DNA of 64,000 nucleotides from assembly GCA_037134655.1 (NCBI GenBank), contig JBAXLR010000001.1, positions 4,294-68,293 of the forward strand, read 5' to 3'. The notes below the pieces were generated by a model, which was not told where the DNA came from, searched no databases, and saw only the letters and a list, made by a program, of their open reading frames with translations. Each line of letters opens with the position of its first letter. Positions within the stretch are counted from its first letter, which is position 1. This document shows, in pieces, positions 1 through 64,000 of the stretch. Both the position numbers and the translations under genes were made by a program. Source of the DNA: a bacterium (GTDB lineage: Bacteria; Bdellovibrionota_B; Oligoflexia; Oligoflexales; RGVZ01).

Positions 1-198
1 CTGCTCTTGCAGAAATTAGCGCAAGCTACCGCTGATCGCGATACCTTATCGACAATGGCAAAGTCATGGGATGGATTTGAGAAGAGTCTGCCTGATCATA
101 CGTTATCGAATACCGAGCTGCAGGGCCTAAAACAATCAATTGCTACGAGCCGCAAAAACTACGGTTTTGATCCAAGCTCAGAAAAAGTTAACCTATAA
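1..198 (+). CDS. 3' end of a CDS that starts left of the window (hypothetical)
   Basis: Frame 1 is open from base 1 to the TAA at 196-198. Track ORF 7..198 only begins at an internal TTG. No recognisable motif. Confidence 0.35.
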   Translation: MLLQKLAQATADRDTLSTMAKSWDGFEKSLPDHTLSNTELQGLKQSIATSRKNYGFDPSSEKVNL

Positions 199-204
199 AT
201 CTCG

Positions 205-1179
205 ATGGAGAATGCGGCAATGACGTCCGACGATCGCACCAAGAGTATGACTCCGGCAGAGGACGGGAATACAGACAAAAAACCTGGTTCTCCTGCCATG
301 TCAGATTATTTACAAGCTCCACGAAAAAAACGAAAAAGTTTTGTAGCTTTTGGTATCGGCCCCAATTTGGACGCTGATACCATTTCAGCAATCCAGAAAT
401 TTTTTGCCTCTCAGTATCCAAAACTTGTTGTTTTAACGGTGAAATCTCCCGATGAGCTCGTGAAGCTAGCCAGTAGGAATATTGTATTGACGCTAATAGA
501 TGATGAATTAGCTGAACGCGACGAGACACTAAAAGCTGTTCGCAGCCTTAAAGAAAAACGCTCTAACGCCCCACTTCCAACTCTATTTTTCACCAACGAT
601 GTGCCGTCGCTAATTGCATCTTATCAGGGCCATCTACCTCTTTGGCACGAAGTGGACGACTATTTAAGTCTGGCGGAAAGCCCACGGCACAAGTTATTTG
701 AGAAGATCAAATCTTGCCTTGAAAATCGCAATCAGCGACGGGCGAGAAGGTTCAAGACAAATATACCCATTACGTTTCAGATTCTCGATTCGGGAGAGCA
801 CCGTTTTCAAGGAGAGATTGTAGACTTTAGTCTTCATGGCGCAATGCTGGCTGCCGCAGGCAATACCCATAGGTTTAGCACGAAAGATCAGCTGGTCATT
901 CACTTCCCCCTAAGCCAGTATGTGCACGGCAAAGCTGATTTTTTCAGGATATCTGCACGAGTACGACGGGTGATTATTTCTGGCGACAAAGCAGGTATCA
1001 GCTGGGAGTACCTAACCGGCGAAAAAGTTGGAACACTTACAGAAATTTTGACCACGATCGTTAGCGCGGGGCTAAGTCGGGCGGCCGCCTCCACTAGGCA
1101 GCGATACAGCAAGTTTTTAGAAGTGCCATCTGAGGCAGATCAGGCCAAGGGCAAAGATTCTCGAAAATATGAGTATTAA
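205..1179 (+). CDS. PilZ-domain (c-di-GMP binding) protein with N-terminal receiver-like domain
   Basis: RRARR ... DFSLHGAML matches the PilZ RxxxR / D-x-S-x-x-G signature. The N-terminal ~130 aa has a receiver-like pattern (VLTLIDDEL). Confidence 0.7.
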   Translation: MENAAMTSDDRTKSMTPAEDGNTDKKPGSPAMSDYLQAPRKKRKSFVAFGIGPNLDADTISAIQKFFASQYPKLVVLTVKSPDELVKLASRNIVLTLIDDELAERDETLKAVRSLKEKRSNAPLPTLFFTNDVPSLIASYQGHLPLWHEVDDYLSLAESPRHKLFEKIKSCLENRNQRRARRFKTNIPITFQILDSGEHRFQGEIVDFSLHGAMLAAAGNTHRFSTKDQLVIHFPLSQYVHGKADFFRISARVRRVIISGDKAGISWEYLTGEKVGTLTEILTTIVSAGLSRAAASTRQRYSKFLEVPSEADQAKGKDSRKYEY

Positions 1180-1295
1180 CAGATATTTATAAGATTTTGT
1201 TAATTTAGCTTATCAAATCTCCGATGTCCTTTCCTGTTAAAGGGACCAGGCATTTTTTGACTCGAGGTATCCCTTGGGATTGAAAAGGAGACGTC

Positions 1296-2420
1296 ATGAA
1301 GAAGACAATACAAAACCACAGGACTTTTAGCCGACCCATCCTCGCTTTGGTGTCAGCGACCAGCCTCGCTCTTTCGGCTTGTAACCTCGGTGATGTCGCT
1401 GGGCTGAAAGTCGCAGGCGGTACAATCGATGGAGCAGGCGAATCGGCAAAATATCCTGGTACAGTCTATGTTGAGTTAAACGCACGAGACTTCAGCGGCG
1501 GCAGTCATACTATCCGAAATGTTGGCACCATCGCTGACGTTGGTTTAACAGATGCTTATGCCCTCTTTTTATCCCTTGCTGATGTTTTCAAAGTAGGAGC
1601 TGACGGACAAGCTGAGCTACCCGTCATGAAATCTGTCGAAGTAAAGCTATTCCTTAATAATGGCGAAACATCGATCACTCTGCCCGGTATGGAAATGAAT
1701 CGTACTGGCTTTATGCGTGATGCGCAGGGTCGTGCGTATTTCATGGTGACTTACGGCGCCAAAGCCTTACCGGTCGGAAGTATCCCACAGAACTTCAAAG
1801 AAGAGGCAGAGCTCGTAGCCAATAAGATTTTTATCGATAGTCCATTACGGCTTGCTACCGGCCAAAATCTACGAAATGCCAACACCAGTTTTATCATGAT
1901 GGCTGTTCCTAAAAGCGCCCATCGAGCCCTCGCTTCCCTCAGAGCGCCAAAGATTATGTCGGCTGAAGAGCGTCCAAGTGCGGCAGAACTAAAAGGTGTC
2001 GTGGTTGGTTTTGGTGAAAATACTGTGGGTGGTTCGAGAAAGTCTGACTTTGCTCTCACGGCAGCTTTACCGTCAGTAATGAAGCGAAATTTTGCCGACA
2101 TCGAAGCCCTGAACAAAACCGAGGCCGAGTTCACACCACTTAGAAAGCAGATTGGCGGAGACTCCCATGTGGCTAAACAGATTTGGGAATTCACTGGCTC
2201 TGGACTCTGCGAATCAAAAGACGGCTCTAACTACGACACAGGCGCGGCCGTTTATGTAAACGGTAAGTTTGCTGGCTTTGGAGTCCTCTCCTCCGCCATA
2301 TCCCAAGGCTATAAGGGCCGTCTAAAATGTGAAATGACGAGCCGCAAGGACATGGTAACACTGGTAGTAAGCCCAAGTGCTTCTGACATCGCTGAGTTCG
2401 TGAAACGTTATCAGAAGTAA
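1296..2420 (+). CDS. hypothetical lipoprotein
   Basis: 374-aa ORF with signal peptide and lipobox (LALSAC). AGGAG RBS upstream of the ATG. No family recognised. Confidence 0.5.
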   Translation: MKKTIQNHRTFSRPILALVSATSLALSACNLGDVAGLKVAGGTIDGAGESAKYPGTVYVELNARDFSGGSHTIRNVGTIADVGLTDAYALFLSLADVFKVGADGQAELPVMKSVEVKLFLNNGETSITLPGMEMNRTGFMRDAQGRAYFMVTYGAKALPVGSIPQNFKEEAELVANKIFIDSPLRLATGQNLRNANTSFIMMAVPKSAHRALASLRAPKIMSAEERPSAAELKGVVVGFGENTVGGSRKSDFALTAALPSVMKRNFADIEALNKTEAEFTPLRKQIGGDSHVAKQIWEFTGSGLCESKDGSNYDTGAAVYVNGKFAGFGVLSSAISQGYKGRLKCEMTSRKDMVTLVVSPSASDIAEFVKRYQK

Positions 2421-2461
2421 AAGTAAATTGACCCGTTCTCAGAAATCATGAGGAGTGAAAC

Positions 2462-2716
2462 ATGAAAGCAATCAAAAAAAACCTGTTCCTGGCAACTGTC
2501 TTGGTCTTCGCGGTATCTTCTTCTAGCTGTCAGCTACTCAGCGGTATACTCCCGATGCTGGGCGGGGGGATGGGTTTGACGGATGACGATAATCAAAATA
2601 GCCTCTCATTGACAGGATCTCAGGACCGGGTGAAAAACGGCTACCGGATTGTGGGTGGCGCTCTTCCACAACAAAGTCGACAAGAGGGTGCTCTGTACTC
2701 TGCTTTTGACCAGTAG
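2462..2716 (+). CDS. small hypothetical lipoprotein
   Basis: 84-aa ORF with signal peptide ending SSSSC. GAGGAG RBS at 2449-2454. Followed by a terminator hairpin. Confidence 0.4.
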   Translation: MKAIKKNLFLATVLVFAVSSSSCQLLSGILPMLGGGMGLTDDDNQNSLSLTGSQDRVKNGYRIVGGALPQQSRQEGALYSAFDQ

Positions 2717-2755
2717 ACGATTATCACTAAGAACGGTTAGTACCGTTACGAACCA

Positions 2756-2815
2756 ATTGCGTCCCCTTGTTTTGAGACCTTACTGGGTCTAAATTCGGGG
2801 ACGCAATCTTTTTTG
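2756..2815 (+). terminator. rho-independent terminator (two-tier hairpin)
   Basis: attgcgtcccc (2756-2766) pairs with ggggacgcaat (2797-2807). Inner agacc/ggtct stem, followed by cttttttg. Confidence 0.6.
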
Positions 2816-2914
2816 CCAGCCAATTTTTCCAAAAGTCATAACATTTGCTAAAAATACGGGCATCAATGTTGTGGCCTTGGTAATTTTCCTCTATATTAGG
2901 GTGTTTTCCCTCGA

Positions 2915-3269
2915 GGGGCCGTCATGGTTTCGACATGCACGGTCGTCGAGTCAAAGCGCATGTCCGGGGTGGGTACGTCACCCGGTTATTAAAGGCGGAC
3001 CAACGCTTATTCGGCAACGAATACGCACTCGCAGCTTAATTAAGCTGCCGTCGAACCCAAAGCGGCCACGGCTTTGGGGGATGGCGCAATCGATGTGGCT
3101 TGGTGTCAGGGACTTCCGTCTGGAGTTTCGGGCATGACGACAATCAGGCTGCGGTCGGATGAGCCTGTCTATGGGCGCATAAGACAAGAGGATAAATCAT
3201 AAGACTAAACATGTAGTGCTTTTTCCGACGCGTGTATGGACGCGGGTTCGATTCCCGCCGGCTCCACCA
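2915..3269 (+). ncRNA. ssrA: tmRNA (transfer-messenger RNA)
   Basis: 5' GGGGCCGTCATGGTTTCGAC and 3' GGACGCGGGTTCGATTCCCGCCGGCTCCACCA are the canonical tRNA-like ends. Internal tag frame ggc aac gaa tac gca ctc gca gct taa encodes ...GNEYALAA*. Confidence 0.92.
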
Positions 3270-3291
3270 GAGCCAATGGTGGGAATTTTTT
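3264..3291 (+). terminator. ssrA terminator hairpin
   Basis: ccacca (3264-3269) pairs with tggtgg (3277-3282), followed by a T6 run at 3286-3291. Confidence 0.55.
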
Positions 3292-3524
3292 AGTTAGCAA
3301 ATTTCAGCTGCCACCAGTGACTTCAACTTCGACGCAGAAAAAAATCCAAACAAAAGTCCTCGCATCCCTTCACGCATTTGCTGGTCCTAAGTAGGTCAAA
3401 AAAATTACTCCCAAATCAAGTCAGGAATATTATTCCATCCAAAGCTTGCACTCAGGTTTGTGCATCATTTGACAGATCATCTATAATTTAGAAATTAATC
3501 TCATAAAAATTCAGGGCAATTACG

Positions 3525-4358
3525 ATGCAGACAAAAATCCTTGGTATTTTAGTAAGTATTATTTTTATGACCTCGTGTATCTCGGTCATCTCACCACAGA
3601 CAGCGGACACCTTAGCGCCAGGGGAAATGAGCGCGTACGTCGCTTTGACCACGCCAGTCATATATTACGCCAATAAGAGTGATTCGTCCGATACAAGTGA
3701 CAGTGAAGACGAAGACAGTGATTCATCCGGCGGTGAAATCATGGACGGCCTCTGGTTTGACGTGGGAACCAGGTACGGACTATCCGACAACCTGGACTTT
3801 GGCGTCGAGAAGACCGGTATGATTACCCATTTTGACTTTAAACGGCGTCTTTTTGGTTCCGGCAAGGGCACATCCTTGGCTATTGGAGCAGGATTAGGAG
3901 CTAATAACCTCTCTGGGTTTTTCAACAGCAGCAAGTCTTCTTTCTTCATTAGAACATCAGATGTCCCGTTATATTTCTCCACCCGAATTGGCGAGACTTC
4001 AAGCTTTTACTCAGTGCTTCGATATCACTACACCCACGTTGAATCCAAGAGTTCCTTAAATTTAACGGATTCCAGTGACTCAACCACTGACACAGAGACA
4101 GATAACTCCCAAAAATCCATATCCGCACGCAATGTTGCCTTAAGCCTTGGTGGAGTCTTTGGTGAACCGGTGGGATTTTTTATTGAGATCGCCGCCATCA
4201 AGGGAATGGATAAGGATGGCAATAACGACACAAGGCCCCAAATCGCCCTGGGCTTCACTTTGCGAAACTCTGTACCAAAGTCAAAGTCGGATACTGAACC
4301 GGCCACTCCCGTTTTGACTCCAAAGGCACCAAAAAAATCTAAAACCCTGCGACATTAA
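3525..4358 (+). CDS. hypothetical lipoprotein, Ser/Asp-rich, possibly beta-barrel
   Basis: 277-aa ORF with lipobox MTSC, acidic SDSSDTSDSEDEDSDSS tract and alternating beta-strand-like segments. Confidence 0.45.
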   Translation: MQTKILGILVSIIFMTSCISVISPQTADTLAPGEMSAYVALTTPVIYYANKSDSSDTSDSEDEDSDSSGGEIMDGLWFDVGTRYGLSDNLDFGVEKTGMITHFDFKRRLFGSGKGTSLAIGAGLGANNLSGFFNSSKSSFFIRTSDVPLYFSTRIGETSSFYSVLRYHYTHVESKSSLNLTDSSDSTTDTETDNSQKSISARNVALSLGGVFGEPVGFFIEIAAIKGMDKDGNNDTRPQIALGFTLRNSVPKSKSDTEPATPVLTPKAPKKSKTLRH

Positions 4359-4365
4359 TATTACG

Positions 4366-4387
4366 AAAAAGCTACTTACCGAGTGGC
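4366..4387 (-). terminator. terminator hairpin for the 4418..5065 gene
   Basis: On the minus strand, gccac-tcggtaa-gtagc is followed by ttttt, 30 nt after the stop codon. Confidence 0.4.
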
Positions 4388-4417
4388 AAAAAAATCGTAA
4401 ATCAACCACGGAAACTG

Positions 4418-5065
4418 TTATAGCTCAGTTCTAATTTCCATCCAGATCTCAAAATACTTCCACGCTGGCGGCACGTCCGCGCCTTGATCGTGATCAGGCC
4501 TTAGAATAAGATTTCCAGTGGCTTTGAGAAGTCTCTTCACCTCTGGATTTTGATCAAGCTTTGTCTTCATGGCACGACGAATCAATTTGTATTGTTCACC
4601 TTTTTCTATAACTCTATAAGGCATTTTTTTGCCTTCATAGGTGACCCAATTTATATTCATTATCTTCATATTGTGCTCAGCAAGAGTGCCGGCCCGCTTC
4701 GCCTCAAAACCAAGCATTTGAGCCACTTGGTCACGCGTATGCTTCCACTCTAAGCCGGGAAACTTACTTCGCTCGTCTTGTGGACCTTCAGGGTATTTCA
4801 TCATCTGCCAAAAACCCTCTAGACCTGGATACCTCTTGCCATCAATTGCAATTGGAGTGGCCGCAAAATTTGAAAGAATCCCAAGCTCAGTTCTTTTGGA
4901 TAAAATGACTTCGCCTGGCTTTGCATCCTGCGGAAGAATTTCCCAAGACTGGGCTTCATTCCTAGGGAATTTTTTCCACCACGCGGGAGGATAATTGGTT
5001 TTTTTCAGTTGGGCGGCGAACGCCAGGTTTGAGACTAGAGCAAAAAAAACTATCACATATTTCAT
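4418..5065 (-). CDS. secreted NADAR-family (YbiA-like) protein
   Basis: ILSNFAATPIAIDGKRYPGLEGFWQMMK and KLDQNPEVKRLLKATGNLILRPDHDQG resemble the NADAR motifs (SNF...F.S.EH.fQ..K; qNpel...LL.TG...L.E). Start moved to the ATG at 5065 that opens a signal peptide (MKYVIVFFALVSNLAFA). Confidence 0.5.
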   Translation of the reverse strand: MKYVIVFFALVSNLAFAAQLKKTNYPPAWWKKFPRNEAQSWEILPQDAKPGEVILSKRTELGILSNFAATPIAIDGKRYPGLEGFWQMMKYPEGPQDERSKFPGLEWKHTRDQVAQMLGFEAKRAGTLAEHNMKIMNINWVTYEGKKMPYRVIEKGEQYKLIRRAMKTKLDQNPEVKRLLKATGNLILRPDHDQGADVPPAWKYFEIWMEIRTEL

Positions 5066-5320
5066 GGACAAATAACCCTCGCCACCCCTGAAATCCAATG
5101 CAGTTATTTTTGAAAGTGCCAAAAAAGGGCGTAAAGATCAAAAATTTCGGGGCTTACAGATCATAGCAGGCAAAACTCAAAAAAATAGCGATTAATCGCA
5201 ATAGATTTTGATGGCTTAAAGGAAACTCTGCTGTTTTTTTGCTCCCTTCTCAGAATCCTCTTACCATAGAAGAAGACTTGTTTTTGGGCTTATAAACCAA
5301 AATAATTGCCTGGGGTTATC

Positions 5321-7810
5321 ATGAAAATATCGGCCACCTTATCCCGTCGATCCCTCGTCTCATTCGCAATCATCTTATCGCTCGTATCGAGCTGGCAAGC
5401 GTGTAAGCCCAGATCAGAGACTCGGTCTGAACTTCAACAACGTGACTTCCAAGGTCGCGGTTCATTCCCGATCTGGTCTTATGATGCAGGCCCAACTCCC
5501 AAAACAGATCTGGGTAACGACCTGATAAACCTTCACGCTGCACTTCCTTACTTCCCAGGCCTATCTACGGCGATTTTTGGCGATCAGATGTTTAGACCCG
5601 CATTTGGTCCAGTCGTATGGCGTATGCTCCAAGAGCCTAATAGCATTAAAATTCTTTTCATCGGCCAAGATGCCACCCACATCGCAGAAGCCGCTGGTCG
5701 CACAGCGACCGCAGGCTTCGGAGGCCGAGCGCAGGATCTTGCCAAATATTTTGGCGTAGGCTCTAGTGCAGCCTTTATCAATACATATCCTTACACCATT
5801 CGCTGGCAATACTCGTTTTTTGATACGCCAATTATTTCTGGATCAGGAGGTAGTGAAAAGCTTTCTTACGGCTCATTTACATCCAATCCTGTGTGGCTAC
5901 TATCGCAAGATGTTGATAGTCCGATCGTTCGATGGCGCAACCAGATGATTTCTTGGATCATTAAAAACAACAGAAAGTCCCTCAAGATGATTGTCCTATT
6001 TGGTGGCGCAGCACGCGACACGATGGGATCATTCGTTGTGGCAAATGGCGGCAATGTGGGTAGCCGTTACTCAGATGCAGATATCGCGAACTTGAAAATT
6101 CCAGAGTTTAAAGCAGTCTACAGTGGCGGCAACACTCAAGCTGCAAGCCCCTTCACACGGGAAGGCCAGGATCTATACCGCGATTTCGCAGGCACTAATC
6201 CAACGTATGATGATGAAGAGAAAATGAATGAACTGCGCAGCAAATTCCAAAGGGAATTTAATTCAGCGCCAGCTCGATGGTCGCAAAAAATGGTTTTTTC
6301 AGGTGGCGGCATTGGCGGAAGTGGCATACTGCACCCTGCCCAGCTTGGCGGCTATGACGTAAATCGCAAGATGTCGATCAATGGCAAAACCACAATCTCG
6401 CTAAAGGGTCTAAAGCTCTCTGACGGCAGCGTGATTGAAAACGATCTCCTTGTTTCACAGCTTCCCCACCCAACCGCGTTATCAAACATGTCTGATGGCG
6501 ACGCCTCTTCTGCTGTTAAGAGTGGGATTAAGCCGCTCGAACCGTTCACAAGAGCCGGCTGGAACATCGAGCCTGACTCTGGATTTTCAAGCGCCTTTGC
6601 AGAAGGACGCGATTACAAGTACGCCAGAGCCTCGATGGGTACAGAGTACTACGACTTTGGAGCCCCAAGCTCACGTATGGTCAATGTCTCGTCAGCTTCA
6701 AGGCTGTCAACCAACGTCATCGTCTTTGGAACTCGCGATAAAGTTCGCTTCGATGAAGAAGCTATCAAAGCCATGACGTTCGCCACACCATCAAGTTATC
6801 CGCCAGCAAACGAAGTCTGGCTCACCAAACCAAACAGTACAGATGGCTCCAAAAATCCAGGGCCAAAAAATCGTCGCTACACCTTTGACCCAGGTCCTCC
6901 GGAAGAGTTTGCAAAAATCATGAAGACGATTTTACCGACAGAGTCTGCATTTATTAAAAAGCGTGCTGATAATGGTGATTATGGACATTACCGCGGTACT
7001 TTCAAAGCACCACGTATTCTCATTGTTGCCGATCCAGATGGTTATGATGATCTTGTCACGGCTCGCGCTCTGACGGGAACACGCGGTCAGTATCTACAGT
7101 CACTTATGGATGGTATGGGTGTTAGTGATAAGTATCTGGTTGTTAAGACCGCTCCCTATGGACAAGATCCAGATTGGCAAGAAACATTTAATGCAACTAA
7201 ACCTTACCGTGAAGCCCTGTTTAAGAAAATCATTGCTAGCCACAAGCCTGAGTTGATTATTACTGACGGTAGGTTTGCCAAGGGCGAAGTGGAAAGAATC
7301 TTGGGCTCAGAGGGCGTAGCCATTGTGAATATTGAGCGTAGTGGTCTTGCTAATAATAGCGGTATTGCACAAGCTCTGCCCCAAATTAAGAAGGTGCGAG
7401 GCTTTGCCCAAGCATCGTTCTCTGGAAAAATGACCGACATCCCAAGAAGTCATCTCACGTACTACGCAAGAGCATGGGAAGGCACTTCTGGCGACCGCGT
7501 CTTAGCATCCTCTGATCCAAAATATGCAGGTGTTGCTTACGCGTTTGTGGCTCCAAAGTGGGTCTCTCAGCAAAAATACTCCATGCCAGCAATTGAAATT
7601 AATGGCTGCGAAAAGCTCTTCAAAAAGAGCCTACAGGCCAAAATTCGTTTAGGCGGCGAATCCGTCTCCCGGATGGCCGACCGACTTCGCAGCGGATCCA
7701 CTCCTGCGAGTCCCTGCCAGGCGAGCAAGAGCTCTTCCAGTGATGCGCCTGAAATGGAAACACCAGCCAGTGATGAAGAAGAAAATGAAAGTCGCGTCGA
7801 GCGTCTCTAG
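5321..7810 (+). CDS. large secreted lipoprotein with two uracil-DNA-glycosylase-superfamily-like segments
   Basis: Signal peptide plus lipobox (SSWQAC). ILFIGQDATH resembles the UNG GQDPYH motif. ILIVADPDGYDDLVTARALTGTRGQYLQSL aligns by eye to the family-4 UDG motif vGEaPG..Ed..G.pFvG.aGqlL. Confidence 0.4.
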   Translation: MKISATLSRRSLVSFAIILSLVSSWQACKPRSETRSELQQRDFQGRGSFPIWSYDAGPTPKTDLGNDLINLHAALPYFPGLSTAIFGDQMFRPAFGPVVWRMLQEPNSIKILFIGQDATHIAEAAGRTATAGFGGRAQDLAKYFGVGSSAAFINTYPYTIRWQYSFFDTPIISGSGGSEKLSYGSFTSNPVWLLSQDVDSPIVRWRNQMISWIIKNNRKSLKMIVLFGGAARDTMGSFVVANGGNVGSRYSDADIANLKIPEFKAVYSGGNTQAASPFTREGQDLYRDFAGTNPTYDDEEKMNELRSKFQREFNSAPARWSQKMVFSGGGIGGSGILHPAQLGGYDVNRKMSINGKTTISLKGLKLSDGSVIENDLLVSQLPHPTALSNMSDGDASSAVKSGIKPLEPFTRAGWNIEPDSGFSSAFAEGRDYKYARASMGTEYYDFGAPSSRMVNVSSASRLSTNVIVFGTRDKVRFDEEAIKAMTFATPSSYPPANEVWLTKPNSTDGSKNPGPKNRRYTFDPGPPEEFAKIMKTILPTESAFIKKRADNGDYGHYRGTFKAPRILIVADPDGYDDLVTARALTGTRGQYLQSLMDGMGVSDKYLVVKTAPYGQDPDWQETFNATKPYREALFKKIIASHKPELIITDGRFAKGEVERILGSEGVAIVNIERSGLANNSGIAQALPQIKKVRGFAQASFSGKMTDIPRSHLTYYARAWEGTSGDRVLASSDPKYAGVAYAFVAPKWVSQQKYSMPAIEINGCEKLFKKSLQAKIRLGGESVSRMADRLRSGSTPASPCQASKSSSSDAPEMETPASDEEENESRVERL

Positions 7811-7834
7811 TCTTCCACGATCTATGTCGATAAG

Positions 7835-7865
7835 AAAAACCCCCTCGCACCGGAGGGGGTTTTTC
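7835..7865. terminator. bidirectional rho-independent terminator
   Basis: aaaaa-ccccctc-gcaccg-gaggggg-ttttt lies between convergent genes ending at 7810 and 7892. Confidence 0.8.
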
Positions 7866-7891
7866 TATTCAAAATTCTTTGCTAGCTAATT

Positions 7892-8788
7892 TTAGTCCAA
7901 ATCAAAAATCGTCTTCACCGCACAGTGATCCGAAACCGTGTCATTGTAGCGTTGGAGTCGACCGCGGTCGTTTTGGTTACAAGGTCCGATGACGTGGTGG
8001 GAATTTACTTGATCGGCTAAGACACCTGTGACCCAAGCGCGGTCAAACTTAGCTGGCTCGTATGTTTCGTGAGTTGTGGCCCAAGAATACGCCTCTGGCG
8101 ATTGGACTTCTTCCATTTGGTTGCCAGCCAAGATTCTTGTGAAGTTTTCAGGATCATCGCCATATGTGTTGAAGTCACCAACTATCACGGCTGGGATATT
8201 GCTATTTTGACGTTTGATGTAATCAGCAACGATTTTCATCTGCTTCACCCTGACAGAGGAGAAGTCTGGGGCGGACTTCAAATGTACGGCAAAAAGATGC
8301 ATCAGAGGTTTACCTGAGCTTGTCTTCACGATCCCATGAACAGCAGGACGAAGGTCACCATTTAAATCAACCTCATCCAAGGTATAGCTTCTTGCATCAC
8401 TGGCCTTTTCAAAGCGCAAGTGAGGCTTCACACAAACCACAACATGTTGATGCTGCGGGTCATTATTTGCATAGGAAACACAGTTATAGCGTCTCTCGAG
8501 CAGCCCTTCAGCTAGGAGCTTAACGTCCACAATCTCTTCAAATGCCAAAACGTCAGCAAAAAGACCACTGTCAGCCATATGCTTTCGAATGGTCGGAATG
8601 CGATTTTCTTCAATATTTTCTTTATTTTCTACGCCGTCAACTTTGCGCTGACCAAACCATCTTAAATTGAACTGTGCCAAAGTAAGTTGGCCTTTGCCAC
8701 CAGGGCCGACTTTTGCATAAACACTCTCAGAGCTAACACCCATCAACGCTAGAAGAAGCAATCCAGACTTTAAGAACCTTGATTTCAT
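7892..8788 (-). CDS. secreted endonuclease/exonuclease/phosphatase (EEP) family protein
   Basis: EEP motifs LAQFNLRWFG, VLAFEEI, VIVGDFNT and SDHCAV. Start set at the ATG at 8788 (AAGGAG RBS, signal peptide MKSRFLKSGLLLLALMG). Confidence 0.8.
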   Translation of the reverse strand: MKSRFLKSGLLLLALMGVSSESVYAKVGPGGKGQLTLAQFNLRWFGQRKVDGVENKENIEENRIPTIRKHMADSGLFADVLAFEEIVDVKLLAEGLLERRYNCVSYANNDPQHQHVVVCVKPHLRFEKASDARSYTLDEVDLNGDLRPAVHGIVKTSSGKPLMHLFAVHLKSAPDFSSVRVKQMKIVADYIKRQNSNIPAVIVGDFNTYGDDPENFTRILAGNQMEEVQSPEAYSWATTHETYEPAKFDRAWVTGVLADQVNSHHVIGPCNQNDRGRLQRYNDTVSDHCAVKTIFDLD

Positions 8789-8983
8789 GCAGTCTCCTTC
8801 TGCGGTTAGCAGGCAGTGCCGGATACTCCGCATTCCATGCAGAATATCTAGAAAAACAATTTTTTTAAGCTCTGGATAGGATTGTAGCTTTTCCTAACTA
8901 TTCTGAAAATAATAAAAAGGCGCCTCGAGCCGAATTTAAATTCTTTTAACAATCTGATTTATTTTAAGGCACTTCTAATAATT

Positions 8984-11689
8984 TCAAATTGTTAAACTCC
9001 TGCGTGCATATATTTTCCTGAGCTCCTCAACCCAAAGCACAAGACTTGCGACTAGTCCGATAGCAAAAAAACTCTCCAAAGCAATTGGAGTCGTGTGGAA
9101 AAACTCCGCGAGTGGTTTCCAGTAAATCACAAGCCCATGCAAGATGTTTGCAATAATCAGGCCACCAACAAGCCATGGGTTCCCCAAAAGGCTTCCGGAA
9201 AACGCCGATGCCTGTGGTGAACGACAGTTTAGTAAATTAAACCACTGGCACACGACCAAAACAGTAAACGTCTCGGATTGCACAACATTCGCTGGCACGC
9301 CCATGTAAGTTCTCGCCCAAAACCAACCAAAGGTGGAAACAACGGACGCGGCGATCATAAACGGCATGCGGTGTAGCATTTTTTGGTCTAATAGCGGTTC
9401 ATTAGCTGGAACCGGGGGACGATGCATATCTTGGTCCTCCATTGGCTCCATAATCAAGCTAACAGTCAGAGCACTTTCCGAGACCAAGTTCAACCAAAGT
9501 ATCTGCACTGCCGCCAAGGGCGCGTGAAAACCAAAAAGCAGCGCTAAAAGAAGCACCAACAACTCATCGACAGATGTGACAAAAAGAAAGAGCAGTAATT
9601 TTTTGATGTTTTGATAAACAAGTCGCCCCTCAGCAACAGCTGCCACAATGGTGGCAAAATTATCGTCGGTAATTACAATTTTTGAGGCTTCTTTAGCAAC
9701 CTCCGTACCAGTCACACCCATGGCAACACCCACATCAGCCTGCACCAATGCCGGAGAGTCATTAACACCATCACCTGTCATGGCAACCACATGCCCTCGG
9801 GACTGTAGTGACTTTACGATCCTTAGTTTTTGTTCGGGGTGAACACGTGCGAAGACCTTCGTATGTTCCATCTTCGCGGCTAGTTGCTCATCTGATAAAA
9901 GGTCCAATTCAGATCCTGACACCGCTTCATTCGCACTTTTAGCGATACCGAGCTGCCGAGCAATGGCTACGGCAGTAGCCTTGTGATCTCCCGTGATCAT
10001 CACCGTTTTGATACCCGCCCGCACACACTCCGCAATCGCTGGCTTCACCTCGTCACGTGGCGGATCCATTTGAGCGATCAGTCCGAGAAAATGTATACAT
10101 CCGTTAAGCCCATCAAACCCGCGCTGCGAAGAGATGTGAGCATCGTCGATAACGCCAAATGCCAACACTCGAAGGGCCTGCTGTCCCATGTCATCAGCCA
10201 CTTCTTTAAATGCTTCCAATATTTCTTTATGCTCATCGGCCGATGAAGCAAAACACTTTGAGAAGATAGCTTCTGGCGCCCCTTTAACGTAGACCAAAGA
10301 TCGTCCATCTTGCTGATGTTCCGTAGCCATCATTTTAAAATTTGGATCAAAGGGCAGCTCCGCGATTCGTGGGTTTTTTGCTTTTAAAGCCTGAAGATTG
10401 ATTCCAGATTTCTGCGCACAAACCAATAAAGCCGCCTCAGTTGGATCACCCGTAATCTGCCAAGATGCAGGCACATCATCGGGTGACACGAGCTCCGCAT
10501 CGTTACAACAAACTGCCGCGGTCATGAGCCTTTGAAAATTCGAATCCTGTGCTAGCATGTGCTGAGTTTGAACTTCCTCGGTAACATCTTCTTTAAAGTC
10601 ACCAACAGGCTCGTAACCTGTGCCACTGACTTTGATCCGTCTTAATGGCTTTGTAGGTAAGGCCAGTTGAACCACTGTCATCTCGTTTTTGGTGAGAGTC
10701 CCGGTTTTATCTGTGCAAATGACTGTGGTTGAACCGAGAGACTCCACCGCCGAGAGCTTTCGAACAATGGTTCGTCTTTTAGCCATCCGCTGCACGCCAA
10801 CAGCCAAGGCGACGGTCATGGCTACAGGTAGACCTTCTGGAACAATTGAAACCATTTGACTAATGGCGACCATAAAAATTTCGGTCATCTTCATCCCATG
10901 CAAAAGACCAAGGATAAAGACCAACAAAAATATTGTGACCGACGCCAAAGCTACGGTCTTGCCGAAAGCATCAATCCTTGCTTCAAGCCTTGTTTTAACT
11001 TGGGACGTCTTGCCTGCCATGGCAGCGATTTTTCCAAGTTCGTTGCGTGAGCCAGTAGTCACGGCTACGGCGATAGCTCGTCCACTTGTGACATATGTGC
11101 CCGCATAAACCATATTAGCGCGATCAGGCAGGGAGTTCTCCGCTGGCAAAGCATCGACAATCTTTGCTACCGGCATGGATTCGCCAGTCAATGAGGCTTC
11201 TGAAACTTGCAACACATTCGCTTCGAGCAGTCGCCCATCAGTTGGCACGCCGTCACCGGCCGTAAGGTGATAGATGTCACCTGGCACAAGCTCAGATGCG
11301 TCCAATTCCAGTAATTGACCGTCACGCAGAATCTTCGCTTTCAGTTTGGTCAGGCGGCGAAGAGCTGCCAAAGATGCTTCAGCCCGTCCCTCTTGGACGG
11401 CACTCACCAAGGAATTCAAAATGACGACGACGACAATGACTAGTGCGTCCTTGTAATTACCAAGTGCAAACGCGATGGCGCTTGCGATCATCAGAAGATA
11501 AATGAGTGGGCTTAGAAATTGCCTTAAAAAAATCCCGAGGACGCTTCTTCTTTTTTGCTCTGGCAAGGTGTTAAGGCCAAACTGAGCTTGGAGTTTTTTA
11601 CACTCCAGCGCCGTGCGACCGCACTTAACATTTACACCAAAAGCCTGAACCACTTCACCGGCCACGAGCTCATGCCAGATCTTTTTCAT
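8984..11689 (-). CDS. cation-transporting P-type ATPase (P2-type, Ca2+/Mg2+-like)
   Basis: ICTDKTGTLT phosphorylation motif, TGES, MITGDH, MTGDGVNDSPAL hinge and about 10 TM segments; 901 aa. Confidence 0.9.
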   Translation of the reverse strand: MKKIWHELVAGEVVQAFGVNVKCGRTALECKKLQAQFGLNTLPEQKRRSVLGIFLRQFLSPLIYLLMIASAIAFALGNYKDALVIVVVVILNSLVSAVQEGRAEASLAALRRLTKLKAKILRDGQLLELDASELVPGDIYHLTAGDGVPTDGRLLEANVLQVSEASLTGESMPVAKIVDALPAENSLPDRANMVYAGTYVTSGRAIAVAVTTGSRNELGKIAAMAGKTSQVKTRLEARIDAFGKTVALASVTIFLLVFILGLLHGMKMTEIFMVAISQMVSIVPEGLPVAMTVALAVGVQRMAKRRTIVRKLSAVESLGSTTVICTDKTGTLTKNEMTVVQLALPTKPLRRIKVSGTGYEPVGDFKEDVTEEVQTQHMLAQDSNFQRLMTAAVCCNDAELVSPDDVPASWQITGDPTEAALLVCAQKSGINLQALKAKNPRIAELPFDPNFKMMATEHQQDGRSLVYVKGAPEAIFSKCFASSADEHKEILEAFKEVADDMGQQALRVLAFGVIDDAHISSQRGFDGLNGCIHFLGLIAQMDPPRDEVKPAIAECVRAGIKTVMITGDHKATAVAIARQLGIAKSANEAVSGSELDLLSDEQLAAKMEHTKVFARVHPEQKLRIVKSLQSRGHVVAMTGDGVNDSPALVQADVGVAMGVTGTEVAKEASKIVITDDNFATIVAAVAEGRLVYQNIKKLLLFLFVTSVDELLVLLLALLFGFHAPLAAVQILWLNLVSESALTVSLIMEPMEDQDMHRPPVPANEPLLDQKMLHRMPFMIAASVVSTFGWFWARTYMGVPANVVQSETFTVLVVCQWFNLLNCRSPQASAFSGSLLGNPWLVGGLIIANILHGLVIYWKPLAEFFHTTPIALESFFAIGLVASLVLWVEELRKIYARRSLTI

Positions 11690-11728
11690 CGGGAGGTAGA
11701 TCCTCCTGTGGGGAGGGTAGGCCTTGGG

Positions 11729-12001
11729 TTATTTTACTGCTTGGAGGTTCTTATCGTCTTTGGACCGGGAAGAAAACTTCCGACTTATCATCCATAAGCA
11801 TGCGATAATCATGCCAAGGGCGAGTCCTGCCACTTGCGCCGTAATTAACTTATCCGTAGCCCATGTGGCTGCAGGCTCACAGTTTGTACTAAAACTTACT
11901 GGCGGCGTCACAAGCATCGAAATAACTCGTGGAGCAATCCATGTTGAAACTACCGCACCTGTGATGCCGAAACCAAAACAGACACTTAAAATTTTATGCA
12001 T
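11729..12001 (-). CDS. small hypothetical membrane protein
   Basis: 90-aa ORF with 2-3 hydrophobic helices, between the mscL and ATPase genes on the same strand. Confidence 0.35.
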   Translation of the reverse strand: MHKILSVCFGFGITGAVVSTWIAPRVISMLVTPPVSFSTNCEPAATWATDKLITAQVAGLALGMIIACLWMISRKFSSRSKDDKNLQAVK

Positions 12002-12036
12002 GACTAATTAGCTCCACAGGACTGTGATTGACCAAA

Positions 12037-12489
12037 TTAACGTTTTTGCGAAGCTAAAAGATCTCTGATCTCTTTTAGTAGTTTTTGATCTTCCGTCTCG
12101 ACGGAAGCTGCAGGCGCTTCAACTTGCTCGGCTTTTTTTCGCGCCGAAATCAATCCGATAAATTTGACCATAAACATATAGAGAGCGAACGCCACGATCA
12201 GAAAGTTGACCACCTCGCCCAAGAAAAGCCCGTAAGGGATTTCTTTGGAGCCGACTGCAAACTTCCAATCAACATAGCCCTGGTCACCTGGTGTCAGCAG
12301 ACCAATCGCTGGCATGATGATGTTTTTAACCAGTGAATCAACAATTTTACCGAAGGCCGCACCGATCACCACGCCAACGGCCATATCGACGACACTGCCC
12401 TTGAAGGCAAAGTTTTTAAACTCATCGAATAGTGATTTAATCTGTCTGGTTGCGATGGTTGAATTAACGGCTTGGAAACTGGCCTTCAT
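12037..12489 (-). CDS. mscL: large-conductance mechanosensitive channel
   Basis: FKNFAFKGSVVDMAVGVVIGAAFGKIVDSLVKNIIMP is the MscL TM1 signature. ATG at 12489 has a GGGAG RBS; the track ORF extends to 12531. Confidence 0.88.
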   Translation of the reverse strand: MKASFQAVNSTIATRQIKSLFDEFKNFAFKGSVVDMAVGVVIGAAFGKIVDSLVKNIIMPAIGLLTPGDQGYVDWKFAVGSKEIPYGLFLGEVVNFLIVAFALYMFMVKFIGLISARKKAEQVEAPAASVETEDQKLLKEIRDLLASQKR

Positions 12490-12696
12490 GCTTGAACTCC
12501 CGGTGATTTTTTTCAAAGATGGCCCCATCAACGCAAAAAGTCAGGGCCCCAAGACGGCCTGCTCTATATCTCGTCTGGAGAGTCATGGAAAGCGCAAATT
12601 ACTCTGATGACGGTTTAAAGCCACCCTCCCCGCTGGTCGGTTGTCAGTTGGCTAGGATTGAGCCCCGTCAGATGCCGAATAGATCAGCTTGTTCGG

Positions 12697-13533
12697 CTAT
12701 GAGTGGTTTAATTCTCTCAAAAAAATGACCCCATTTGGTCCTGTATGCCGCATACCGTGGGCCTCTCTGACCCACTGCGTCACATCTTTTTGAGGAATTG
12801 TACCGACCGGGCAGCCATACTGACCAAGGGCAAACCCCCGTTTTGATATGAGATAAATGGTGCTTAGGATGAAGTCCAAGCGCGAGTACCAGACCACCGC
12901 CCTCGCCGAATCAGCACCTGTGTACAGCTTGGGGACAACGCTGTATTCCCCTCCATCCGCAAATGACCACCGATGCATGGCCGGCTGCAATGCCCACCAG
13001 ATCCCAGGCTTTGCCAGAAGTTGGGAGGAATTTAAGACTAATTTGAGGGTTTCGGCCCAAACTAAGCCGCCCATACTGTGGGAGATCACGGTGGGACCCA
13101 TCTGATTCGCGGATCCCCAGTCTAAAACGAATGGCAAGAGATGATGAGCCGCCTCCTTAGCCCGGCGCTCCACATCTTTTAGGTAACTACGACACCGTGG
13201 CAACTCACTAAATAACAGTCTCAGACGATCAAAAAGGGAAGCGTTCCGTATCACGTCACGAATGGCGACCTGGTTATTAAGAAGACTATTCCAAGCGAAC
13301 ACATAGATGGGTCGATCGGCTATCCTTTGAGGACCCAAAGCCTCAAGAATTGGCCATACCAAGTCCTCTAGAGACTCCTCGGGTGTGGCAAACTCTATCC
13401 CATGAATAAATAGGAGCGGCGCTCGCGTCAAGGCGCAGCCACGGCGCACAAAGGGCACGGGCTCTAAGGTTTTACCATCTGGCGCCAATAGAAATACCGA
13501 ACCAAAGCCACTTGCTGTCTTAAGCATATCCAC
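12697..13533 (-). CDS. alpha/beta hydrolase-fold protein
   Basis: LLFIHG and nucleophile elbow VISHSMGG (GxSxG). Confidence 0.55.
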   Translation of the reverse strand: MDMLKTASGFGSVFLLAPDGKTLEPVPFVRRGCALTRAPLLFIHGIEFATPEESLEDLVWPILEALGPQRIADRPIYVFAWNSLLNNQVAIRDVIRNASLFDRLRLLFSELPRCRSYLKDVERRAKEAAHHLLPFVLDWGSANQMGPTVISHSMGGLVWAETLKLVLNSSQLLAKPGIWWALQPAMHRWSFADGGEYSVVPKLYTGADSARAVVWYSRLDFILSTIYLISKRGFALGQYGCPVGTIPQKDVTQWVREAHGMRHTGPNGVIFLRELNHS

Positions 13534-13690
13534 ACCTCCAGCGTCCCTGCCGAATTAGGGCTGATCAACCTGCCTAGTGTGAAGGAAGATTGAGTAGATG
13601 GTGTGAAGAATGTGAAAAAATTAGTTAAAGAATTCTATAGATTATATAAAATATTCAGATAGTTGTGGTCCAGTACACCTATCCTTACGA

Positions 13691-14698
13691 ATGCGTTATA
13701 ATCTCGCGATGGAAAGCCACCTCAGTACAAGTCAGAAAACCTCCCAAGGTCAGCGTCGCGCAGGTAACCTTGCTCGATTTGATGCGCCAGATTCGGGGGA
13801 TTTATACCAATACCTCTGCCCCATCGACCATCAAGCTAATTTTGCTGCAATTCTCGGTATAAGGTGCAAAAAGGCCGTCAAGGGTCCGCCCATTCTCGTG
13901 ATCCACGACGTTGGCGAACGGGCTGACATGTATTGGGACTGCATGAAGTATCTAAGTGACCACGGGCACAGCAGTTATTCATACGACCAACGCGGGCACG
14001 GAATCAATGCGGACCTTTCTGGTCACTTAGATAGATTCCAGGAACTAGTGGCTGATCTATTACAAGTTGCCTCGTGGCTTCGCCACCTGCACGAGGGAGA
14101 CGCTCCCATTATCGTTGGACAAGGCTACGGCGCTATAGTCGCCACGGAGCTTGCCGCAAAACATCCACAATTTGTCACAGGCCTTGTCCTCGCAGCTCCC
14201 ACCCTTGAGCTAGCTTGGATGCCTGGACCGTTAAAGCGCTGGATCATCCGCGTGCTTGCCGAATTGGTGCCCCGAATGAAAGTACCGACAGGACTTCATC
14301 CGCGTTTCTCAAACCCCATGCACCGGGTGGTAGGTCGCACCATGGCCACCCGCCTGATCCGCTCACTGATTGGACCGAGCCACTTACGACTGGCGTTTGC
14401 CTTTGCTCGCCAGTTATTTGAGGCGATGGATCAGTTTGGTCGTTTCTTCAATTCCATAAAAAAACCTGTGCTGATCCTCAAACCCGGTGAAGACGAAGTT
14501 GCACGATTTGACTCCATGGATCAATTTGCTATGGCTCACCCTGATAAGAACCGAATCACCACCAGAACCGTAGCCAATGTACACCACAACGGTTTCACAG
14601 AAGGCAAACTTCCGATGACATCCATCTTGAGTGAAATCACAACTTGGAGTGAAGCCTTAGTCCCGAGCCATGCCTCCGACAATGGGCCGAGGATTTAA
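13691..14698 (+). CDS. alpha/beta hydrolase-fold protein (lysophospholipase-like) lacking the nucleophile serine
   Basis: ILVIHDVGE, YDQRGHG and GLVLAAP match monoacylglycerol-lipase-like hydrolases. The elbow reads GQGYGA instead of GHSMGG. Confidence 0.55.
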   Translation: MRYNLAMESHLSTSQKTSQGQRRAGNLARFDAPDSGDLYQYLCPIDHQANFAAILGIRCKKAVKGPPILVIHDVGERADMYWDCMKYLSDHGHSSYSYDQRGHGINADLSGHLDRFQELVADLLQVASWLRHLHEGDAPIIVGQGYGAIVATELAAKHPQFVTGLVLAAPTLELAWMPGPLKRWIIRVLAELVPRMKVPTGLHPRFSNPMHRVVGRTMATRLIRSLIGPSHLRLAFAFARQLFEAMDQFGRFFNSIKKPVLILKPGEDEVARFDSMDQFAMAHPDKNRITTRTVANVHHNGFTEGKLPMTSILSEITTWSEALVPSHASDNGPRI

Positions 14699-14704
14699 AC
14701 TGAA

Positions 14705-17095
14705 ATGAACTCCAATTTTCGTAAGTCCTTGACTCGTATGAACCGCACAAAAGTTGCCGCCCACCGTGCGTACATTGCTCTTTCTTTGCTGCGAGCGGCA
14801 GCCATTGGCATCATTGTCACGAGCCTTTGGAATGCCACATCAAACGCCGCCCCGCTCATTCACGCCCTATGCGGGCTAGTCACTTTTTTTGCCGTTCTAG
14901 GGTTTTCATCCTTTGGCAGAACCCATGCCATCAACGAGTCCAGTTTACTGTTATCCCTCGATATTCAGTATCCAGCTTCAAAACGTTCTCCTTTTGTCGA
15001 CGCCGCGCCTGAAGGTGATGCGTCTGAGTGGGACAACAAGTTACTGAGGGAAGAAAAAAAACTTCGCAGCTGGGAATTACGTCGACTCTCAACATTGACT
15101 GGTTCTGTGTTGGTCTCGAGCCTTATTGCTGGCCTGTTACTGACAAGATCACCCATTGATGTCACGGGAACTTTGTCAGATGCACGCAACTTACTGACAG
15201 CACTTACGGGTGGTATGACACTTGAAGTCTTGGATGGTGCCGCTCCAAAGAAGGGTAAAAATTCCACATTTCAAGGCCCGGTTAACCTGTCCACCTCAAA
15301 TCCACCAACCATCGAATTAATCCCGTCCAATATGTTAAAACTAACGGTGATTCGCGTGAGCTCAAGTGAAAGTCCACCGGTTGTTAACTTAAAGCCACAC
15401 GGTGATACGCCACCTCTGAGCATTCAAATGTCCCCCGCTGGACCACTAACCACCCAACAAAATATCTGGTCAGCGGAGTTTTCTGTGCCTGAATCGGCAG
15501 ACCTGAGTATTCCCGTTATTTCATCAAAGATAGCCGCCAAGATTACTGTGAGTGAACTACCCAATCCGAAAGTCCAAATGACGTTTGAATCCATGGGGCG
15601 AGAGCTATGGCCGGATCACGAACTCCTGCCACTCAATATCAACGTCTCCGCAGTTCATCCCCTAGACAAGGTACTTTTGAAGATCACGACGAAAGAAAAA
15701 ACATTTCAAGAATCTGTCTTGAATATTTCAGGTGATACTACGACTGTGACTACAACCTACAAACTTAACCTTCAACCGTGGATGGAAGAAGACATTGTTG
15801 AGTTTGACATCGTTGCTGAAGCGATCGATCGCGCTGAACCTTCACCTTTGATCGGTAAAAGTCAGCCCCTTCACATCAAAGTTGCAAGTGCTTATGGGCG
15901 CTATAAACAAGCCCTTGAAACCCTAAAAAAGATCAAGTCTGCCCTTGATGATGCCAGAAGTAGCGGCAAGGGAGTGTCGCCAGCAACCGACGAGGTCATG
16001 CGGAGTGTATTGCAACAAAGTGAAGAGACTCCATTCTTTGACGGCATCGATCGCTCGCAACTTGCGCAGATTTCCCAAAAGCTTTCGGAAATTAAAACCT
16101 CCAAGGCTGACTACAAAGTCCAAGAGCTGGCTGATGAGGTAGGAGAGTTTTTGCTTGAACACGAGATCCTTGATGATCGTGAACGCGACCGGGATCTGTT
16201 CATTGCCATCAGAGCCTTTTCTAGGACTTTGGACAAATCAAACCCTGAGCGAATGCTTGACGCCAAGCATCTAGCTAATCGAATGCTAGGATTTCTCGAT
16301 GAAAGACAAAAAAGATGGGGCTTAAGAGTAAAATTTCTAGGACCTGGTAATGCGCCAGCCAGTTGGCCGCGGATTCAGGAAGAAAAGCCATTTAAAGGGC
16401 ATGTGAATCGAACCCTTAGTGGTGCTGAGTCCAACCCTAAAAAATCACAAGGCCACCTGAGCACCCTCGCCAGCCAATACAGAGCTTGGATTGAGGAGCT
16501 TGAGGCCAAAGAAGACGCCATGCGGGCAAAAATGGAAAAACAACGGCAGCAAGGTTTGGCGAACGCACGTAACGAACTTAGAGAACTGCAGCAGAGACAA
16601 GATCAAATCTCGACTGATCTTGACCGAGCAGCTGAGCGGTCTGCTGATGTCCAACAAAAATGGCCGGCCGCTCGCGCCGGAGAAAATACCAACGTGGACC
16701 AGGCCCAAGGCCTTCTGGGAAAACTCCAAGCCCTCTCGCCGACGGCGGGAGAGCGTTTAAAAGCCGCCATTCAGTCCATGCAATTGGCCTTATCAGCTGG
16801 CGAAGGCTCCAAATGGGTCGACGCGGAAAGTGCTGCCGACTTGGCTGGGCGACTTCTGCGTGACGCAGACCAAGCAGCTAACAAGAGTCAAAAGCAGCAA
16901 GGCCGTGGGCGGCGTAGAAGATCAGGTGGTGACGAGTATCACGGCACGTCAATCGGCGGCCAAGTTGAAATTAAGAGCGAATACCAGGTGGACCCTCGCT
17001 ACCGTGAACACATCCTTCGTGATGTGGAAGAGGAAATTTCCGACGGTGAAAATAAGGCTATCCTTGATGGTTGGCTACACGAAGTGGTGAGGTGA
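14705..17095 (+). CDS. large hypothetical membrane-anchored coiled-coil protein
   Basis: 796-aa ORF with two N-terminal TM helices and a Q/E/R/K-rich coiled-coil C-terminal half. It vaguely resembles DUF4175-type proteins, from memory only. Confidence 0.4.
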   Translation: MNSNFRKSLTRMNRTKVAAHRAYIALSLLRAAAIGIIVTSLWNATSNAAPLIHALCGLVTFFAVLGFSSFGRTHAINESSLLLSLDIQYPASKRSPFVDAAPEGDASEWDNKLLREEKKLRSWELRRLSTLTGSVLVSSLIAGLLLTRSPIDVTGTLSDARNLLTALTGGMTLEVLDGAAPKKGKNSTFQGPVNLSTSNPPTIELIPSNMLKLTVIRVSSSESPPVVNLKPHGDTPPLSIQMSPAGPLTTQQNIWSAEFSVPESADLSIPVISSKIAAKITVSELPNPKVQMTFESMGRELWPDHELLPLNINVSAVHPLDKVLLKITTKEKTFQESVLNISGDTTTVTTTYKLNLQPWMEEDIVEFDIVAEAIDRAEPSPLIGKSQPLHIKVASAYGRYKQALETLKKIKSALDDARSSGKGVSPATDEVMRSVLQQSEETPFFDGIDRSQLAQISQKLSEIKTSKADYKVQELADEVGEFLLEHEILDDRERDRDLFIAIRAFSRTLDKSNPERMLDAKHLANRMLGFLDERQKRWGLRVKFLGPGNAPASWPRIQEEKPFKGHVNRTLSGAESNPKKSQGHLSTLASQYRAWIEELEAKEDAMRAKMEKQRQQGLANARNELRELQQRQDQISTDLDRAAERSADVQQKWPAARAGENTNVDQAQGLLGKLQALSPTAGERLKAAIQSMQLALSAGEGSKWVDAESAADLAGRLLRDADQAANKSQKQQGRGRRRRSGGDEYHGTSIGGQVEIKSEYQVDPRYREHILRDVEEEISDGENKAILDGWLHEVVR

Positions 17096-17099
17096 TCTC

Positions 17100-18191
17100 T
17101 TGAACACATGGCGGGCTAATATCGCCGAAACCAGCGCAACACGCGTGTCGTGCGACATACATGTCCCGTTTGCCATCTCGTCTGAGACACTGGATCAGAT
17201 GAATTTCAGCCTGATTCAAATCACAGATGAAAATGGCCTGACAGGCATAGGAGAGGCTAGTCCTTTCCCTACCCTCACCGGAGACAATATCAACGGCGTC
17301 TTACCAGTGGCCGAAGAAATACTTGGTCACTTAAAAGAAATGACTGCTTTGGCAGCCTTACGCTATCTTCGCACCATAAGGGAAGAAACCTTCACGTCCT
17401 CGCCCAGTGCTTATGTTGGTGTCGAGATGGCCCTTTGGGACCTTTACGGCAAACAACTGGGTGTACCACTTGCGGGGATTTGGGGTGGCCGCATGTTAGA
17501 TAAGGTGATGACCGATATCACCATGCCTATCATGGCACCCAACATGGTCGCTGACTTTTGGACGCTCTATAAAGATCACGGCTTTGAGGTCATCAAAATT
17601 AAAGTTTCAGGTCATGTGTCTGATGACGTGGAGATGATTGAGGCGCTATTTAAAGTTGTCTCTCGCTCAACTCAAGTCACCCTTGACGGCAATCAAGGCT
17701 ACCGACTTGATAACGCCAAGTCTTTGCTTAGCCGTCTTGGGGAACTGGGGACGACTCCTTTATTCTTTGAACAACCCCTACCCGCCGATGATTGGGAAGG
17801 ACTAAAAGCACTGCAAGATTCAACGGGAATTCCCGTTTGCCTTGATGAAACCATCATGGCCCCTGAAGACGCCATCCGTGTAGTCAGGGAGAAAACAGCC
17901 AGCATGATCAATCTTAAGATCATGAAGTCAGGGATTGAGGAGACATCGAGAATCATCGCCATCGCACGCTCGGCGGGAATCGCTCTTATGATCGGAGGCA
18001 TGCTTGAAAGTGAAATTGCCATGGGCTGTAGCCTACAGCTTGCTTGTGGTTTTGGAGGTATCCAGCACTTTGATCTTGATACACCATTTTTCCTAAAAAA
18101 ATTCGTATGCGAAGACAGTCCTTGGCACGCGAACTCAGCAAGACTCGTACGACCAGCGGGCCCTGGCTTAGGTTTATCTTTGGCCAAATAA
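17100..18191 (+). CDS. enolase-superfamily dipeptide epimerase (L-Ala-D/L-Glu epimerase-like)
   Basis: IKIKVSG (KxK), LDGNQGY, FEQPL, LDET and NLKIMKSG are the MR/MLE-subgroup metal and base residues. TTG start. Confidence 0.75.
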   Translation: MNTWRANIAETSATRVSCDIHVPFAISSETLDQMNFSLIQITDENGLTGIGEASPFPTLTGDNINGVLPVAEEILGHLKEMTALAALRYLRTIREETFTSSPSAYVGVEMALWDLYGKQLGVPLAGIWGGRMLDKVMTDITMPIMAPNMVADFWTLYKDHGFEVIKIKVSGHVSDDVEMIEALFKVVSRSTQVTLDGNQGYRLDNAKSLLSRLGELGTTPLFFEQPLPADDWEGLKALQDSTGIPVCLDETIMAPEDAIRVVREKTASMINLKIMKSGIEETSRIIAIARSAGIALMIGGMLESEIAMGCSLQLACGFGGIQHFDLDTPFFLKKFVCEDSPWHANSARLVRPAGPGLGLSLAK

Positions 18192-18192
18192 A

Positions 18193-19230
18193 CTAAATCA
18201 CCGATCTAAAATGTTTGATGATTTTCTCGATCGCCTGATTTCTTACAGCGTCAACCTCATGAAGGATCTCATGGCGGCTGCCTTTAAGGGTCACCGCCTC
18301 GCAGCCGGTTGATCTTAGGCATGCAGCAAATGAGGGTTTTGGATCGATGTATCCATCGTCATCAGCCATGAGCATTAACGTACCGGGGTTCATGGGACTT
18401 TTCACGTTTGACACATCCGAACCTAAAGTCATCGCCATCTTGAGCCATCCCCAGGACGTCCCCGAGACGTAATAGTCAGGATATTTCAGACCGATCTTAT
18501 GGGAGGCCAGCCATCTGGCGCGACTGTTGGTTGAGATATTGGCTTCAAATGTTTTTTGTTCAATTGGTACGGTTTGACGGCTCCACGCTGTTGCCTCACA
18601 AAAGCCTAAGAGGCAGTGAATTTTAGCCATGACTGAGACGAATAAATTTGGAAATGGTGTTTTTGGCCATATGAGAGGAGCCGTCATCACGACCTCTTTT
18701 GCAATACCTGGCGATTTTTGCAGCGCCGACATCAAAACTAATGCGCCCGTTGAATGGGCGATCACCTTGGGCAAGCTACCTGAATTTTCCGGTGCGATGA
18801 CTTTTTTAATGATCCCTAGCACGGCCAGAGGATATCGATCGGGTATATCCACATGCACCACGCGTCTATCCACCTTCAGCAAATCCACAAGCCTCTCACT
18901 GGCCCCCTGCCCCGGCAGATCTAAAAGATACCAAGGACCAAGCTCTGGCATTTGTACCGAAAGGTCGCTAACAAGCTCCATGTACTTCATGGCAGGCTCT
19001 GTATAGCCCGGTATAATTAGGACTGGGTGAGCTGCTGTTTGTTTACCGCAGCGCCTATAAGCCACCTTACGACTTGGCGTCAGGTCATCAAAAAATTCGC
19101 CCGACTGACAGGCTTGCCAGGGCGCGTCGATCACCTGATCCCAGGCTGCATCCAAGAGCACTTCATCGGCTGCGTGCGCGCTGTTTGAAACCATTGAAAA
19201 ACCAATTAAAATCAGGATTCTGAGGGTCAT
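18193..19230 (-). CDS. secreted alpha/beta hydrolase (lysophospholipase L2-like)
   Basis: Signal peptide, LIIPGYTE and nucleophile elbow IAHSTGA. Confidence 0.6.
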   Translation of the reverse strand: MTLRILILIGFSMVSNSAHAADEVLLDAAWDQVIDAPWQACQSGEFFDDLTPSRKVAYRRCGKQTAAHPVLIIPGYTEPAMKYMELVSDLSVQMPELGPWYLLDLPGQGASERLVDLLKVDRRVVHVDIPDRYPLAVLGIIKKVIAPENSGSLPKVIAHSTGALVLMSALQKSPGIAKEVVMTAPLIWPKTPFPNLFVSVMAKIHCLLGFCEATAWSRQTVPIEQKTFEANISTNSRARWLASHKIGLKYPDYYVSGTSWGWLKMAMTLGSDVSNVKSPMNPGTLMLMADDDGYIDPKPSFAACLRSTGCEAVTLKGSRHEILHEVDAVRNQAIEKIIKHFRSVI

Positions 19231-19383
19231 GGAAAAAACCTGGGCAATACGTAGTTATTTTGAGTCCATTGAAAACTTATTTTAGCAGGTAATTTCCCAG
19301 TGTTACCACCCATATTCGTATGCTATGATTTTCCCTCGCCGTAATGTTTCAAATTCTTGCAAAGATAAGGCATCGCGTGACTT

Positions 19384-21198
19384 ATGGAAGAAAAAGACAA
19401 TCCAAAACTCTATAGAATTCGCCACTCGATGGCTCACGTTCTTGCGCAGGCCGTCCAGACAAAATACCCAGCCGTAAAACTTGGCTTTGGTCCTCCCATT
19501 GAGCACGGGTTTTACTATGACTTTGATTTTTCTGGTACCGAGTTCCAGGAAACTGATCTCAAAGAACTCGAAAAACTCATGCGCAAAATCATTGGCCAGG
19601 GCCAGGAGTTCAAACGAGTCGACTGTCAACTAAATGAAGCAGTAGAAACCATTAAAAAATACCGAGACGAGCCCTACAAGATCGAAAACATCAAAAATAT
19701 TGCCGGTCGTGGCGAGAAGAACTTTAGTTTTTACACCAATGGCAGCTTCATTGATCTTTGTGAAGGCCCGCACGTGGAAAACACCCGGGAACTTCAAAGT
19801 GCGGCCTTTAAACTTGACCGTGTTGCCGGAGCATACTGGCTAGGGGATGAAAAACGCCCCATGTTGACCCGCATCTATGCCCTTTGTTTTGAAAAGCAGC
19901 CCGAGCTCGACGAATTTTTGAAGCGCCGTAAGATGGCAGAAGAATTTGATCATAAGAAGCTCGGCAAAGAGCTCGACTTCTTCGAATTTGACGACCTCGT
20001 GGGCAAGGGTCTGCCCCTGTGGCTTCCAAACGGGACGGTTATTAGAAACGAAGTACAAAAGTTTGCCGAAGAGATGGAATTTAAATATGGCTATAAGCGT
20101 GTAGCGACTCCAAATATTGCTAAACAGGATCTGTACTTAAAGAGCCAACATCTTCCGGCATACGAAGAATCCATGTTTCCTCCGATGATCGTAAAAGACG
20201 ACGATGGCGCGGAAGCAACGAGATTCTTCCTAAAACCCATGAATTGCCCCCATCATCATTTGATTTACTCTAGCCGCATGCGTAGCTACAGAGATCTCCC
20301 TCTAAGGCTTGCCGAGTACGGCACCTGCTACCGCTATGAGCAATCAGGCGAGCTCTCAGGCCTAATCCGCGTACGCTGCATGTCCATGAATGATGCCCAT
20401 ATTTACCTAAGACATGACCAGTTTGAGGAAGAATTCCGTAATCTCATGAAAATGTATCAGGAGTTTTACGACACGTTTAAACTCTCATCGTACCGCTTCC
20501 GCTTATCTGTGCGTGGCAAAGAAAACGCCCACAAATTCAAAGGTGATGCGGCCATGTGGGATAAGGGTGAAGCTTTACTGGCAAAAGTTCTAAACGATAT
20601 CGGAGTGGACTATTATGTGGGCGAAGGCGAGGCCGCCTTCTACGGCCCGAAAGTGGACATTCAGTTTAAAAACCTCATGGGCAGAGAAGAAACTGTATCC
20701 ACTATACAAGTGGACTTCTTAAGCCCTGTGAACTTTGAACTCAAATACACCGAAGCCGGTGGCGGCGAAGGTGTGCCTGTTATTATTCATCGCGCGCCGC
20801 TGTCTACTCACGAACGCTTTATTAGTTACCTGATTGAGTACTACGGAGGAGCATTCCCCACCTGGGCGTCTCCCGTGCAGGTCAATCTCATTGCTGTTAA
20901 CCAAGACTGTGAAGCTTTCTGCAAAAAGTTAGCGGATGAACTTCACGAAAGCTACATCCGAGTAGAAGTGGACACGTCAGATAATAGCTTTAACAAGAAA
21001 ATCAGAAATTCCACCGTCCGCAAAACCCCAATCACTTTGATTGTGGGAAATAAGGAAGTGGAAGAAAACAAAGTTACCATCAGGCGCTACGGCATCGATA
21101 AGCAAGAAGCCATGGGTGTCACCGAATTCAAAACAATGCTCCTGGATGAAATCAAGTCTCGGAAAATGCTGCGCGAACCAATGAGCTCTCTTCTATAA
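19384..21198 (+). CDS. thrS: threonine--tRNA ligase (no N-terminal TGS domain)
   Basis: HSMAHVLAQAV editing-domain motif at residue 14. Class II motifs FLKPMNCPHH, YRYEQSGELSGLIRVR and GEAAFYGPKVD. C-terminal anticodon-binding domain. Confidence 0.92.
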   Translation: MEEKDNPKLYRIRHSMAHVLAQAVQTKYPAVKLGFGPPIEHGFYYDFDFSGTEFQETDLKELEKLMRKIIGQGQEFKRVDCQLNEAVETIKKYRDEPYKIENIKNIAGRGEKNFSFYTNGSFIDLCEGPHVENTRELQSAAFKLDRVAGAYWLGDEKRPMLTRIYALCFEKQPELDEFLKRRKMAEEFDHKKLGKELDFFEFDDLVGKGLPLWLPNGTVIRNEVQKFAEEMEFKYGYKRVATPNIAKQDLYLKSQHLPAYEESMFPPMIVKDDDGAEATRFFLKPMNCPHHHLIYSSRMRSYRDLPLRLAEYGTCYRYEQSGELSGLIRVRCMSMNDAHIYLRHDQFEEEFRNLMKMYQEFYDTFKLSSYRFRLSVRGKENAHKFKGDAAMWDKGEALLAKVLNDIGVDYYVGEGEAAFYGPKVDIQFKNLMGREETVSTIQVDFLSPVNFELKYTEAGGGEGVPVIIHRAPLSTHERFISYLIEYYGGAFPTWASPVQVNLIAVNQDCEAFCKKLADELHESYIRVEVDTSDNSFNKKIRNSTVRKTPITLIVGNKEVEENKVTIRRYGIDKQEAMGVTEFKTMLLDEIKSRKMLREPMSSLL

Positions 21199-21308
21199 TG
21201 GGGACACCCGACTGATTGAGTATTGATTAAACAGAGCACTCTAGCCGTGACACTGCTTCATTTCAGCAGATGCTGAATCAATAGCCAATCAGTCGGGTGT
21301 CCCCATTA
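21196..21308. repeat. long inverted repeat (23-bp perfect arms, extendable to 33 nt with a 2-nt mismatch) spanning the thrS / 21289 gene junction
   Basis: taatggggacacccgactgattg (21196-21218) is the exact reverse complement of 21286-21308. A further tattgatt/aatcaata pairing lies inside. Confidence 0.85.
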
Positions 21309-22746
21309 AATATAGTGACTTTAGGTGCCGTCGAAACATGGCCATCACAAACAAGTGAAGGATGGCTTGGGTATTTTTATAGATCCACCAGGGCAAAGCC
21401 GGTACAAAATCAAAAATCGCGACTAGGACAAACTTACCATTAAGAACTTCTCTGAATTCAAAGCGGCCTCTCGGATGAAATTTCGAACTCAGCAGGAGAC
21501 CGCCAGAGATATAGAACATCTGACGATGCTCTGAACTTCGATCTTTTCCATAAGTGAGCTCTAAAAGGGGCACATCGAATCTCGCAAAGATAGGCCTTAA
21601 TATGAAGGCAAGACTCCCATCAGCGTCCTGACGTACAAAGATGAGTGGCCTAAAAAATTGAATGAGCCAATTGGCGTATTCTTTTGTCACCCAAGCAGCA
21701 GTACGACCCACGATCAATGGTAGTCTTTGAACTGAACACACAAGGTTCACGATAGGTTTAGATGGTGTTTTTGTGACCGCTCGGGGTGGTGTTGAAATAT
21801 TGCTGGTCACACGCGACGGTTCATTTGATGGCTCTAATGCTTCAGCCAAGCAAGTTTTAAAACCTTGCGGTTCAATCCCAAGGTTTTCCATGAGGCTTAA
21901 ATCTCTTGCGACCATTTCATGCCTTAAGCTTTGCACTAATGGCCCAATAAGTTCCCGCGGGGCGCCAGTCACAAGGGTCACCCAAAGTCGTGAGAGATTG
22001 GGGCTAAACAAGAAAATCGGCAGGAAGAGACGCTTTTTGCCAAGTTGTCTTGCAACCTCGCGCATCATATCGATATAGGTCATGACATCTCTGCTGCCTA
22101 AATCATACTGTCCACTTCGAATCTCTGGCCTTTGAAGTAGTCTTGTGATGGTCTCCACCACGTCTTTAAGACTCACTGGTTGACTTCTAGTTCTCGTCCA
22201 ACCCGGGCACACCATCATGGGAAGCCTGTCAACGAGCTTACGCATGATGTCAAAAGAAGAGCCATTTTTGCCAATAATTAAACCTGCCCTCAGGGCGACA
22301 CAGGGTACACCGTGACTCTCTAGGGCAGCCTCAACCTCAAGGCGACTAGCCAAGTGCGGAGACAGCTCCTCTTGCGGGATAATTCCCCCGAGGTAAATAA
22401 TTTTTTGAACTTTTGCCTTCTTCGCGGCTCTCGCAAAATTATCCGCAATCAGAAGATCAAGATCCGCGAAACTACCTTGGGTCAGCTTGGCACTCGGCAG
22501 CATGGAGTGCACAAGATAAATGGCCATGTCAGCGCCAGCTAGACCTTGCTCAGCTTGTTTTAAGTTAAACAAATCACACTGACGCCACTCAATGCCGTCT
22601 TCTGTGCGTGTAGATCCGCGACTTAAAGCAATCAGGTCATATTCACCCCTAAGCTTTTCAATCAAGGCACGCCCAACGAACCCACTTGCACCAGCAATTG
22701 CAACTTTTAATTTCTTGGATTGGGAATCTTGACTGATATTGCTCAT
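21289..22746 (-). CDS. NAD(P)-binding SDR-family protein with an uncharacterised C-terminal domain (possibly DUF2867-type)
   Basis: VAIAGASGFVGRALIEKL Rossmann motif. The ~200-aa C-terminal extension has two hydrophobic helices. Confidence 0.6.
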   Translation of the reverse strand: MSNISQDSQSKKLKVAIAGASGFVGRALIEKLRGEYDLIALSRGSTRTEDGIEWRQCDLFNLKQAEQGLAGADMAIYLVHSMLPSAKLTQGSFADLDLLIADNFARAAKKAKVQKIIYLGGIIPQEELSPHLASRLEVEAALESHGVPCVALRAGLIIGKNGSSFDIMRKLVDRLPMMVCPGWTRTRSQPVSLKDVVETITRLLQRPEIRSGQYDLGSRDVMTYIDMMREVARQLGKKRLFLPIFLFSPNLSRLWVTLVTGAPRELIGPLVQSLRHEMVARDLSLMENLGIEPQGFKTCLAEALEPSNEPSRVTSNISTPPRAVTKTPSKPIVNLVCSVQRLPLIVGRTAAWVTKEYANWLIQFFRPLIFVRQDADGSLAFILRPIFARFDVPLLELTYGKDRSSEHRQMFYISGGLLLSSKFHPRGRFEFREVLNGKFVLVAIFDFVPALPWWIYKNTQAILHLFVMAMFRRHLKSLYLMGTPD

Positions 22747-23501
22747 TGAGACACTACCCCGTTAAACGCGGAACGAACATCCAAAGAACAGTTAAGACCT
22801 TCGAGATTTTCATAAAGACACAAAAGATAAACTCCTAGACCAAAGAAATCTGGATGTAGTCTGGTTTTGTTATTTTTACATGACATGAACACAGCATGAA
22901 GTGACTGTTTAAAATGATCCAATGAAAAAGTTACGGCGTCTTGGCTTCCTTGGCCAAAGTGGCTTTGGATGATTGAATCCGCGTGGGAGAGGTTTAATTT
23001 TTCAAGGCCGGCTTTAAATAACAAGTCATTTCCTTGATAAAAGCCCGAGTAGAGTTTTTGCAAGCCTTCTTTAAATTCGGGCGACCAGCCGTAGAATACA
23101 GGCTTTGGAGCCCACTCCGTCATGCCATTAAAAGCAGAAGACCTAAGATCTAAAATCGTTTTGTGGTCAGCAAATAGCTGAGAAAAATAGATCTTTAAAA
23201 CCATGGACCCATACTCTTGCCTCTCTTCGAGACTAAGATTGCGGATGTGAGTTTTAGCACTGAGTTTATCGACTAGTTGAAGTGGCTTGCCAGTCCGAGT
23301 ATTGACTCGTGCTTCTAATGTCGTAGCAGCAGCGGTTTTTACGTTTTTAAATTCTTTAGCACTGGAGTAATCCTTGAGGATTGATCCAAACACTTTTGCC
23401 ATACCAAGAGTCGGCACCACCTCAAAGAAGACGGGAGACACGAAATCGGTGAGTAGCTCCCAGTCTGTACCTTTAAGATTCTTAAATAAGTAATCAATCA
23501 T
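22743..23501 (-). CDS. hypothetical protein
   Basis: 252-aa ORF with 4-nt overlaps to both neighbours, consistent with an operon. No motif recognised. Confidence 0.4.
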   Translation of the reverse strand: MIDYLFKNLKGTDWELLTDFVSPVFFEVVPTLGMAKVFGSILKDYSSAKEFKNVKTAAATTLEARVNTRTGKPLQLVDKLSAKTHIRNLSLEERQEYGSMVLKIYFSQLFADHKTILDLRSSAFNGMTEWAPKPVFYGWSPEFKEGLQKLYSGFYQGNDLLFKAGLEKLNLSHADSIIQSHFGQGSQDAVTFSLDHFKQSLHAVFMSCKNNKTRLHPDFFGLGVYLLCLYENLEGLNCSLDVRSAFNGVVSQ

Positions 23502-23920
23502 GCTGGTAAACCTTTTAGTAAGACCTCAAATCGTCTGGCATGCTCATGCTCTTGCTCGGCAGCGAGGGCCAGAGCCTCTTTAAGAGCCTTTGGATCATCT
23601 GTGCCTAGTCCCGCAAGAGTTGTCTCATAGGTTTTTGCCGCCTCATGCTCTGCCCAAACATGAATGCGGAAGCAAAGAGGCCTGGGCAAGATAGACAGAA
23701 AGCTGCCCAACATCCAGCCCGCTATAAAATTAAACGGAGTCATAAGCAAAACGAGTATAGGACTATTCATAAACTGTGCCATGCTATCTTGGTGGGAGAG
23801 TTCTTCCGCTAGAACATCGCGAAATATTTGCCCACTTGCACCTGGACGCCAGAAGGTTTGCGCCTTATAAATGGCGATAGCTTGTTGTTCGGCGGAATAG
23901 GCGTTTATTAACTTGAGCAT
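23498..23920 (-). CDS. ferritin-like / di-iron carboxylate-type membrane protein (COQ7-like?)
   Basis: Repeated E..H-type motifs (EELSHQD, WAEHEAA, AEQEHEHARRF) flank a hydrophobic hairpin. ATG at 23920 has a GAAGGG RBS. Confidence 0.4.
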   Translation of the reverse strand: MLKLINAYSAEQQAIAIYKAQTFWRPGASGQIFRDVLAEELSHQDSMAQFMNSPILVLLMTPFNFIAGWMLGSFLSILPRPLCFRIHVWAEHEAAKTYETTLAGLGTDDPKALKEALALAAEQEHEHARRFEVLLKGLPA

Positions 23921-23980
23921 GACGATACCCTTCAACCCATTAGACTAGCACGGATAAATTTTTTAGGAGTTAAATTAAAG

Positions 23981-24622
23981 ATGATCACCCAAAAAAACTC
24001 TCTCGTTTTGCTTTCGCGGTTGTTTCTAGCGGTCTTCGCTGTCTTGATCTTACCAACCAACAAGCTCCAGGCAAAGTTTGATCCAGGCGTCTATCAGTTC
24101 AAAGTCCAAGACATCAAAAATAAGGCCGTTGATATGGCGTCTTACCGCGGCAAGGTTTTACTGATTGTTAACACTGCATCCTACTGCGGCTTCACGTCAC
24201 AGTATAAGCCCCTTCAAAAAACTTTCGAGCAATTCAAAGATCAAGGTTTTTTGGTGTTAGGATTTCCCAGTAATGACTTTGGTCGCCAGGAGCCTGGAAG
24301 CAATAAAGAGATCAAAGATTTTTGCGAGCTGAACTATAAAGTGAGCTTTCCTTTGTTCTCTAAGGTCACCGTATCAGGCAATCAAAAAGCTCCTTTATTT
24401 AAATATCTCACGGAAGACTCTGGTCAGGAGTTTAAACGATCAATCGACTGGAATTTCGAGAAATTCCTGATCGGTAGAGACGGCCAGCTAGTCGCAAGGT
24501 TTAAATCATCCACAGATCCACAAAGTGAAGAAATACTATCGGCGGTGAAGGCTGCACTGAAAACAAAGATCGATCAGCCTTCAGCCACCAAGGCCTTGCC
24601 CACGGCCAAACCTGACAAGTAA
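23981..24622 (+). CDS. glutathione peroxidase (Cys-type), exported
   Basis: LLIVNTASYCGFT (TGC codon, not TGA), LGFPSNDFGRQEPG and WNFEKFLIGRDG are the Gpx signatures. N-terminal signal or anchor sequence. Confidence 0.88.
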   Translation: MITQKNSLVLLSRLFLAVFAVLILPTNKLQAKFDPGVYQFKVQDIKNKAVDMASYRGKVLLIVNTASYCGFTSQYKPLQKTFEQFKDQGFLVLGFPSNDFGRQEPGSNKEIKDFCELNYKVSFPLFSKVTVSGNQKAPLFKYLTEDSGQEFKRSIDWNFEKFLIGRDGQLVARFKSSTDPQSEEILSAVKAALKTKIDQPSATKALPTAKPDK

Positions 24623-25626
24623 GCACCTTCGATCTTGGGGCCGCCGAAAGCTTCGCCGGCAAAATATATTTTGAGACTATTAGGCCCACTCCAACTTAAA
24701 TAGGGCTCATTGATCGTCGTCTTCGGGGTCGCAAAACGCCACCTGTGGACTTCGACAGTGGTAGGCCTTGTGACTTTTTTCAAATGAAAGTGTCGCCGAA
24801 GCTCATGGCACACGAAATCGACCACAACGCTGTCGTTAGCCGTAAAAAGTCCGTGGCTTGCCTCACTGGAAAGATGCACCGTTAAAGAGGCCTTCCTGCC
24901 TGACAAACCTTTCGAAAAATTATCTGCCACAAATGCCAAAGGGGCATTCATGGATTTAGCTGGAAATTTATCAAGAGGAAGCTCCTCTGGGTCAAAAAAA
25001 CCCATGACCGCAATGCAAGGGTCATAAATAACGCCACCAAGCTGCTCTATAATCTTGGAAATCTTTTGATCGAGAGGAAATTTTGCCATCATGGCGTTTG
25101 TTTGCGTCAAAGGTGATGTCAGGACTAGTTTTTTGGAAAAAAACTTAGTTCCCGGCTCAGACGTGGATGCTATAAATCCATCAATTAATTCCACGTCGAT
25201 TATTTTTTCATTAAGGGCAATATTTTTTTGAGGCAAGAGTGCCGCAAACTCTTTAACAATCTGATTCATACCATTAGTACCCACGTAGCGTGGATGACCA
25301 TCATCGAGGCTATCGCCAAAGCCCCTAACCCACTCTTTACAGATCCCCTGTTTGAGCCAGGTATCGACTTCTGCTTTAAATGCCGCTGATCTGACAGTAA
25401 AAAACTGCGCTCCGTGATCAAAACGGGCATCCTCGATTCTTCGAGTGGCCATTCTTCCACCGACAGATCTGGACTTATCGATAAGCTTCCAGGACTGCTT
25501 GTTTTCGCCAGTGCTGAGGCTTCTAGCCGCGGTGACCCCGCACAGGCCAGCGCCAATAATCAACACATCGACAATTTCTTGTATAGGTTGCATCCCAGCC
25601 TCCAGCACGGCAAAATGGTCACTCAT
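24574..25626 (-). CDS. NAD(P)/FAD-dependent oxidoreductase (renalase/amine-oxidase-like)
   Basis: DVLIIGAGLCGVTAARSL dinucleotide-binding motif and C-terminal GEAFGGPKIEGAYLSG. Start set at the ATG at 25626. Confidence 0.7.
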   Translation of the reverse strand: MSDHFAVLEAGMQPIQEIVDVLIIGAGLCGVTAARSLSTGENKQSWKLIDKSRSVGGRMATRRIEDARFDHGAQFFTVRSAAFKAEVDTWLKQGICKEWVRGFGDSLDDGHPRYVGTNGMNQIVKEFAALLPQKNIALNEKIIDVELIDGFIASTSEPGTKFFSKKLVLTSPLTQTNAMMAKFPLDQKISKIIEQLGGVIYDPCIAVMGFFDPEELPLDKFPAKSMNAPLAFVADNFSKGLSGRKASLTVHLSSEASHGLFTANDSVVVDFVCHELRRHFHLKKVTRPTTVEVHRWRFATPKTTINEPYLSWSGPNSLKIYFAGEAFGGPKIEGAYLSGLAVGKALVAEG

Positions 25627-25662
25627 TATAGTCCGGAATCCGGACTTTGGAGGCATAAAATC

Positions 25663-26412
25663 ATGACAACGTACGACTTTTCCGGAAAATATTTTTTTGT
25701 CGCAGGTGCCGGCGGAGGAATAGGATCAGAGCTTTCCCGCCAACTTAAAAAATTTGGAGCCAATGTTTTCCTATGTGGTCGAGACGCACAAAAATTGGAA
25801 GCTCTGCAAGCAGAATTAGATTCCGACGGAGCGATCATCGACGGCGCAAGTTTTGCCAGTTACGAAGAGGCTATGGCCAAAGCTGCCACTCACGGTAAAA
25901 TATCGGGTGCTATTTGCTGTACCGGTTCAGTCATTTTGAAGTCAGCTCACGCCACCACGCAGCAGGAGTTTGACGCGACGATTGCTGCAAACGTCACAAG
26001 TGCATTTGGTATGCTTAGATCCTCTGCGAAAGCCATGATGGAGCAAGGTGGCTCGATTGTTTTGGTCTCATCAGCTGCGGCCCAAATCGGTCTTCAAAAT
26101 CACGAGGCGATCGCTGCCGCAAAAGGCGCCATCATCGGACTAACACGCTCCGCTGCCGCCACCTATGCTCGAAGTAACATTCGGGTAAACTGTATCGCGC
26201 CGGGACTAACCGAGACGCCGATGACGGCACGCTTAACGTCAAACGAGGCGAGCCGAAAAGCGTCTGAATCCATGCACGCTCTCGGGCGCCTGGGTAAGCC
26301 ATCGGATATCGTTTCAAGTATGCTTTGGTTACTGTCAGATGAAGCGAGCTGGGTCACAGGTCAAGTGATTGGTGTTGATGGTGGGCTTGGGTCTTTGAAA
26401 ACTCGGGTGTGA
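25663..26412 (+). CDS. short-chain dehydrogenase/reductase
   Basis: VAGAGGGIGSEL (TGxxxGxG), the AAKGA-type active-site region and IRVNCIAPG. ATG at 25663 with a GGAGG RBS; the longer track ORF is an upstream extension. Confidence 0.85.
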   Translation: MTTYDFSGKYFFVAGAGGGIGSELSRQLKKFGANVFLCGRDAQKLEALQAELDSDGAIIDGASFASYEEAMAKAATHGKISGAICCTGSVILKSAHATTQQEFDATIAANVTSAFGMLRSSAKAMMEQGGSIVLVSSAAAQIGLQNHEAIAAAKGAIIGLTRSAAATYARSNIRVNCIAPGLTETPMTARLTSNEASRKASESMHALGRLGKPSDIVSSMLWLLSDEASWVTGQVIGVDGGLGSLKTRV

Positions 26413-26461
26413 TGATTTTTTTTGATGTGGCGTGTAGACTAAGTGTTGGAGGACAACACCC

Positions 26462-27139
26462 ATGCCAGCGCGCTACTGTTTAGCTTTGATGTTTTGTTTT
26501 TTGACTGGCTGCGCCTCGCAGCCAGCCGTTGACTTGACAAATGAGATCATTTCCTCCCAAGTCATCGAAAATGAACGCCGCTGTGATGCGGGAGAGCCGA
26601 TACTGATAGGATGCGAGTATGAATCTTGGGGCAAGAATAAGATTATTCTCTTTGTTTCTGGCAAAAATGCCACCATCAGTGACGTAACAAAAAAAGAGTT
26701 AGGCAGAAAGCTTGAACTAGATAGCAAGTTTCCCTCCCGAGATTACACTATGGGCAACAGAAAGAAAGATCTTCTAACTAATCAGCTTGAAAAATCAGGC
26801 TTTTGCGCATTCTCTGAAGCTCCAACACCCAAGACTTCAGACACCAAAGTCGATTCAAAACAAAATAATAAAAATTTCGTAGCGTTTGTACCAGGAAGTA
26901 TCTTGTCGGGACTGATGGAGGACGGCACGATCTTCCTGCGCAAATGGCCTTCCAAAAAAGCCCCCAAAAGGAAACCTACCGATAAGGTTTCACCGCCCTC
27001 TCAGGATCGGTCCACTAACCTGCCGGAAGACACTATAGCCAAATGTGTCGTGGAATCTAGAGGCGAGGAGGCAGCGCCTACACCTGGAGTTCCAATCAAA
27101 GAGACCGATAGTCAAAGTGGAGATCCCTCATCCAACTGA
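26462..27139 (+). CDS. hypothetical lipoprotein
   Basis: Lipobox FLTGCAS; 225 aa; no family recognised. Confidence 0.45.
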   Translation: MPARYCLALMFCFLTGCASQPAVDLTNEIISSQVIENERRCDAGEPILIGCEYESWGKNKIILFVSGKNATISDVTKKELGRKLELDSKFPSRDYTMGNRKKDLLTNQLEKSGFCAFSEAPTPKTSDTKVDSKQNNKNFVAFVPGSILSGLMEDGTIFLRKWPSKKAPKRKPTDKVSPPSQDRSTNLPEDTIAKCVVESRGEEAAPTPGVPIKETDSQSGDPSSN

Positions 27140-27175
27140 AGCTGATTCGGAACAACCTTAGATCTTCTTAGCGAT

Positions 27176-27204
27176 AAAGCCATTTTACCTGGGCTTTCTT
27201 TTTG
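27176..27204 (+). terminator. candidate rho-independent terminator
   Basis: aaagcc (27176-27181) pairs with ggcttt (27192-27197), followed by cttttt. Confidence 0.4.
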
Positions 27205-27299
27205 GGCATCAAAAATTTTTTTGTGTCACTAACCATCTAGGCTAGAGCCAAAAAAAAGGCTATCTTTGCAAGTCCATGTTTTAGTCTTTGGAGATCGAT

Positions 27300-29291
27300 A
27301 TGCGCATACTGATTTGTCTACTACTTTTGATCCAACAATCTGCATTTGCAAAATCCAGCAAAAAGCCTACGAGCGATATCCCGGATCGTCGTGAGTTTCC
27401 ACTCAATGAAACTATTAATCCGTGTGATGATTTTTATGGGTATGCCTGCAGCGAGGCTTTATCGGGGTTTAAACTAAGAGACGACCGGTCAAAGCACACG
27501 TTTTCTTTCTCTGACTCCAGCGAGCGACTTCTTAAGAAAAAAGAAAAGTTTCTGGACGATTTAAGTAAATCAAAAACCGCCCAATCAGAACGCCTTGAAA
27601 CACTTAAGACAGTATTTAATTCGTGTATGAACGTTCCGGCTTCCATCGCGGAAGAAAAATCAGTCGTTAAAGAAACATTAAGGGAAATCGCAGCTGTCAA
27701 AACACCCACCGACTACAACGCATTCAATGCCAAGCAATATTCTTCGGGTCGTGCCGATGTTTGGGACCTCGGAGACATCGCAAACCAAGACAAACCACTT
27801 GAAAGTGACGTCTACATGCTTCCTGATTTCATGACTCTTCCTGAGAGGTCCTACTACGACAATAAGGAGCTCGTTAAGGATTTTCAGAGTGTCATGACCG
27901 AGTTCTTTAAAGCCATAAAACTAGATCAACCAGAAAAACGCGCTGCCAATCTTTTGGAGCTTGAAAAGGCTTATGCTCAAGTCTTTCCCTTACCGGCAGA
28001 ATTTAGAGAACTTATCACTAAAAGAGTCTATGTCACGAGAGAAGATCTTTTAAAGAAATATCCAGGCATCGGCCTTGATTATCTGCTGAAAGATGTGCCA
28101 GAAACTGTAAAAATCCGCGATTTCTCGCCAGCTGCCATGAAGTGGCTGACCGATTACCTTGCAAGTGCTGCCACTGACGAGAAGAAGCTTTCTGTCTTGA
28201 AAGATCATCTTGCATGGTCGACCGTTTCAAAATTTCTAGATGACTCTAATCCAAAGTTTTTTAAGCGATGGTTCGACTTTCGCCACAAGCATCTGGGCGG
28301 ACCAGCCCAGAGGTCGCCGCGCAAGGAACGCTGCACTGATTTTGTGATGGACCGCTTTGGCCGTGAACTCGACGCCGAGATGATTGATGTTGTTTTCCCA
28401 AATTTTCCATCAGAGAAGATTGTTAACCTTGGTGAAAAAATTCGAAGTGCCATCATCACTCGAATGGAAAAAAGTGACTGGCTAAGCCCCGAGACCAGAA
28501 AAGAGGGCATTGAGAAGGTGAAGGTCATGAAACTTCAGCTAGTCAAGCCGTCCAACGACGAGGAGTGGGACTTTAATCTACCCGGCACTTATCAAAAAGA
28601 TAAGCCTCTCTCAAACCGTTTCATGGTTAACACCAAACGTCGCGAAAAAATGATTCAAAGGATTTCAAAACCACGCAATCCAAACATCTGGGGCATGGGC
28701 CCACTTACGGTGAATGCCTACTACAATCCCACGTCTAACAAATTCGTGATGCCAATCGGCATCCTGCAGTATCCATTTTTTGACGTGAATGCTCCCGATG
28801 AAATTAACTTAGGGGCCGTTGGTGTGGTTTTGGGGCATGAAATTGGTCACGGGATTGACGACAAAGGCTCTAAGTACGACAAAGAGGGAAAGATCCGTCA
28901 ATGGATGAAAGATGAAGAAGTCAAAACCTTCATGAGTCGTGGCGACCGCCTTGTCAGTCAATTTAATGCTATAGGCCACAACGGAAAACTGACCCTCGGA
29001 GAAAACATGGCTGACCTCTCAGGGTTAACATTCGCCTGGGACGCAGCCTTCAAAGGTAGCGCAGGCACTCCCGAGCTCAAAAAAGGATTTTACATTCAGT
29101 ACGCAAGATTATGGTGCGAAACCATCAGGCCGAAATTTCGTGAAATGCGTCTAAAAACCGATCCCCATGCCACGGGCGAGGCCCGGGTCAATGAACAAAT
29201 GAAGCATCAAACGGGCTTTGCTGAACAGTTCAGCTGCAAGGCTAACAATAAACTTTGGCTCGACCCTGAAAAGCGGGTCAAGATTTGGTAG
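27300..29291 (+). CDS. M13-family zinc metallopeptidase (neprilysin / PepO-like)
   Basis: VLGHEIGHGID (HExxH), GENMADLSG (ENxADxGG) and NAYYNP. Signal peptide present. ATG at 27300 with a GGAG RBS. Confidence 0.9.
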   Translation: MRILICLLLLIQQSAFAKSSKKPTSDIPDRREFPLNETINPCDDFYGYACSEALSGFKLRDDRSKHTFSFSDSSERLLKKKEKFLDDLSKSKTAQSERLETLKTVFNSCMNVPASIAEEKSVVKETLREIAAVKTPTDYNAFNAKQYSSGRADVWDLGDIANQDKPLESDVYMLPDFMTLPERSYYDNKELVKDFQSVMTEFFKAIKLDQPEKRAANLLELEKAYAQVFPLPAEFRELITKRVYVTREDLLKKYPGIGLDYLLKDVPETVKIRDFSPAAMKWLTDYLASAATDEKKLSVLKDHLAWSTVSKFLDDSNPKFFKRWFDFRHKHLGGPAQRSPRKERCTDFVMDRFGRELDAEMIDVVFPNFPSEKIVNLGEKIRSAIITRMEKSDWLSPETRKEGIEKVKVMKLQLVKPSNDEEWDFNLPGTYQKDKPLSNRFMVNTKRREKMIQRISKPRNPNIWGMGPLTVNAYYNPTSNKFVMPIGILQYPFFDVNAPDEINLGAVGVVLGHEIGHGIDDKGSKYDKEGKIRQWMKDEEVKTFMSRGDRLVSQFNAIGHNGKLTLGENMADLSGLTFAWDAAFKGSAGTPELKKGFYIQYARLWCETIRPKFREMRLKTDPHATGEARVNEQMKHQTGFAEQFSCKANNKLWLDPEKRVKIW

Positions 29292-29316
29292 TTATTGTTA
29301 GGAATAAAGTTAAATC

Positions 29317-30219
29317 CTAGCGCGGACGCTCAAGGGATTTAGCCTTAACCGCTGCTAATCTATCGGGCGTATAAGTGCTGACCAATTTTTCGAGTCCTAG
29401 TTTAAAGCTACCATCAGTGCCGTCAATCGAGCGGCGAACCCAAAAACCAACTACGCCAGGGCTGGCCGCGTCCTGGGGTAGACCCTTGAGCATGCCAGAG
29501 AGAAGCCCCTCGGGACTTGAAACTCCGTTAGGAGATGCTAGGGCGTCTCGGTAAGCTTTCTGTAGTCGAGCGAATTTTTCTGGATTCACTTCAAGGGAAT
29601 AGATGGTGGCAAGAAACCATTCAACGTTGTTTTGTAAATAGTCCACATAGATCTGATAAGTCGCAGCCCTAAAACCTACATCCTTTTCACCTGGAATGGC
29701 ATTCTGAACAGCCCAATCAACGAACCTCTTATTGTAGTTACCAAACGACTTGGTGCTATTGAAGTTTATGGCGCCAGGTTTATGCGGGCCCGAACTAAAA
29801 ACAGCGGCTCCGGCTAATTTCTCCAGGGTTTGAAGATCTAAAAGGGACAGCATAAAGCAGGATGTGATCCGCCCACTCATCTCCCAAAATTTTGGCGACA
29901 ACTTGTTCATGTAAAGGCCAGAAGAACAGCCATTTGTAGCATTAGGAAGTTTGGTCCAGGCTCCTTTCATTTTTTCTTCCGGATTTGCGGCCGCTGGCTG
30001 TGGCGCCGCAGCGGGAGCTGCTGCTTTCTTTTTTTCTTCCTCTTTAAGACGCTCTTCTTCCTTTTTCTTTTCTTGTTCTTTTTTCTTCTGTTCTTCGAGT
30101 TTTTGCTTTTCCTTATCAACTAGTTTCTTAAATTCTTTTTTTAAGTCGATGGCAAAGCCAGACTGGGACGCAGTCAATCCTGCTACAAGTAGACTAAAGA
30201 TCAAGACAAAGTGCTTCAC
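29317..30219 (-). CDS. secreted hypothetical protein with Lys/Glu-rich low-complexity region
   Basis: Signal peptide, then a KEKQKLEEQKKKEQEKKKEEERLKEEEKKK tract, then a globular C-terminal domain of unknown family. Confidence 0.45.
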   Translation of the reverse strand: MKHFVLIFSLLVAGLTASQSGFAIDLKKEFKKLVDKEKQKLEEQKKKEQEKKKEEERLKEEEKKKAAAPAAAPQPAAANPEEKMKGAWTKLPNATNGCSSGLYMNKLSPKFWEMSGRITSCFMLSLLDLQTLEKLAGAAVFSSGPHKPGAINFNSTKSFGNYNKRFVDWAVQNAIPGEKDVGFRAATYQIYVDYLQNNVEWFLATIYSLEVNPEKFARLQKAYRDALASPNGVSSPEGLLSGMLKGLPQDAASPGVVGFWVRRSIDGTDGSFKLGLEKLVSTYTPDRLAAVKAKSLERPR

Positions 30220-30449
30220 AAAAAGCTCCTAATTCAAATTACGTTCACGCCTCAGTTGTAAGTGCCTAATAATTTATTATCACTTGGTTGTCTTGACAGC
30301 TCAAATGAAGGCGCGAAAAACCAACCAGATTTTGATATTTTTTTCGTCTAACTGTTCAGATTAATTCATACTATGTCCATTTTTTTGATTTTCTAAAACA
30401 ACAGCTCGCTAGTCGAGTAGCATCACAGGCTAATAGAACTCTGGATATA

Positions 30450-31565
30450 ATGAGTAAGATGACACTTCCAATCACTATTTTAGGCTATAAAAAGTGCGCC
30501 TTCAGCGCTCTTATCGGCATGTTTTATTTTGCCTTCGTCAGCATTCCAGCGCAGGGATCACCCCAGTTCAAACTTTCAAAAAAATGCCCCACCACAGGTC
30601 TTTATCAAGATCACGTTGGCTACTGTCGCCCTATACAGCCATATCAAAATGCTAACGCCCGATTTCATGGCCTATGGAAACTCGAGGATAAAAACATTGC
30701 CCTTCGCCCCGAACAAATCGACCTGGGTCGATTACTATTCTTTGACCCAATACTATCCCACGACCAGAAAATGTCTTGTTCGACCTGCCATGATCCGACA
30801 AAGGCATTCTCGGGTAATCGACCAGGGCTTCGAAATTCTCCGGGACTCATCAATCTTGCCTACAACCCAAAATTTTTCTGGGATGGCCGTGCCACAAGTC
30901 CCGCGGATCAAATCGCTGCGCCACTAACCTCACCTATTGAAATGGGTAATTCTTCTGTGGCTGCTGTCATCACTCGCTTAAACTCAATCGGTGCTTACCG
31001 TAAACTTTTTGCCACAATTCGCCCGGCTGGAAATCAAAACAATGAAATCACCTGGATGGAACTTGTCGCGGCAATTGACAGCTTTCAAAAATCTCTTATC
31101 ACGTTCACAGCCCCTTACGATCACTATATTCTGGGTGATATGAACGCCATGAGACCAGATCAGATTCGGGGTTTGACGCTTTTTCGGTCTTTCGCAACAA
31201 GATGCGCCGAGTGTCATACACCACCACTATTTACGAATCACCAGATTTTGACGGTTGGGTCTCCGGGAGAGTCACGTCCTTTCAAAGTGCCAACCCTACG
31301 GCAGATTGCCAAAACCGCCCCCTACATGCATCGCGGCGCATTTAGCTCGCTGCATGAAGTGGTGCAATTTTACAACGACGGTGGTGGTCGTTCGAATCAG
31401 GGCATCTCGGGCAGCAACACGCACTGGCACGTGCGTCCCATTGGCCTCACCGAAGCAGACGAGGCCGATTTAGTGGCTTTTTTGGATGCCTTGACTGATG
31501 ATAGTTGGAGACCTGAAATACCCAAGAATGTTCCCTCTGGACTAGTGCCAGGACTACTAAATTAA
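30450..31565 (+). CDS. di-haem cytochrome c peroxidase / MauG-family enzyme
   Basis: Two CxxCH sites (CSTCH, CAECH). Also LGRLLFFDPILS, FWDGRA...EMG, KVPTLRQIAKTAPYMHRGAF. Confidence 0.88.
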   Translation: MSKMTLPITILGYKKCAFSALIGMFYFAFVSIPAQGSPQFKLSKKCPTTGLYQDHVGYCRPIQPYQNANARFHGLWKLEDKNIALRPEQIDLGRLLFFDPILSHDQKMSCSTCHDPTKAFSGNRPGLRNSPGLINLAYNPKFFWDGRATSPADQIAAPLTSPIEMGNSSVAAVITRLNSIGAYRKLFATIRPAGNQNNEITWMELVAAIDSFQKSLITFTAPYDHYILGDMNAMRPDQIRGLTLFRSFATRCAECHTPPLFTNHQILTVGSPGESRPFKVPTLRQIAKTAPYMHRGAFSSLHEVVQFYNDGGGRSNQGISGSNTHWHVRPIGLTEADEADLVAFLDALTDDSWRPEIPKNVPSGLVPGLLN

Positions 31566-31578
31566 AGGAGTTTTTTTC

Positions 31579-33000
31579 GTGATGAAGTATTGGTTGTCAT
31601 TGATTTCCTGTCTATTTTTCAGCACCGTCATCATGGGCGCTGAGCACCAGGTCAGATCTGGCGAGAAAATTCAAGAAGCCATCAATCGCGCTAGTCCTGG
31701 AGACTCAATTATCATTGCTCCAGGCGTCTATCATGAAAATCTTGTCATCGATAAAGCCAACATCACCCTAAGAGGTGTTTTAAGTGCTGGCCAGTGGCCC
31801 GTTCTGGACGGTAAAAATAAACTTAATGACGGCATTATTGCCTCAGGCTCCGGGTTTACCGTTGAGTGGCTACACATCAAGAATTATAAAGCTAACGGCG
31901 TTACGACTCAGGCTGCTGACAACGTCATCATGCGTCACTTGATCGTTGAAAAAACTGGCATCTACGGAATTTATCCAACTCTTGGTCGCAATGTGATCAT
32001 TGAAGATAACGTCACATCAGGAATTGCTGATGCTGGAATCTATATCGGCATGTGCCAACACACAGACGTACGCCGCAACGAGGCCTACGACAACGTGGCA
32101 GGAATTGAGGCCGAAAACTCCCATGACGTGCTCATTGAAAATAACTATGTTTATCGCAACACGAGCGGGATTTTGGTCTTCACCCTTCCGGAGCTTCCCA
32201 AAAAATCAAGCGGCAACATCATCGTCAGAAATAACCTGATCTCCAATAACAACCTTATGAACTTCGGAGCCAAGGGCGCCATCGTGGCGAGCGTGCCGCC
32301 GGGATCAGGCGTAATTGTTTTGGCAGCGGATGATGTGATTTTTGAAAATAATATCATAAGGGACAATAGCTTGGCCGGTGTGATCATTGCCCATCACGGC
32401 GCCATTCCACACATGGCAAAAGATCCGCAAGTGGAGCCGAATCCTGACCGGGTTAAAGTTCTAAAGAATTTATTTTACAACAATGGCACTAAAAATTTTT
32501 CAGACCTAGTCATCTGGACCCGCTACTTGATCAAACAAATCATCAGCACTGGAATCCCCGAGGGAGCCGACGAGAGCGTTATCCCACGTGGTGGTGACGT
32601 CGTTGGCACTAAATTTGGCACGGAGCTTTGCATTTATCAGCCTGAGGGCCTAAAACTTCGTGATACGGAGCACTTTGGAAAATGTCCAGATGCATCGCAA
32701 GCCAATCCACCCATTACGATGCTCGTTGACGCAAACAAACTGCCGGAGGTGTCGTCAAAAAATCTTGGCGAGCAAACCTATGCCGCTATTTGCGCAGGGT
32801 GCCACGCGATGAATTACCAACTTATTGGGCCGCCGGTTAAGGAGATTCAAGCAAAATATAAAGATAATCCCCAGGGGATCGTTAATTTTGCAAAGGCGCC
32901 GGTTAAGGTGCGCAGCGGATTTCCCCAAATGCCTCCACAAGCTTACCTAGGTGATGAAAAGCTAAAGGCAGTGGCTGAATACATACTACAGATGAAATAG
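31579..33000 (+). CDS. periplasmic parallel beta-helix repeat protein (NosD-like) fused to a C-terminal class I cytochrome c
   Basis: Repeated ~22-aa I/V-x-N-N motifs (IENNYVYRN, VRNNLISNN, FENNIIRDN). The C-terminal CAGCHAM...GPPVKEIQAKYK...PQMPP resembles c551/c552. It starts 14 nt after the peroxidase gene. Confidence 0.7.
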   Translation: MMKYWLSLISCLFFSTVIMGAEHQVRSGEKIQEAINRASPGDSIIIAPGVYHENLVIDKANITLRGVLSAGQWPVLDGKNKLNDGIIASGSGFTVEWLHIKNYKANGVTTQAADNVIMRHLIVEKTGIYGIYPTLGRNVIIEDNVTSGIADAGIYIGMCQHTDVRRNEAYDNVAGIEAENSHDVLIENNYVYRNTSGILVFTLPELPKKSSGNIIVRNNLISNNNLMNFGAKGAIVASVPPGSGVIVLAADDVIFENNIIRDNSLAGVIIAHHGAIPHMAKDPQVEPNPDRVKVLKNLFYNNGTKNFSDLVIWTRYLIKQIISTGIPEGADESVIPRGGDVVGTKFGTELCIYQPEGLKLRDTEHFGKCPDASQANPPITMLVDANKLPEVSSKNLGEQTYAAICAGCHAMNYQLIGPPVKEIQAKYKDNPQGIVNFAKAPVKVRSGFPQMPPQAYLGDEKLKAVAEYILQMK

Positions 33001-33033
33001 TTCAAGACTAGAAAATCAATAATTCGGACCCTT

Positions 33034-33492
33034 TCAAAGGGCCAAGTGCAGAGTTCCAGCCATGGCACCAACCGCAGCGCCATAGACAACGTGAGCAAAA
33101 AGATGCACCAATGCGACGTTGACACCAGTGACACGAAATCTTTGTAATGGATGATGCTCAGCCACAAAAATGACAAGTGCAATTGATGTGACCAGACCTT
33201 GAGCAAACCCACAGAATGCTCCAAGCTGAACATACCTAGCGACGCCGCCACTTGCAATCTCTGGAAACTGACTCCACACAAAGACGTAAATTAACGCAAA
33301 AAGAATGCCACCAGTGGCATGGATTAGAAGGCCAGGCTTGATGGAGTTCTCATATTTTTTGGTCAAAAGGCTGCCAAGGGCTCTGACCATGTCTCCGTTG
33401 GCAAAGCCCTGCCAGTGAAAAAGATAAAGGGTTAAAGTCATTAGACTGGTTGCAGCAACGCCTACTAGACACGTCATGATAAAATCATTCAT
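33034..33492 (-). CDS. hypothetical integral membrane protein
   Basis: 152-aa ORF with four hydrophobic helices. Confidence 0.4.
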   Translation of the reverse strand: MNDFIMTCLVGVAATSLMTLTLYLFHWQGFANGDMVRALGSLLTKKYENSIKPGLLIHATGGILFALIYVFVWSQFPEIASGGVARYVQLGAFCGFAQGLVTSIALVIFVAEHHPLQRFRVTGVNVALVHLFAHVVYGAAVGAMAGTLHLAL

Positions 33493-33613
33493 TATTCACC
33501 TCCCGACTGTCTTATTTACTGGAACCAGTATTTGAAAATTAATCAGTATTTATTTTGTATTATTCATCCGCCCAAAAATCTGTAAAAGCGAACTGACTAG
33601 ATATTTATCCAAT

Positions 33614-33653
33614 AAAAGAACCCCCCGTTGCGTCCAAAGACGCTAAAGGGGGG
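33614..33653 (-). terminator. rho-independent terminator after dabA
   Basis: Minus strand: cccccc-tttagcgtctttggacgcaac-gggggg followed by ttctttt, 38 nt after the dabA stop. Confidence 0.7.
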
Positions 33654-33690
33654 ATGTGATACAACCACAGACTATATTACAGATGCAGAC

Positions 33691-36189
33691 TTAACTAATA
33701 CTCTCGTATAATCCACCGGGCCTTCTGACGTAAACGAGGCCATCATCTCGGTTAATTTGGATGAGATAAAGCCACTCGTTATCCACCAATTCGCGCACAA
33801 CCTGATGCTTTGCAATGATGCCTTCCATAGCCTCTCTTGGCGCCTCGATAAATACACTGAGTCTTAAGGGATCATGGACGAATTTTGATCCATCATGAAC
33901 CGACTGTAGTGGCAAACCAACTCGCAGGTCACCACCGTTGCCTTCCATGACTCCGCACTCGTTGACTACATTATGAAGAACTTTGTTACCTGCTCCATAA
34001 ACGTCAGGCGCCACAGTTGATGCAAAGTACTGCAAATTAATCCAGTTTGTCACCACCATCGGAGCCGTCATAATGAGCTCCAGTGTTGCGAACCCATCAT
34101 CCTTTACATAGTCATAGTCATGTAAGAATGACCGACTTCCTAAGTTCATATCTTTGCTACGAACTCTTGGCGCTACGATAAAACAGGCATTACCAGCCAA
34201 TGCCCACTCGGGACGAACCTCAGACCAATTAATCGCCCTGCGAGCGGCGGGATCAACCATAAATTGGGACCGGGCCACTTGCCGTTCAACTCTTGCTCTT
34301 GAGGCAGCCAAAGCCATGGACTGCTTGATGCGTTCTGCGGCTTTGCGGTGCGCAGTCGGAATCAATTCTTCATCCAGCAAATAAACGTCGTCTGTTACGG
34401 TTTCATGGACAGCTGCCACAAAGTGAGTTTCATTAGGCATTGAGATGCCGTGTTTAGGCAGACCCTCTCTTACCTTTTGATCGTTAAGAAGAGCTACTAA
34501 GACTCTTGCGTTTACGTCACCTGCATGTCCTCCACAAGCACCGCAATCAAGAGCCGAGCCAAATGCATTATTGGTGGTATGACTACCGTGACCAGCTACC
34601 ACCACCAAAGGCGCAAATCCAGAGCGAAGTCCCATATGCTTTAGAATACCCGCAGCTCTGCCAGAAAGGTCTTCCGTACTCAGAGAACCGCCGGCCATCA
34701 GTGAGCAGCTTTCCATATCTGGAGCATATTTTACGGAACTAAATCTTCCAGGAACCTGATGAGGACTTCGTTGGCCCAACATAGCTCTAAAAGTCCTTGT
34801 AAGCATCGGCTTCAGAGCTAGAATCCCAAGCATTTCCACGTAAGCAAACGATGACAATGGAGCTTTTCTAAGCGCCTTAAAATAAGACAACGTGAGCTTC
34901 CTCGTGACTTTACGCGTGACGTCCTTATGACCCTGATCTTTAGAAGTTTCTTTTACCGTCACAGCGGGAGTTAGGAGCACTGGGCAGCGATGCCCAACGT
35001 CTTTTTCGTCGATCTTTTTATAGTCCATGGCCACACCGAAGAAGCCTGCAAATCCGATCGTAGAAATACGTCCATCAGTTGCCTCGATATGCCTTCTGAT
35101 CATCTCAGAGCGAACATCAATACAAAAAGCGATTTGCGCGTCGGCGTTGACTACGGTCGCTTGATTTTGCAAGGGACCAGTATATAGATCGCTGGCAATG
35201 TGCTTCTGATAACTCTCCTCAAAAGCTGCCTGCCACACCAACTCGACCGGGGTTCGATGAGGAACTTCTGAAGAACGCTCCTCAAATTCAAGAACTTGCG
35301 TGCGCCAAGCGTCCATGGCTCCCGGATATTTTGTCTTAATTGACTCATAGACGGCCAACTCATAAACCAATCTCACAGCCAGGAGATCTGCTGCCTCTGC
35401 CCTTGACTCCATGGCATACCCGAGGCTTTTCTGCCACTCAACATACTTGAATTGACTCATCCATCCGAGGACACTGACAGCCATTCTTTCCAAAAGATGA
35501 CGCTGGCACTGAGAGTCAATAATCCCAAGTAGTTCAAAGACCTCGCCGATTACATCAGCTGCTTTTTTGGATTTAAGTTTTGCTGTAACAGCTGAGAGGC
35601 GGGTTAATCCTTGAACCTCTAAACTGCGATCATACTGACTTGCCTCGAGCCAACCCGTCAGAAAATCCTGATCACGCCAAGGAAAGTTGGCCAGAGCCTG
35701 ACGGCTATCAAGATAGGCCGCAGCATAGCGCGATGTTTCTGCAGATAGAACTTTGGCAGTGCTAAGTCCAAAGTTTTTATCGAGGTAATCACTGAGCGAT
35801 CTAAATTTTTGTCTAGCTAATCGCTCAGTCTGGCTAATCTTAAGAAACTCACCAATATGGCTTGGCACGCCAGGCCACTTTTCATGAAGCCTAGTCAATG
35901 AAGACTCGAGCGCAGCCTCTGAAATCTCGCCGTTAGCATAGCGCTCGAGATAGTACTCCACAGGCATGTAGAGACCTTTATGAATAACTTTGTAAAGATC
36001 ACCAATCACTTCCTCAAACTTCTGGCCACGACGAAACCAGAACGGGTTTACAGCTACTGTATTCTGTAGGGGCCAAGAAGGCGTTGAGACGGTTAGAGCC
36101 TCTTCTAGCGTTGCTTTTATTGGCTTCCATGTCTGTTGTTGCTTGCTTTTTGATTTCACTTTATTTTTTTCCATTTTGACGTCAAACAT
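33691..36189 (-). CDS. dabA: DUF2309-family protein, inorganic-carbon transporter subunit DabA
   Basis: 832 aa. ALDCGACGGHAG (Cys/His zinc-site region typical of DUF2309). Immediately downstream of a NuoL-like membrane subunit, which is the canonical DAB pairing. Confidence 0.8.
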   Translation of the reverse strand: MFDVKMEKNKVKSKSKQQQTWKPIKATLEEALTVSTPSWPLQNTVAVNPFWFRRGQKFEEVIGDLYKVIHKGLYMPVEYYLERYANGEISEAALESSLTRLHEKWPGVPSHIGEFLKISQTERLARQKFRSLSDYLDKNFGLSTAKVLSAETSRYAAAYLDSRQALANFPWRDQDFLTGWLEASQYDRSLEVQGLTRLSAVTAKLKSKKAADVIGEVFELLGIIDSQCQRHLLERMAVSVLGWMSQFKYVEWQKSLGYAMESRAEAADLLAVRLVYELAVYESIKTKYPGAMDAWRTQVLEFEERSSEVPHRTPVELVWQAAFEESYQKHIASDLYTGPLQNQATVVNADAQIAFCIDVRSEMIRRHIEATDGRISTIGFAGFFGVAMDYKKIDEKDVGHRCPVLLTPAVTVKETSKDQGHKDVTRKVTRKLTLSYFKALRKAPLSSFAYVEMLGILALKPMLTRTFRAMLGQRSPHQVPGRFSSVKYAPDMESCSLMAGGSLSTEDLSGRAAGILKHMGLRSGFAPLVVVAGHGSHTTNNAFGSALDCGACGGHAGDVNARVLVALLNDQKVREGLPKHGISMPNETHFVAAVHETVTDDVYLLDEELIPTAHRKAAERIKQSMALAASRARVERQVARSQFMVDPAARRAINWSEVRPEWALAGNACFIVAPRVRSKDMNLGSRSFLHDYDYVKDDGFATLELIMTAPMVVTNWINLQYFASTVAPDVYGAGNKVLHNVVNECGVMEGNGGDLRVGLPLQSVHDGSKFVHDPLRLSVFIEAPREAMEGIIAKHQVVRELVDNEWLYLIQINRDDGLVYVRRPGGLYESIS

Positions 36190-36222
36190 AATTGATACTC
36201 CTTCTTCTGCTGGCTAACTGAA

Positions 36223-37725
36223 TTAACTATTCACAGGCCACACGGCAGAAAGAACTTTCGAAGATTTTTGCGTAAAATAATTACCGTTCCACAAACTGAC
36301 ATAGAGTCGCTTAGAAAAAACGTCATTTGGGCGATAAAGCCTTCCCGCTAGATGGAAGCCGATTCCAAATATCACAAGTGAGATTGCGGACACGGCAAAT
36401 ATGGGTGAGCTAATTGTAACGACATCTAGTGTATCTGCTACGATGCTCTGCATACGCGTACCAACGTAGAATTCTATTCCTGTGTAAATAGCAACTGCTA
36501 AAAACATCATGCTTGCAATCGATGTGAAATATTTTAACCGGGAAAATTCACTTTTCGGCAGCACGACAACGCACTGCATCAGAGCAATAATCAATAATCC
36601 TGCATATGCAAAATATGAGAAGTGCGTACCATCTTGATAAACTACGCCGTATCCAAGCACCGTCAAACCAACGACGGTTGCGAGTGCGCTGTACCATGCA
36701 CCAAAAGGAGCCAACTGAAGAGACGACTTTTTGGACTCTCCGACCAGGTCCCCGGTGGATAAGAATGCGTAAGCTTTGTAAAAACTATGGGCGATGATGT
36801 GAAAAAGAGCAATTGAGTATGCGCCGAGACCACACGCAAAGATCATGAGTCCCATCTGACTAATCGTTGAATAAGCGAGTTTTTTCTTGATGTCATTTTG
36901 TGTGATCATCACAAGCGCACCATAGACGGCCGTAACGGCGCCGGCCAATGTTAGCAAAAGATGAGGCAGCTCAACGTGAGTTAGAAGTGGACTTAGACGG
37001 ATAATAAGAAATCCACCAGCATTGATTATGCCTGCATGCATGAGTGCAGATACAGGGGTAGGCGTTTCCATCGTCTCGGGAAGCCAAAAATGAAGTGGAA
37101 ACTGAGCCGATTTAGCGATCGCACCTAACGCCAGGAACACGCCGGCAGATGCAATCATTGATCCGTTGGCGGAGGCAAATGCCTGGTCTGCTGCAAGAGC
37201 GAAAATACGCTCGAATTCAAATGACTTAAAAACATTGTAGCAGATCACAAAGCCTGCCAATAAAAACAAATCTCCTAGGCGACTAATCAAAAACTTCTTA
37301 CGCGCAGCAGCCACGGCCAGCGGTCTTTGAGGATAAAACAACAAGAGGCGGTGTAGACCAATACTAGAAAGACACCAAGCAATGAAGAACATGATTAGGT
37401 TACTGGATAATACCAGTAAGGATACTGCTGATACAGTAAACAAAAGATTTTTGTAGAAGTATCCTTGACGCTCCTCGCCGTCTAAATAGCGTAGAGAGTA
37501 CTGACTAATAACAGCTCCAAGCACTGAGATCATCGCAAAAAGTACCGTCGACAATGCATCAACCTTGAAAGATAAATTCAAATCAAGGCCCGCTACCATA
37601 CCACTTAGTACTGTAAACGTACCCGGCCCATTGACAGCCTCCCAAGCAAACAAAGCCACAGCAAGAACACCCTGAGTGAGTAGCGTCCAGTGGACCAAAC
37701 GTATTTCTAATCCTTGTCGATGCAT
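36223..37725 (-). CDS. dabB: NuoL/MrpA-like proton-conducting membrane subunit DabB
   Basis: About 13 TM helices. WLPETMETPTPVSALMHAGIINAGGFL matches the NADH-quinone oxidoreductase chain 5 / Mrp antiporter core. Start set at the ATG at 37725 (GAGGAGAGGAAG RBS). Confidence 0.8.
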   Translation of the reverse strand: MHRQGLEIRLVHWTLLTQGVLAVALFAWEAVNGPGTFTVLSGMVAGLDLNLSFKVDALSTVLFAMISVLGAVISQYSLRYLDGEERQGYFYKNLLFTVSAVSLLVLSSNLIMFFIAWCLSSIGLHRLLLFYPQRPLAVAAARKKFLISRLGDLFLLAGFVICYNVFKSFEFERIFALAADQAFASANGSMIASAGVFLALGAIAKSAQFPLHFWLPETMETPTPVSALMHAGIINAGGFLIIRLSPLLTHVELPHLLLTLAGAVTAVYGALVMITQNDIKKKLAYSTISQMGLMIFACGLGAYSIALFHIIAHSFYKAYAFLSTGDLVGESKKSSLQLAPFGAWYSALATVVGLTVLGYGVVYQDGTHFSYFAYAGLLIIALMQCVVVLPKSEFSRLKYFTSIASMMFLAVAIYTGIEFYVGTRMQSIVADTLDVVTISSPIFAVSAISLVIFGIGFHLAGRLYRPNDVFSKRLYVSLWNGNYFTQKSSKVLSAVWPVNS

Positions 37726-37834
37726 TGCTTCCTCTCCTCTATTAGAAAAATCTGGAAAATCGATTTTTAAAAAGTAACTGTGGTCAAAAAAGGTTCGCTT
37801 TGTGTTCTGCACTAAGACTCTAGCAGCTGAATTC

Positions 37835-37860
37835 AATATACGCAATGTATATCGTATATT
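37835..37860. promoter_or_regulatory. inverted repeat AATATACG-N10-CGTATATT in the dabB / HTH divergent region (candidate operator)
   Basis: Perfect 8-bp arms at 37835-37842 and 37853-37860. Confidence 0.35.
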
Positions 37861-37895
37861 TTTATTCGTAATTTAGTATTCGGCACTTATAATTC

Positions 37896-37924
37896 TTGAC
37901 TTATGTGTCGTAAGATGCTAATTT
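37896..37924 (+). promoter_or_regulatory. candidate sigma70-type promoter of the HTH gene
   Basis: TTGACT (37896-37901), 17 nt, TAATTT (37919-37924). The AAGGGGG RBS and the ATG at 37946 follow. Confidence 0.3.
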
Positions 37925-37945
37925 TACCCCATAAAGGGGGCAACT

Positions 37946-38239
37946 ATGAGCGAATCAGAAGACACCAAGGAGTGGACTTTTTTGACCAACCACCTTCACG
38001 TCCTACTGGTCATTGCCTCCAGAGGCGACCTCGTTTTGAGAGAAGTTGCAAATTTGGTAGGTATTACTGAGCGAGCTGTTCAAAAGATCGTCATGGAATT
38101 AGAAGACGCTGGGTATTTAATTAGAGAACGAGTAGGTAGGGTCAACCACTACACCGTGGATCTAAATCGCCCTCTTAGGCATACCTTGGAAAGGCATCAT
38201 ACTGTTGGGGCTCTGATTCGTATTCTGCAGAAAAAGTAG
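37946..38239 (+). CDS. small winged-helix (ArsR/MarR-like) transcriptional regulator
   Basis: 97 aa. LREVANLVGITERAVQKIVMELEDAGYLIRER is a typical HTH plus wing. Divergent from dabBA. Confidence 0.6.
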   Translation: MSESEDTKEWTFLTNHLHVLLVIASRGDLVLREVANLVGITERAVQKIVMELEDAGYLIRERVGRVNHYTVDLNRPLRHTLERHHTVGALIRILQKK

Positions 38240-38253
38240 CCGTTGTTACCCTT

Positions 38254-38766
38254 TCAGATGTAGGTGCCGAACGCTAAGCGAAATAGAATCCCAAAACCTG
38301 ATTCTTTCTTGGTGATTGCTCCAGAGACAACCCTTCGGTCAGTACCACCACCCAACCAATCAAATCCGAAGTAAGCGCGCTCATGCCGCCATCTATTACC
38401 AAGTGATGCGCTAATTCCGACATGGTTGGCGGGCGCCTCGCCAGCATAATCAATGCGGCGATAATAGGGCGACCAAGCAACATTAAAACTATTGCCGAGG
38501 AAGTGTCGGAGCTTAATTCCAGCCATATAACCGCGATCAGGAGGATATGAGAAAAAAGAATATGTTGGCGTTTCTCGGTACGCCTCAATGGCAAGGGAAG
38601 GATCGACTATATATCCTAAAGAAAAATTCCCGGTAAATAGACCCAACGCGGAAACCTCAATTCCAGCGCTGAATTTCTTCGAATCAACTTCAGCTGCTTG
38701 AGCGTACGATACATTTGCCAACGTCATGCTTAAAAAAATACAATTGACGAACAAACCAAGACGCAT
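38254..38766 (-). CDS. small outer-membrane beta-barrel protein
   Basis: Start set at the ATG at 38766 (GGAGGA RBS). Signal peptide ...VSYAQA, alternating aromatic beta-strands and terminal F-x-Y-I. The upstream part of track ORF 38254..39153 overlaps the next gene. Confidence 0.55.
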   Translation of the reverse strand: MRLGLFVNCIFLSMTLANVSYAQAAEVDSKKFSAGIEVSALGLFTGNFSLGYIVDPSLAIEAYRETPTYSFFSYPPDRGYMAGIKLRHFLGNSFNVAWSPYYRRIDYAGEAPANHVGISASLGNRWRHERAYFGFDWLGGGTDRRVVSGAITKKESGFGILFRLAFGTYI

Positions 38767-38797
38767 GATTTTCCTCCAATAGATTTTTTTAAAATAC

Positions 38798-39574
38798 TCA
38801 CTCAACATCCAGACGACACATATCGTCAATCCAAACTCCGCCTTTGGCTTGGCATTTTTTAGCTTTTTCCAGAAGTTGTTTGTTGTCCGCTTTACTGGAA
38901 GGTGGTTCGGATTCTGATCGGGCTGGTTTCGCCTGTAAATACCAACCAAAGCTAAAATAGATCGCAGCGTAGTTTCGACCTTTATCCCATAAATCAGCGG
39001 CCGTTTTTTGATCATTAGCCACGTCGTAGATCTCCCAGTACTTATAACTTTCTGCGGTTTGAATGCGTCCGAGACTTCTAATGCCAAAAGTGAAGTAGTA
39101 AAAATCATTTCCTTGCCACCCCACTTCAGGCCCAAGAAGCCAGCCTCGATCATAAAACTCTAGTTCTTGCTTTGGCTGAGCTTCCGTCTCACCGGTTTGT
39201 TGCAGTTCTAAGGAAGTGTAGTAAGTTCCGCCGATCATGCCGAAGTACAATCCTGAGTTATAAACGTGGCGATAAGCCATCTGAATTGAGGTTTTAGTTA
39301 GATTGATTTTACTAGTCTGCGACAAATTTTCGTTGCTTTCACCGGCTGACTCCAAATGAAAGTGAATCTGCTTATTAGACTCGTGCAGGTTATAGTCGTA
39401 GAAATAATAGCTACCGCCAACGGCACCTCCTGAAAAGCCGATACCAAGACCGTGCTGATCGATGCCTTCATTAAACTGAATTTGATTTGGAACGTGCTCT
39501 GCGAAAATCGTAGAACTGACTACAAACAAAAAAGCGCTGAGTGTGATCCTGGTTTCAAAACGAATGCCTCCCAT
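38798..39574 (-). CDS. outer-membrane beta-barrel-like protein with Cys-containing C-terminal tail
   Basis: Start at the ATG at 39574 (GGAGGG RBS). Signal peptide present. Gly/aromatic beta-strand pattern. Tail is KKCQAKGGVWIDDMCRLDVE. Confidence 0.5.
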   Translation of the reverse strand: MGGIRFETRITLSAFLFVVSSTIFAEHVPNQIQFNEGIDQHGLGIGFSGGAVGGSYYFYDYNLHESNKQIHFHLESAGESNENLSQTSKINLTKTSIQMAYRHVYNSGLYFGMIGGTYYTSLELQQTGETEAQPKQELEFYDRGWLLGPEVGWQGNDFYYFTFGIRSLGRIQTAESYKYWEIYDVANDQKTAADLWDKGRNYAAIYFSFGWYLQAKPARSESEPPSSKADNKQLLEKAKKCQAKGGVWIDDMCRLDVE

Positions 39575-39862
39575 TTCCAAAATCCCTCCGATGATGTTTT
39601 TGTCTGATCGGGTGCTGGGGGACATTTCTAAACGACATCGGGCGGAGGATCGGCCTACCGAGGACCACTTTTATTCAATAAAACCAGGATGTTATAAAAT
39701 ATCGCGCGGGCCTGCTATTGCATGATCATGTCGCTGAAAAAGTGATGAAAGTCATGTTTCACTGATCGGTAAAACTCCAAGCAACTGGTTTTGACGTACT
39801 GCTGAGAAAAAATACCATCGTAAATTTAGACATCGCTATGCCAAGCATAGCTCGACAGGGGA

Positions 39863-40017
39863 GATTCGAAATTTCTTCGACAGAGTTGCTTCTTTCGAAT
39901 CCCACAGACTTGGAAAATAAAAACACCACACATCGCCTGTGCAGCACAGGTTTTGGAGGTGAAGATAACTATTTTGTGGCCACATTACTCACCACACCAA
40001 GGTTCATATTTCGAATC
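39863..40017. promoter_or_regulatory. three copies of a TTCGAA-centred 10-mer upstream of the rhodopsin gene (candidate regulator sites)
   Basis: gattcgaaat (39863-39872) is the exact reverse complement of atttcgaatc (40008-40017). ctttcgaatc (39892-39901) matches 9/10. Confidence 0.35.
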
Positions 40018-40140
40018 AGGCACGATGATTTGATTCAGCTTGATTGACCTGAGTGCTTCATCCGTGAGACAATTATGCAGGTTTTTCAGAGAAGTTTTAG
40101 GTGTTTAGATTGCTAATTTAATTTGGAGTGGAGTCAAAGT

Positions 40141-40902
40141 ATGACGGAACTAACAGCAGGGCAGTTTTCGCTCGTTTACAACATGTTTTCTTTAACAATT
40201 GCCAGTATGGGTGCAGCATTCATATTCTTCTTGGCATCACGGTCTAGTGTTGCCCCGAAATACCGCGGCGCACTAACGGTCTCGGCTTTGGTTGTAGCTA
40301 TCGCTTGCTATCACTACTTCCGTATCTTCAATAGCTGGAATGAAGCATTCACCCTAAGCGGCGCCGTCTATGCTCCGTCTGGCAAGCCTTTTAACGACGC
40401 TTACCGCTATGTTGACTGGCTTTTGACTGTTCCATTGCTACTTGTTGAGCTTGTTGCTGTATTGGCTCTACCTAAAAATCAACGCGAAGGTCTATTTGGC
40501 AAGCTAGCAATTGCTGCTTTCCTCATGATTGCACTTGGTTACCCAGGTGAAGTCGCAACTGACAATACGACACGCGCCATCTGGGGCACACTGTCCTCGA
40601 TCCCATTCGTTTACATCCTTATGATCCTTTGGGGCAAATTGGGTGCGGCGATCGAAAGCCAGCCAGGTGAAGCTAAAGTCTACTTGACCAACATTCGCCT
40701 CCTTCTTCTCTTGACCTGGGGCTTCTACCCAATCACCTACATGCTGCCTATGTTCGGCATTGACCCACAATCATCGGTTGTTGGTATTCAGGTTGGATAT
40801 GCTGTCGCTGACGTGCTTGCAAAAGCCTTCTACGGCGTGATGATCTACTGGATCGCCAGAGCTAAGTCTGAAAACGAAGGTTTTGCTGACGCAGCTCACT
40901 GA
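40141..40902 (+). CDS. xanthorhodopsin-clade light-driven proton-pumping rhodopsin
   Basis: RYVDWLLTVPLLLVEL gives the D-T-E motif (D92/T96/E103 from the ATG at 40141). YHYFR provides the His. ADVLAKAFYG provides D224/K228 (Schiff-base Lys). The protein resembles Salinibacter xanthorhodopsin over its whole length as I recall that sequence. GGAGTGGAG RBS. Confidence 0.92.
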   Translation: MTELTAGQFSLVYNMFSLTIASMGAAFIFFLASRSSVAPKYRGALTVSALVVAIACYHYFRIFNSWNEAFTLSGAVYAPSGKPFNDAYRYVDWLLTVPLLLVELVAVLALPKNQREGLFGKLAIAAFLMIALGYPGEVATDNTTRAIWGTLSSIPFVYILMILWGKLGAAIESQPGEAKVYLTNIRLLLLLTWGFYPITYMLPMFGIDPQSSVVGIQVGYAVADVLAKAFYGVMIYWIARAKSENEGFADAAH

Positions 40903-40935
40903 TCCACGTTCTGGTCGCTCTCGCGACCAAACAGT

Positions 40936-42954
40936 CTATTGATAGGCCGCCTCTGCTGAAAAGCGAGGCGGTTTTCTTTTAAGAAATCGTTTCATGGCCG
41001 GGGCGTGGGATGCCGTCAAGGCCCCAACACCCAGAAAAACAACCTGCCAAAGCTGGTTTTGATCACCGGAGCGGGCGTAGATCCAGGCTATGACACCAAT
41101 GCCAAGGATACTTGCTACCGTGTAGCGGAGGCTTTTACTTACGTATTGCTTGGCCGTCCAGTCATTGGCAGCCCTTTGCGCCAGAATAGAATCCCAGCCA
41201 TGCCAGAACGCGAAGAAACAAAAAAACCCAGGCAGTAGGGGTAGCGCCAGTATGGAAGCGGCCAGAACCAGTGTGGCGGGCAAACCAATGACCGCCCTTC
41301 CGAGGGCTTTGCGCTCGTATCGATCTAGATTGCCAGCTGCAAAAATCCCTGCAATAAAAACCAAAACACCGCACCAACGCGCAGCCTCTAAGGTTATTCC
41401 CGTGACAGAAGCCGAGTCTCTAAGGATTAACTGGATAATTGGGCTCGCCTCCTGCCAATGCATGAACACCCCAAACGTTGCGGCAAACAATCCCCACTGC
41501 CAGGCCAAAACGCGACTCCAAAGGGCATAGCCTGAATTTTTGATGGCACGAATCCAATTTGCTTCACCAAAATGATCAGCTGATTGAAACAGGAAAAAAC
41601 CTAGTGCCAGGGGCGGGTACAGCCACCACATGAGAACAAAAAGGATGATGGAGCCAAGGTACAGACCGTAAAATTCGCGGGGTTTACGAGCTACTGGATC
41701 AAGTAGATGATCGAGGCTGCCATGGCCGATTCCAGCAGTTAAAAGACCGATCATTGGAATAATCCATCCGGCGACTCCACCGACGGTCCAATGGAGTGCA
41801 ATGCTTGCAGATACTGCAAAGATAAATGGGTAAAAAACTACAAGACTGCGTAAGAATGGCCCCCAGGGAAGGCCAAAAAATATTTTAATTTCCTCCCCGA
41901 AGCTGGACCTCTCATCAAGGAACGCGAAAATTTTTGAGGGACTATTTGCAGAAAAAAGCACGAGAAAAATCTTGGAGATGAACTCCCCCTGGGTCCTGAT
42001 GATCCTTAGAAGAAGAGCATCATAAACCTGAAACCGAAAATGCCCATATGACGTATTTGCTGAACCAGTCAGATGTCGAAGATTTCTTTGAAAAGAGTAG
42101 CCTGTACTGGCTTTGACCATTCCAGCAGCACTGCCGATTGTCTCAATCACGGAATTGAGTTCTGGTGGGGGGAACTTTGACGCTGCTCCTAGAGTCATGG
42201 GAATAGCGCCTGACTCCACTTTAAGAATCCGAAAATTTGGCAAAGAAAGCTTTCGAGCAATATAATCTCGAAGGATCGACTCACACTCCTCGGTAGTGAT
42301 TCTTTTGGCCGCAAATACGGTGAATTCCACCAAGGCTCGACGTCTGTCAAAAGGCAGGATGTAAACAAAGCGAACCTCGCCCACCTGGTCTAGCCTAAAA
42401 TCCATTAAATCAACCAGGTGAGGATCAAAGTAGTCCTCTTCAGTTTCAAGCTCAAAGCCAAGAAAATACTGCAATAATTCTGGTTTTTGAACCGTCACAG
42501 AATTAAAGATATGCTTTGCCGCGAACGTCTGGCCAGATGTGGTCGTCACAAACGCTTTTTTCCTGGATGACCCCACGTCAGATTTCTCGTTGATCGTTGT
42601 GACAGAATCAACCACTCGATGAAATCGGCTATCATTCTCAAGGCGGTTTTTGATTTTTAAGAGCAGCCGTTCGCCGGGAATTCGCTCGTAGTAATAATCG
42701 CCAAAATCACGAACGACTTTTTGACCCTCAGTCGACGTTATTCGAAATCTTTCCCAGCGATTTTCGATGCAATCCGCGTAACGATGGGGCTTAGACGTTT
42801 TCAGCCGCCAAGAGGCAAAGGTCTTTGACGAAAGGGAATCCGGATCGGGATCGATGATGGCAACCCGCAGATCCCTCGACGGATCATCTGCGAGGATGTC
42901 GGCTTGCATGAGGCCAGCCAGGCCGCCGCCAACGATAATAACGTCAAAATCCAT
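40936..42954 (-). CDS. fusion protein: lycopene beta-cyclase (CrtY-type, N-terminal) + Brp/Blh beta-carotene 15,15'-dioxygenase (C-terminal)
   Basis: N-terminal half: DVIIVGGGLAG, RFVYILPF, GAIPMT, AGMVKASTGYSF, FLDERS. C-terminal ~300 aa is polytopic with GHGSLDH, SADHFGE, FWHGWDS and SHAP (the four-His Brp/Blh pattern). The ATG at 42954 overlaps the upstream stop as ATGA. Confidence 0.8.
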   Translation of the reverse strand: MDFDVIIVGGGLAGLMQADILADDPSRDLRVAIIDPDPDSLSSKTFASWRLKTSKPHRYADCIENRWERFRITSTEGQKVVRDFGDYYYERIPGERLLLKIKNRLENDSRFHRVVDSVTTINEKSDVGSSRKKAFVTTTSGQTFAAKHIFNSVTVQKPELLQYFLGFELETEEDYFDPHLVDLMDFRLDQVGEVRFVYILPFDRRRALVEFTVFAAKRITTEECESILRDYIARKLSLPNFRILKVESGAIPMTLGAASKFPPPELNSVIETIGSAAGMVKASTGYSFQRNLRHLTGSANTSYGHFRFQVYDALLLRIIRTQGEFISKIFLVLFSANSPSKIFAFLDERSSFGEEIKIFFGLPWGPFLRSLVVFYPFIFAVSASIALHWTVGGVAGWIIPMIGLLTAGIGHGSLDHLLDPVARKPREFYGLYLGSIILFVLMWWLYPPLALGFFLFQSADHFGEANWIRAIKNSGYALWSRVLAWQWGLFAATFGVFMHWQEASPIIQLILRDSASVTGITLEAARWCGVLVFIAGIFAAGNLDRYERKALGRAVIGLPATLVLAASILALPLLPGFFCFFAFWHGWDSILAQRAANDWTAKQYVSKSLRYTVASILGIGVIAWIYARSGDQNQLWQVVFLGVGALTASHAPAMKRFLKRKPPRFSAEAAYQ
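40947..40980 (+). terminator. rho-independent terminator of the rhodopsin gene
   Basis: ccgcctc (40947-40953) pairs with gaggcgg (40965-40971), then ttttctttt. It lies inside the 3' end of the convergent crtY-blh ORF. Confidence 0.7.
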
Positions 42955-44111
42955 CAAATCGGCGACCACTTGATCACCCGACCCTTCCATTCATAAGAGC
43001 CGCGCAAGCTCGTTCTGAGAGACTTGTAAGCAGCTATATTGAATAGTAACAAACTGAGGGGATGTAAAAGCACATCACGAAGTGGCATCTTAAATAATTT
43101 TGCCGTCAACATTCGGCTTACTAAAACCAACCCTAGAGAAATCAGCGCAAATTGCGGGCGAAAAAAATAGCCCCACAATGGAAACATAAAAACAAGATTC
43201 ACCAGAATGACCACACACCCAAAAACTAGTGGCGTGCCTCCCCCAATCATGACCAAATTTTTTGAGAAGCCGGCTAGCGTAGCCCGCCAATCAGAATACA
43301 TGGCCACACTGATATCAGTTGCTGCCAAAACAGGCTGCACACCACGACCTGTCACCCGCTGAATCTGACGAGCTAGTGCAACGTCTTCAAGTGGTGTCAC
43401 ACCAAGCCTTTGGTGCCCTCCACTAGCATAATAATCAGGCTTGAATAACGCAATCCACTGTCCGTTAGCCATTTGCATTGACTTGAAAGGCAGACGCCAC
43501 GTGCAAAATAGCGGTAATGACATCAGCAAAGGAAGATGCATGATCCAAGGAATCAACAGACGCTCTAGTAATCCTTCACACGACTGTGCTGGTAAAGCTG
43601 TTAGACCAGCCATTTTTTCTCTCGCGCCAGGCTTCATCATCAAATTGACGGTATTCCGAATAGCCGTGGGTGATGGCCTAACATCTGCATCACAAAAGAT
43701 CAAAATCTCACCCTTTGCCACTGCAGCAAGCTGGGCACAAGCATGGGCTTTGCCTGAAAGTTGGGTCGCTTCCGACCATGGAATTCCCGCTACGATACGC
43801 ACGGGGAATGGAGCATCTGACATTAGATCTGTAGCGATTTTTGCTGAATGATCTCTAGATCCGTCATCTAATATAATGACTTCAAGGGGCTGATAGGTCG
43901 AATTCAGTAAAGCTGGCAGAAGATGTCGTAGGTTATTCGCCTCGTCACGCACAGGCACGAGAAAACTTACCAGTGGTTTTTCGGTGGTGGTAACCTCAGA
44001 TTGTCCCATCTTTGCAGCCAACGCTGCATTAAGGATGACCATTAAAGTCGTGACACAACACGCCAGTAAACAAAACCAACAGACCACATCAATCAGCAAC
44101 GCTGCATTCAT
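42954..44111 (-). CDS. family-2 glycosyltransferase (carotenoid glycosyltransferase CruC-like by context)
   Basis: FLVPVRDE, ILDDGSRD, FCDADV (GT2 DxD) and C-terminal TM helices. ATGA overlaps on both sides within the carotenoid operon. Confidence 0.65.
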   Translation of the reverse strand: MNAALLIDVVCWFCLLACCVTTLMVILNAALAAKMGQSEVTTTEKPLVSFLVPVRDEANNLRHLLPALLNSTYQPLEVIILDDGSRDHSAKIATDLMSDAPFPVRIVAGIPWSEATQLSGKAHACAQLAAVAKGEILIFCDADVRPSPTAIRNTVNLMMKPGAREKMAGLTALPAQSCEGLLERLLIPWIMHLPLLMSLPLFCTWRLPFKSMQMANGQWIALFKPDYYASGGHQRLGVTPLEDVALARQIQRVTGRGVQPVLAATDISVAMYSDWRATLAGFSKNLVMIGGGTPLVFGCVVILVNLVFMFPLWGYFFRPQFALISLGLVLVSRMLTAKLFKMPLRDVLLHPLSLLLFNIAAYKSLRTSLRGSYEWKGRVIKWSPI

Positions 44112-44782
44112 CAGCCACCACCTGCTAATAAAGCTTGGGGTGCGCTGATTGAGGCTAGATCCAAAAGCCTCGTAACTTCGGCTTCCAAAGTCTTGTGATC
44201 GATATTTTTACTGAGACTATCAATCGGCTGACCCGCATAAATGAAAACGGTTGGTTTCTCCTGGGTCATAGGCTCAATGTGAAGCCCTAGTGGCACATAC
44301 TGAACGCGACCAACTATCTTTGCCAAAGTTTCAATGCCACGACGAAACCCAAGCGGTCTTTGACGCAGAGGCGAGATTTCACCTTGGGGGAAATAGGTCA
44401 GAGTCCGGTATGGATTTGCAGCCGCCAGATCACGAAACTGGATGAAGGCTCTACGCACGCTTACTGGATTACCAGGTTCCAACCCAAAACATCCGATTTT
44501 ACGTAAAATGGGAAACTTCTTTAGCTCGCTTTCGAGCATCAAAGAATAGATACCCGATCCAGGACGAAGCCGATTTTGGACTTCAAAGCAAAAAAATCCG
44601 TCCCACCAGCTGATGTGATTAGGAACCAATATGACAGGTAACTTCGGATCAAGCTGACCCAGTGCGGCGTCCAAATCAAAATGGATGGATGCAAAAGCTC
44701 TACGGTACTTCCACTGTAAGTACCTATCCCAAAACCACCTTACATTGTCATTATGCCTGGGTGACACGGGTTCGAAATCCAA
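44111..44782 (-). CDS. PlsC-family acyltransferase (carotenoid glycoside acyltransferase CruD-like by context)
   Basis: NHISWWDG is the HxxxxD acyltransferase motif. 223 aa, within the carotenoid operon. Confidence 0.6.
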   Translation of the reverse strand: MDFEPVSPRHNDNVRWFWDRYLQWKYRRAFASIHFDLDAALGQLDPKLPVILVPNHISWWDGFFCFEVQNRLRPGSGIYSLMLESELKKFPILRKIGCFGLEPGNPVSVRRAFIQFRDLAAANPYRTLTYFPQGEISPLRQRPLGFRRGIETLAKIVGRVQYVPLGLHIEPMTQEKPTVFIYAGQPIDSLSKNIDHKTLEAEVTRLLDLASISAPQALLAGGG

Positions 44783-45671
44783 GCGGTAATGTGCCTCGGC
44801 TCAAGCCAAATATATAGAGCACTAGCAGTGTCAATGCCGTGAGAATCACGGGCGACCAGGCTGCACCGGCTATGGATAACCCAACCGGAAGGAACAAGTT
44901 TAGGAAGTAAAATTTTATCGGCCATGAACGCTCGAAGCGATGTCCATAGTTACCGAGCCCTAGTGCTTCAAAACTGAGGAATATTAAAAATCCAGTGAGT
45001 AACCAACCTAGAAGATTTCTGACCGCTACGCCGAGGAAAAAGACTCCAGATTCTTCCCAGATCCAATATGGAGTCAACTGGCTCATGGCTGGTTCAAGTG
45101 TGAAATCCCAAGCAATGAGCAATAAAGACGCTACTGCAATTCGCCCTAAAGAAAATCGCAATTGATCGAGCCTTCCTTGAAAGACCCTCCGAGGTTTGCG
45201 TCCAATAATCTGAGTTGCAAGGAGATGACAGCAAAGGGTCATGCAAAACCAGCTGATCGGAATCAGCACTGGGACTTTATCGCCAAGCTGCCAACCGAGA
45301 AGGCTCGTATACGAGTATTTGCCAAAAGGTATACCGTAACTGGTACCACCAAATTCCATAAAAAAACTGATCAAAAACGCTGAGAAAAAGTAGGCGAGCC
45401 AGCGCCAGCCCAAAACCTTATGGGCAGCCTGTATGCACAGCCAAAAACAAAGAAGAATCTGCAATCTCGCAAAAAGCGGGTATGATATGGCATAGATTGG
45501 CGGTGACCAAGGAAAACGCGCAAACAACTCTGGATGCAGCGTAAACGTGGCGTATCCAAAGATTGAAATCGCATTGATGAAAAGCAAAGCCCACATTGGA
45601 GAAAAGAATAGCACATGAGTCCCTTGGAGCAAGGACATTTGGGGGCCACCAGAATCCCAGTCAGGGATCAT
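44751..45671 (-). CDS. membrane carotenoid biosynthesis protein (CruF-like carotenoid 1,2-hydratase family)
   Basis: Polytopic. GIPFGKYSYT and AWDFTLEPAM...YWIWEE resemble the conserved PF04240-type motifs as I remember them. The true start may be an internal Met. Confidence 0.55.
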   Translation of the reverse strand: MIPDWDSGGPQMSLLQGTHVLFFSPMWALLFINAISIFGYATFTLHPELFARFPWSPPIYAISYPLFARLQILLCFWLCIQAAHKVLGWRWLAYFFSAFLISFFMEFGGTSYGIPFGKYSYTSLLGWQLGDKVPVLIPISWFCMTLCCHLLATQIIGRKPRRVFQGRLDQLRFSLGRIAVASLLLIAWDFTLEPAMSQLTPYWIWEESGVFFLGVAVRNLLGWLLTGFLIFLSFEALGLGNYGHRFERSWPIKFYFLNLFLPVGLSIAGAAWSPVILTALTLLVLYIFGLSRGTLPLGFRTRVTQA

Positions 45672-46376
45672 CTAGCACCCATTTTGGCCTTCTGTGTCAT
45701 TGGCGCCTGGGCATTTAGCCTCTGGTACGCGTTCTTCCATCTGCGTACCGGGATTTTCCCCGACTCTTTGGCCAGTATCGGCATGATGCTTTGGATGCAG
45801 TTTCTTAATTGTGGACTTTTTATTGTCACTCACGACGCCTGCCATGGTACTGCCTGGCCTGGGCATCCCAGACTGAATCGCTGGTTAGGAAAGACCACCG
45901 CGAGGCTCTATGCTGCCTTCAATTTTGATCGGCTTGTGCCAAAGCATCTCGCCCATCACGTCCATGTCGCCACTAATCTAGACCCGGACTTTAACGATCA
46001 CACCAAAAAGGGTGAAGGATTTTTCGCCTGGGGATGGCGATTTTTCCGCCAATATCTGAGCTTTAGCCAAATTATTATCATGATGGGGGTCGCCCAAATT
46101 TTCTTTCATATTCTAAAAATACCCGAAAGAAACGTGATCCAGTTTTGGGTTGTGCCGGCTATTATGAGCAGCATTCAGCTCTTTTACTTCGGAACGTGGT
46201 TACCGCACCGAGTCATCCCTGGAAAAGACTTCGCTGATAAGCATCATGCCAGAGATTCTGGACTGCCTTGGATATTATCACTCGTCTCATGCTGGCATTT
46301 CGGCTACCATCATGTGCATCACCTTAAACCGGGCGTGCCATGGTTTCGGCTACCCTCCCAAAGGAGAACATCATGA
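45615..46376 (+). CDS. crtW: beta-carotene 4-ketolase
   Basis: Three His boxes HDACHG, HLAHHVH and HHVHHL. FGTWLPHR and PWFRLP are typical of CrtW. Confidence 0.88.
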   Translation: MSPLEQGHLGATRIPVRDHLAPILAFCVIGAWAFSLWYAFFHLRTGIFPDSLASIGMMLWMQFLNCGLFIVTHDACHGTAWPGHPRLNRWLGKTTARLYAAFNFDRLVPKHLAHHVHVATNLDPDFNDHTKKGEGFFAWGWRFFRQYLSFSQIIIMMGVAQIFFHILKIPERNVIQFWVVPAIMSSIQLFYFGTWLPHRVIPGKDFADKHHARDSGLPWILSLVSCWHFGYHHVHHLKPGVPWFRLPSQRRTS

Positions 46377-46579
46377 AAGTTCAATCAATCCTAATGTGGA
46401 CACTTGGCGGAGCGTTATTTGGAGTTGCCTTCGGAGCGATCGCTTCCATCTTTCAAGGCGGTCCAGACGTGATGCGAGGCATACAAGAATCATGGTGGTG
46501 GTTTGCGGGAGCTGGATTTCTGATCTCAACGATCGGTAATCGCAGGTCACAAGTTGGACGTTCGCAACAGGCCGGCTGA
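46373..46579 (+). CDS. small two-helix membrane protein co-transcribed with crtW
   Basis: 68 aa. AAGGAG RBS. The ATG at 46373 overlaps the crtW stop (ATGA). Two hydrophobic segments. Confidence 0.4.
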   Translation: MKVQSILMWTLGGALFGVAFGAIASIFQGGPDVMRGIQESWWWFAGAGFLISTIGNRRSQVGRSQQAG

Positions 46580-47446
46580 TCCCAATGCTTTGATCGCAAA
46601 AACCAGAAAAATCCCCTGAGCTACGGCTATTATTTTTCCCGCACTTGAAACAATTGTGCGCCTGCGAAATGCCAACTCAGGATTAGATTTAGCAGCCCTC
46701 AATAGTTTATGACCAATGCGCTGATAAACCTTTCCAGCGACCGCGATGGCAAATGAAACGCGCCAGGGCAACCAATAAATACCTTGAAATCCGTGCTCAT
46801 ACAAATCGTCGGCGCGACTCAGTAGCCTACTCACTGCTCCGGAAGCGAGCTCTGGGTTAGTCGATAACTCTTCATGTGTCGTTTCTGGTAAAAAATCCTT
46901 GGGTATATAAACTCGGCCAAGACGCGCATCCGTTTGGATATCCCTCGCGATATTAGTGAGCTGCATGGCAGAACCGAGGGACATGGCATGTGGACTTGCC
47001 ATTTTTGGCTCTGCTCCCAGAAGTGGGCACATCATGAGTCCCACCACACCAGCGACCCTAAAGCAATACTGCTCAAGCTCTTGCAAGCTCTTGTAGCTGT
47101 GGCCTTCCACATCCATACGCATACCGGCAATAAACTCAGACCTCTGCCAATCGTTCACCCAAGCGGGCCCGGCGAGGCTAGCGCCCGCTGATCGTCGATC
47201 TTCCATCTTAGTGAGCATCACCCTTGCCGACTGGGCATCGGGTGCGTCGTCGATGGCATCATCACAGCGTCTGCACCACTGATAGAGCATCAGAACTTTT
47301 TCCCGGCAATTCACGGGTAAGAAAAGTGACGCTAGGGAAAAACTCTTTGATCCCTGTCTGATAACCTCAGCAGGGGATGCATTAAAATCAATTGGTGGTG
47401 ACTGGATCATGTAGGACCCGTGGTTTGCGGTCTCGAATGGGACCAT
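46547..47446 (-). CDS. crtB: phytoene synthase
   Basis: SKSFSLASLF, YQWCRRCDDAIDD, YCFRVAGVVG and NIARDIQTDARLGRVYIP. An alternative start exists at 47410. Confidence 0.9.
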   Translation of the reverse strand: MVPFETANHGSYMIQSPPIDFNASPAEVIRQGSKSFSLASLFLPVNCREKVLMLYQWCRRCDDAIDDAPDAQSARVMLTKMEDRRSAGASLAGPAWVNDWQRSEFIAGMRMDVEGHSYKSLQELEQYCFRVAGVVGLMMCPLLGAEPKMASPHAMSLGSAMQLTNIARDIQTDARLGRVYIPKDFLPETTHEELSTNPELASGAVSRLLSRADDLYEHGFQGIYWLPWRVSFAIAVAGKVYQRIGHKLLRAAKSNPELAFRRRTIVSSAGKIIAVAQGIFLVFAIKALGSAGLLRTSNL

Positions 47447-48950
47447 AAGCTTTTAAGTCTTCAAGCACAAGCGTTGCCGTGGCCTTGGCTGAGTTCACAA
47501 CACCGGGCACACCAGCGCCTGGATGTGTCCCGGCCCCCGTAAAGTACATTCCAGCCACACGGTCATCACGGTTATGAGTACGAAAGAACGCACTTTGCCA
47601 AAGAACCGGCTCACTTGAAAATGCCGATCCTAGATGGGAGTTTAACTCCACCTTGAAATCCATCGGCGTGAAAATTTTCTGGGTTACGATGTGCTGACGC
47701 AAACCCGGCGCATAGTGTTGCTCGATGTAATTTAAGATGCGGTCAGCGTAGGCTGGGCCTTCTTTTTTCCAGTCAACATTGAGATTTCCCAGATGTGGAA
47801 CGGGCGATAGAACGTAAAATGCCTCACACCCTTCCGGCGCCATCCCAGGATCAGTCCGTGTTGGAGCATGCAAATAAAGGGAAAAATCATCTGGGATTTT
47901 TTTAGCCTTAGTAAAGATCTGACTTAGAAGCCCGCGGTAAGACTTTCCAAAAAGAATATTATGGTGTGCAAGCTCCGGATACTGCCTGTTTGTGCCAAAA
48001 TAAATTAAAAATAACGACATGCTCTGCGAGTGACCAAGGACTTTCTTACGCCCTGGTGCGGCCTCTGGAACATTGCGCAAAAGATGACTATAGCTGTGCA
48101 CTACATCGGCGTTTGAAACGACCACATCACAAGGCCAAACACCCTCTGCAGTCTTGATCCCGCTGACTTGGCCCTCAGCTGTAAGAATCTCTTCAACCGA
48201 AGACGACAAGCGAACCTCACCACCCATCTCCTCGAAGAGTCTGACTAAGGCCTTGACCAAAGCACCAGTCCCCCCACGCGGGAAGAAGACACCCCAATTT
48301 CGTTCAAGATAGTGAATCAATGTGTAAATCGACGATGTTTTAAATGGATTACCACCAACCAAAAGCGTGTGGAAGCTGAACGCTTGTCGCAGTTGTGGAT
48401 CCTTAATAAATCGCGCGACTGTTTTGAAGACGGAGCGATGGGCGCTGAGCTTCACCAACTGTGGTGCCACACGAATCATACTCCACCAGTTTAGAAACGG
48501 CACGTGGGCCAACTTGGTATAGCCTTCGTCAAAAACTTCTTTTGAATACTTTAAGAACTTGGAGTAACCGTCAACGTCCTGTGGTGATTTTTTTTGGATC
48601 TGATCGAATGTACTGACAGGATCATTTGAGTAATCAAAGGAAAAACCATTTTCCCAGAATAGACGGTAGAATGGCGTGACTGGCATCATCTCCACGTAGT
48701 CTTCCATTTTCTTACCAGCACAGTCAAAAAGCTCACGCAGACAGTCTGGGGCCGTAATAACGGTCGGTCCTGCATCAAAGATGAAACCCTTGTCGCGGTA
48801 AACGTAGGCTCTGCCGCCAGGCTGATCACGCTTTTCAAATATAACGACCTTGTTTCCCGCCGCTTGCAAGCGAATGGCGGCGGCAAGACCTCCAAAACCA
48901 CTACCAATCACAGCTATTCGAGTGGACTCTTTTGATTTACGCATATGCAC
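47388..48950 (-). CDS. crtI: phytoene desaturase
   Basis: IAVIGSGFGGLAAAIRL, EKRDQPGGRAY and C-terminal FTGAGTHPGAGVPGV. Confidence 0.92.
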   Translation of the reverse strand: MHMRKSKESTRIAVIGSGFGGLAAAIRLQAAGNKVVIFEKRDQPGGRAYVYRDKGFIFDAGPTVITAPDCLRELFDCAGKKMEDYVEMMPVTPFYRLFWENGFSFDYSNDPVSTFDQIQKKSPQDVDGYSKFLKYSKEVFDEGYTKLAHVPFLNWWSMIRVAPQLVKLSAHRSVFKTVARFIKDPQLRQAFSFHTLLVGGNPFKTSSIYTLIHYLERNWGVFFPRGGTGALVKALVRLFEEMGGEVRLSSSVEEILTAEGQVSGIKTAEGVWPCDVVVSNADVVHSYSHLLRNVPEAAPGRKKVLGHSQSMSLFLIYFGTNRQYPELAHHNILFGKSYRGLLSQIFTKAKKIPDDFSLYLHAPTRTDPGMAPEGCEAFYVLSPVPHLGNLNVDWKKEGPAYADRILNYIEQHYAPGLRQHIVTQKIFTPMDFKVELNSHLGSAFSSEPVLWQSAFFRTHNRDDRVAGMYFTGAGTHPGAGVPGVVNSAKATATLVLEDLKAYGPIRDRKPRVLHDPVTTN

Positions 48951-50028
48951 GCATCACTTTCTGCGCAAGCTCTCGCAAGGAAGACTGCGCCAACTTGTGC
49001 GCGTCAGTTTTAACAAGACTATTGATCTCATCCATACAGTTTTCAAATTCAACTACAGCCAGTTCAGTGGCTCTTTTAACTATTTGGTCGACAAGTGCTC
49101 CAGTTGTGCAAAGGCCGCCCATCATACTTTGGAATTTTGCGAATTCCTCGGAGCTAAGCTCTCGCGCAGCCACAGCCCAAACCCAAGAAGGCCTGAGTAG
49201 GGGGCGAAGCGCTTGATCGTCTTTAATTTTTGCAAAGACTTCTCCAATATCGTTAAACATCTGTAACGCGACGCCAAATCTTTGGCCAAGTGTGGTTAAT
49301 TGACGACGACGAGTCGGTTCTGCATTTCCAACAATTGCACCCAGCTCTGAGCACATGGCGGTAAGCTCACCCGTCTTTAATTCGATTGCAGCAACGGAAA
49401 TTTCGAAGCCTTCAGCTTGCGAAGTTTTGGTCATATCATGCCCCAAATCAAGGGCTTGGCCCTGATGGGCTCGCATCATGGTCTTATGAAACAGACGGTA
49501 GATCTCAAGCTCCATAGCTGGCTCAAGAGTCTGCTGCCGCAGTAAATCGGTTGGCCAAAAATAAAGCCAGTTGGCCGCATTGATGGTACGCGGAACGCCA
49601 ATTTGCATATGAAGAGCTGCTTTGCCGCGACGCATGTCGTCAGCATCTTGAATATCATCGATCATGAGTGAACCGGCATGGAGTGCCTCCACCACGCAAG
49701 CCATGCAGTCGAGCAGCTTTTCTTGATCGGCGTTTGGTGATACGCCGTGGCTGGTAGCAAGACTAAAGCCGATTCGGACCAGTTGCGCCCGAACCTGCTT
49801 GGAATCACGGCTGACAAATTCACGAACAGGCACGAGTAAGGCACTATCAATGCCGGGCGTGTCGACGCCCGCGCGAGCCGAGGTTGGTAATAGCTCCGCC
49901 AACAGGGGCAACTGGGCGCTCCCAATGACGTTTTTTTGTAAATTTGCTGGATTGTCAATCACACGTAATAGCCTACTGGATGAGACCAAATGGGTCAAGG
50001 AATGTGAGTAAAAAATAGCACCACCCAC
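48937..50028 (-). CDS. crtE: polyprenyl (geranylgeranyl) diphosphate synthase
   Basis: HAGSLMIDDIQDADDMRRG (first DDxxD) and INAANWLYF, like type-III GGPPS. The second motif is degenerate (FNDIGE). GTG start. Overlaps the crtI start. Confidence 0.75.
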   Translation of the reverse strand: MGGAIFYSHSLTHLVSSSRLLRVIDNPANLQKNVIGSAQLPLLAELLPTSARAGVDTPGIDSALLVPVREFVSRDSKQVRAQLVRIGFSLATSHGVSPNADQEKLLDCMACVVEALHAGSLMIDDIQDADDMRRGKAALHMQIGVPRTINAANWLYFWPTDLLRQQTLEPAMELEIYRLFHKTMMRAHQGQALDLGHDMTKTSQAEGFEISVAAIELKTGELTAMCSELGAIVGNAEPTRRRQLTTLGQRFGVALQMFNDIGEVFAKIKDDQALRPLLRPSWVWAVAARELSSEEFAKFQSMMGGLCTTGALVDQIVKRATELAVVEFENCMDEINSLVKTDAHKLAQSSLRELAQKVMRAYA

Positions 50029-50261
50029 TAGTGGTCGTTCTCTTTAAATTAGGGTCAAGACGTCGTGCATAAAAAGGCATCACCGTATTTTCTGAGACTC
50101 GTTTTCATGGGATGATGATGTCCCTACGGCTCATAAAACAAATGAGAGTCGCAGTGCGACAAAACTGACGCACTTAAAGAAAATGTGGCAACATGAGGCT
50201 GATTAACCATAAGTTTCTGCACACTTCATTGGCTCACTTTTTTCCTCGAAAGACATGACTC

Positions 50262-50867
50262 ATGCTTGGTGACTTTAAAAGTTTCAAAGTTTCGACAGCA
50301 AAATTGTTTTTAGCCTTCCTACTCTTACTGGAAGCTTCCTATGCCTCTGTAAGCCTTGCTAGCCAACCAAGTCAAATGTCACCAGGGGACAGTCTCGCGT
50401 CAAAGCGAACCGCCAAAGCACTACTAGGCATTTTCCTTAATGATAATTCCACCCTCATCGCGGGTGCGGCGACCACCATACCCATGACCCAAAAAATCGC
50501 CCTCGACGGCGGCGTTGACTATGTGAAATGGGGCAGCGAATTACTATCTGCAACATTTCTGAGGATTGCCGCCGGAGCTGGATATGCGGCCTATTCTGGA
50601 CCCGATTCTTTGATTCGACTTGGTGGAAGAATTGGCGTGGGTAAAATCTCAACATCCCTGACTATCCCGCCCCTGTTAGGAATCGGAAAAGGGTATAAGG
50701 CAGACACCAAGAAAACTGGTCTCTACGGAGAGCTTCGAGCTGCCTATGAAAAGGAGTTTGATGGGCTGACGTTAGGCGGTGAAATTCAAATTCCAGTTTA
50801 TTTTAGCGAAAGCACGTCTGACTCTACGTCTATCTCTGCCTACGGCACCCTCGGTTTTGTTTTCTGA
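50262..50867 (+). CDS. small outer-membrane beta-barrel protein
   Basis: Signal peptide, Gly/aromatic beta-strand pattern and terminal GTLGFVF. Confidence 0.5.
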   Translation: MLGDFKSFKVSTAKLFLAFLLLLEASYASVSLASQPSQMSPGDSLASKRTAKALLGIFLNDNSTLIAGAATTIPMTQKIALDGGVDYVKWGSELLSATFLRIAAGAGYAAYSGPDSLIRLGGRIGVGKISTSLTIPPLLGIGKGYKADTKKTGLYGELRAAYEKEFDGLTLGGEIQIPVYFSESTSDSTSISAYGTLGFVF

Positions 50868-50888
50868 CAAGTGGTGGCCGTCTTAAGC

Positions 50889-53636
50889 TTATGGAATTCG
50901 CACAGAGACTGTAGTACCTGAGCTTATGTTGCCGGCATAATCTACCGCACACACGCGAAACCCATAATTATTTTTTGAGGCAAGATTTGGCACTGTGGCC
51001 GTCAGCGCTCCCAGCGCTACCGCAATCGCGGCCCCGTCAGTGCAGCTAGCCCTCGGAGCATCAGCGCCTCGTTTGTAAACTAACCGGTATGATGCGATGC
51101 CGTTTGCATCTGAGCCTTGATTCCAGTTGAGAATGGCACTTTTTCCTTGGGCGCGCCCAGTGATTTTTCCAGTTGTGGGCGCTACAGAATCCAAAATAAT
51201 GTCGTCTTTTACAGCATTAATGGTTCGGTTTCCGCGTCCATCTTCAAACCACACATTCACAGTTTTTATTCCTTGGCCTTTTGACAGAACAATTGCTTTT
51301 GAGTTCGCGAAATTTTCCCAGCTTGAGCATGCCGAGGTCAAACTTACACACATTTTTGCTACCCCACTTGGATCAGTTGCCTCAATAGACAGGCTCGCCG
51401 CGGTGTTACGCGCAAACACGTCACCAGAGTTGATTTTCACAGATCCCACTGGCGGTGTAACATCGACGGGATCAAGCCTAAAGGACGTAGTCACTCCAGC
51501 TGAAGTCAGATCAACGGCGTTTTTGGCGCAGACCCGGTAGTAATAGGTGCCGGGACTTAGTGGGCCATGGGTTCGATATCGACCATAACTACTGTAGACG
51601 ACGTCGCCTTCCGCACAGGATTGCGGCATTTTGGTAGCGGAATAGACAAGAGTATAGGTTTTAATCTCTGTTTCATTGTCGATAAAGCCGTCCCACTCCA
51701 AATCAATATGAAGATCATTTGATGACTTTGTTGCAATCAGACGTCCGGCCGTAGGTGCAGTGGTGTCTAGAATAATTGTGCTCTTGAGCGGCTGGTCTGC
51801 TTTTGTTGTATTGCCTAATTTATCACGGAGGAAAACATAAACTGTTTTCACTCCATCACCTGAACTCAAATCCCAAGAGTAAGCCTGAGAAAATGGTACA
51901 AAGTTACTGCATGACGTGGTGTTTGACACACACATGGAGTCAATGCCACTAATATCTGTCACGTTGAATATTAGACTTACTCTGCGATCAGATGTGTATT
52001 GGTTGCCACGATTTCCACCAATCACGAATGAGCCATTCGGTGGTTCAGCATCTAGAGGCTGAATAACTTTTACTGAAACTCTCGCTGCGTCTCCTGAAAT
52101 CGTCAAAACACCTAGGCGTTGGGCCGAAAGAGGCTTTTCCAGATTAAGGATAAAACTACCGGGGCCCTTGCCACTTCCACTTGCGACTGTAATCCATGAC
52201 GCCTCAGATGCAACACTCCATTTGCATTCGGAACCGGTGTTGATGGGAACCTCAAGTGAGGAGTTAAGAGTCTTAATTTTTGGCGGCAGTACAAACTGAC
52301 ATCTCGGTCCAAGAGCTGCGGCCAAATCAAGGCGCGGCAGTTTCAGCAAGGGATACGACGGGGGCACGATGATCTTTCCCGTTCCGGCAAGGCGATCTTG
52401 TAATTGATCAGGCGTTTCGCTTGGGAATGCGGACTTTAAGACACCAATTGCGGCCGCTACATGCGGAGTCGCCTGACTTGTACCAGACATGGTGATGCCC
52501 GCCGCCGATATCTGAACCCCAGGCGCCAACATCTTTAGATCCGGCGAAAAACTTGAAAAGCAGGCGATTTTATCGGGCGCTGAGGCTTGTTTCTCCGTAC
52601 ACCCGAAGTCAACTGAACCAATGTCACTATCAAAAACTGCGCCCACTGAGACGGCACTTGGTGAACAGGCTGGATAATCAAGATAAATAGAGCCCATATT
52701 GCCCGCCGCCGCTGCCGTGAGTACTCCGGCATCTTTGGCAGTCGAAATCGCAACCGCTAAACTGCCTCCAAGGCAGTCTACAAATCCGTAACTACCAAAA
52801 CTCATATTCATCGATGCAATATTATATTTTGACTTATTGGCTATAACCCAATTGATCGCCCCAATAATGTCAGATCCGTAGGCGCCGTCGCCGTCAAACA
52901 CATCAAGGCCAATCAATTTCGCCCCGGGCGCGACAGCTGCAACGATACCGGCCACGTTTGTTCCATGAAGTATTGAATCATCAAGGACATTGTCAGCCGG
53001 TGCAAAGTCTTGAACAACCGATACCCGGCAAGTATCAGCCGGCGTATTGGGAGCTGTGCATGAGCCAAATGCAGTCCTCATATAGTCAAGTCCAGTGTCG
53101 AGGATTGCTACTGATGCTCCATCCCCCAAAAATCCTTTAGCCACGGCCTCTGGCTGTCTTATCAGATTTAAATTTGAGTTCGAATTAAACTTAAATTTCA
53201 CGTCTTCAGAAATACTAACGACGTTTGGATCATTAGCAAGAGCCGTGAGATCATTCACGCTCTTTGCAGATACTTTAAGAATGGGAAGATGACTATAGCT
53301 ATCGTCGATTGCAATTTTCTTGCTACGTGCTGAGTCAAGAACCACTTGCTTTAGTGAACGAAACCTAGCGGCTCTGGCAGTAACAGCCGAATCCGAAGAC
53401 GAGGCGTTCATCGACTCACTCATACCAAGAATTTGTGAATCGTGCTTCACAACAACCAAAAGTCGCTGCGCTCGCCCAGTAGTTAAAGCAGCGAGTACGG
53501 GCTCTGACGGGCGATCAAGTTTGAAGTTGTTTTGAGCCGACTTCGATTCAGTGGTTCTTTGCTTGCAGGCAAAAAAACTCACAGCCGCTGCCAAACTTAA
53601 GACGGCTAACAAATATTTAGAATTCCGAATCTTCAT
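50889..53636 (-). CDS. secreted S8 (subtilisin-like) serine protease with C-terminal Ig/Fn3-like repeats
   Basis: Catalytic triad motifs VAILDTGLD, HGTNVAGIVAA and GTSQATPHVAAA. Lipobox FFAC. Repeated ~100-aa C-terminal modules. Confidence 0.9.
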   Translation of the reverse strand: MKIRNSKYLLAVLSLAAAVSFFACKQRTTESKSAQNNFKLDRPSEPVLAALTTGRAQRLLVVVKHDSQILGMSESMNASSSDSAVTARAARFRSLKQVVLDSARSKKIAIDDSYSHLPILKVSAKSVNDLTALANDPNVVSISEDVKFKFNSNSNLNLIRQPEAVAKGFLGDGASVAILDTGLDYMRTAFGSCTAPNTPADTCRVSVVQDFAPADNVLDDSILHGTNVAGIVAAVAPGAKLIGLDVFDGDGAYGSDIIGAINWVIANKSKYNIASMNMSFGSYGFVDCLGGSLAVAISTAKDAGVLTAAAAGNMGSIYLDYPACSPSAVSVGAVFDSDIGSVDFGCTEKQASAPDKIACFSSFSPDLKMLAPGVQISAAGITMSGTSQATPHVAAAIGVLKSAFPSETPDQLQDRLAGTGKIIVPPSYPLLKLPRLDLAAALGPRCQFVLPPKIKTLNSSLEVPINTGSECKWSVASEASWITVASGSGKGPGSFILNLEKPLSAQRLGVLTISGDAARVSVKVIQPLDAEPPNGSFVIGGNRGNQYTSDRRVSLIFNVTDISGIDSMCVSNTTSCSNFVPFSQAYSWDLSSGDGVKTVYVFLRDKLGNTTKADQPLKSTIILDTTAPTAGRLIATKSSNDLHIDLEWDGFIDNETEIKTYTLVYSATKMPQSCAEGDVVYSSYGRYRTHGPLSPGTYYYRVCAKNAVDLTSAGVTTSFRLDPVDVTPPVGSVKINSGDVFARNTAASLSIEATDPSGVAKMCVSLTSACSSWENFANSKAIVLSKGQGIKTVNVWFEDGRGNRTINAVKDDIILDSVAPTTGKITGRAQGKSAILNWNQGSDANGIASYRLVYKRGADAPRASCTDGAAIAVALGALTATVPNLASKNNYGFRVCAVDYAGNISSGTTVSVRIP

Positions 53637-53827
53637 TGAGGAGTCATCGGCTACCGGACAGCAAAATTGAATAGGCAGAGTCTTAAAAGTCAGAGCGGAA
53701 TACCCATGCCCATCAGCAATATCTCCTTAACCGCATGATAACTTTGGCTTTATTTTTATTTATCTAATCTTTGCTACTTCTCGCCCGAACACACCGGAAA
53801 GTATGGGCTTTATTGGAGGGTCATCGA

Positions 53828-54718
53828 ATGAAAAACGGCATGCTCTTAACTGTTCTAGCGGCAAGCTTTGTCAGTCTTCTCATGATTTCTTGTGGCAATG
53901 ATAAATCGGGAAGTGATTCAAATGATTCAGGGCAAAACAGTAACAACACGGGAGATAAAAAATACCGTGACGATGAACTAAACTCCATCACTTACTCCGG
54001 GAGCCTGGTTGTCTCAGCCGCCATGCTGGGTAGTTCACTGAAGCTCGATTCGGAAACACCAAAAGTATACGAGATCTCAGCCCCACTATTTCCAATCGTT
54101 ACGACTCTCTACAATTACGAGGGCACAAATTATCCAACGACTGCCGATGGCCAGAAGGCCTTGGCAAAAGATGGATATACCACGTTTGAAAAAATTCGCG
54201 ATGCGTGCCTTACAAAAGATCCGCGTGGCTCATTCTCAGGAGGCATTAAAACCGAAGGTAATTCGCAAACTCTTACTGTCGAAGATCGCGCTGAAAACTA
54301 TTCCAAAATTGCGCAGTGCGCTTATGAGTATTTTGGCTCAAAGCCCTACTCCATACCCCAGCTAGTGTCTGATGTTGATCTATGCGCTGAGCATCTAGGA
54401 ACCGATTGGCGGCTATTGAGCGAAGACGACATCGGAGCATTTACACAAGATTTTTTTTCAAATATCAAAGGAGCGCTTGAGAAAACTAGCGGCTCATTTT
54501 CTTGGGGGTCCTTCTATTTCTCCCTCGCGGCGTATACACAAGGGTCCGATAGGAGTCTAAAGATCGGTAGTCTTTTCCCCAACGCGGCCTCGAGGGTTAC
54601 TGCAGCCTCCTATCCTTCAAGTTCGAAATATCACCTTGAAAGCCACAGTATAGATGGCGGCTCGACTGGACTAACGAGTTCCACCGTCACGGTTAGATGC
54701 ATTCGGGTGCTCGAGTAG
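53828..54718 (+). CDS. hypothetical lipoprotein
   Basis: ATG at 53828 with a GGAGGG RBS. Lipobox MISCGN. Confidence 0.45.
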   Translation: MKNGMLLTVLAASFVSLLMISCGNDKSGSDSNDSGQNSNNTGDKKYRDDELNSITYSGSLVVSAAMLGSSLKLDSETPKVYEISAPLFPIVTTLYNYEGTNYPTTADGQKALAKDGYTTFEKIRDACLTKDPRGSFSGGIKTEGNSQTLTVEDRAENYSKIAQCAYEYFGSKPYSIPQLVSDVDLCAEHLGTDWRLLSEDDIGAFTQDFFSNIKGALEKTSGSFSWGSFYFSLAAYTQGSDRSLKIGSLFPNAASRVTAASYPSSSKYHLESHSIDGGSTGLTSSTVTVRCIRVLE

Positions 54719-54741
54719 TCAGGGTTTATTTTAAATTAAAC

Positions 54742-54763
54742 AGGTTTTTCTTCTCTGGAGAAT
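54742..54763. repeat. 22-bp perfect direct repeat, left copy
   Basis: aggtttttcttctctggagaat is identical to 62171-62192. Confidence 0.9.
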
Positions 54764-54899
54764 CTGTACCATTGCAACGCACGTATCTGACGCCGATTTA
54801 AGATCTGACCGCCTTTTGCTTGTGCGCTCAGACAGTTTCCTGCCTAAAAATGGCTCTAATTTTATCTATCAGGGCAGTGCTTTATGTTCTCATCACAAA

Positions 54900-57053
54900 T
54901 CAGGAACGGCTCATCCCGGCTTCCCGAACAACTGGGTCGCGCTTTAAAAATTTTAACGGTGGCAAAAGTACATTTTTATATTTGGTCAAATCCACCTCAT
55001 TGACTGGATACAGCAGGAAGCAATTTAGATCCCCTCGCGTTATTTCGAGCTTTTCAACCCAAACCTTCAATTCGGCCGATGACGGTCCTGAGTCTTGCTT
55101 AGGACCTTTTTGCGAGAAAGCATCGATTTCTTGCTGTTGGCCTTCCAGGGGGAGGTCTGTAATTTGTAGCTTAATGCCCTTGGTTGAGGCCTGCTCAATA
55201 CGCGTGAGCAGATGACTTGCCTTTTTGACCAATTCTTTATTTGAACTCTTTAACGAGCCTTGAAGATGCTTCGCGGCCATTTCTAGATCGCCGTAGCGAG
55301 AATAGCCAAGACCCAGATTATACATGACTGCAGCTCGCTTTTCTTTCCAGGATACCGGAATTACGTTGAGCGCATCCTCGTAGAGTTTAATGCCTTCATC
55401 AAAGCGGCCGCGATGCACAAGCGCAATAGCCCTGGCATTCATCGCAGCTATAAAACGTTCGCCTTTGTCTAAACTAGATAATATTTGCCGCGAGGCTGAT
55501 ACGTCTCCGGCAGACAACTTAAGTAAGGCTGCGTGCTCAGCGACAGCCTCATTTGTTCCATCAAGAGATTTCGCTCGGTCCACCGCTGACTGCGCAGCGG
55601 GAATATCACCTTTATTGAGATGAATTTGACTCATGGCTATCAGCCTATCGATATTTTTTGGAGACTGCGCCTGCGCTTTCTCGAAAAATTTGAGAGACAT
55701 CTCATAGTCTTTTTTATACAAAAAAATCTTACCAAGTAAGTTCAATGCCGAAATCGATCCCTGACTTTTCTCAAGGGCTTGCAAAGCTTTCCGGGAAGCG
55801 TCATCTAGTCGTTGATTCGCAAAATCAAATTCAGCCTGTAACTCCAACTTCACAGCCGCTTCAATGCGCACGTCTAAGATTACGTGTGCCAACAGTCGCT
55901 CAGCTTCTCCAAGTCGCCCCATGTCTATGGCTCTAATGATTTTTGCGTGTAGCGATTTTTGCTCAGTGGGTCGCACATTCTCCTGCATTACAGAAACAAT
56001 TGTTTTGAAAAAGATCTGACCGTCGAAGGGCTTTTCCAGCACATCATCAACACCGATTTCTCGCAGCAAAACACGATCCTCCGGCCCAACGAGAGAGCTG
56101 CATACAAGTGTCAACGTATCAAATGCTCGAGCCTGCCTTAGGCGCTGTATCAAAAACGGCCCAGGTAAATCGGGTATGCGCCATTCGCAGATGAAAAGCT
56201 TGGGCGGGGGGTTGGCCGTGAGCCAATCCATCGCCTCACTCCCAGTTTCGAACGTTTCAACAGACTTAACACCAGCGTCAGTTAAAAGATTTTTTATTGC
56301 AAAAAGAACATCTGTATCGGGATCAACGACAACAACCGAATGTAACTTTAGAACATCCTCCCTTTGAGTCGATGTACTTTTTGCTCCATTTGCATTAACA
56401 CCTAGCTTTTGCATTTTCTTTGCTAGGAGCTGCCCAGCGCGTTTATCAATAAGCTGAATTTGTTGGGCTAATGATGACGCCAAGTCCTGCTGCCCACAGT
56501 AGGCAAGTGACTCCACTAAATTTGATAGTACGAAAGTTGAACCCGGGAACAAAGAAAGATAAGTTTGATCAAGCTTTAGAAGATCTTGATAGTTTTTGGT
56601 CTCGATTAAATGCAGCCTCAAAAAGAACGAAGAGACCAGGCTGGCTTCCCCTGAATAAAGCCGATCAAGGAAAAATATTTGATCAAAGCTTCGCTCCAGA
56701 TCATCGCGAACATAGTTGTTGGCATGGGATGAAAACAATCCAAGCGCAAATGCCAGAGAAAGAAACTGACTTTCCGATGTAGGATCATAAAGAAGGCTGA
56801 CTCGTAACTTGCGCAAAACCGGCTCAGCCCTAACGAGGTTTAAAATTTTCAAAGTATTAATATTCGCGCCAAGATCAAACGGCGCAATGAGCCAGTCCAC
56901 ATGCTCAACCTCAAGAAAATGAATCGCCTCCTCGCCACCCGCTACTGCTTGGATATCTGTCATTCCACGATTTTTCAATACATCTAGCAGCATATGCCGA
57001 ACAGAGCTCACGGGATGAACCACTAAGACTTTAAGATTTTCCATTCCTGCCAT
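54900..57053 (-). CDS. dual pseudo-receiver + TPR-repeat signalling protein
   Basis: Two CheY-like domains with non-canonical acceptor positions (WLIAPFDL; LFICEWRIPDLPG has Glu where Asp is expected). These are followed by multiple TPR-like repeats. Confidence 0.6.
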   Translation of the reverse strand: MAGMENLKVLVVHPVSSVRHMLLDVLKNRGMTDIQAVAGGEEAIHFLEVEHVDWLIAPFDLGANINTLKILNLVRAEPVLRKLRVSLLYDPTSESQFLSLAFALGLFSSHANNYVRDDLERSFDQIFFLDRLYSGEASLVSSFFLRLHLIETKNYQDLLKLDQTYLSLFPGSTFVLSNLVESLAYCGQQDLASSLAQQIQLIDKRAGQLLAKKMQKLGVNANGAKSTSTQREDVLKLHSVVVVDPDTDVLFAIKNLLTDAGVKSVETFETGSEAMDWLTANPPPKLFICEWRIPDLPGPFLIQRLRQARAFDTLTLVCSSLVGPEDRVLLREIGVDDVLEKPFDGQIFFKTIVSVMQENVRPTEQKSLHAKIIRAIDMGRLGEAERLLAHVILDVRIEAAVKLELQAEFDFANQRLDDASRKALQALEKSQGSISALNLLGKIFLYKKDYEMSLKFFEKAQAQSPKNIDRLIAMSQIHLNKGDIPAAQSAVDRAKSLDGTNEAVAEHAALLKLSAGDVSASRQILSSLDKGERFIAAMNARAIALVHRGRFDEGIKLYEDALNVIPVSWKEKRAAVMYNLGLGYSRYGDLEMAAKHLQGSLKSSNKELVKKASHLLTRIEQASTKGIKLQITDLPLEGQQQEIDAFSQKGPKQDSGPSSAELKVWVEKLEITRGDLNCFLLYPVNEVDLTKYKNVLLPPLKFLKRDPVVREAGMSRS

Positions 57054-57065
57054 AAATCTGAACTT

Positions 57066-57815
57066 CTACTCGTTATGGTGGTTGGGGATAAAAGGAATAA
57101 GTTTCTGGTTAACAATGTAGGCGATAACGCTGTCCCGACAACTTGAGTCCAAACTTGAGATGGCCAAACCAGCTTCGACACTCAACGGTTTTTCAGGGTG
57201 CAAGCGCCTCCAAACAAGAGTCGCAGATCCCTCTAGATGTTTCACATCACCAGTCAAGAAACTAAATTCGTAGTCGACGTTTGAACCCAAGGGAATTTCC
57301 CCCAACTCCTGAAAACCCTGGACATAAAACCCGCCCCTTCCAAGGCAGATGCCGAGATTAGCGCTTAAATCCCCAACCGTACTAAATTCACCAATGATTT
57401 TTTGGGAGGATGGCGGCTGTGTTGAACTCCAACGCGTTGCTGCGGGTAGCAATGCATTGTGAATCGCTTTCTCGAGGACTTGGCTACTGAATGGCTTTGC
57501 AATAATGCCATCAGCACCCATGTCGTATGCCTCTTCGATACTAAAATCTGAAAACCCACTCATGAACAAAAATGGAGGTGACTGCGGATTTTTTTTACGC
57601 AGTTCTGTCAGCAATCTCGCGCCGTCCCACCCAGGCATTCGTATGTCTGAAATAATTAAGTCAAACGATTTGTTACCCGCCGCCTTGAAGCCTCTCTCTC
57701 CGTCCTCGGCTGTCGAGGTCTCAAAACCCATCGCCTGAAGTTCTGCTTCAGCTGCTTCGCGAAAGCTTTTTTGATCTTCGACAATTAAGATCCGAGATTT
57801 TGACGATTTATTCAT
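57066..57815 (-). CDS. response regulator (canonical receiver) with C-terminal PilZ-like beta-barrel domain
   Basis: ILIVEDQ, LIISDIRMPGWDG, FMSG and AKPF are the receiver residues. The C-terminal ~110 aa are beta-rich without a clear RxxxR. ATG at 57815 with a GAGGA RBS. Confidence 0.7.
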   Translation of the reverse strand: MNKSSKSRILIVEDQKSFREAAEAELQAMGFETSTAEDGERGFKAAGNKSFDLIISDIRMPGWDGARLLTELRKKNPQSPPFLFMSGFSDFSIEEAYDMGADGIIAKPFSSQVLEKAIHNALLPAATRWSSTQPPSSQKIIGEFSTVGDLSANLGICLGRGGFYVQGFQELGEIPLGSNVDYEFSFLTGDVKHLEGSATLVWRRLHPEKPLSVEAGLAISSLDSSCRDSVIAYIVNQKLIPFIPNHHNE

Positions 57816-58140
57816 ATAAAGATCCTCGACACGTATAGTACTCACCATTGTACGGCCGACGCCTGAGGGTTGTCGAATGACTACATGAGACCATGTCTTA
57901 GCTTATGGTTTTGGGAAACACGACGTTACACATCAACCTAAAATTATGTTTATATTGTTCTATTTTCATTTTTTTCATATTTCGCCAAATACGTTTGGCC
58001 AATCACAAACGGCCCGCCGGGTAGCGGACCCACAAGTTGCGGAGAACTGTGGCCTTACAGGGCTAAGGTTTACCCCCGAGGGCTCCGATCCACCTGCCAA
58101 TCATTGAGACCTTTCTGAAACGCCTAGGGAGTTTGAAATT

Positions 58141-61005
58141 ATGTCTTTCGAAACTCAAACATCATATAACCCAACAGCAGAAATTTCGAAGAACAGTCTT
58201 ACGACGGGTTACAGTAACCCAGATTTATTTCTTTATCGAATCATGCTCGGTTTTTTCTCTGTTGCTCCAGTTTTGAGCGAATATCTGACCTTCCAAATTC
58301 GGGGGGACATTAGTCCCAGTTTCCTTGGAAGCCTTGCGTTAAGTATCAGTAGCTTGGCTATTTTTGTCTGGTCGCAACTTAAAAAAGACCTCAGGCAGAT
58401 GATGGTTCAAACTGCTTTCGTCCATGCAGTCTGCTTGTCGGGGATTTTTTTTAGCTCACCCGAGCTAAAAACAGAACATCTAATCTATCTCAGTATCTTC
58501 CAGCTCGTGATTGGGATGCTCCTTAGCGAAAAAGCCCCAATTTATTCAGCCATATACGCCGTAACCACCTGGAGCATTGCGGTTGGTATTGGAGCTGCGG
58601 GTACTTCCCGGTCAGAAGCGTTTGCCCCCGTTAACGACTTGCCCCAGATATATGCTTGGTTCATTTTCATCGGTTTTCTAAGCATGAGCGTCAGCAACCA
58701 GAGAAGAAGGCAAGAGCATGAGCGTGCCATGCGGACTTCTGAGACAGATGCTCAGAATCATAAATCCATGAAGCTTGAGAGCATTATTAACGAAACTCAA
58801 TCTTTGGCAAAAATCGGTTCCTGGCATTATGAGCCCATCTCTAAATCGCTCACATGCTCACGTGAGATGCGCTTGATTTTTGAAATAGACGAACATCAAT
58901 CGTCCCATGAACTCCTAAGAAGTTGTCTTGCGAAAATTCACCCACACGATACCGGGGCTTTCAAAAAATTAGTTGAGAAAGCAATTTTATCTGGAGAGGA
59001 TTTTTCATACAGTGGCAGAATACTTCTGGATGGTGATGGACGAACGAAACATCTCCAAGTTATGACAAAATCCACAAAAAACTCCGCGGGCGACGTGATT
59101 AGTATTCGTGGCAGTGTCCAGGACAAGACCCGGGACATCCAAGAAGAGGGACGATTCAGCGCCGTCATCGAGGCCATGAGCGAGGGGCTAGTTATTCAAG
59201 ATGATACCGGCGCAATAATAATGCACAACTCAGCCGCACCGGAAATTCTTGGACTAAGTGCGGACCAATTAAATGGCCGGACCTCAATGGATCCAAGGTG
59301 GAGAGCTGTGAGGGAAAACGGCGATCCATTTGAGGGCCAGGATCATCCCGCGATGGTCTGCCTACGCACAGGCAAACCACAGCTTGGTGTTACGATGGGA
59401 CTTCATTTACCAAGTGGTGATTTGAGATGGATTCGAATCAATGCCGTGCCTAAGGCAAATTCACCACACAAACGCGTGGTCTGTACTTTTACCGACATCA
59501 CAGCTCTTGTTGCGGCAAATGATGAGATTCGATTTATACTTGATTCCCTAGGAATTGGTATCTGGCAGTTCAATCCTCGCACGTCAGAGCTATCCTGGGA
59601 TAACTCGATGTATAAACTTTTTGGCGTGAAGCAAGAAGATTTTTCGGGCGACTATCAGGCTTGGGAAGCCATGCTCACACCAGAGTCTCGCTCATCAGCT
59701 ATTCGTGATCTAGATATGGCGCTTCGCGGCGAAAAAGAATTCAACTCCACGTTTGAGATCAAGACCACATCAGACGAAAAACGTTTTATCGCTGGTCGCG
59801 GAAAAGTTCAGCGCGATGAACTTGGGCAGGCTCAGATGATGTTTGGCATAAACTGGGACCGCACCAAGGAAGTGCTTGATGAAAGCGCTATGGAGCGCCA
59901 ACGAGAACTCATCGAGGCCGTGCTAAATAATCTTCCAAACATGGTCTTTGCAAAGGATTACAATAAAAATCTAAGCCTCATATTATTCAATAAGGCAGGT
60001 GAAAAGCTTCTGGGTGTGAACGCCGCAAATCTTATCGGTAAAAATGACCACGATCTGTTCCCAAAACAAGAGGCGGATTTTTTTACATCTAAAGACCGCG
60101 AAGTTTTTGCAAAAAGGGAAACTCTTAAAATTGACCAAGAGATTATTTCCACCCCATCAGGACAGCGCTATTTACGAACCTACAAAGTCCCGACGTATCG
60201 TCATGATGGGACGCCGGATTTGCTGATTGGAATTTCCACTGACATTACCGACGAAGTTAAGATGCAGGAATCTCTTGATGCTGAGCGTGCAAAATCCATG
60301 CATACGGCCAAACTTGCATCCTTGGGTGAACTTGCAGCCGGTGTAGCGCACGAGATCAATAACCCACTTGCGATCATTTCGGGCAACATACCGCTTCTGA
60401 AGCGCTTCAAAGATGACCCTGAAAAACTAAATGAAAAGCTTGAGGCAGTTAAGTCATCAGTGGAACGCATAACCAAAATTGTAAATGGCCTAAGAAAATT
60501 CTCCAGGACCTCAAACGACAATAGCCACACAAAGCACAAGCTAATGAAACTTGTAGACGAGGTCGTCGTACTCACCGACGTTAAGGCTAAGCGCTTTGCC
60601 ACTCCAATCGAATGGGAGTTGACGTCGAATTCTGAAATATCTTGTGACCCCTTTGAAATTCAACAAGTGGTGATCAATCTTATAAATAATGCTGTAGACG
60701 CCGTACAGTCGATGGCAGAAAAGTGGGTTAAAGTTAAGTTATTTGATGAAGAAAGCCAGGTCGTCTTACAGGTTATAGATTCAGGCCCTGGGATATCAGC
60801 CGATGTTGAACTAAAGCTTTTTCAGCCATTTTTTACGACAAAGGCCGTCGGCGAGGGTACAGGTTTGGGACTTTCGATTTCCAAGGGAATCTGTGAGCAA
60901 CATGGCGGGACTCTAACTTTGAATCGTAAGGTTGCGCATACCTGCTTTGAAGTGAGATTTAAAATCGCAGGCGTCCGAGGACTAGGAGGCCAACATGCCG
61001 CTTAA
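58141..61005 (+). CDS. membrane-bound multi-PAS sensor histidine kinase
   Basis: N-terminal TM helices, about 4 PAS-like modules, HisKA (AHEINNPLA) and HATPase_c (NLINNAVDA, DSGPGI, GTGLGLSI). Confidence 0.88.
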   Translation: MSFETQTSYNPTAEISKNSLTTGYSNPDLFLYRIMLGFFSVAPVLSEYLTFQIRGDISPSFLGSLALSISSLAIFVWSQLKKDLRQMMVQTAFVHAVCLSGIFFSSPELKTEHLIYLSIFQLVIGMLLSEKAPIYSAIYAVTTWSIAVGIGAAGTSRSEAFAPVNDLPQIYAWFIFIGFLSMSVSNQRRRQEHERAMRTSETDAQNHKSMKLESIINETQSLAKIGSWHYEPISKSLTCSREMRLIFEIDEHQSSHELLRSCLAKIHPHDTGAFKKLVEKAILSGEDFSYSGRILLDGDGRTKHLQVMTKSTKNSAGDVISIRGSVQDKTRDIQEEGRFSAVIEAMSEGLVIQDDTGAIIMHNSAAPEILGLSADQLNGRTSMDPRWRAVRENGDPFEGQDHPAMVCLRTGKPQLGVTMGLHLPSGDLRWIRINAVPKANSPHKRVVCTFTDITALVAANDEIRFILDSLGIGIWQFNPRTSELSWDNSMYKLFGVKQEDFSGDYQAWEAMLTPESRSSAIRDLDMALRGEKEFNSTFEIKTTSDEKRFIAGRGKVQRDELGQAQMMFGINWDRTKEVLDESAMERQRELIEAVLNNLPNMVFAKDYNKNLSLILFNKAGEKLLGVNAANLIGKNDHDLFPKQEADFFTSKDREVFAKRETLKIDQEIISTPSGQRYLRTYKVPTYRHDGTPDLLIGISTDITDEVKMQESLDAERAKSMHTAKLASLGELAAGVAHEINNPLAIISGNIPLLKRFKDDPEKLNEKLEAVKSSVERITKIVNGLRKFSRTSNDNSHTKHKLMKLVDEVVVLTDVKAKRFATPIEWELTSNSEISCDPFEIQQVVINLINNAVDAVQSMAEKWVKVKLFDEESQVVLQVIDSGPGISADVELKLFQPFFTTKAVGEGTGLGLSISKGICEQHGGTLTLNRKVAHTCFEVRFKIAGVRGLGGQHAA

Positions 61006-62089
61006 TGTTTACTATTTAGACGATGAACAGGCACTTTGCGACGTATTTCGCGATACCTATAGTTCAGATGACGTGCATGTTCTGACATTCACAGATCCAG
61101 CTGCTCTGATCCAACAATCGAAAAAAATGCCGCCGGATCTTGCCTTCTTTGACTATTGTTTGCCCTTCACGACTGGAGATAAAGTCGCGCAGGCACTTGA
61201 TCCAATAATCCCAAAGGTTCTGGTCACCGGTGATACTGGGCTTGTCAGCGACTATCCGTTTGTCAAAGTCATTTATAAGCCATGGGATGATAACGATGTT
61301 ATTCAAATTTTAGATGCAGCACTAGACAAGAAAAAATGCAGAATTAAGAGTGAAACAATTCCTGAGATTATAGCCTCTGAGAAAGCCGTTTGTTTGGATG
61401 TAGGCGTCGGTCATATCGCGCATGAACTTAATACGCCACTTGCTGTAATCAAGATGCGGGCTCACCAACTAACAACATTATTAGAAAAAGACCTCCTAGC
61501 CGCGAACATCAAAGAAGAAGTCTCACGACTTGCGGGCATTATCGAGGGCACAATTGATGAGATGACGACGTCACTTCGGGAGATGCGCGACGCTGTGAAG
61601 ATGGATACCGCTGAGGTATCGCAGGCTTGTGATATTCGCGAGTCGCTTGAAATCGCAAGTCACATAATTAAGCGAAGCGAAAATCAAATCAAACTTGACG
61701 TAACTAAACTTGATTTTGGCGTTAACGCGATGTGTAAGCCTCAACAAATGATACAGATCTTCATGAACACCCTAGGGCATCTAATCTCTTTGAACGCGGT
61801 AGCTAATCCTAACAACAAGATATCGGTTACATCAGATCTTGCCGGTGGCAAAATTTTGATTCGCATGAGTATAAATTTAACGCTGCTGCCCACAGACGCC
61901 AAAGATGAGATGCCATATGACTCGTTGTATCTGTTTAAAGGTAGTCGCAAAACTAGGGGCCTAGATCTGGCTATCGCAGAGAAACTTGCAAAGGCTAACC
62001 GCGGCGCAATAGAGACCAGCACGGATGGGGCCAAACATATTGTTGTTTTCAGCCTGATATCTGCGCAGGAGCAACTAAAAAAGGCCTAG
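60995..62089 (+). CDS. receiver + HisKA + degenerate HATPase-like hybrid signalling protein
   Basis: VYYLDDE, LAFFDYCLP, LVTGD and YKPW form the receiver. HIAHELNTPLA is the H-box. The C-terminal GLDLAIAEKL is a weak G2 box. Overlaps the kinase gene by 11 nt. Confidence 0.65.
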   Translation: MPLNVYYLDDEQALCDVFRDTYSSDDVHVLTFTDPAALIQQSKKMPPDLAFFDYCLPFTTGDKVAQALDPIIPKVLVTGDTGLVSDYPFVKVIYKPWDDNDVIQILDAALDKKKCRIKSETIPEIIASEKAVCLDVGVGHIAHELNTPLAVIKMRAHQLTTLLEKDLLAANIKEEVSRLAGIIEGTIDEMTTSLREMRDAVKMDTAEVSQACDIRESLEIASHIIKRSENQIKLDVTKLDFGVNAMCKPQQMIQIFMNTLGHLISLNAVANPNNKISVTSDLAGGKILIRMSINLTLLPTDAKDEMPYDSLYLFKGSRKTRGLDLAIAEKLAKANRGAIETSTDGAKHIVVFSLISAQEQLKKA

Positions 62090-62116
62090 AGTCTAACTCT
62101 AAGCCTTTGATTTTGT

Positions 62117-62166
62117 TGGTAGCGGGGGTAGGACTTGAACCTACGGTCTTCGAGTTATGAGCCCAA
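62117..62166 (-). pseudogene. orphan 3' portion of a tRNA-Met (CAT) gene: anticodon arm, variable loop, T arm, acceptor 3' strand, CCA
   Basis: Minus-strand sense is ttggg-CTCATAA-ctcga-agacc-gtagg-TTCAAGT-cctac-ccccgct-ACCA. No complementary 5' acceptor strand (agcgggg) or D arm lies upstream. Confidence 0.7.
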
Positions 62167-62170
62167 GAAG

Positions 62171-62192
62171 AGGTTTTTCTTCTCTGGAGAAT
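62171..62192. repeat. 22-bp perfect direct repeat, right copy (4 nt from the tRNA fragment)
   Basis: aggtttttcttctctggagaat is identical to 54742-54763. Confidence 0.9.
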
Positions 62193-62229
62193 TCGGAGCA
62201 GTCCGTCGGTTTTAGATGGCTCAGTCGAA

Positions 62230-63183
62230 TCACTCGCCAAAAATAGCAGCATCAAGCCGGTGAAGAGCAGTCGTAAACTCATCCGCAAGCTTCTCGGCTC
62301 GAAAAAGCTCCTCCTTGCGGACAACTGGATCTATGAGAATGAGCTGCTGGCCGACTAATCCATGCTTTTTAGCGCGATTGATATCGTAGTGCATCTGCAG
62401 AGGTCGAGATGCCGCATCTCCAAAGTTTCTGCGCACCAGTGCTGCGAGAGGTGATTCTTTACGGGTGAATTCTATTCCTTCAAAAATTTCGAGAGCCATG
62501 GCAAAAGGCAATATTCCGAGTTCAGCGGCTTGATCAAGCAATGCGACCACTTTTTTTGTCTCTGCAAGTACGCCACCCTGCCAAGGGCCGATTTGATCGA
62601 TAACTTTCTGTAAAAATTTGTCATGGCCCATTTCGTCGTTACGAAAATCTGTCAATGCAACGCTAAACTTTGGATAATTTTTGATTGCTTTCTCGAGTAT
62701 TCGATCGCAATTAGAAGTTACGTAAAAATTTTGAAAAACCATCTTTTGAGCCATATCTTTTCCGGCAGAATCCATATCCATTCTAGGTGATTTTGACTCG
62801 CTCACTGATTGGGCACTAAGTAGCTTACGCCGAAAGTAGGTGAGAGCAGCCAAGCCATCATACTCATCCGGGATATTTGTTTTACTAAAGGCAAAAACAT
62901 TAAAATTATGAGAATCGGTTGTTTCAGAATAATGACTCAGACCGTGAATCCGCACAAATGCGACTGGATAATCAGAAAATGGTGCTAAAAAGCTGGAGAC
63001 ATGCTTTCTGCATTGCGGATCATGAAGGTGTTTAGCGCAATAATTCGCGAAGGATTGGGCTGCTGGATCAACGTCAGCATTAATTGTTAGCCACGGCGTG
63101 AGTAAGGATAGTTGACATCCATCTATCTCAGCCTGAAGTTCTGGATAAGGCTCAAACCTAAGAGAGCTCTGACCCTGCATCAT
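62230..63183 (-). CDS. hypothetical cytoplasmic helical protein (possible haem-oxygenase-like / iron-dependent redox enzyme fold)
   Basis: 317 aa, no signal peptide. FRNDEMGHDKF contains an ExxH-type motif. The start ATG overlaps the upstream lipoprotein stop (ATGA). Family assignment is tentative. Confidence 0.35.
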   Translation of the reverse strand: MMQGQSSLRFEPYPELQAEIDGCQLSLLTPWLTINADVDPAAQSFANYCAKHLHDPQCRKHVSSFLAPFSDYPVAFVRIHGLSHYSETTDSHNFNVFAFSKTNIPDEYDGLAALTYFRRKLLSAQSVSESKSPRMDMDSAGKDMAQKMVFQNFYVTSNCDRILEKAIKNYPKFSVALTDFRNDEMGHDKFLQKVIDQIGPWQGGVLAETKKVVALLDQAAELGILPFAMALEIFEGIEFTRKESPLAALVRRNFGDAASRPLQMHYDINRAKKHGLVGQQLILIDPVVRKEELFRAEKLADEFTTALHRLDAAIFGE

Positions 63184-63512
63184 AACTCCCTAACACAATC
63201 AAATATATTCACCATACGCGCCGGTACAACTTCTTTCACAACAACCCAGCCGTCCCTACAAGGTGGAGTGACGCACGTTTTAATCTTGACCCAATCGCCA
63301 CTTTTATCCTTAAGACCGCAACCCTCCACATAGCGAGTCTCTTCTTTTGTTTTTTTCTTGGATTTCTTCTTGGCCGGCTCGGGTTCTTTTTTTTCAGTTG
63401 CACCCGAGCTGACGGGCTGATCACGGGACACTGCCTCAGAGCCGTCAGCAATGACGCAAGCTGAAGTTAAAAGGCCCGCGAATACACTGCTGGATAATTT
63501 AAAAAGACTCAT
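63180..63512 (-). CDS. small lipoprotein with Lys-rich linker and 4-Cys C-terminal domain (paralog 1)
   Basis: Lipobox LLTSAC. KKKSKKKTKEE linker. YVEGCG...C..PPCRDGWVVVKEVVPAR...C..EL. ATG at 63512 lies 6 nt after GGAG. Confidence 0.55.
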   Translation of the reverse strand: MSLFKLSSSVFAGLLTSACVIADGSEAVSRDQPVSSGATEKKEPEPAKKKSKKKTKEETRYVEGCGLKDKSGDWVKIKTCVTPPCRDGWVVVKEVVPARMVNIFDCVREL

Positions 63513-63680
63513 AAGCATCTCCGAATGTGGAAGAGACAAATCGTGATTCTCGCTTATTGACGTTAGAAAAAGGCTCTCGCACCAAATTTACAAGTCCTGT
63601 ATTAAAAGAACCTATTTCATAATTTAACTTACTATCGTTATCCAAAAAATCTCACCCTTATGTGGAACTCTGAATACGAG

Positions 63681-64000
63681 TCATAATTCCATCGCTGCAC
63701 ATCTAAGCTCCTTCACGATTCGCGCTGGTACAACTTGCTTGACAATAACCCAGCCATCTGCGCAAGACAAAGTCCCGCAACCACTTTCAAAATTCTCATT
63801 CGTCATGGTCGCTTCGACCTCGATCCAATGACCGCTTGTATCCTTACGACCGCAGCCCTCCACGTAGAGTTTTTTTTCCTTTTTTTGCTTTTTTTTCTTA
63901 GATTTCTGCTCGCTGTGTGGGACTTTCACCTTCTGTTCAGTTGTACCCGAGCTGACGGGCTGATCACCGGATACTGCCTTAGAGCCGTCAGCAATGACGC
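63681..64000 (-). CDS. paralog 2 of the 4-Cys lipoprotein (5' end beyond the window)
   Basis: The frame stays open from 63929 to the window edge and encodes VIADGSKAVSGDQPVSSGTTEQK, matching paralog 1. The C-terminal part is YVEGCG...CGTLSCADGWVIVKQVVPAR...C..EL. Confidence 0.55.
   Translation of the reverse strand, partial: VIADGSKAVSGDQPVSSGTTEQKVKVPHSEQKSKKKKQKKEKKLYVEGCGRKDTSGHWIEVEATMTNENFESGCGTLSCADGWVIVKQVVPARIVKELRCAAMEL

Follow-up and report, generated by a model that had tools for sequence, protein, structure and literature searches.

The closest described counterpart of the genes analysed here is the DAB2 pump of Halothiobacillus neapolitanus, which is encoded by a two-gene dabB-dabA operon (PDB 9rd0; bioRxiv 10.64898/2026.03.13.711513; Desmarais et al., bioRxiv 10.1101/476713). 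DAB1 of Thermocrinis albus (bioRxiv 10.64898/2026.05.01.722082), a DabA/DabB/DabC heterotrimer, follows the same principle of a vectorial carbonic anhydrase, has the elbow/finger motif of DabA wedged into DabB, and carries in DabC a third, NuoM-like subunit. MpsAB of Staphylococcus aureus (PMC6689103, PMC8552792, PMC8567241) is a DabBA homologue in a non-autotroph, where it supplies dissolved inorganic carbon (Ci) for carboxylations and can replace carbonic anhydrase. A role for DAB/MpsAB in heterotrophs has precedent (bioRxiv 10.1101/476713; PMC6689103; PMC8552792). On the side of the rhodopsins, the reference is xanthorhodopsin (XR) of Salinibacter ruber with its salinixanthin antenna (PDB 3DDL), further related pumps of the XR type being Gloeobacter rhodopsin (6NWD) and Kin4B8 (7YTB), and rhodopsins have already been reported from metagenome-assembled genomes of Oligoflexia (PMC7701988). 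The light-enhanced anaplerotic CO2 fixation of proteorhodopsin-bearing marine bacteria embodies a related physiological idea, i.e. that rhodopsin energy is directed to bicarbonate assimilation. To our knowledge, these marine cases rest on metabolic regulation and on bicarbonate transporters other than DabBA, and a genetic linkage between rhodopsin and Ci pump does not define them.

Here we compare these systems with a locus in a 64-kb stretch of DNA (the window, 64,000 nucleotides at full length), in which the start of dabB lies 2.4 kb from that of an XR gene (Table 1). The locus probably holds two self-contained accessory modules, adjacent to each other in a chromosomal region of variable gene content, with the proton-motive force (pmf) as their sole link; the host is an uncultured freshwater heterotroph related to Oligoflexia. 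Relatives are referred to as loci L001–L026, in which the neighbouring module was sought within up to 10 kb (less on short contigs; L023 comprises 3.6 kb).

Table 1. Features of the dab-XR region, with positions counted from the first nucleotide of the window.
Feature	Position	Strand	Description
DUF6789 gene	33034–33492	−	left backbone flank of the variable region
dab cassette	33485–38253		dabA, dabB and regulator; 4.77-kb presence/absence polymorphism
dabBA intrinsic terminator (predicted)	33614–33653	−	GC-rich compound hairpin, then UUCUUUUAUU
dabA	33691–36189	−	832 aa; predicted cytoplasmic beta-carbonic-anhydrase-like subunit of DAB2-type Ci pump; Pfam PF10070
dabB	36223–37725	−	500 aa; predicted NuoL-like proton-conducting membrane subunit; Pfam PF00361 (Proton_antipo_M) and PF00662 (Proton_antipo_N)
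putative dabB promoter and candidate operator	37817–37860	−	conservation in intergenic alignment
winged-helix (MarR_2/ArsR-like) regulator	37946–38239	+	97 aa, divergent from dabB; Pfam MarR_2 and HTH_24
XR island	~38240–50260		bb1, bb2, XR and carotenoid genes; 12-kb presence/absence polymorphism
bb1	38254–38766	−	170 aa, small secreted ORF
bb2	38798–39574	−	258 aa, small secreted ORF
XR promoter-like site	40044–40073	+	TTGACC, 18 nt, TG-n-GACAAT; promoter scan
XR	40141–40902	+	253 aa; light-driven proton pump type; PF01036
retinal and ketocarotenoid-glycoside-ester pathway	40936–50028		Pfam and NCBIfam assignments
crtY-blh fusion	40936–42990	−	lycopene cyclase and Blh dioxygenase in one 684-aa protein
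GT2/cruC-like	42954–44111	−	Pfam/NCBIfam
acyltransferase/cruD-like	44111–44782	−	Pfam/NCBIfam
cruF	44751–45671	−	Pfam/NCBIfam
crtW	45615–46376	+	Pfam/NCBIfam
crtB	46547–47446	−	Pfam/NCBIfam
crtI	47388–48950	−	Pfam/NCBIfam
crtE	48937–50028	−	Pfam/NCBIfam
ORF201	50262–50867	+	201 aa, no family; right backbone flank of the variable region

The DabBA pump and its putative control region

The two pump genes lie 33 nt apart on the same strand and share one terminator, and the calls made for them in the initial annotation held in all coordinates. DabA matched PF10070 (DUF2309) over its full length (E 3.9e-233, profile positions 3–747 of 747) and aligned end to end with DabA2 of H. neapolitanus, its best PDB match (9rd0_A; E 2.8e-139, residues 28–824). 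DabB carried both proton-antiporter domains and had DabB2 (9rd0_B) as its top PDB match (E 6.7e-64), with every NuoL/NdhF chain scoring below. The dabB open reading frame spans 36223–37845, and the ATG at 37725, which is preceded by AGGAGAGG as ribosome-binding site, gives the 500-aa protein.

The Zn ligands of DabA (C356, H534 and C549) aligned exactly with C351, H524 and C539 of DabA2, as did the Asp-Arg dyad (D358-R360) with D353/R355. In the same alignment, E452 corresponded to Glu444 of the membrane-inserted finger/elbow motif, and L664 to L658, the Leu that replaces the transition-state Gln of beta-carbonic anhydrases (beta-CAs); S361 and H595/D600 were further conserved residues. In DabB, R149/D152 and K205 aligned with the D185/K235 ion pair of DabB2, and a Cys (Cys118), not a Glu, occupied the position of I151, which is a non-Glu residue in DabB2 as well. 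All residues required in DAB2 as judged by mutagenesis (C351, D353, R355, H524, C539 and E444 of DabA; K235 and D185 of DabB) are kept in the window proteins. As judged by these catalytic and coupling residues, the window dabBA is a DAB2-type vectorial carbonic anhydrase, which supports the initial description of DabBA as a cation-gradient-coupled enzyme of this kind. Since DabA retains the complete beta-CA Zn site along with the Asp-Arg dyad, CO2 hydration is its predicted chemistry. Unlike in T. albus DAB1, no second PF00361 gene (dabC) was found adjoining dabBA in the window.

DabB is a member of the Mrp/NuoL antiporter-like superfamily, and for MpsAB the case has been made that it draws on a sodium gradient and generates membrane potential (PMC6689103), both of which would suit a DabBA that serves mainly ion/pH homeostasis, or is sodium-coupled, instead of supplying bicarbonate. 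We regard such a function as unlikely. The Zn site and dyad of DabA point to CO2 hydration, DAB2 functioned without sodium and failed to complement a sodium-transporter mutant, and the window pump is closest to DabA2/DabB2. MpsAB is essential for growth of S. aureus in air, whereas the window DabBA, nearest to DAB2, is dispensable at the population level (see below). For the window DabBA we infer proton rather than sodium coupling.

With regard to transcription, folding of the hairpin (33653–33621) with its U-tract yielded a minimum free energy of −22.2 kcal/mol (z = −3.1 versus shuffles), in agreement with the terminator called initially. The putative dabB promoter consists of a −35 element TTGCGT (37845–37840), a 17-nt spacer and a −10 element TAGAGT (37822–37817), and its −35 is overlapped by the palindrome AATATACG-N10-CGTATATT (37835–37860), a perfect inverted repeat of 8+8 nt. 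When the intergenic regions between regulator and dabB were aligned for loci with DabA 65–100% identical, this palindrome/promoter block was the most conserved part, from which we infer that the palindrome serves as operator and the block as dabB promoter. A search of the 64-kb window allowing up to 3 mismatches revealed no second copy of the palindrome, the vicinity of XR included.

The small helix-turn-helix regulator described as divergent from dabB was confirmed as a MarR_2/winged-HTH gene, and it has a putative promoter of its own (TTGACT, 37896–37901, then TGn and TAATTT, 37919–37924). A divergent homologue adjoins dabB in L001, L015–L017 and L021–L022 (88–92% amino acid identity), in L018 (83%) and in L019 (78%), and lies nearby in L004 (47%). 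On this evidence the regulator is a conserved partner of dabBA, which it probably controls via the palindrome overlapping the dabB −35. This pairing may set the window operon apart from that of H. neapolitanus.

The rhodopsin and its carotenoid genes

The top PDB match of the window rhodopsin was Salinibacter XR (3DDL; E 3.8e-88). Its assignment as a proton pump in the initial annotation is supported by PF01036, by the DTE motif (D92/T96/E103), which is shared with Salinibacter XR, and by the Schiff-base Lys (K228). G133 falls in an LGYPGEV motif that is identical in Salinibacter XR. We take this residue to be the equivalent of Gly156 in the latter, i.e. the small residue opening the carotenoid-binding site. 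The crtW, cruF, glycosyltransferase and acyltransferase genes beside XR would fit a ketocarotenoid acyl-glycoside antenna. The window system differs from that of S. ruber in its freshwater, Oligoflexia-related host, in the fusion of lycopene cyclase to Blh, and in that the island is apparently mobile between lineages.

The promoter elements of XR are also conserved upstream of XR in L017 and in the dab-less L007 and L011, and the retinal/carotenoid gene set goes with XR in L007–L013, L017, L020, L024 and L025 too. This module would comprise XR with its own promoter together with genes for retinal and a salinixanthin-like antenna carotenoid, and would pump protons out in the light. The products of bb1 and bb2, beta-barrel genes in the initial annotation and here candidates at most, have signal-peptide-like N-termini and a high content of aromatic residues and glycine, and neither matched Pfam or NCBIfam; a single-sequence AlphaFold model of these ORFs reached a pLDDT of 32, too low to inform on the fold. 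L008 and L009 lack bb2 and have a bb1 homologue that is just 57% identical, and L011, L017 and L020 have neither gene.

Presence and absence of the two modules among relatives

Presence and absence were scored at the locus, and strains without a module here may carry it elsewhere in the genome. Four assemblies from four different samples (L007–L010) lack exactly 33485–38253, while their XR protein is identical to that of the window and their DNA 89–97% identical. The alignment stops at 33484 and restarts at 38254 (L007, L010) or 39602 (L008, L009); in L007, about 104 unrelated bp replace the dab cassette. The DUF6789 gene adjoins bb1 in these strains, and ORF201 is 94–98% identical. They are strains of the same species as the window strain, and the dab cassette is dispensable within it. 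The XR island (~38240–50260), in turn, is missing from L001, L015, L016, L021 and L022 (DabA 87–88% identical), where the regulator is followed, directly 3' and about 32–50 bp on, by the ORF201 homolog and then by an S8 peptidase gene. In these loci and in L017 the DUF6789 gene adjoins dabA. With close relatives carrying one module only, dab and XR look like independent accessory sets.

No XR was found near the more distant Dab loci L002–L006, L018, L019, L023 and L026 within up to 10 kb (3.6 kb for the L023 contig), and no dab near the more distant XR loci L011–L013, L020, L024 and L025. As a rough count, the other module was present within up to 10 kb in about 2 of the 13 lineages sampled that carry Dab and in about 2 of the 8 that carry XR, and the only sampled lineages with both were window/L014 and L017. 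L014, assembled independently (Logan SRR12676975), matches the window at 99.99% identity over 8.2 kb from XR to dabA. The co-location described initially is consequently borne out, coordinates included, and is not an assembly chimera. In L017, dab and XR lie within 1.8 kb, and the XR island is situated, unlike in the window, on the other side of the ORF201 homolog; the junction differs in that ORF201 stands between XR and the regulator. DNA identity between window and L017 was 88.0% for the XR island (6.5 kb) as compared to 76.0% for dab-regulator and 70–76% for the other backbone. This difference indicates that dab and XR were neither inherited nor transferred together, and the XR island seems to pass from one related lineage to another. 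Neither cassette was found to be marked by mobile-element genes, a tRNA or repeats at its flanks, and the mechanism of the hotspot is presumably homologous recombination through the flanks.

The initial annotation had itself graded proximity as weak evidence. From the co-location it had derived a light-to-pmf-to-bicarbonate module, and the comparison of dabBA-XR synteny in relatives, set beforehand as a refutation test, went against it, as either module occurs alone. Because synteny is not conserved, the inference of a dedicated module fails; promoters, regulators and evolutionary histories are separate as well. The dabBA genes and XR are on opposite strands, the two intervening genes are oriented opposite to XR, and dab and XR share neither transcription unit nor regulatory site, given the separate promoters, the dabBA terminator and the unique dab palindrome.

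It could be argued that selection keeps XR and DabBA together, so that light-derived pmf is channelled to Ci uptake and anaplerotic fixation in a photoheterotroph. The proton gradient is common to both, XR making and DAB2 spending it, and light-stimulated anaplerotic CO2 fixation has been described in rhodopsin-bearing marine bacteria (e.g. PMC9040609, PMC3587595). The distance is short throughout (2.4 kb in window and L014, 1.8 kb in L017), and the adjacency recurs in two lineages with different junctions, which could reflect selection for linkage. We nevertheless give such selection little chance, since at the window locus strains of the same species and sister lineages retain one module alone, none of the more distant Dab or XR loci sampled shows the adjacency, strands, promoters and terminator are separate with the dab operator candidate not near XR, and the unequal divergence from L017 argues against one inherited or transferred unit. 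The comparative part of the dedicated-module proposal appears to be largely refuted already, and our search found no literature linking DabA with microbial rhodopsins. A generic energetic link between DabBA and XR via the pmf is plausible, though it would not be peculiar to this pair.

Host context and predicted function

The 64-kb window contains many peptidase genes, and the nearest named threonyl-tRNA synthetase (ThrRS) is that of an Oligoflexus sp. (66–68%); the host lineage is Oligoflexia-related, peptidase-rich and heterotrophic in appearance. A domain search of window ORFs of at least 150 aa detected no RuBisCO, carboxysome, carbonic anhydrase or carboxylase domains, in line with the initial statement on RuBisCO and carboxysome genes. 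DABs were first found as components of the CO2-concentrating mechanism (CCM) of chemolithoautotrophs (bioRxiv 10.1101/476713), and the window DabBA might likewise belong to an autotrophic CCM whose RuBisCO and carboxysome genes lie elsewhere in the genome. This is highly improbable: neither the 64 kb nor the sequence flanking related Dab loci (up to 10 kb) holds RuBisCO, carboxysome or CBB genes, strains of the species can do without the dab cassette, the host lineage looks heterotrophic, and RuBisCO is missing from many DabA-bearing genomes (bioRxiv 10.1101/476713). Compared with H. neapolitanus DAB2, the window system is then a strain-variable accessory element in a probable heterotroph without CCM context, its function being predicted from sequence.

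In our preferred reading of two separate modules, the first would be a DAB2-type pump of DabB and DabA without DabC. CO2 would diffuse in and be hydrated at the buried Zn site of DabA (C356, H534 and C549, with the D358-R360 dyad), and protons entering via DabB (K205, D152/R149), along a path completed by E452 of the DabA finger motif, would make hydration one-way, so that bicarbonate builds up in the cytoplasm. Since RuBisCO/carboxysome genes are not nearby, DabBA most likely supplies bicarbonate to carboxylases, i.e. to biotin carboxylases and further carboxylation steps in anaplerosis or biosynthesis, the role that MpsAB has in staphylococci. The dab and XR modules would be connected solely by the pmf, common to every pmf consumer, and would be adjacent because both occupy a recombination/indel hotspot between the NosD-cytochrome/DUF6789 and the ORF201/S8-peptidase/aconitase genes.

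There is a slim chance that the juxtaposition in window/L014 and L017 has been selected, the flexible region then being an accessory photoheterotrophy island in which light-derived pmf raises bicarbonate accumulation by DabBA. If this were true, light-boosted anaplerotic fixation would give these Oligoflexia-related bacteria a mixotrophic edge in CO2-poor surface water.

Identity of the pump and of the rhodopsin

An ORF listing, Pfam scans and RNA folding upheld the gene layout proposed in the initial annotation, with dabB and dabA separated by a short gap, followed by a terminator and accompanied by a divergent HTH gene and a rhodopsin gene (see table). Ahead of the dabB ATG lies AGGAGAGG, and a longer TTG-initiated dabB ORF, reaching 37845, is probably not the form used. 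The dab-XR arrangement is real and not an assembly artefact, since an assembly made independently in Logan, locus L014, matches the window at 99.99% identity across 8.2 kb, from XR to the DUF6789 gene. L014 also encodes P0121, a protein near-identical to the window DabA and annotated with a shorter start; the exact window DabA sequence gave no match on look-up.

Features of the window; E, E-value; z, folding z-score
Feature	Position	Strand	Remarks
tmRNA gene	2915-3269	+	Rfam 142 bits; tag peptide GNEYALAA; sole RNA gene in the window
CCP_MauG/NosD-cytochrome pair	30450-33000	+	di-haem cytochrome c peroxidase; NosD-like beta-helix protein with C-terminal cytochrome c domain
DUF6789 gene	33034-33492		left backbone flank
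Putative dabBA terminator	25 nt beyond dabA stop	-	GC-rich compound hairpin and U-tract; -22.2 kcal/mol, z = -3.1
dabA	33691-36189	-	PF10070, E 3.9e-233
dabB	36223-37725	-	33 nt upstream of dabA
Palindrome	37835-37860		candidate operator
Regulator gene	37946-38239	+	97-aa winged-helix protein (MarR_2/HTH_24), divergent from dabB
bb1	38254-38766	-	170 aa; signal-peptide-like N-terminus; no family match
bb2	38798-39574	-	258 aa; signal-peptide-like N-terminus; no family match
XR promoter-like site	40044-40073		TTGACC, 18 nt, TG-n-GACAAT
Rhodopsin gene (XR)	40141-40902	+	Pfam scan
Carotenoid/retinal pathway, complete	40936-50028		far side of XR; crtY-blh fusion, GT2, acyltransferase, cruF, crtW, crtB, crtI, crtE
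crtY-blh fusion	40936-42990	-	684 aa
ORF201	50262-50867		right backbone flank

The closest solved structures to DabA and DabB were the two chains of DAB2 from H. neapolitanus as seen by cryo-EM, DabA2 (9rd0_A, E 2.8e-139) and DabB2 (9rd0_B, E 6.7e-64), the latter outranking every NuoL, NdhF and MrpA chain. When aligned to these chains, the window proteins retain every DAB2 residue that has been functionally tested, as listed in the structure paper (bioRxiv 10.64898/2026.03.13.711513). In DabA these are (DAB2/window numbering) the Zn ligands C351/C356, H524/H534 and C539/C549, the Asp-Arg dyad D353-R355/D358-R360, the water network S356/S361, H585/H595 and D590/D600, the finger-motif Glu E444/E452 and the residue in place of the beta-CA Gln, L658/L664. 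In DabB they are the ion pair K235/K205 and D185/D152 (plus R149 in the window) and the non-Glu residue at position 151 (window C118). Judged by sequence, the window DabBA is a bona fide DAB2-type system, and its two-subunit architecture is that of DAB2 rather than of the DAB1 heterotrimer with DabC, since dabC is absent from the window. Natural DabB-DabA fusions were also observed, P0158 (1339 aa) and P0231 (1205 aa), which carry PF00361 and PF10070 in one polypeptide (P0158 also PF00662); these single-chain forms agree with an obligate 1:1 DabB-DabA complex.

The rhodopsin gave the Salinibacter xanthorhodopsin 3DDL as its top PDB match (E 3.8e-88), with Gloeobacter rhodopsin and Kin4B8 next in rank. 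D92/T96/E103 form its DTE motif, K228 is the Schiff-base Lys and, as in xanthorhodopsin, Gly133 lies within an LGYPGEV motif; it is predicted to be an XR-type proton pump served by an antenna pathway of its own. The adjacent crtW, cruF, glycosyltransferase and acyltransferase genes presumably suit the needs of a salinixanthin-like ketocarotenoid acyl-glycoside. A CrtY-type lycopene cyclase (PF05834) and a Blh beta-carotene 15,15'-dioxygenase (PF15461) are fused in one protein, so that beta-carotene synthesis and retinal release would be coupled; the fusion is retained in loci L007-L013, L017 and L020 (659-684 aa), and Blh stands alone in L024 (426 aa) and L025 (301 aa).

Regarding the other genes, the tmRNA gene occupies an apparent ORF-free gap at 2420-3525, and bb1 and bb2 are aromatic- and glycine-rich, predicted to be secreted, and occur in the window species only, bordering the XR island. 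The initial annotation had both as beta-barrel genes; a single-sequence AlphaFold model of bb1, built with no alignment, had a pLDDT of 32.

Candidate regulation of dabBA and XR

The dabBA terminator was located by folding and the dabB promoter by conservation, and both are putative; a generic promoter/terminator scanner returned neither. The regulator-dabB intergenic region was aligned for the window, L001, L015, L017, L018 and L019, spanning 65-100% DabA identity. Its strongly conserved core contains a perfect palindrome, AATATACG-N10-CGTATATT, which overlaps a putative sigma-70-like dabB promoter (TTGCGT, 17 nt, TAGAGT), and a second conserved putative promoter pair (TTGACT/TGn-TAATTT) is directed at the regulator gene. 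The regulator gene is kept beside dabB down to 65% DabA identity and recurs near one 49% locus, and a PDB search with its product gave marginal MarR/ArsR/CodY winged-helix matches (E >=0.006), too weak to place it in one family. This small winged-helix protein is plausibly a local repressor or activator of dabBA, and the palindrome is a candidate operator for a DAB regulator not characterised before. Among more distant relatives, a LysR-type regulator flanks dabBA in L018 (4445-7998) and L026 (12599-13492). In L018 dabBA is also flanked by TerC and a SulP-family (Sulfate_transp) transporter; the latter might be a BicA-like bicarbonate transporter, making for a larger Ci-uptake neighbourhood.

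No further copy of the palindrome was found in the window with up to 3 mismatches, including near XR and the crt genes, and Rfam gave no riboswitch in the region. The XR promoter-like site is kept in L007 and L011, both of which lack dab, and in L017; read-through from the regulator promoter into XR is unlikely in L017, since XR there retains this conserved promoter of its own.

Distribution and separate histories of the two cassettes

The two modules were compared across 26 related loci, a small lineage sample taken mostly from contigs encoding homologous proteins; DabA scans returned six loci in genome contigs and three in metagenome contigs. The identical XR protein (P0001) is present on 31 contigs, of which the four long contexts shown (L007-L010, from four different samples) share 89-97% DNA identity with the window and read DUF6789 - bb1 (- bb2) - XR - crt genes - ORF201 - S8 peptidase. 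Their alignment with the window ends at 33484 and restarts at 38254 (L007, L010) or 39602 (L008, L009), so that these same-species loci lack precisely dabA, dabB and the regulator gene. In L008 and L009 bb2 is absent and bb1 is a 57% allele.

Sister lineages L001, L015, L016, L021 and L022 (DabA 87-88% identical, DNA about 74%) have the order DUF6789 - dabA - dabB - regulator - ORF201 - S8 peptidase, with no more than about 32-50 bp between regulator and ORF201, so that exactly the window segment ~38240-50260 is missing. One other lineage, L017 (DabA 84%), carries both modules; there ORF201 lies between XR and the regulator, the bb genes are absent and the dab-XR junction is unlike that of the window. 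No rhodopsin was found within up to 10 kb, or less on short contigs, of the distant Dab loci L018 (DabA 68%), L019 (65%), L026 (58%), L002-L006 and L023 (46-49%; the L023 contig is 3.6 kb), the named members of the last group being Bacteriovorax/Oligoflexia MAGs. Likewise, no dab genes were found within flanks of up to 10 kb at the XR loci L011-13 (XR 89%), L020 (79%), L024 (75%) and L025 (73%, an Oligoflexia MAG), where carotenoid genes are present. The dabBA-XR order is thus not kept in relatives, same-species strains lacking dab and sister lineages lacking XR.

DNA identities indicate different histories. The XR islands of the window and L017 share 88.0% DNA identity across 6.5 kb; the value is 76.0% for the dab-regulator segment and 70-76% for the other backbone. 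Towards the L015 group, dab (74.6%) is in line with the backbone (70-77%). It follows that dabBA and the regulator act as vertically inherited backbone in the clade, deleted in some strains, and that the XR island appears to have been swapped between lineages more recently. The identities suggest that the phototrophy island as a whole (~40040-50030 in the window, 228-6707 in L017) was recently exchanged horizontally between related Oligoflexia-like lineages.

The XR island occurs at three junctions (window/L007, L017 and L011), in L011 directly between the NosD-cytochrome gene and aconitase. Nearby indels comprise a 300-aa window ORF (29317-30219) that recurs in L009 only, additional ORFs in both L008 and L009, and a 4-kb insertion in L015, and the entire interval is a gene-content hotspot. 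It is bordered in all close relatives by the conserved CCP_MauG/NosD-cytochrome pair. In the XR-less relatives L015 (2817-3598, 14660-15808) and L018 (20133-21245), the same interval holds a toxin-antitoxin-like DUF6036 and CopG antitoxin pair and baeRF-family (bacterial eRF1-like) genes, in agreement with a hotspot that takes up accessory or defence-type cargo. The ends of both cassettes were searched for direct and inverted repeats, which gave one 10-nt chance-level match and none at the dab cassette ends, and no integrase, transposase or tRNA was found near the cassettes, which leaves a site-specific mobile element unsupported. Exchange would instead have proceeded by homologous recombination through the flanks.

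Host and role of DabBA

The nearest named relatives of the window ThrRS are Oligoflexus sp. (66-68%), and Bacteriovorax, Oligoflexales and Pseudobacteriovorax are among the DabA relatives at 45-49%. The window is abundant in peptidases (M13, S8, S33) and signalling proteins. The host is an uncultured Oligoflexia-related bacterium, probably a heterotroph and presumably of freshwater; rhodopsin-bearing Oligoflexia MAGs have been published already (PMC7701988). Public MAG labels for the lineage (L001, P0032, P0241, P0295) look wrong, namely 'uncultured Polynucleobacter sp.' (L001, CAYOEM010000012.1), 'Methylotenera sp.', 'Moraxellaceae' and 'Chitinophagaceae'. We doubt them because these proteins stand in NCBI nr under Oligoflexia, Pseudobdellovibrionaceae or Oligoflexus and because the ThrRS is nearest to Oligoflexus. 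XR relatives are likewise re-labelled Oligoflexia or Pseudobdellovibrionaceae in NCBI nr.

Domain scans of ORFs with 150 aa or more across the 64 kb of the window gave no RuBisCO, carboxysome, carbonic anhydrase or carboxylase domains, confirming the earlier reading that RuBisCO and carboxysome genes are absent there, and with them absent an autotrophic CO2-concentrating mechanism was rejected. Most likely, DabBA would hydrate CO2 vectorially, paid for by inward proton flow, and the resulting bicarbonate would supply carboxylases of the heterotrophic host, a role proposed for DABs outside autotrophs (bioRxiv 10.1101/476713) and shown for MpsAB (PMC6689103, PMC8552792). XR would move protons outward in light, from which all pmf consumers would gain, DabBA among them.

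The initial annotation had gone further and proposed a possible light-to-pmf-to-bicarbonate module, yet gene order, regulation, inheritance and distribution give DabBA no special tie to XR. Lack of synteny in relatives, which that annotation had named as refuting the module, is what the comparison shows. A literature search for DabA together with rhodopsin gave unrelated papers only. On the sequence comparisons, the adjacency appears to be that of two accessory cassettes in a shared variable chromosomal region, and both systems, pump and rhodopsin, belong to already known kinds. Selection for the juxtaposition, which recurs in two lineages (window/L014 and L017), seems to us unlikely; if true, it would tie rhodopsin phototrophy mechanistically to inorganic-carbon uptake. 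As a caution, it should be underlined that the tempting guilt by association in this window, a proton pump beside a proton consumer, collapses on comparison with close relatives.

The XR/ketocarotenoid island appears mobile between related lineages, and the winged-helix protein and conserved palindrome are testable candidate DAB regulators. The strain-level presence and absence of the pump suggests a conditional benefit, for example at low CO2, and a well-conserved DAB2-type pump in a probably heterotrophic lineage strengthens the case that DABs meet the carboxylation needs of heterotrophs.

Follow-up and report, generated by a model that had tools for sequence, protein, structure and literature searches.

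The window, a 64-kb stretch of DNA, derives from a bacterium of the Oligoflexia clade. Profile searches at positions 40141-50028 identified nine open reading frames (rhodopsin, crtY-blh, GT2, acyltransferase, cruF, crtW, crtB, crtI and crtE), all of them present with the coordinates, families and compact layout given in a preliminary description of this DNA. A tenth gene, beyond the nine listed first, encodes a small membrane protein. The features of the block are as follows:

40141-40902, plus strand: xanthorhodopsin (XR)-clade proton-pumping rhodopsin, 253 aa (Bac_rhodopsin PF01036, 131 bits)
40913-40928, no strand assigned: inverted repeat GGTCGC-TCTC-GCGACC, read directly from the sequence
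40936-42990, minus strand: CrtY-Blh fusion, 684 aa, lycopene beta-cyclase plus Brp/Blh beta-carotene 15,15'-dioxygenase (PF05834, PF15461)
42954-44111, minus strand: GT2, CruC-like carotenoid glycosyltransferase, 385 aa (PF00535, 67 bits)
44111-44782, minus strand: PlsC-family acyltransferase, CruD-like, 223 aa (PF01553, 22.9 bits against a cut-off of 23.0)
44751-45671, minus strand: CruF-type carotenoid 1',2'-hydratase (PF04240 Caroten_synth, 148 bits)
45615-46376, plus strand: CrtW-type beta-ring 4-ketolase, 253 aa (NF045690 CrtW, 222 bits, E 1e-65)
46373-46579, plus strand: 68-aa glycine-zipper helical-hairpin membrane protein, translationally coupled to crtW by an ATGA overlap with its stop and preceded by an AGGAG ribosome-binding site
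46547-47446, minus strand: CrtB phytoene synthase (PF00494, 181 bits; best match NF042419 CrtB)
47388-48950, minus strand: CrtI phytoene desaturase (TIGR02734 crtI_fam, 659 bits against a cut-off of 238)
48937-50028, minus strand: polyprenyl diphosphate synthase (PF00348, 119 bits)

A GGAG ribosome-binding site precedes the rhodopsin ATG (40141) by 7 nt, and the gene converges with crtY-blh across a 33-bp gap that contains the inverted repeat. This repeat may terminate transcripts arriving from either side; it is not followed by a T-run, and a terminator scan made no call there. ATGA overlaps had been described at both 44111 and 42954. The acyltransferase/GT2 junction (44108-44111) is a true ATGA overlap, whereas the GT2/CrtY-Blh junction at 42954 reads TGATG, with one base in common, if CrtY-Blh starts at Met13 (42954), and becomes a 37-nt overlap if the start is 42990. 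As longest reading frames, cruF (45671) and crtW (45615) overlap head to head by 57 nt, and because of this clash the true cruF start probably lies between 45596 and 45638. In relatives, CruF is called at 265-293 aa and gene callers place the cruF and crtW starts 0-74 bp apart. For CrtB, the start is either 47446 or 47410, with cluster members called at 287 aa. The flanking ORFs scanned contain no mobile-element genes.

By sequence, the locus encodes the full route from isoprenoid diphosphates to retinal through CrtE, CrtB, CrtI and the fused CrtY-Blh, as had been proposed. In the fusion, an N-terminal FAD-type cyclase (PF05834 Lycopene_cycl, 175 bits, residues 16-307) is joined to a BCD/Blh region (PF15461, 97 bits, residues 415-663) that also scores above the TIGR03753 cut-off (105 bits against 95). 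This architecture is widespread, with fusions of 640-703 aa among 54 of the 150 best cluster representatives. The product of 48937-50028 has GGPP synthase models among its best NCBIfam matches, all below their cut-offs, and its assignment as CrtE is inferred from context.

Family matches likewise point to four carotenoid-tailoring enzymes (CrtW, CruF, GT2 and the PlsC-type acyltransferase), in agreement with the keto-carotenoid glycoside-ester set recognised previously. CruF, CrtW and GT2 score below NCBIfam equivalog cut-offs and the acyltransferase below its Pfam cut-off. The best match of CrtW falls under a cut-off of 350, with CrtR as a distant runner-up (44 bits) and PF00487 also matching, while the best match of CruF is NF045693, 'gamma-carotene 1'-hydroxylase CruF' (135 bits, cut-off 400). 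When the products of cruF, the acyltransferase and GT2 were tested for membership of non-carotenoid families, none was so placed, and the CruF family is carotenoid-specific. GT2 is 34% identical to the glycosyltransferases of the Deinococcus deserti (E 1e-26) and Thermus thermophilus (E 1e-23) carotenoid clusters, and JGI gives the name 'chlorobactene glucosyltransferase' to members of its 90% cluster. The acyltransferase retains the HX4D ('HISWWD') and 'FPQGE' motifs, and is homologous to the acyltransferases that adjoin the glycosyltransferase in the carotenoid clusters of Thermus (pairwise E 2e-10) and Deinococcus (pairwise E 3e-11). The order cruF-acyltransferase-GT2 is the same in D. deserti, and the T. 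thermophilus cluster holds a homologous acyltransferase-glycosyltransferase pair. Thermus is a maker of carotenoid glucoside esters. The same three families make up the CruF/CruC/CruD systems represented by Chlorobaculum tepidum CruC and CruD, Deinococcus CruF, Thermus and Thermomicrobium roseum, the last having a CruF-acyltransferase fusion adjoining CruC. Gene order and the HX4D and FP(E/Q)G motifs are shared with these systems at 27-37% identity, a range drawn from comparisons other than with the characterised C. tepidum proteins. The module is rhodopsin-linked here, in contrast to the clusters of Chlorobaculum, Deinococcus, Thermomicrobium and Thermus, which contain no rhodopsin.

The rhodopsin is predicted to be an outward proton pump of the XR clade with an open carotenoid fenestration. 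All pump residues are present (H58, D92, T96, E103, D224 and K228). The closest solved structure is that of Salinibacter ruber XR (SrXR, 3DDL; 61% identity, 298 bits), with which the protein shares the DTE/His pump residues, the fenestration glycine (Gly149, equivalent to SrXR G156) and the helix-F Y-M-x-P-M pocket (YMLPM against YMIPM in SrXR). M201 and M204 correspond to SrXR M208 and M211, a pattern of keto-carotenoid binders. SrXR F157 is replaced by Thr, and the SrXR L148 loop is missing, as it is in Gloeobacter rhodopsin (GR, 6NWD; 56% identity), whose loop before helix E is of equal length. GR, a binder of 4-keto carotenoids, also shares its carotenoid-lock and alignment motifs G178/T179/F185/P226/I227 with our protein, T182 being changed to Ser. 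GR comes from a cyanobacterium and uses a simple bicyclic ketocarotenoid (echinenone or canthaxanthin) as antenna; its gene is not known to be linked to glycoside-ester genes. Kin4B8 (7YTB/8I2Z), from an uncultured freshwater Bdellovibrionota, has phylum, habitat, XR family and fenestration Gly in common with the present rhodopsin, but is only 57% identical and belongs to a separate XR subclade. The Kin4B8 S208/Y209 pair, which hydrogen-bonds the 3-OH rings of carotenoids, is replaced here by Met/Phe.

Judged by its collinearity in diverged relatives, the gene order of the locus is not due to chance. Two relatives (L008 and L005) are collinear with it at about 72-74% DNA identity, a third (L009) matches in blocks at 67-71% (64-79% per gene), and all ten ORFs are intact in the three despite this divergence. 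The most constrained product is the rhodopsin, which is 98% identical as protein at 87.5% DNA identity. In every Oligoflexia-clade locus with tailoring genes, crtW-cruF-acyltransferase-GT2 adjoins the rhodopsin, in three different gene orders. Two of these loci (L004 and L011) have the tailoring genes flanking rhodopsin and blh, with crtE/B/I/Y missing from the flanks, so the linkage to rhodopsin does not merely reflect shared backbone genes. L004 keeps the cruF-acyltransferase-GT2 trio as a unit at 30-45% identity (acyltransferase E 6e-27), and its cluster includes a crtZ-like gene. The tailoring linkage is missing from all of the roughly 70 xanthorhodopsin loci that were sampled in other phyla.

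The Salinibacteraceae loci differ in this respect. At the one locus checked by Pfam (Salinivenus, L066), only a ketolase, of the CrtO type rather than CrtW, and a cyclase-like gene occur near the rhodopsin, and tblastn found no cruF, acyltransferase or GT2 in L066 or L073; the whole pathway is contiguous here, in a freshwater Oligoflexia rather than a halophilic Bacteroidota host. Next to the rhodopsin of a Kin4B8-like locus (L065) there are just a polyprenyl synthase and blh; tailoring genes are absent. Alphaproteobacterial XR operons combine the rhodopsin with retinal-pathway genes. The accessible part of the published account describes the complete XR gene cluster, or 'XR operon', of Alphaproteobacteria such as Tardiphaga as moved in one piece by horizontal operon transfer, and reports no keto-carotenoid or glycoside-ester tailoring genes in it; the fetched Alphaproteobacteria XR loci contained none.

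For this 10-kb block from a freshwater Oligoflexia (Bdellovibrionota) bacterium we suggest, with a probability of about 0.5, that the XR pump, the retinal route and the genes for a keto-carotenoid sugar ester have been inherited together as a rhodopsin photosystem module, with the pigment serving as antenna. In the proposed pathway, lycopene would be cyclised by CrtY, and fully cyclised beta-carotene would be cleaved to retinal by the fused Blh. The branch point would be the monocyclic stage, where hydration of the open psi-end by CruF blocks the second cyclisation, after which GT2 would glycosylate the 1'-OH and the acyltransferase would esterify the sugar. The predicted product, 1'-(acyl-glycosyl)oxy-1',2'-dihydro-beta,psi-caroten-4-one, is like salinixanthin a monocyclic 4-keto carotenoid acyl glycoside, but would have no 2'-OH and perhaps no 3',4' double bond. 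No crtD, crtZ, crtI paralogue or 2'-hydroxylase was found elsewhere within the 64-kb window; as neither CrtD nor a 2'-hydroxylase is there, the product is probably simpler than salinixanthin. These searches uphold both the absence of CrtD and the simpler 1'-glycosyloxy-4-keto-gamma-carotene ester predicted previously, although a crtZ or crtD outside the window could change the product. Like salinixanthin in Salinibacter XR, the pigment would insert its 4-keto ring into the fenestration at Gly149, where the ring packs against that of retinal, and would hand blue-green excitation to retinal, with the acyl-glycoside tail anchoring the pigment in the membrane. The light-harvesting role is something we infer from sequence, and the block offers a ready-made test cassette.

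Alternatively, the glycoside ester may be a membrane-stabilising or photoprotective pigment while the rhodopsin runs on retinal alone, the pigment genes adjoining it only through the common crtE/B/I/Y backbone and a shared need in light. We consider this somewhat unlikely. Such esters are proposed membrane reinforcers in rhodopsin-free Thermus, Thermomicrobium and Rhodothermus, and two rhodopsins of the same subclade (L007 and L012) have no carotenoid genes nearby. Kin4B8 binds 4-keto carotenoids, salinixanthin and canthaxanthin included, with little or no energy passed on and none in the case of salinixanthin, and psXR does not bind canthaxanthin despite a GR-like pocket, which makes pocket sequence a weak predictor; this published work shows that carotenoid specificity is not predictable from sequence. 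Against a purely membrane role stand the fenestration Gly retained across every clade member in the residue map, a pocket that fits keto-carotenoid binders, the backbone-free arrangement of L004 and L011, and the confinement of the linkage, within our sample, to this phylum. It is more doubtful that a simple bicyclic 4-keto carotenoid acts as antenna, as in GR, and that the glycoside ester has another role. CrtY and CrtW would suffice for echinenone or canthaxanthin, GR binds both as well as salinixanthin, its lock and alignment motifs are kept here, and a crtW-like gene lies 3 kb from a GR-like XR (L085); the cruF-acyltransferase-GT2 triad is, however, linked to the rhodopsin as tightly as crtW in all Oligoflexia arrangements. 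That GT2 and the acyltransferase only neighbour the carotenoid genes and modify other lipids, such as hopanoids, lipid A or phospholipids, is very improbable: the best NCBIfam match of GT2 is hopene-associated HpnB (77 bits, cut-off 379) and the acyltransferase carries the generic annotation 1-acyl-sn-glycerol-3-phosphate acyltransferase, but translational coupling ties the two genes to cruF on one side and to crtY-blh on the other, and the Deinococcus, Thermus and L004 arrangements and the JGI label argue for carotenoid substrates.

Overall, the preliminary interpretation of the locus is partly supported. The Oligoflexia-type host it suspected was confirmed, but its view of this as an unusual lineage for antenna phototrophy is outdated: Kin4B8, the model freshwater antenna XR, comes from Bdellovibrionota, and five Oligoflexia MAGs, two of them with this locus type, had already been listed among phototrophy-gene carriers in 2020.

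The 68-aa ORF beside crtW was absent from the preliminary gene list. Its AlphaFold model comprises two helices (residues 2-26 and 33-55; pLDDT 74), and searches against Pfam and PDB returned glycine-zipper noise only. The family has 133 members and no Pfam domain. Thirteen fetched loci have homologues with 44-99% identity next to XR or crt genes, and in six of six informative look-ups the family neighbours XR or an XR-crt cluster. The protein represents an unannotated, XR-linked family that occurs in several phyla.

Nine ORFs had been listed for the rhodopsin locus in the preliminary description, and ORF calls combined with Pfam and NCBIfam profile searches recovered all of them at the claimed coordinates, each matching its claimed family. 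A further short ORF had been overlooked and is included here.

Genes of the rhodopsin locus (window coordinates, strand, product and profile evidence)
40141-40902, plus strand: bacteriorhodopsin-like protein (PF01036, 131 bits)
40936-42990, minus strand: CrtY-Blh, a single 684-aa ORF (lycopene-cyclase domain at residues 16-307, Brp/Blh dioxygenase at 415-663)
42954-44111, minus strand: GT2, a CruC-like glycosyltransferase (PF00535)
44111-44782, minus strand: PlsC-type acyltransferase (PF01553, 22.9 against a cut-off of 23.0)
44751-45671, minus strand: CruF (PF04240)
45615-46376, plus strand: CrtW-type ketolase (NF045690)
46373-46579, plus strand: 68-aa ORF, ATGA-coupled to the crtW stop, with AGGAG ahead of its start
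beyond crtW, minus strand: crtB, crtI and crtE (family profile matches)

All five activities of the retinal pathway are encoded (PF00348, PF00494, TIGR02734, PF05834 and PF15461/TIGR03753), with the scores for both TIGR02734 (CrtI) and TIGR03753 (Blh) exceeding their cut-offs. The idea that the CrtY-Blh fusion is new to this locus was rejected: 54 of the 150 best 50%-identity cluster representatives are fusions of 640-703 aa, most of which align over both the CrtY and Blh domains. Matches to crtY and blh are adjacent or fused in the xanthorhodopsin (XR) loci of Gemmatimonadales, Myxococcota and Balneolales, and Blh is unfused in one Oligoflexia relative (locus L004). The two ATGA overlaps proposed within the minus-strand genes fared differently: that at 44108-44111 is real, whereas the junction at 42954 is either TGATG or a 37-nt overlap, depending on the start Met of CrtY-Blh. 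The longest ORFs of cruF and crtW overlap head-to-head by 57 nt. According to the gene calls, these divergent starts (window 45596-45671) lie back-to-back or overlap, and are 0-74 bp apart in relatives. This leaves almost no intergenic room for two promoters, which must therefore sit inside the neighbouring coding sequences. A promoter scan gave counts no better than those of shuffled sequences, and both promoter and terminator scans were uninformative.

The 253-aa rhodopsin contains the seven-helix Bac_rhodopsin domain, with the Schiff-base K228 aligned to K240 of Salinibacter xanthorhodopsin (SrXR). It scores 298 bits against SrXR (PDB 3DDL), 289 against Gloeobacter rhodopsin (GR), 281 against psXR and 280 against the freshwater Bdellovibrionota XR Kin4B8, with two further rhodopsins at 260 and 215, as opposed to at most 112 bits for any solved rhodopsin that is not of the XR group, Cl-/Na+ pumps and proteorhodopsins among them. 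Identity is 61% to SrXR, 57% to Kin4B8 and 56% to GR. The DTE motif and the His partner of the counter-ion are complete (H58, D92, T96, E103 and D224, corresponding to SrXR H62, D96, T100, E107 and D236), and the green-tuning position is Leu. On these residues and scores, the protein is a predicted XR-clade proton pump, grouped with XR, GR and Kin4B8 and not with proteorhodopsins, NQ pumps or BR. Phylogenetic placement against XR, GR, PR and Kin4B8-type clades had been proposed earlier, and a rough neighbour-joining (NJ) distance tree, as distinct from an ML tree, puts the protein in an Oligoflexia subclade within the XR family, apart from the Kin4B8, SrXR/Bacteroidota and cyanobacterial GR clades.

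Four genes of the locus (crtW, cruF, the acyltransferase gene and GT2) encode putative carotenoid-tailoring enzymes. CruF belongs to the carotenoid-specific family PF04240 (148 bits against a cut-off of 25), and has NF045693 as its top match, but at 135 bits against an equivalog cut-off of 400. CrtW matches NF045690 best by far, at 222 bits (44 for CrtR) and under the cut-off of 350, and its translation shows the HDACHG and HHVHH di-iron His boxes. GT2 is 34% identical to glycosyltransferases of the Deinococcus deserti and Thermus thermophilus carotenoid clusters, and its cluster mates are named 'chlorobactene glucosyltransferase' by JGI. The acyltransferase carries HISWWD and FPQGE motifs, and its database names are generic; a homologue search returned close relatives only, also generically named. 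The link to CruD was therefore drawn from synteny, which is the same in D. deserti, Thermus and L004, and from pairwise comparison with Thermus/Deinococcus acyltransferases, which gave E-values of 2e-10 and 3e-11 in alignments that take in the HX4D and FP(E/Q)G motifs. A plasmid protein search found CruF, a lysophospholipid acyltransferase and GT2 in the same order in the D. deserti carotenoid cluster, with crtI and crtB flanking, and an acyltransferase-glycosyltransferase pair in that of T. thermophilus. T. thermophilus produces zeaxanthin glucoside esters. In Thermomicrobium roseum, a CruF-acyltransferase fusion adjoins CruC, and was equated by its authors with cruF and cruD, which are separate genes in Salinibacter. 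The NCBIfam scores of all four tailoring enzymes fall under the equivalog cut-offs, and the reactions are thus well supported in kind, short of substrate, sugar and acyl chain.

The earlier observation that a CrtD is missing holds for the whole 64-kb window, in which no crtD, crtZ or extra crtI paralogue was found. A 360-aa amine-oxidase ORF at 24574-25656 was tried as a crt paralogue and discarded, as it matches protoporphyrinogen-oxidase models only, and weakly. The salinixanthin pathway sensu stricto uses a CrtO-type ketolase, a 3',4'-desaturase and 2'-hydroxylation besides CruF, CruC and CruD. Since the ketolase here is of CrtW type and the 64-kb window has no second CrtI/CrtD-family gene, the product is predicted to differ from salinixanthin.

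A carotenoid fenestration in the rhodopsin would be opened by Gly149 (in 'AIWGT'), which aligns to SrXR G156, GR G178 and Kin4B8 G153; Trp or Phe at this position abolishes carotenoid binding in GR and Kin4B8. The helix F pocket, Y-M-L-P-M-F, matches that of SrXR (Y-M-I-P-M) and is close to that of GR (Y-L-L-P-M), and the GR 'carotenoid locked/aligned' residues G178, T179, F185, P226 and I227 are kept, with T182 replaced by Ser. The pocket therefore resembles those of keto-carotenoid binders, and the host is predicted, from its CrtW-type ketolase gene, to be able to make a 4-keto ring carotenoid. In Kin4B8 the pocket is Y-A-M-G-S-Y, where S208 and Y209 form hydrogen bonds to the 3-OH ring when zeaxanthin or lutein is bound. 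Two precedents are a serious caveat on pocket resemblance: psXR has a GR-like pocket, yet does not bind canthaxanthin, and Kin4B8 binds salinixanthin without energy transfer. Kin4B8 was characterised with lake-extract carotenoids (lutein, zeaxanthin), not with the pigment of its own host. The Met/Phe pocket and CrtW found here, set against the Ser/Tyr pocket of Kin4B8, constitute a natural experiment on antenna specificity. In two Kin4B8-like loci (L065 and L069, 91% to Kin4B8), Ala replaces Gly at the SrXR-156 position and the Y-A-(L/M)-G-S-Y pocket is kept.

The sequence establishes which genes are present, their conserved linkage (described below), the residues of the pump and the Gly of an open fenestration; beyond this we propose the following scheme. 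CrtE, CrtB and CrtI would lead to lycopene, CrtY would cyclise it and the fused Blh would cleave beta-carotene to retinal. At the monocyclic stage, CruF would hydrate the psi-end, GT2 and the acyltransferase would build an acyl-glycoside on the 1'-OH, and CrtW would ketolate the ring. The keto ring of the 4-keto-gamma-carotene-type glycoside ester so formed may dock in the Gly149 fenestration, with the pigment acting as antenna. We regard the biosynthetic part of this scheme as highly probable, and assign the whole, biosynthesis plus antenna function, a probability of about 0.5. The same ester could instead have a photoprotective or membrane-related role, with which the Kin4B8 precedent would be compatible; given the fenestration Gly and the SrXR-like pocket, we consider this possible but unlikely. 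That the actual antenna is a simpler bicyclic ketocarotenoid is improbable, as cruF, GT2 and the acyltransferase gene are linked to XR as tightly as crtW is. A glycoside-ester antenna would work as in the Salinibacter XR-salinixanthin pair, with every enzyme from a known family; the locus is not a new kind of system and should come as no great surprise to those who study rhodopsins. Within just 10 kb, however, it joins a fenestrated XR to all the genes, side by side, for one particular keto-carotenoid glycoside ester, and is small enough for synthesis and expression as one cassette. It gives a compact, directly testable answer as to which antenna a freshwater XR uses natively, with an unexplored accessory gene in addition.

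Linkage was followed in 80 loci from an XR profile scan of one genome per species, these being the 80 with the highest scores among at least 590 matches and thus a sample, not a census. The closest XRs among these best 80 of at least 590 are those of an Oligoflexales MAG (L008, 98%) and a "Pseudobacteriovorax" MAG (L009, 91%), followed by "Bdellovibrio sp. LF-bin-439" (L010, 74%) and "Oligoflexia LF-bin-178" (L011, 73%). These four make up the Oligoflexia subclade of the rough NJ tree. Proteins identical to those of the window occur in an NCBI MAG and several freshwater metagenomes. By tblastn against the fetched loci, XR, blh, crtY, GT2, the acyltransferase gene, cruF, crtW and crtB/I/E are found together in L001, L005/L006, L008, L009 and L010. 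Gene-table look-ups show the set in a further locus, L088, as far as the boundary of that locus, with cruF and crtW lying past it. Of the same set, L090 shows the portion on the XR side and L094 that on the crt side, both truncated where the locus stops. Three gene orders are seen: that of the window, one with crtE-I-B across XR (L010, L088), and that of L090, in which XR is immediately preceded by the small ORF. In L004 and L011, XR and an unfused blh lie between crtZ-like/crtW genes on one side and cruF, acyltransferase and GT2 genes on the other, and no crtE/B/I/Y was found in the flanks; the tailoring genes therefore stay beside the rhodopsin also in loci where the backbone genes are not close by.

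Homologues of cruF, the acyltransferase or GT2 were found by tblastn within 10 kb of XR in none of the approximately 70 loci from other phyla (again within the best 80 of at least 590), which include Chloroflexota, Deinococcota, Cyanobacteria, Sphingomonadales, Bacteroidota and Myxococcota. In the Kin4B8-like locus L065 the rhodopsin is accompanied by just blh and a polyprenyl synthase gene, and in a Salinivenus locus (L066, 89% to SrXR) by a CrtO-like oxidoreductase and a cyclase-like gene. The contiguous, co-inherited combination of XR, full retinal pathway and keto-carotenoid glycoside-ester pathway is not described in the literature we found, and nor is its confinement, among the loci sampled, to one clade of Oligoflexia from freshwater and glacial habitats. 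The only crtW-XR linkage outside Oligoflexia in the sample (best 80 of at least 590) is in L085 (~2428; 5713-6456), from an uncultured bacterium, where a crtW-like gene lies approximately 3 kb from a GR-like XR (70% to GR).

All ten ORFs are intact in L008, L005 and L009, at DNA identities of approximately 72-74% (L008, L005) and 64-79% per gene (L009). Compared with L008 (10001-10759), the window XR (40141-40902) is 98% identical in protein and 87.5% in DNA, the other nine genes having 64-90% protein identity, which makes XR the most constrained by far. Recent horizontal transfer of XR was rejected, as its DNA identity is just 87.5%; at the level of sequence, its conservation relative to its neighbours argues that the pump is under strong purifying selection. 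The flanks were compared with those of L008, L009 and L010 and share no synteny with them, and none of the flanking ORFs scanned is a mobile-element gene. Assignment of the host to Oligoflexia appears reasonable from sequence. The suggestion that this would be an unusual lineage for such phototrophy was not upheld: Kin4B8 was described from uncultured Bdellovibrionota, and a 2020 list of MAGs with bacteriochlorophyll- or rhodopsin-based phototrophy genes names five Oligoflexia MAGs, including LF-bin-439 and LF-bin-178.

The overlooked 68-aa ORF overlaps the crtB 3' end convergently by 33 nt. Homologues with 44-99% identity were detected by tblastn in 13 fetched loci; those in Oligoflexia lie after crtW, convergent with crtB, or before XR, and the ORF is immediately downstream of XR in the L007 metagenome contig and in Bacteroidota, Rubricoccaceae and Ignavibacteria loci. 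The family gathered by a profile search has 133 members, most by far named hypothetical, and no Pfam domain in any of them; context look-ups placed the gene beside XR or an XR-carotenoid cluster in six of seven cases, the seventh being a contig edge.

Members of the small-protein family (58-91 aa) in other loci
L007: 3301-3513
L023: ~3094-3324
L090: 6001-6177
L091: 6001-6234
L095: 5001-5225
L096: 5001-5219

In L096 the small ORF follows XR with no carotenoid genes nearby, which indicates an association with the rhodopsin as such. The family core reads G-x-x-F-G-x-x-F-G-A-x-A-S-x-F-x-G-G-P ... E-S-W-W-W-F, and AlphaFold predicts a helical hairpin (helices 2-26 and 33-55, pLDDT 74). Searches of Pfam and PDB profiles with the protein gave glycine-zipper composition matches only, and the literature searched contained nothing on it and did not describe an XR-linked family. 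The obvious hypothesis is a rhodopsin-associated subunit, which makes the protein a candidate part of the rhodopsin photosystems of several phyla. A more far-reaching and rather doubtful proposal is a photosystem of three parts inherited as a unit: XR, an antenna made by the host itself from a keto-carotenoid glycoside ester, and a dedicated small subunit of two helices with a glycine zipper, which would bind the rhodopsin and might affect its assembly, oligomer state or carotenoid docking. If this were true, XRs of several phyla (Oligoflexia, Bacteroidota, Ignavibacteria) would have an unrecognised protein partner.

Other genes without a Pfam match adjoin these clusters. A multi-pass membrane protein of approximately 300 aa, with 51-73% identity, lies beside the XR cluster in three Oligoflexia/Bdellovibrio-labelled genomes (L004 8866-9792, minus strand; L088 6982-7878, minus strand; L010 ~5250-6140) and is absent from the window locus. 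Directly upstream of the window rhodopsin (38254-39625, minus strand) are overlapping ORF predictions of 299 and 275 aa. The 299-aa ORF matches two tandem genes (83% and 49% identity) at the same place in L001, a strain whose rhodopsin is identical and whose DNA otherwise matches at 90-95% identity, and these ORFs or their L001 counterparts resemble small outer-membrane beta-barrel proteins. Just upstream of the rhodopsin locus, window 33691-38239 encodes DabA (DUF2309, 832 aa), a 540-aa NuoL/proton-antiporter subunit resembling DabB, and a small regulator of the MarR type. This block of approximately 4.7 kb is present in the window and in locus L002 and missing from L001, and the PMF-driven inorganic-carbon pump is thus a strain-variable island beside the light-driven proton pump.

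Follow-up and report, generated by a model that had tools for sequence, protein, structure and literature searches.

A xanthorhodopsin-family gene of a freshwater Oligoflexales bacterium and the adjacent gene cluster that may supply its retinal and a keto-carotenoid antenna

Introduction

The gene at 40141-40902 is an ordinary member of the xanthorhodopsin family, carried by a freshwater Oligoflexales (Bdellovibrionota) bacterium, and it adjoins a cluster of carotenoid and retinal genes that is conserved beside it in related bacteria. The best explanation of the whole, to which we give a probability of roughly 0.55, is that the protein is a light-driven proton pump tuned to green light, with both its retinal and a salinixanthin-type antenna made by the products of the neighboring cluster. 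By itself the gene adds little, being one more fenestrated xanthorhodopsin among thousands, and related solved structures exist. In this article, we draw on sequence alignment, a structure model, the gene neighborhoods of homologues and the published work on characterized relatives to assess each part of this explanation. Positions refer to the window, i.e., the whole 64-kb stretch of DNA that was analyzed, and the features discussed are collected in Table 1.

Table 1. Position and assignment of the rhodopsin gene, the nearby signals and the neighboring pigment genes in the window.
Feature	Position	Strand	Details
Sigma-70-like promoter match	40044..40073	+	TTGACC, 18-nt spacer, GACAAT, TG extension; consensus match only
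Shine-Dalgarno-like GGAGTGGAG	40125..40133	+	second GGAG 7 nt 5' of ATG 40141; read from the sequence
Xanthorhodopsin-family rhodopsin gene	40141..40902	+	253 aa; DTE (D92/T96/E103), H58, L100, G149, Y200, D224, K228
Lycopene cyclase::Blh fusion	40936..42990	-	684 aa; CrtY-type, residues 16-307; Brp/Blh beta-carotene 15,15'-dioxygenase, residues 411-663
Intrinsic-terminator-like hairpin (GCCGCCUC...GAGGCGG) followed by UUUUCUUUU	40941..40980	+	downstream of the rhodopsin stop codon
Family-2 glycosyltransferase	42954..44111	-	PF00535, 67 bits; candidate carotenoid glycosyltransferase, CruC/CruG-like role
PlsC-type acyltransferase	44111..44782	-	PF01553, 22.9 bits against a cut-off of 23, borderline; candidate carotenoid-glycoside acyltransferase, CruD-like role
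CruF-family carotenoid 1',2'-hydratase	44751..45671	-	PF04240, 148.5 bits (cut-off 25)
CrtW-type beta-carotene 4-ketolase	45615..46376	+	NF045690, 221.6 bits, E = 1e-65; below the equivalog cut-off of 350
Phytoene synthase CrtB	46547..47446	-	PF00494, 180.8 bits
Phytoene desaturase CrtI	47388..48950	-	TIGR02734, 659 bits against a cut-off of 238
Polyprenyl (GGPP) synthase	48937..50028	-	PF00348, 119 bits

Family membership, fold and active-site residues

The protein matches the Pfam family Bac_rhodopsin (PF01036) with 131 bits against a cut-off of 24.6, far more than chance would give. In a phmmer search of the PDB the best match was the xanthorhodopsin of Salinibacter ruber (XR; PDB 3DDL; E = 3.8e-88), followed by Gloeobacter violaceus rhodopsin (GR; 6NWD; E = 2.7e-85), psXR from an Antarctic Pseudanabaenaceae cyanobacterium (9WFA), Kin4B8 (7YTB/8I2Z) and TR, all between E = 1e-76 and 1e-88; other classes of rhodopsin gave values of about 1e-27 to 1e-31 (NaR/ClR), 1e-23 (PR) and 1e-11 (BR). 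Identity in the alignment described below is 61% to XR, 57% to Kin4B8 and 55.6% to each of GR and psXR. The fold agrees with this placement. An AlphaFold2 model (pLDDT 90.3, pTM 0.87) shows seven long helices plus an N-terminal/ECL1 sheet, and its top 50 fold matches in the PDB are all microbial rhodopsins. Foldseek ranked GR first (query TM 0.94, rmsd 1.0 Å), then psXR, Kin4B8 and XR, and superposition of the model on these four structures gave TM values of 0.91-0.95 (query TM 0.95 for Kin4B8).

An earlier note on this DNA had assigned the functional residues from the peptides RYVDWLLTVPLLLVEL (starting at residue 89), YHYFR (57), RAIWGTLSS (145) and ADVLAKA (223), and the translation places H58, D92, T96, L100, E103, G149, D224 and K228 exactly where that note had put them. 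We aligned the protein with XR, GR, Kin4B8, psXR, bacteriorhodopsin (BR) and proteorhodopsin (GPR) using MAFFT L-INS-i, the BR and GPR sequences having been checked against the PDB beforehand. The proposed DTE motif is unshifted in this formal alignment, with D92, T96 and E103 opposite BR D85, T89 and D96. L100 lies opposite BR L93, XR L104 and GPR L105, the proteorhodopsin tuning site to which it had been assigned, and H58 is the equivalent of the histidine of xanthorhodopsin and proteorhodopsin (XR H62, GR H87, GPR H75). D224 aligns with BR D212, and K228, the Schiff-base lysine of helix G, with BR K216, XR K240 and GR K257. G149 occupies the position of BR W138, XR G156 and GR G178, as the note had it, and also that of Kin4B8 G153 and psXR G172; Y200 of helix F corresponds to XR Y207 and Kin4B8 Y204. 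Neither the alignment nor the structural model, both of which the note had proposed as checks, places a bulky residue at the fenestration position, and all of its assignments hold. MAFFT placement was unreliable near two indels, and two pairings there were left unused; GPR P150 was set opposite G149 where published alignments have Phe, and XR F217 opposite F205 where a published table gives XR Ala (PMC12308411).

In the mechanism that we propose, retinal would be held as a Schiff base on K228, D92 (paired with H58 through a presumed hydrogen bond) and D224 would act as counterion and proton acceptor, and the DTE motif would be completed by T96 and by E103, the latter donating protons from the cytoplasmic side. 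With Leu100, absorption would lie in the green at roughly 540-560 nm, where GR and Kin4B8 also absorb. XR, GR, Kin4B8 and psXR all carry these DTE, His, Leu and Gly residues too, and the reading as an outward H+ pump, made already in the earlier note, agrees with all characterized relatives; Kin4B8 and psXR are themselves described as outward proton pumps (PMC12779958 among the sources). We consider it very probable that the protein is an XR-type light-driven outward proton pump. Since outward transport is read here from motifs, a sensory rhodopsin, an inwardly directed pump or one specific for a different ion would be conceivable, but highly improbable given that the full DTE motif, His58, R89, D224 and K228 are present and invariant, that the structurally solved Na+ and Cl- pumps match far more weakly than XR, and that no transducer or signaling gene is adjacent.

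The gene, its conservation and its flanks

The open reading frame encodes 253 residues followed by a stop codon, and an identical protein is already in public data. An alternative start, TTG at 40123, lies six codons upstream of the ATG at 40141; the ATG is the better start because of the GGAG listed in Table 1 and because the identical protein and the nearest homologues (P0001-P0007) are also 253 residues long.

Among 134 close homologues the catalytic and tuning residues (DTE, H58, L100, R89, D224 and K228) are invariant, while Gly149 is found in 133 and Y200 in 131. These conserved features identify the family rather than anything unusual in this gene, and in a published survey about 55% of environmental xanthorhodopsins carried glycine at the fenestration position. 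The closest comparison is with the related Bdellovibrionota locus L001, where the rhodopsin is 98% identical at the protein level and the neighboring proteins are 64-90% identical, a pattern that raised the possibility of recent horizontal transfer. We rejected transfer in favor of purifying selection because the third codon positions are only 67% identical to L001, against 97.6% for positions 1 and 2; the gene is under purifying selection.

Signals around the gene are few. The sigma-70-like match upstream agrees with 9 of 12 consensus positions, but the evidence for a promoter is weak because the region holds five such sites where 1.8 would be expected. A regulatory RNA or repeats upstream of the rhodopsin were considered and rejected: tmRNA was the sole Rfam match in the 64-kb window, the repeats in 39600-40160 were short pairs only, as chance would give, and the promoter scan produced no more than weak matches to the consensus. 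The hairpin downstream of the stop codon lies within the 3' end of the convergent cyclase::Blh reading frame and has a free energy of -21.2 kcal/mol (z = -4.06), with none of 200 shuffled sequences equally stable; the pattern scanner did not pick it up. Genes for DabA/DabB inorganic-carbon uptake lie about 2 kb upstream. A functional link to the rhodopsin was rejected as unsupported because the segment that holds them (33457-38253) is missing both from six sibling contigs with an identical rhodopsin and from the surroundings of the rhodopsin in nine related loci (L001-L009).

The carotenoid pocket

Gly149, which replaces BR Trp138 on helix E, would leave a gap in the side of the protein next to the retinal ring; a carotenoid could dock there with its own ring and pass the energy of blue light to retinal. 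Glycine in place of Trp or Phe at XR position 156 serves as the criterion for an antenna (PMC12308411; PMC12779958), and bulky replacement of the equivalent glycine (Kin4B8 G153F, GR G178W) abolishes carotenoid binding; a fenestration may also be secondarily blocked by another side chain (PMC12779958). Of the open, carotenoid-binding fenestration proposed in the earlier note, the glycine is confirmed and the openness is a prediction from it. The carotenoid-contact residues defined in GR are kept: the locking residues G178/T179/T182/F185 correspond to G149/T150/S153/F156, with one conservative change from Thr to Ser, and the aligning residues P226/I227 correspond to P197/I198. Binding of some carotenoid antenna is a prediction that we regard as probable.

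Which carotenoid this would be is a separate matter. The earlier note had the glycine making room for a 4-keto ring; the substitution stands, but glycine alone does not specify a 4-keto ligand because Kin4B8 and psXR, with the same glycine, use 3-hydroxy xanthophylls. According to a proposed rule, a hydrophobic pocket floor marks binders of 4-keto carotenoids and a polar floor binders of 3-hydroxy carotenoids (PMC12308411). From our alignment and the table in that paper, the floor is Y200/M201/M204/F205 here, Y/M/M/A in XR, Y/L/M/L in GR and Y/A/S/Y in Kin4B8, so that positions 208 and 209 of Kin4B8 (S, Y) are M204 and F205 here, M/A in XR and M/L in GR. The rule is not decisive for a keto ligand because psXR, which has a hydrophobic floor of the GR type (Y/L/M/L), bound lutein and did not bind canthaxanthin (PMC12779958).

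The same proton pump might use a zeaxanthin-, lutein- or nostoxanthin-type 3-hydroxy xanthophyll, synthesized by genes in another part of the genome or acquired from the environment or from prey, as has been proposed for freshwater xanthorhodopsins such as Kin4B8 and psXR. Besides the behavior of psXR, this alternative has in its favor that Kin4B8, which comes from an uncultured freshwater member of the Bdellovibrionota, bound lutein and zeaxanthin with 40-55% energy transfer and salinixanthin without transfer, 4-keto carotenoids being bound with poor or no transfer and 3-hydroxy xanthophylls preferred (PMC12308411), and that recent papers argue 3-hydroxy antennas to be the commoner kind (PMC12779958). 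The native carotenoid of Kin4B8 is stated to be unknown (PMC12308411). On the other side, the polar S208 and Y209 that contact the 3-hydroxyl in Kin4B8 are replaced by M204 and F205, identity to Kin4B8 is only 57%, and none of the 80 homologue loci that we fetched matches Kin4B8 above 64%. With the gene content described in the next section, which also bears on the question, we judge a 3-hydroxy antenna unlikely.

The neighboring pigment genes

The best available support for a 4-keto antenna comes from the neighboring genes, a ten-kilobase cluster that would supply both chromophores. Beta-carotene would be made by GGPP synthase, CrtB, CrtI and the cyclase half of the fusion protein (CrtY::Blh), and then cleaved to retinal by its Blh half. 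The remaining enzymes, i.e., CrtW, CruF, glycosyltransferase and acyltransferase, would carry the monocyclic branch on to a salinixanthin-type 4-keto carotenoid acyl-glycoside. The proposed salinixanthin pathway of Rhodothermus consists of CrtB, CrtI, CrtY, a ketolase, CruF, CruC and CruD.

The individual assignments differ in how closely they match their models. The cyclase::Blh fusion scores 175 bits with PF05834, 97 bits with PF15461 and 105 bits with TIGR03753 (cut-off 95); it is kept in six of the related loci (L001-L006), most of the best 120 database clusters contain it too, and a search of the literature on bacterial lycopene cyclase::Blh fusions or Oligoflexales xanthorhodopsins found nothing specific. 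The CrtW-type ketolase has the histidine motifs HDACH (73), HLAHH (111) and HHVHH (232). CruF itself (NF045693) is the best NCBIfam match of the CruF-family gene, at 134.9 bits and below the equivalog cut-off of 400; gene callers on the sibling contigs use a start that gives 287 residues, equivalent to 44751-45614 in the window. The glycosyltransferase matches CruG weakly (30.7 bits). Both it and the acyltransferase stand where such genes would be expected and are conserved together; they are assigned by family and position only, and the models specific to CruC and CruD matched neither. CrtI scores 324 bits with the model for the bifunctional CrtID, whose cut-off is 640. We predict a product that is salinixanthin-like rather than salinixanthin because neither a 3',4'-desaturase nor a 2'-hydroxylase was identified in the 64-kb window.

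The linkage of these genes to the rhodopsin is conserved. All nine related Bdellovibrionota loci (L001-L009) have the cyclase/Blh gene, the glycosyltransferase, the acyltransferase and CruF beside the rhodopsin, eight of the nine have CrtW there as well, and the same arrangement recurs in six sibling contigs. Profile searches of the reading frames found no carotenoid 3-hydroxylase in the cluster or elsewhere in the 64-kb window, which is the part of the genome covered, so that such a gene could lie elsewhere; this, together with the ketolase conserved beside the rhodopsin, tells against a 3-hydroxy antenna.

The cluster could also serve other ends. In a further reading, the protein pumps protons but has no functioning antenna in the living cell; the glycine would be a feature inherited by the whole clade, and the neighboring genes would only make beta-carotene for retinal and a glycosylated keto-carotenoid for photoprotection of the membrane. 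The glycine is invariant across the clade whatever the neighbors, and most of the 80 fetched loci have no such cluster within 10 kb; the possibility of secondary blockage of the fenestration (PMC12779958) points the same way. An antenna is moreover not needed for function, because GR G178W pumps better than the wild type, and Rhodothermus makes salinixanthin-type pigments while the role of its carotenoids is still debated. Set against these points, XR, GR, Kin4B8 and psXR each bound a carotenoid when given a suitable one, the contact residues are kept as described above, and the genes for the rhodopsin, the ketolase and the glycoside ester remain close together in different genera even where the neighboring proteins have fallen to 34-50% identity. 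We hold a pump without a working antenna to be improbable, at about the same level as one with a 3-hydroxy antenna.

From the adjacent conserved cluster and the hydrophobic pocket floor, which resembles that of XR, we infer a self-made 4-keto carotenoid antenna. A salinixanthin-type 4-keto acyl-glycoside is the most likely native antenna, and the specific proposal that the antenna is a self-made 4-keto glycoside ester has, in our estimate, slightly less than an even chance.

Comparison with characterized xanthorhodopsins

Salinibacter ruber xanthorhodopsin (also SrXR) shares with the present protein the DTE motif and the histidine, leucine, glycine and tyrosine aligned above (H62/H58, L104/L100, G156/G149 and Y207/Y200), as well as two methionines (M208/M201 and M211/M204). 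Its antenna, salinixanthin, is a 4-keto acyl-glycoside, and the cluster here encodes enzymes of the classes that such a pigment requires. The two differ in that the three-residue D-E loop insertion and the five-residue F-G loop insertion of SrXR are absent here, and SrXR F157 is T150, as in GR. The present host is a freshwater member of the Oligoflexales, whereas that of SrXR is an extreme halophile of the Rhodothermaceae, and the ketolase is of the CrtW type where the related Rhodothermus pathway has CrtO. The antenna of SrXR is known; the one proposed here is a prediction.

GR, the best structural match, has the same loop lengths and the same locking and aligning residues, apart from the change noted above, and binds 4-keto carotenoids, e.g., echinenone and canthaxanthin. 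Its floor has L230 and L234 where the present protein has M201 and F205, its host is a cyanobacterium that also has chlorophyll photosystems (PMC12779958), and the cluster genes were not detected within 10 kb of GR-like cyanobacterial loci. Kin4B8 shares habitat and phylum, being a freshwater Bdellovibrionota protein with the same DTE motif, His, Leu and fenestration glycine (G153), and experiments have demonstrated both that it pumps protons outward and that it has a working antenna. It differs in its polar floor (A205/S208/Y209, against the hydrophobic M201/M204/F205), and it performs best with xanthophylls of the 3-hydroxy kind and poorly with those carotenoids that have a 4-keto group. psXR is likewise a fenestrated DTE xanthorhodopsin and shares the hydrophobic floor; its choice of lutein over canthaxanthin was considered above.

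Implications

More broadly, freshwater Oligoflexales and other Bdellovibrionota may carry a self-contained two-pigment photosystem cassette of about 10 kb, comprising the xanthorhodopsin, the cyclase-dioxygenase fusion and the gene set for a 4-keto acyl-glycoside antenna, a proposal that we put forward tentatively. If true, a keto-type antenna would be natively encoded in bacteria other than Salinibacter and Gloeobacter, the two cases named in the papers on which we drew, and this would place a keto-type antenna in a habitat where hydroxylated antennas are argued to be commoner (PMC12779958). The xanthorhodopsins of a single phylum would then be split into those with keto-type pockets (the present clade) and those with hydroxy-type pockets (Kin4B8).

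Few fenestrated rhodopsins have a known native antenna pigment; here a candidate pathway adjoins the pump and is conserved with it, which would allow the rhodopsin and its antenna to be reconstituted in E. coli from a single DNA fragment. Such a rebuilt system could test whether the polarity of the pocket floor separates keto from hydroxy antennas, and whether light adds to the energy supply in a phylum known mainly for predatory bacteria.

Family, fold and key residues of the rhodopsin

The rhodopsin gene is an unbroken reading frame of 253 codons plus a stop. We prefer its ATG at 40141 over the upstream TTG because a GGAG lies 7 nt 5' of the ATG and the resulting length of 253 aa is shared by the identical protein and the nearest homologues (P0001-P0007). 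Directly 3' of the stop codon stands a strong hairpin (-21.2 kcal/mol, z = -4.06) followed by UUUUCUUUU. The protein matches Pfam Bac_rhodopsin with 131 bits (cut-off 24.6), evidently no chance resemblance. In a phmmer search against all PDB chains the best matches were xanthorhodopsin of Salinibacter (XR; 3DDL, E = 3.8e-88), Gloeobacter rhodopsin (GR; 6NWD, 2.7e-85), the Antarctic cyanobacterial psXR (9WFA, 7.7e-83), Kin4B8 from an uncultured freshwater Bdellovibrionota bacterium (7YTB, 1.1e-82) and thermophilic rhodopsin (TR; 5AZD, 1.6e-76), with Na+ pumps, Cl- pumps, proteorhodopsins and bacteriorhodopsin (BR) far weaker. Identity is 61% to XR, 57% to Kin4B8, 55.6% each to GR and psXR, 31% to green proteorhodopsin (GPR) and 26% to BR. 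The fold predicted by AlphaFold2 from 59 sequences (pLDDT 90.3, pTM 0.87) finds its best PDB matches in GR (query TM 0.94, rmsd 1.0 A), psXR, Kin4B8 and XR.

An earlier note, aligning by eye, had proposed a green-tuned DTE proton pump with an open carotenoid-binding fenestration. All eight residues that it named (H58, D92, T96, L100, E103, G149, D224 and K228) and its four quoted peptides occur as described in the translated frame, and its equivalences were reproduced by a MAFFT L-INS-i alignment of the protein with XR, GR, psXR, Kin4B8, TR, BR and GPR, the last two confirmed against the PDB beforehand. D92, T96 and E103 align with BR D85, T89 and D96, without a shift of the motif; L100 falls on BR L93 and GPR L105, the proteorhodopsin tuning site; H58 corresponds to XR H62 and GPR H75, and D224 and K228 to BR D212 and K216. 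G149 occupies the position of BR W138, XR G156, GR G178, Kin4B8 G153 and psXR G172. The bulky fenestration residue or displaced DTE motif that the note itself had named as evidence against its reading was thus looked for, and the outcome favors the note, whose interpretation holds up within the reach of sequence analysis and structure prediction. Since Q217 stands at the position of BR E204, the protein, like XR and GR, would be without a proton-release pair of the BR type. We put the probability that it is an XR-type proton pump at about 0.9.

Conservation and prior record

Among 134 homologues of 62-100% identity, H58, D92, T96, L100, E103, D224 and K228 are invariant and position 149 is Gly in all but one (133/134), so that the DTE and fenestration features define the clade and not this gene in particular. 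The loci closest to it come from metagenome-assembled genomes (MAGs): an Oligoflexales bacterium (L001, 98% protein identity), one labelled Pseudobacteriovorax (91%), a second Oligoflexales (88%) and several Bdellovibrionota (71-75%). Against L001, where the rhodopsin gene occupies 10001-10762, the neighboring proteins are 64-90% identical, and the rhodopsin genes agree at 97.6% of first and second codon positions and at only 67% of third positions, which indicates strong purifying selection and rules out recent transfer as the cause of the 98% protein identity.

The protein is a further member of a well-known group and is already public, the identical sequence being present on at least 31 contigs in NCBI, JGI, ENA and Logan assemblies, labelled only "bacteriorhodopsin"; a relative at 90% identity is annotated as xanthorhodopsin. 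Opsin genes of freshwater Bdellovibrionota MAGs are mentioned in passing in the literature, and Kin4B8, a freshwater XR of solved structure for which a lutein/zeaxanthin antenna has been proven, comes from an uncultured Bdellovibrionota (Chazan et al. preprint). The fenestration Gly occurs in ~55% of environmental DTE xanthorhodopsins (Chazan et al. preprint).

Six sibling contigs carry an identical rhodopsin in DNA 89-96% identical to the window. They lack a segment with an inorganic-carbon uptake pair and a small regulator, ~1.9 kb upstream of the rhodopsin, between flanks of that same 89-96% identity; this is a strain-specific insertion or deletion, and the adjoining 1.3 kb is likewise strain-variable.

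Features of the window
Feature	Position	Strand	Remarks
tmRNA gene	2915-3269	+	tag peptide GNEYALAA; Rfam RF00023, 142 bits
NmrA/epimerase-like protein, 252-aa protein, flavin amine-oxidase-like protein, short-chain dehydrogenase	21289-26412		amine-oxidase-like protein at 24574-25656, a possible carotenoid desaturase; glutathione peroxidase adjoins
Segment missing from sibling contigs	33457-38253		~4.8 kb
DabA	33691-36189
DabB	36223-37845
MarR-like HTH	37946-38239
Strain-variable segment	38254-39601
Alternative rhodopsin start, TTG	40123
Rhodopsin	40141-40902	+
Lycopene cyclase::Brp/Blh beta-carotene dioxygenase fusion	40936-42990	-	684 aa
Family-2 glycosyltransferase	42954-44111	-	by family and position only
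PlsC-type acyltransferase	44111-44782	-	by family and position only
CruF-family hydratase	44751-45671	-
CrtW-type ketolase	45615-46376	+	HDACH, HLAHH, HHVHH motifs
CrtB	46547-47446	-
CrtI	47388-48950	-
GGPP synthase	48937-50028	-
Signaling cluster	54900-62089		two response-regulator proteins, 954-aa multi-PAS histidine kinase, hybrid kinase

The adjoining carotenoid cluster

A carotenoid cluster lies directly downstream of the rhodopsin gene and convergent with it. The arrangement is kept in all six sibling contigs and in L001-L004, the nearest loci, the L004 contig (8.6 kb) stopping short of the GGPP synthase. In L005-L009, five Bdellovibrionota loci at greater distance, the rhodopsin continues to adjoin cyclase/Blh, glycosyltransferase, acyltransferase and CruF. 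Eight of these nine loci have CrtW. The cluster has the same functional enzyme set as the proposed, partly knock-out-tested salinixanthin pathway of Rhodothermus (CrtB, CrtI, CrtY, ketolase, CruF, CruC and CruD). CrtD was not found in the cluster, nor was a carotenoid 3-hydroxylase, a 3',4'-desaturase or a 2'-hydroxylase in the 64-kb window; with the last two not found, the product would be salinixanthin-like at most.

The cyclase::Blh fusion brings the two closing steps of retinal synthesis together in one protein. Its two-domain architecture recurs in the majority of the top 120 database clusters, which, where an organism is named, belong to Bdellovibrio, Bdellovibrionales, "Proteobacteria" or an unclassified bacterium MAG; it is present in L001-L006, and in L007-L009 the Blh half alone adjoins the rhodopsin. 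A literature search found no paper describing such a fusion. The longest divergent frames of CruF and CrtW share 57 bp at their 5' ends; sibling-contig gene calls start CruF later (287 aa), so that the two genes would abut with no intergenic promoter region.

Which carotenoid?

The protein probably binds some carotenoid antenna. According to a proposed rule (PMC12308411), the ligand is set, after the glycine and a conserved tyrosine, by the floor of the pocket: a polar floor selects 3-hydroxy xanthophylls and a hydrophobic floor 4-keto carotenoids. At Kin4B8 positions 204/205/208/209 the floor reads Y/A/S/Y in Kin4B8, Y/M/M/A in XR, Y/L/M/L in GR and Y200/M201/M204/F205 here, a hydrophobic floor that has both methionines in common with XR. 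In GR, G178, T179, T182 and F185 together with P226 and I227 lock and align canthaxanthin (GR mutagenesis study); their counterparts, G149, T150, S153, F156, P197 and I198, are retained. Hydrophobic floor, retained GR residues and linked ketolase together favor a self-made 4-keto carotenoid glycoside ester as the antenna. We hold this preference tentatively, at somewhat less than even odds, because psXR has a GR-type floor yet binds lutein and does not bind canthaxanthin (PMC12779958), because Kin4B8, from the same phylum as the host, shows good energy transfer solely from 3-hydroxy xanthophylls (PMC12308411; Chazan et al. preprint), and because of the family-level transferase assignments and the missing desaturase and 2'-hydroxylase.

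Proposed mechanism and implications

By homology, the cyclase::Blh fusion would make the retinal that binds K228; light would isomerize it, a proton would move to D92, partnered with H58, and E103 would reprotonate the Schiff base from the cytoplasmic side. Leu100, also present in GR (543 nm) and Kin4B8 (~560 nm; Chazan et al. preprint), would set the absorption maximum in the green. Gly149 would leave an opening in the side of the protein, at which the ring of a carotenoid may meet the retinal ring and hand over blue-light energy. With rhodopsin and pigment genes in one compact, conserved cassette, the native antenna can be put to a direct test by heterologous expression, and the protein offers a natural contrast to Kin4B8 inside one phylum.
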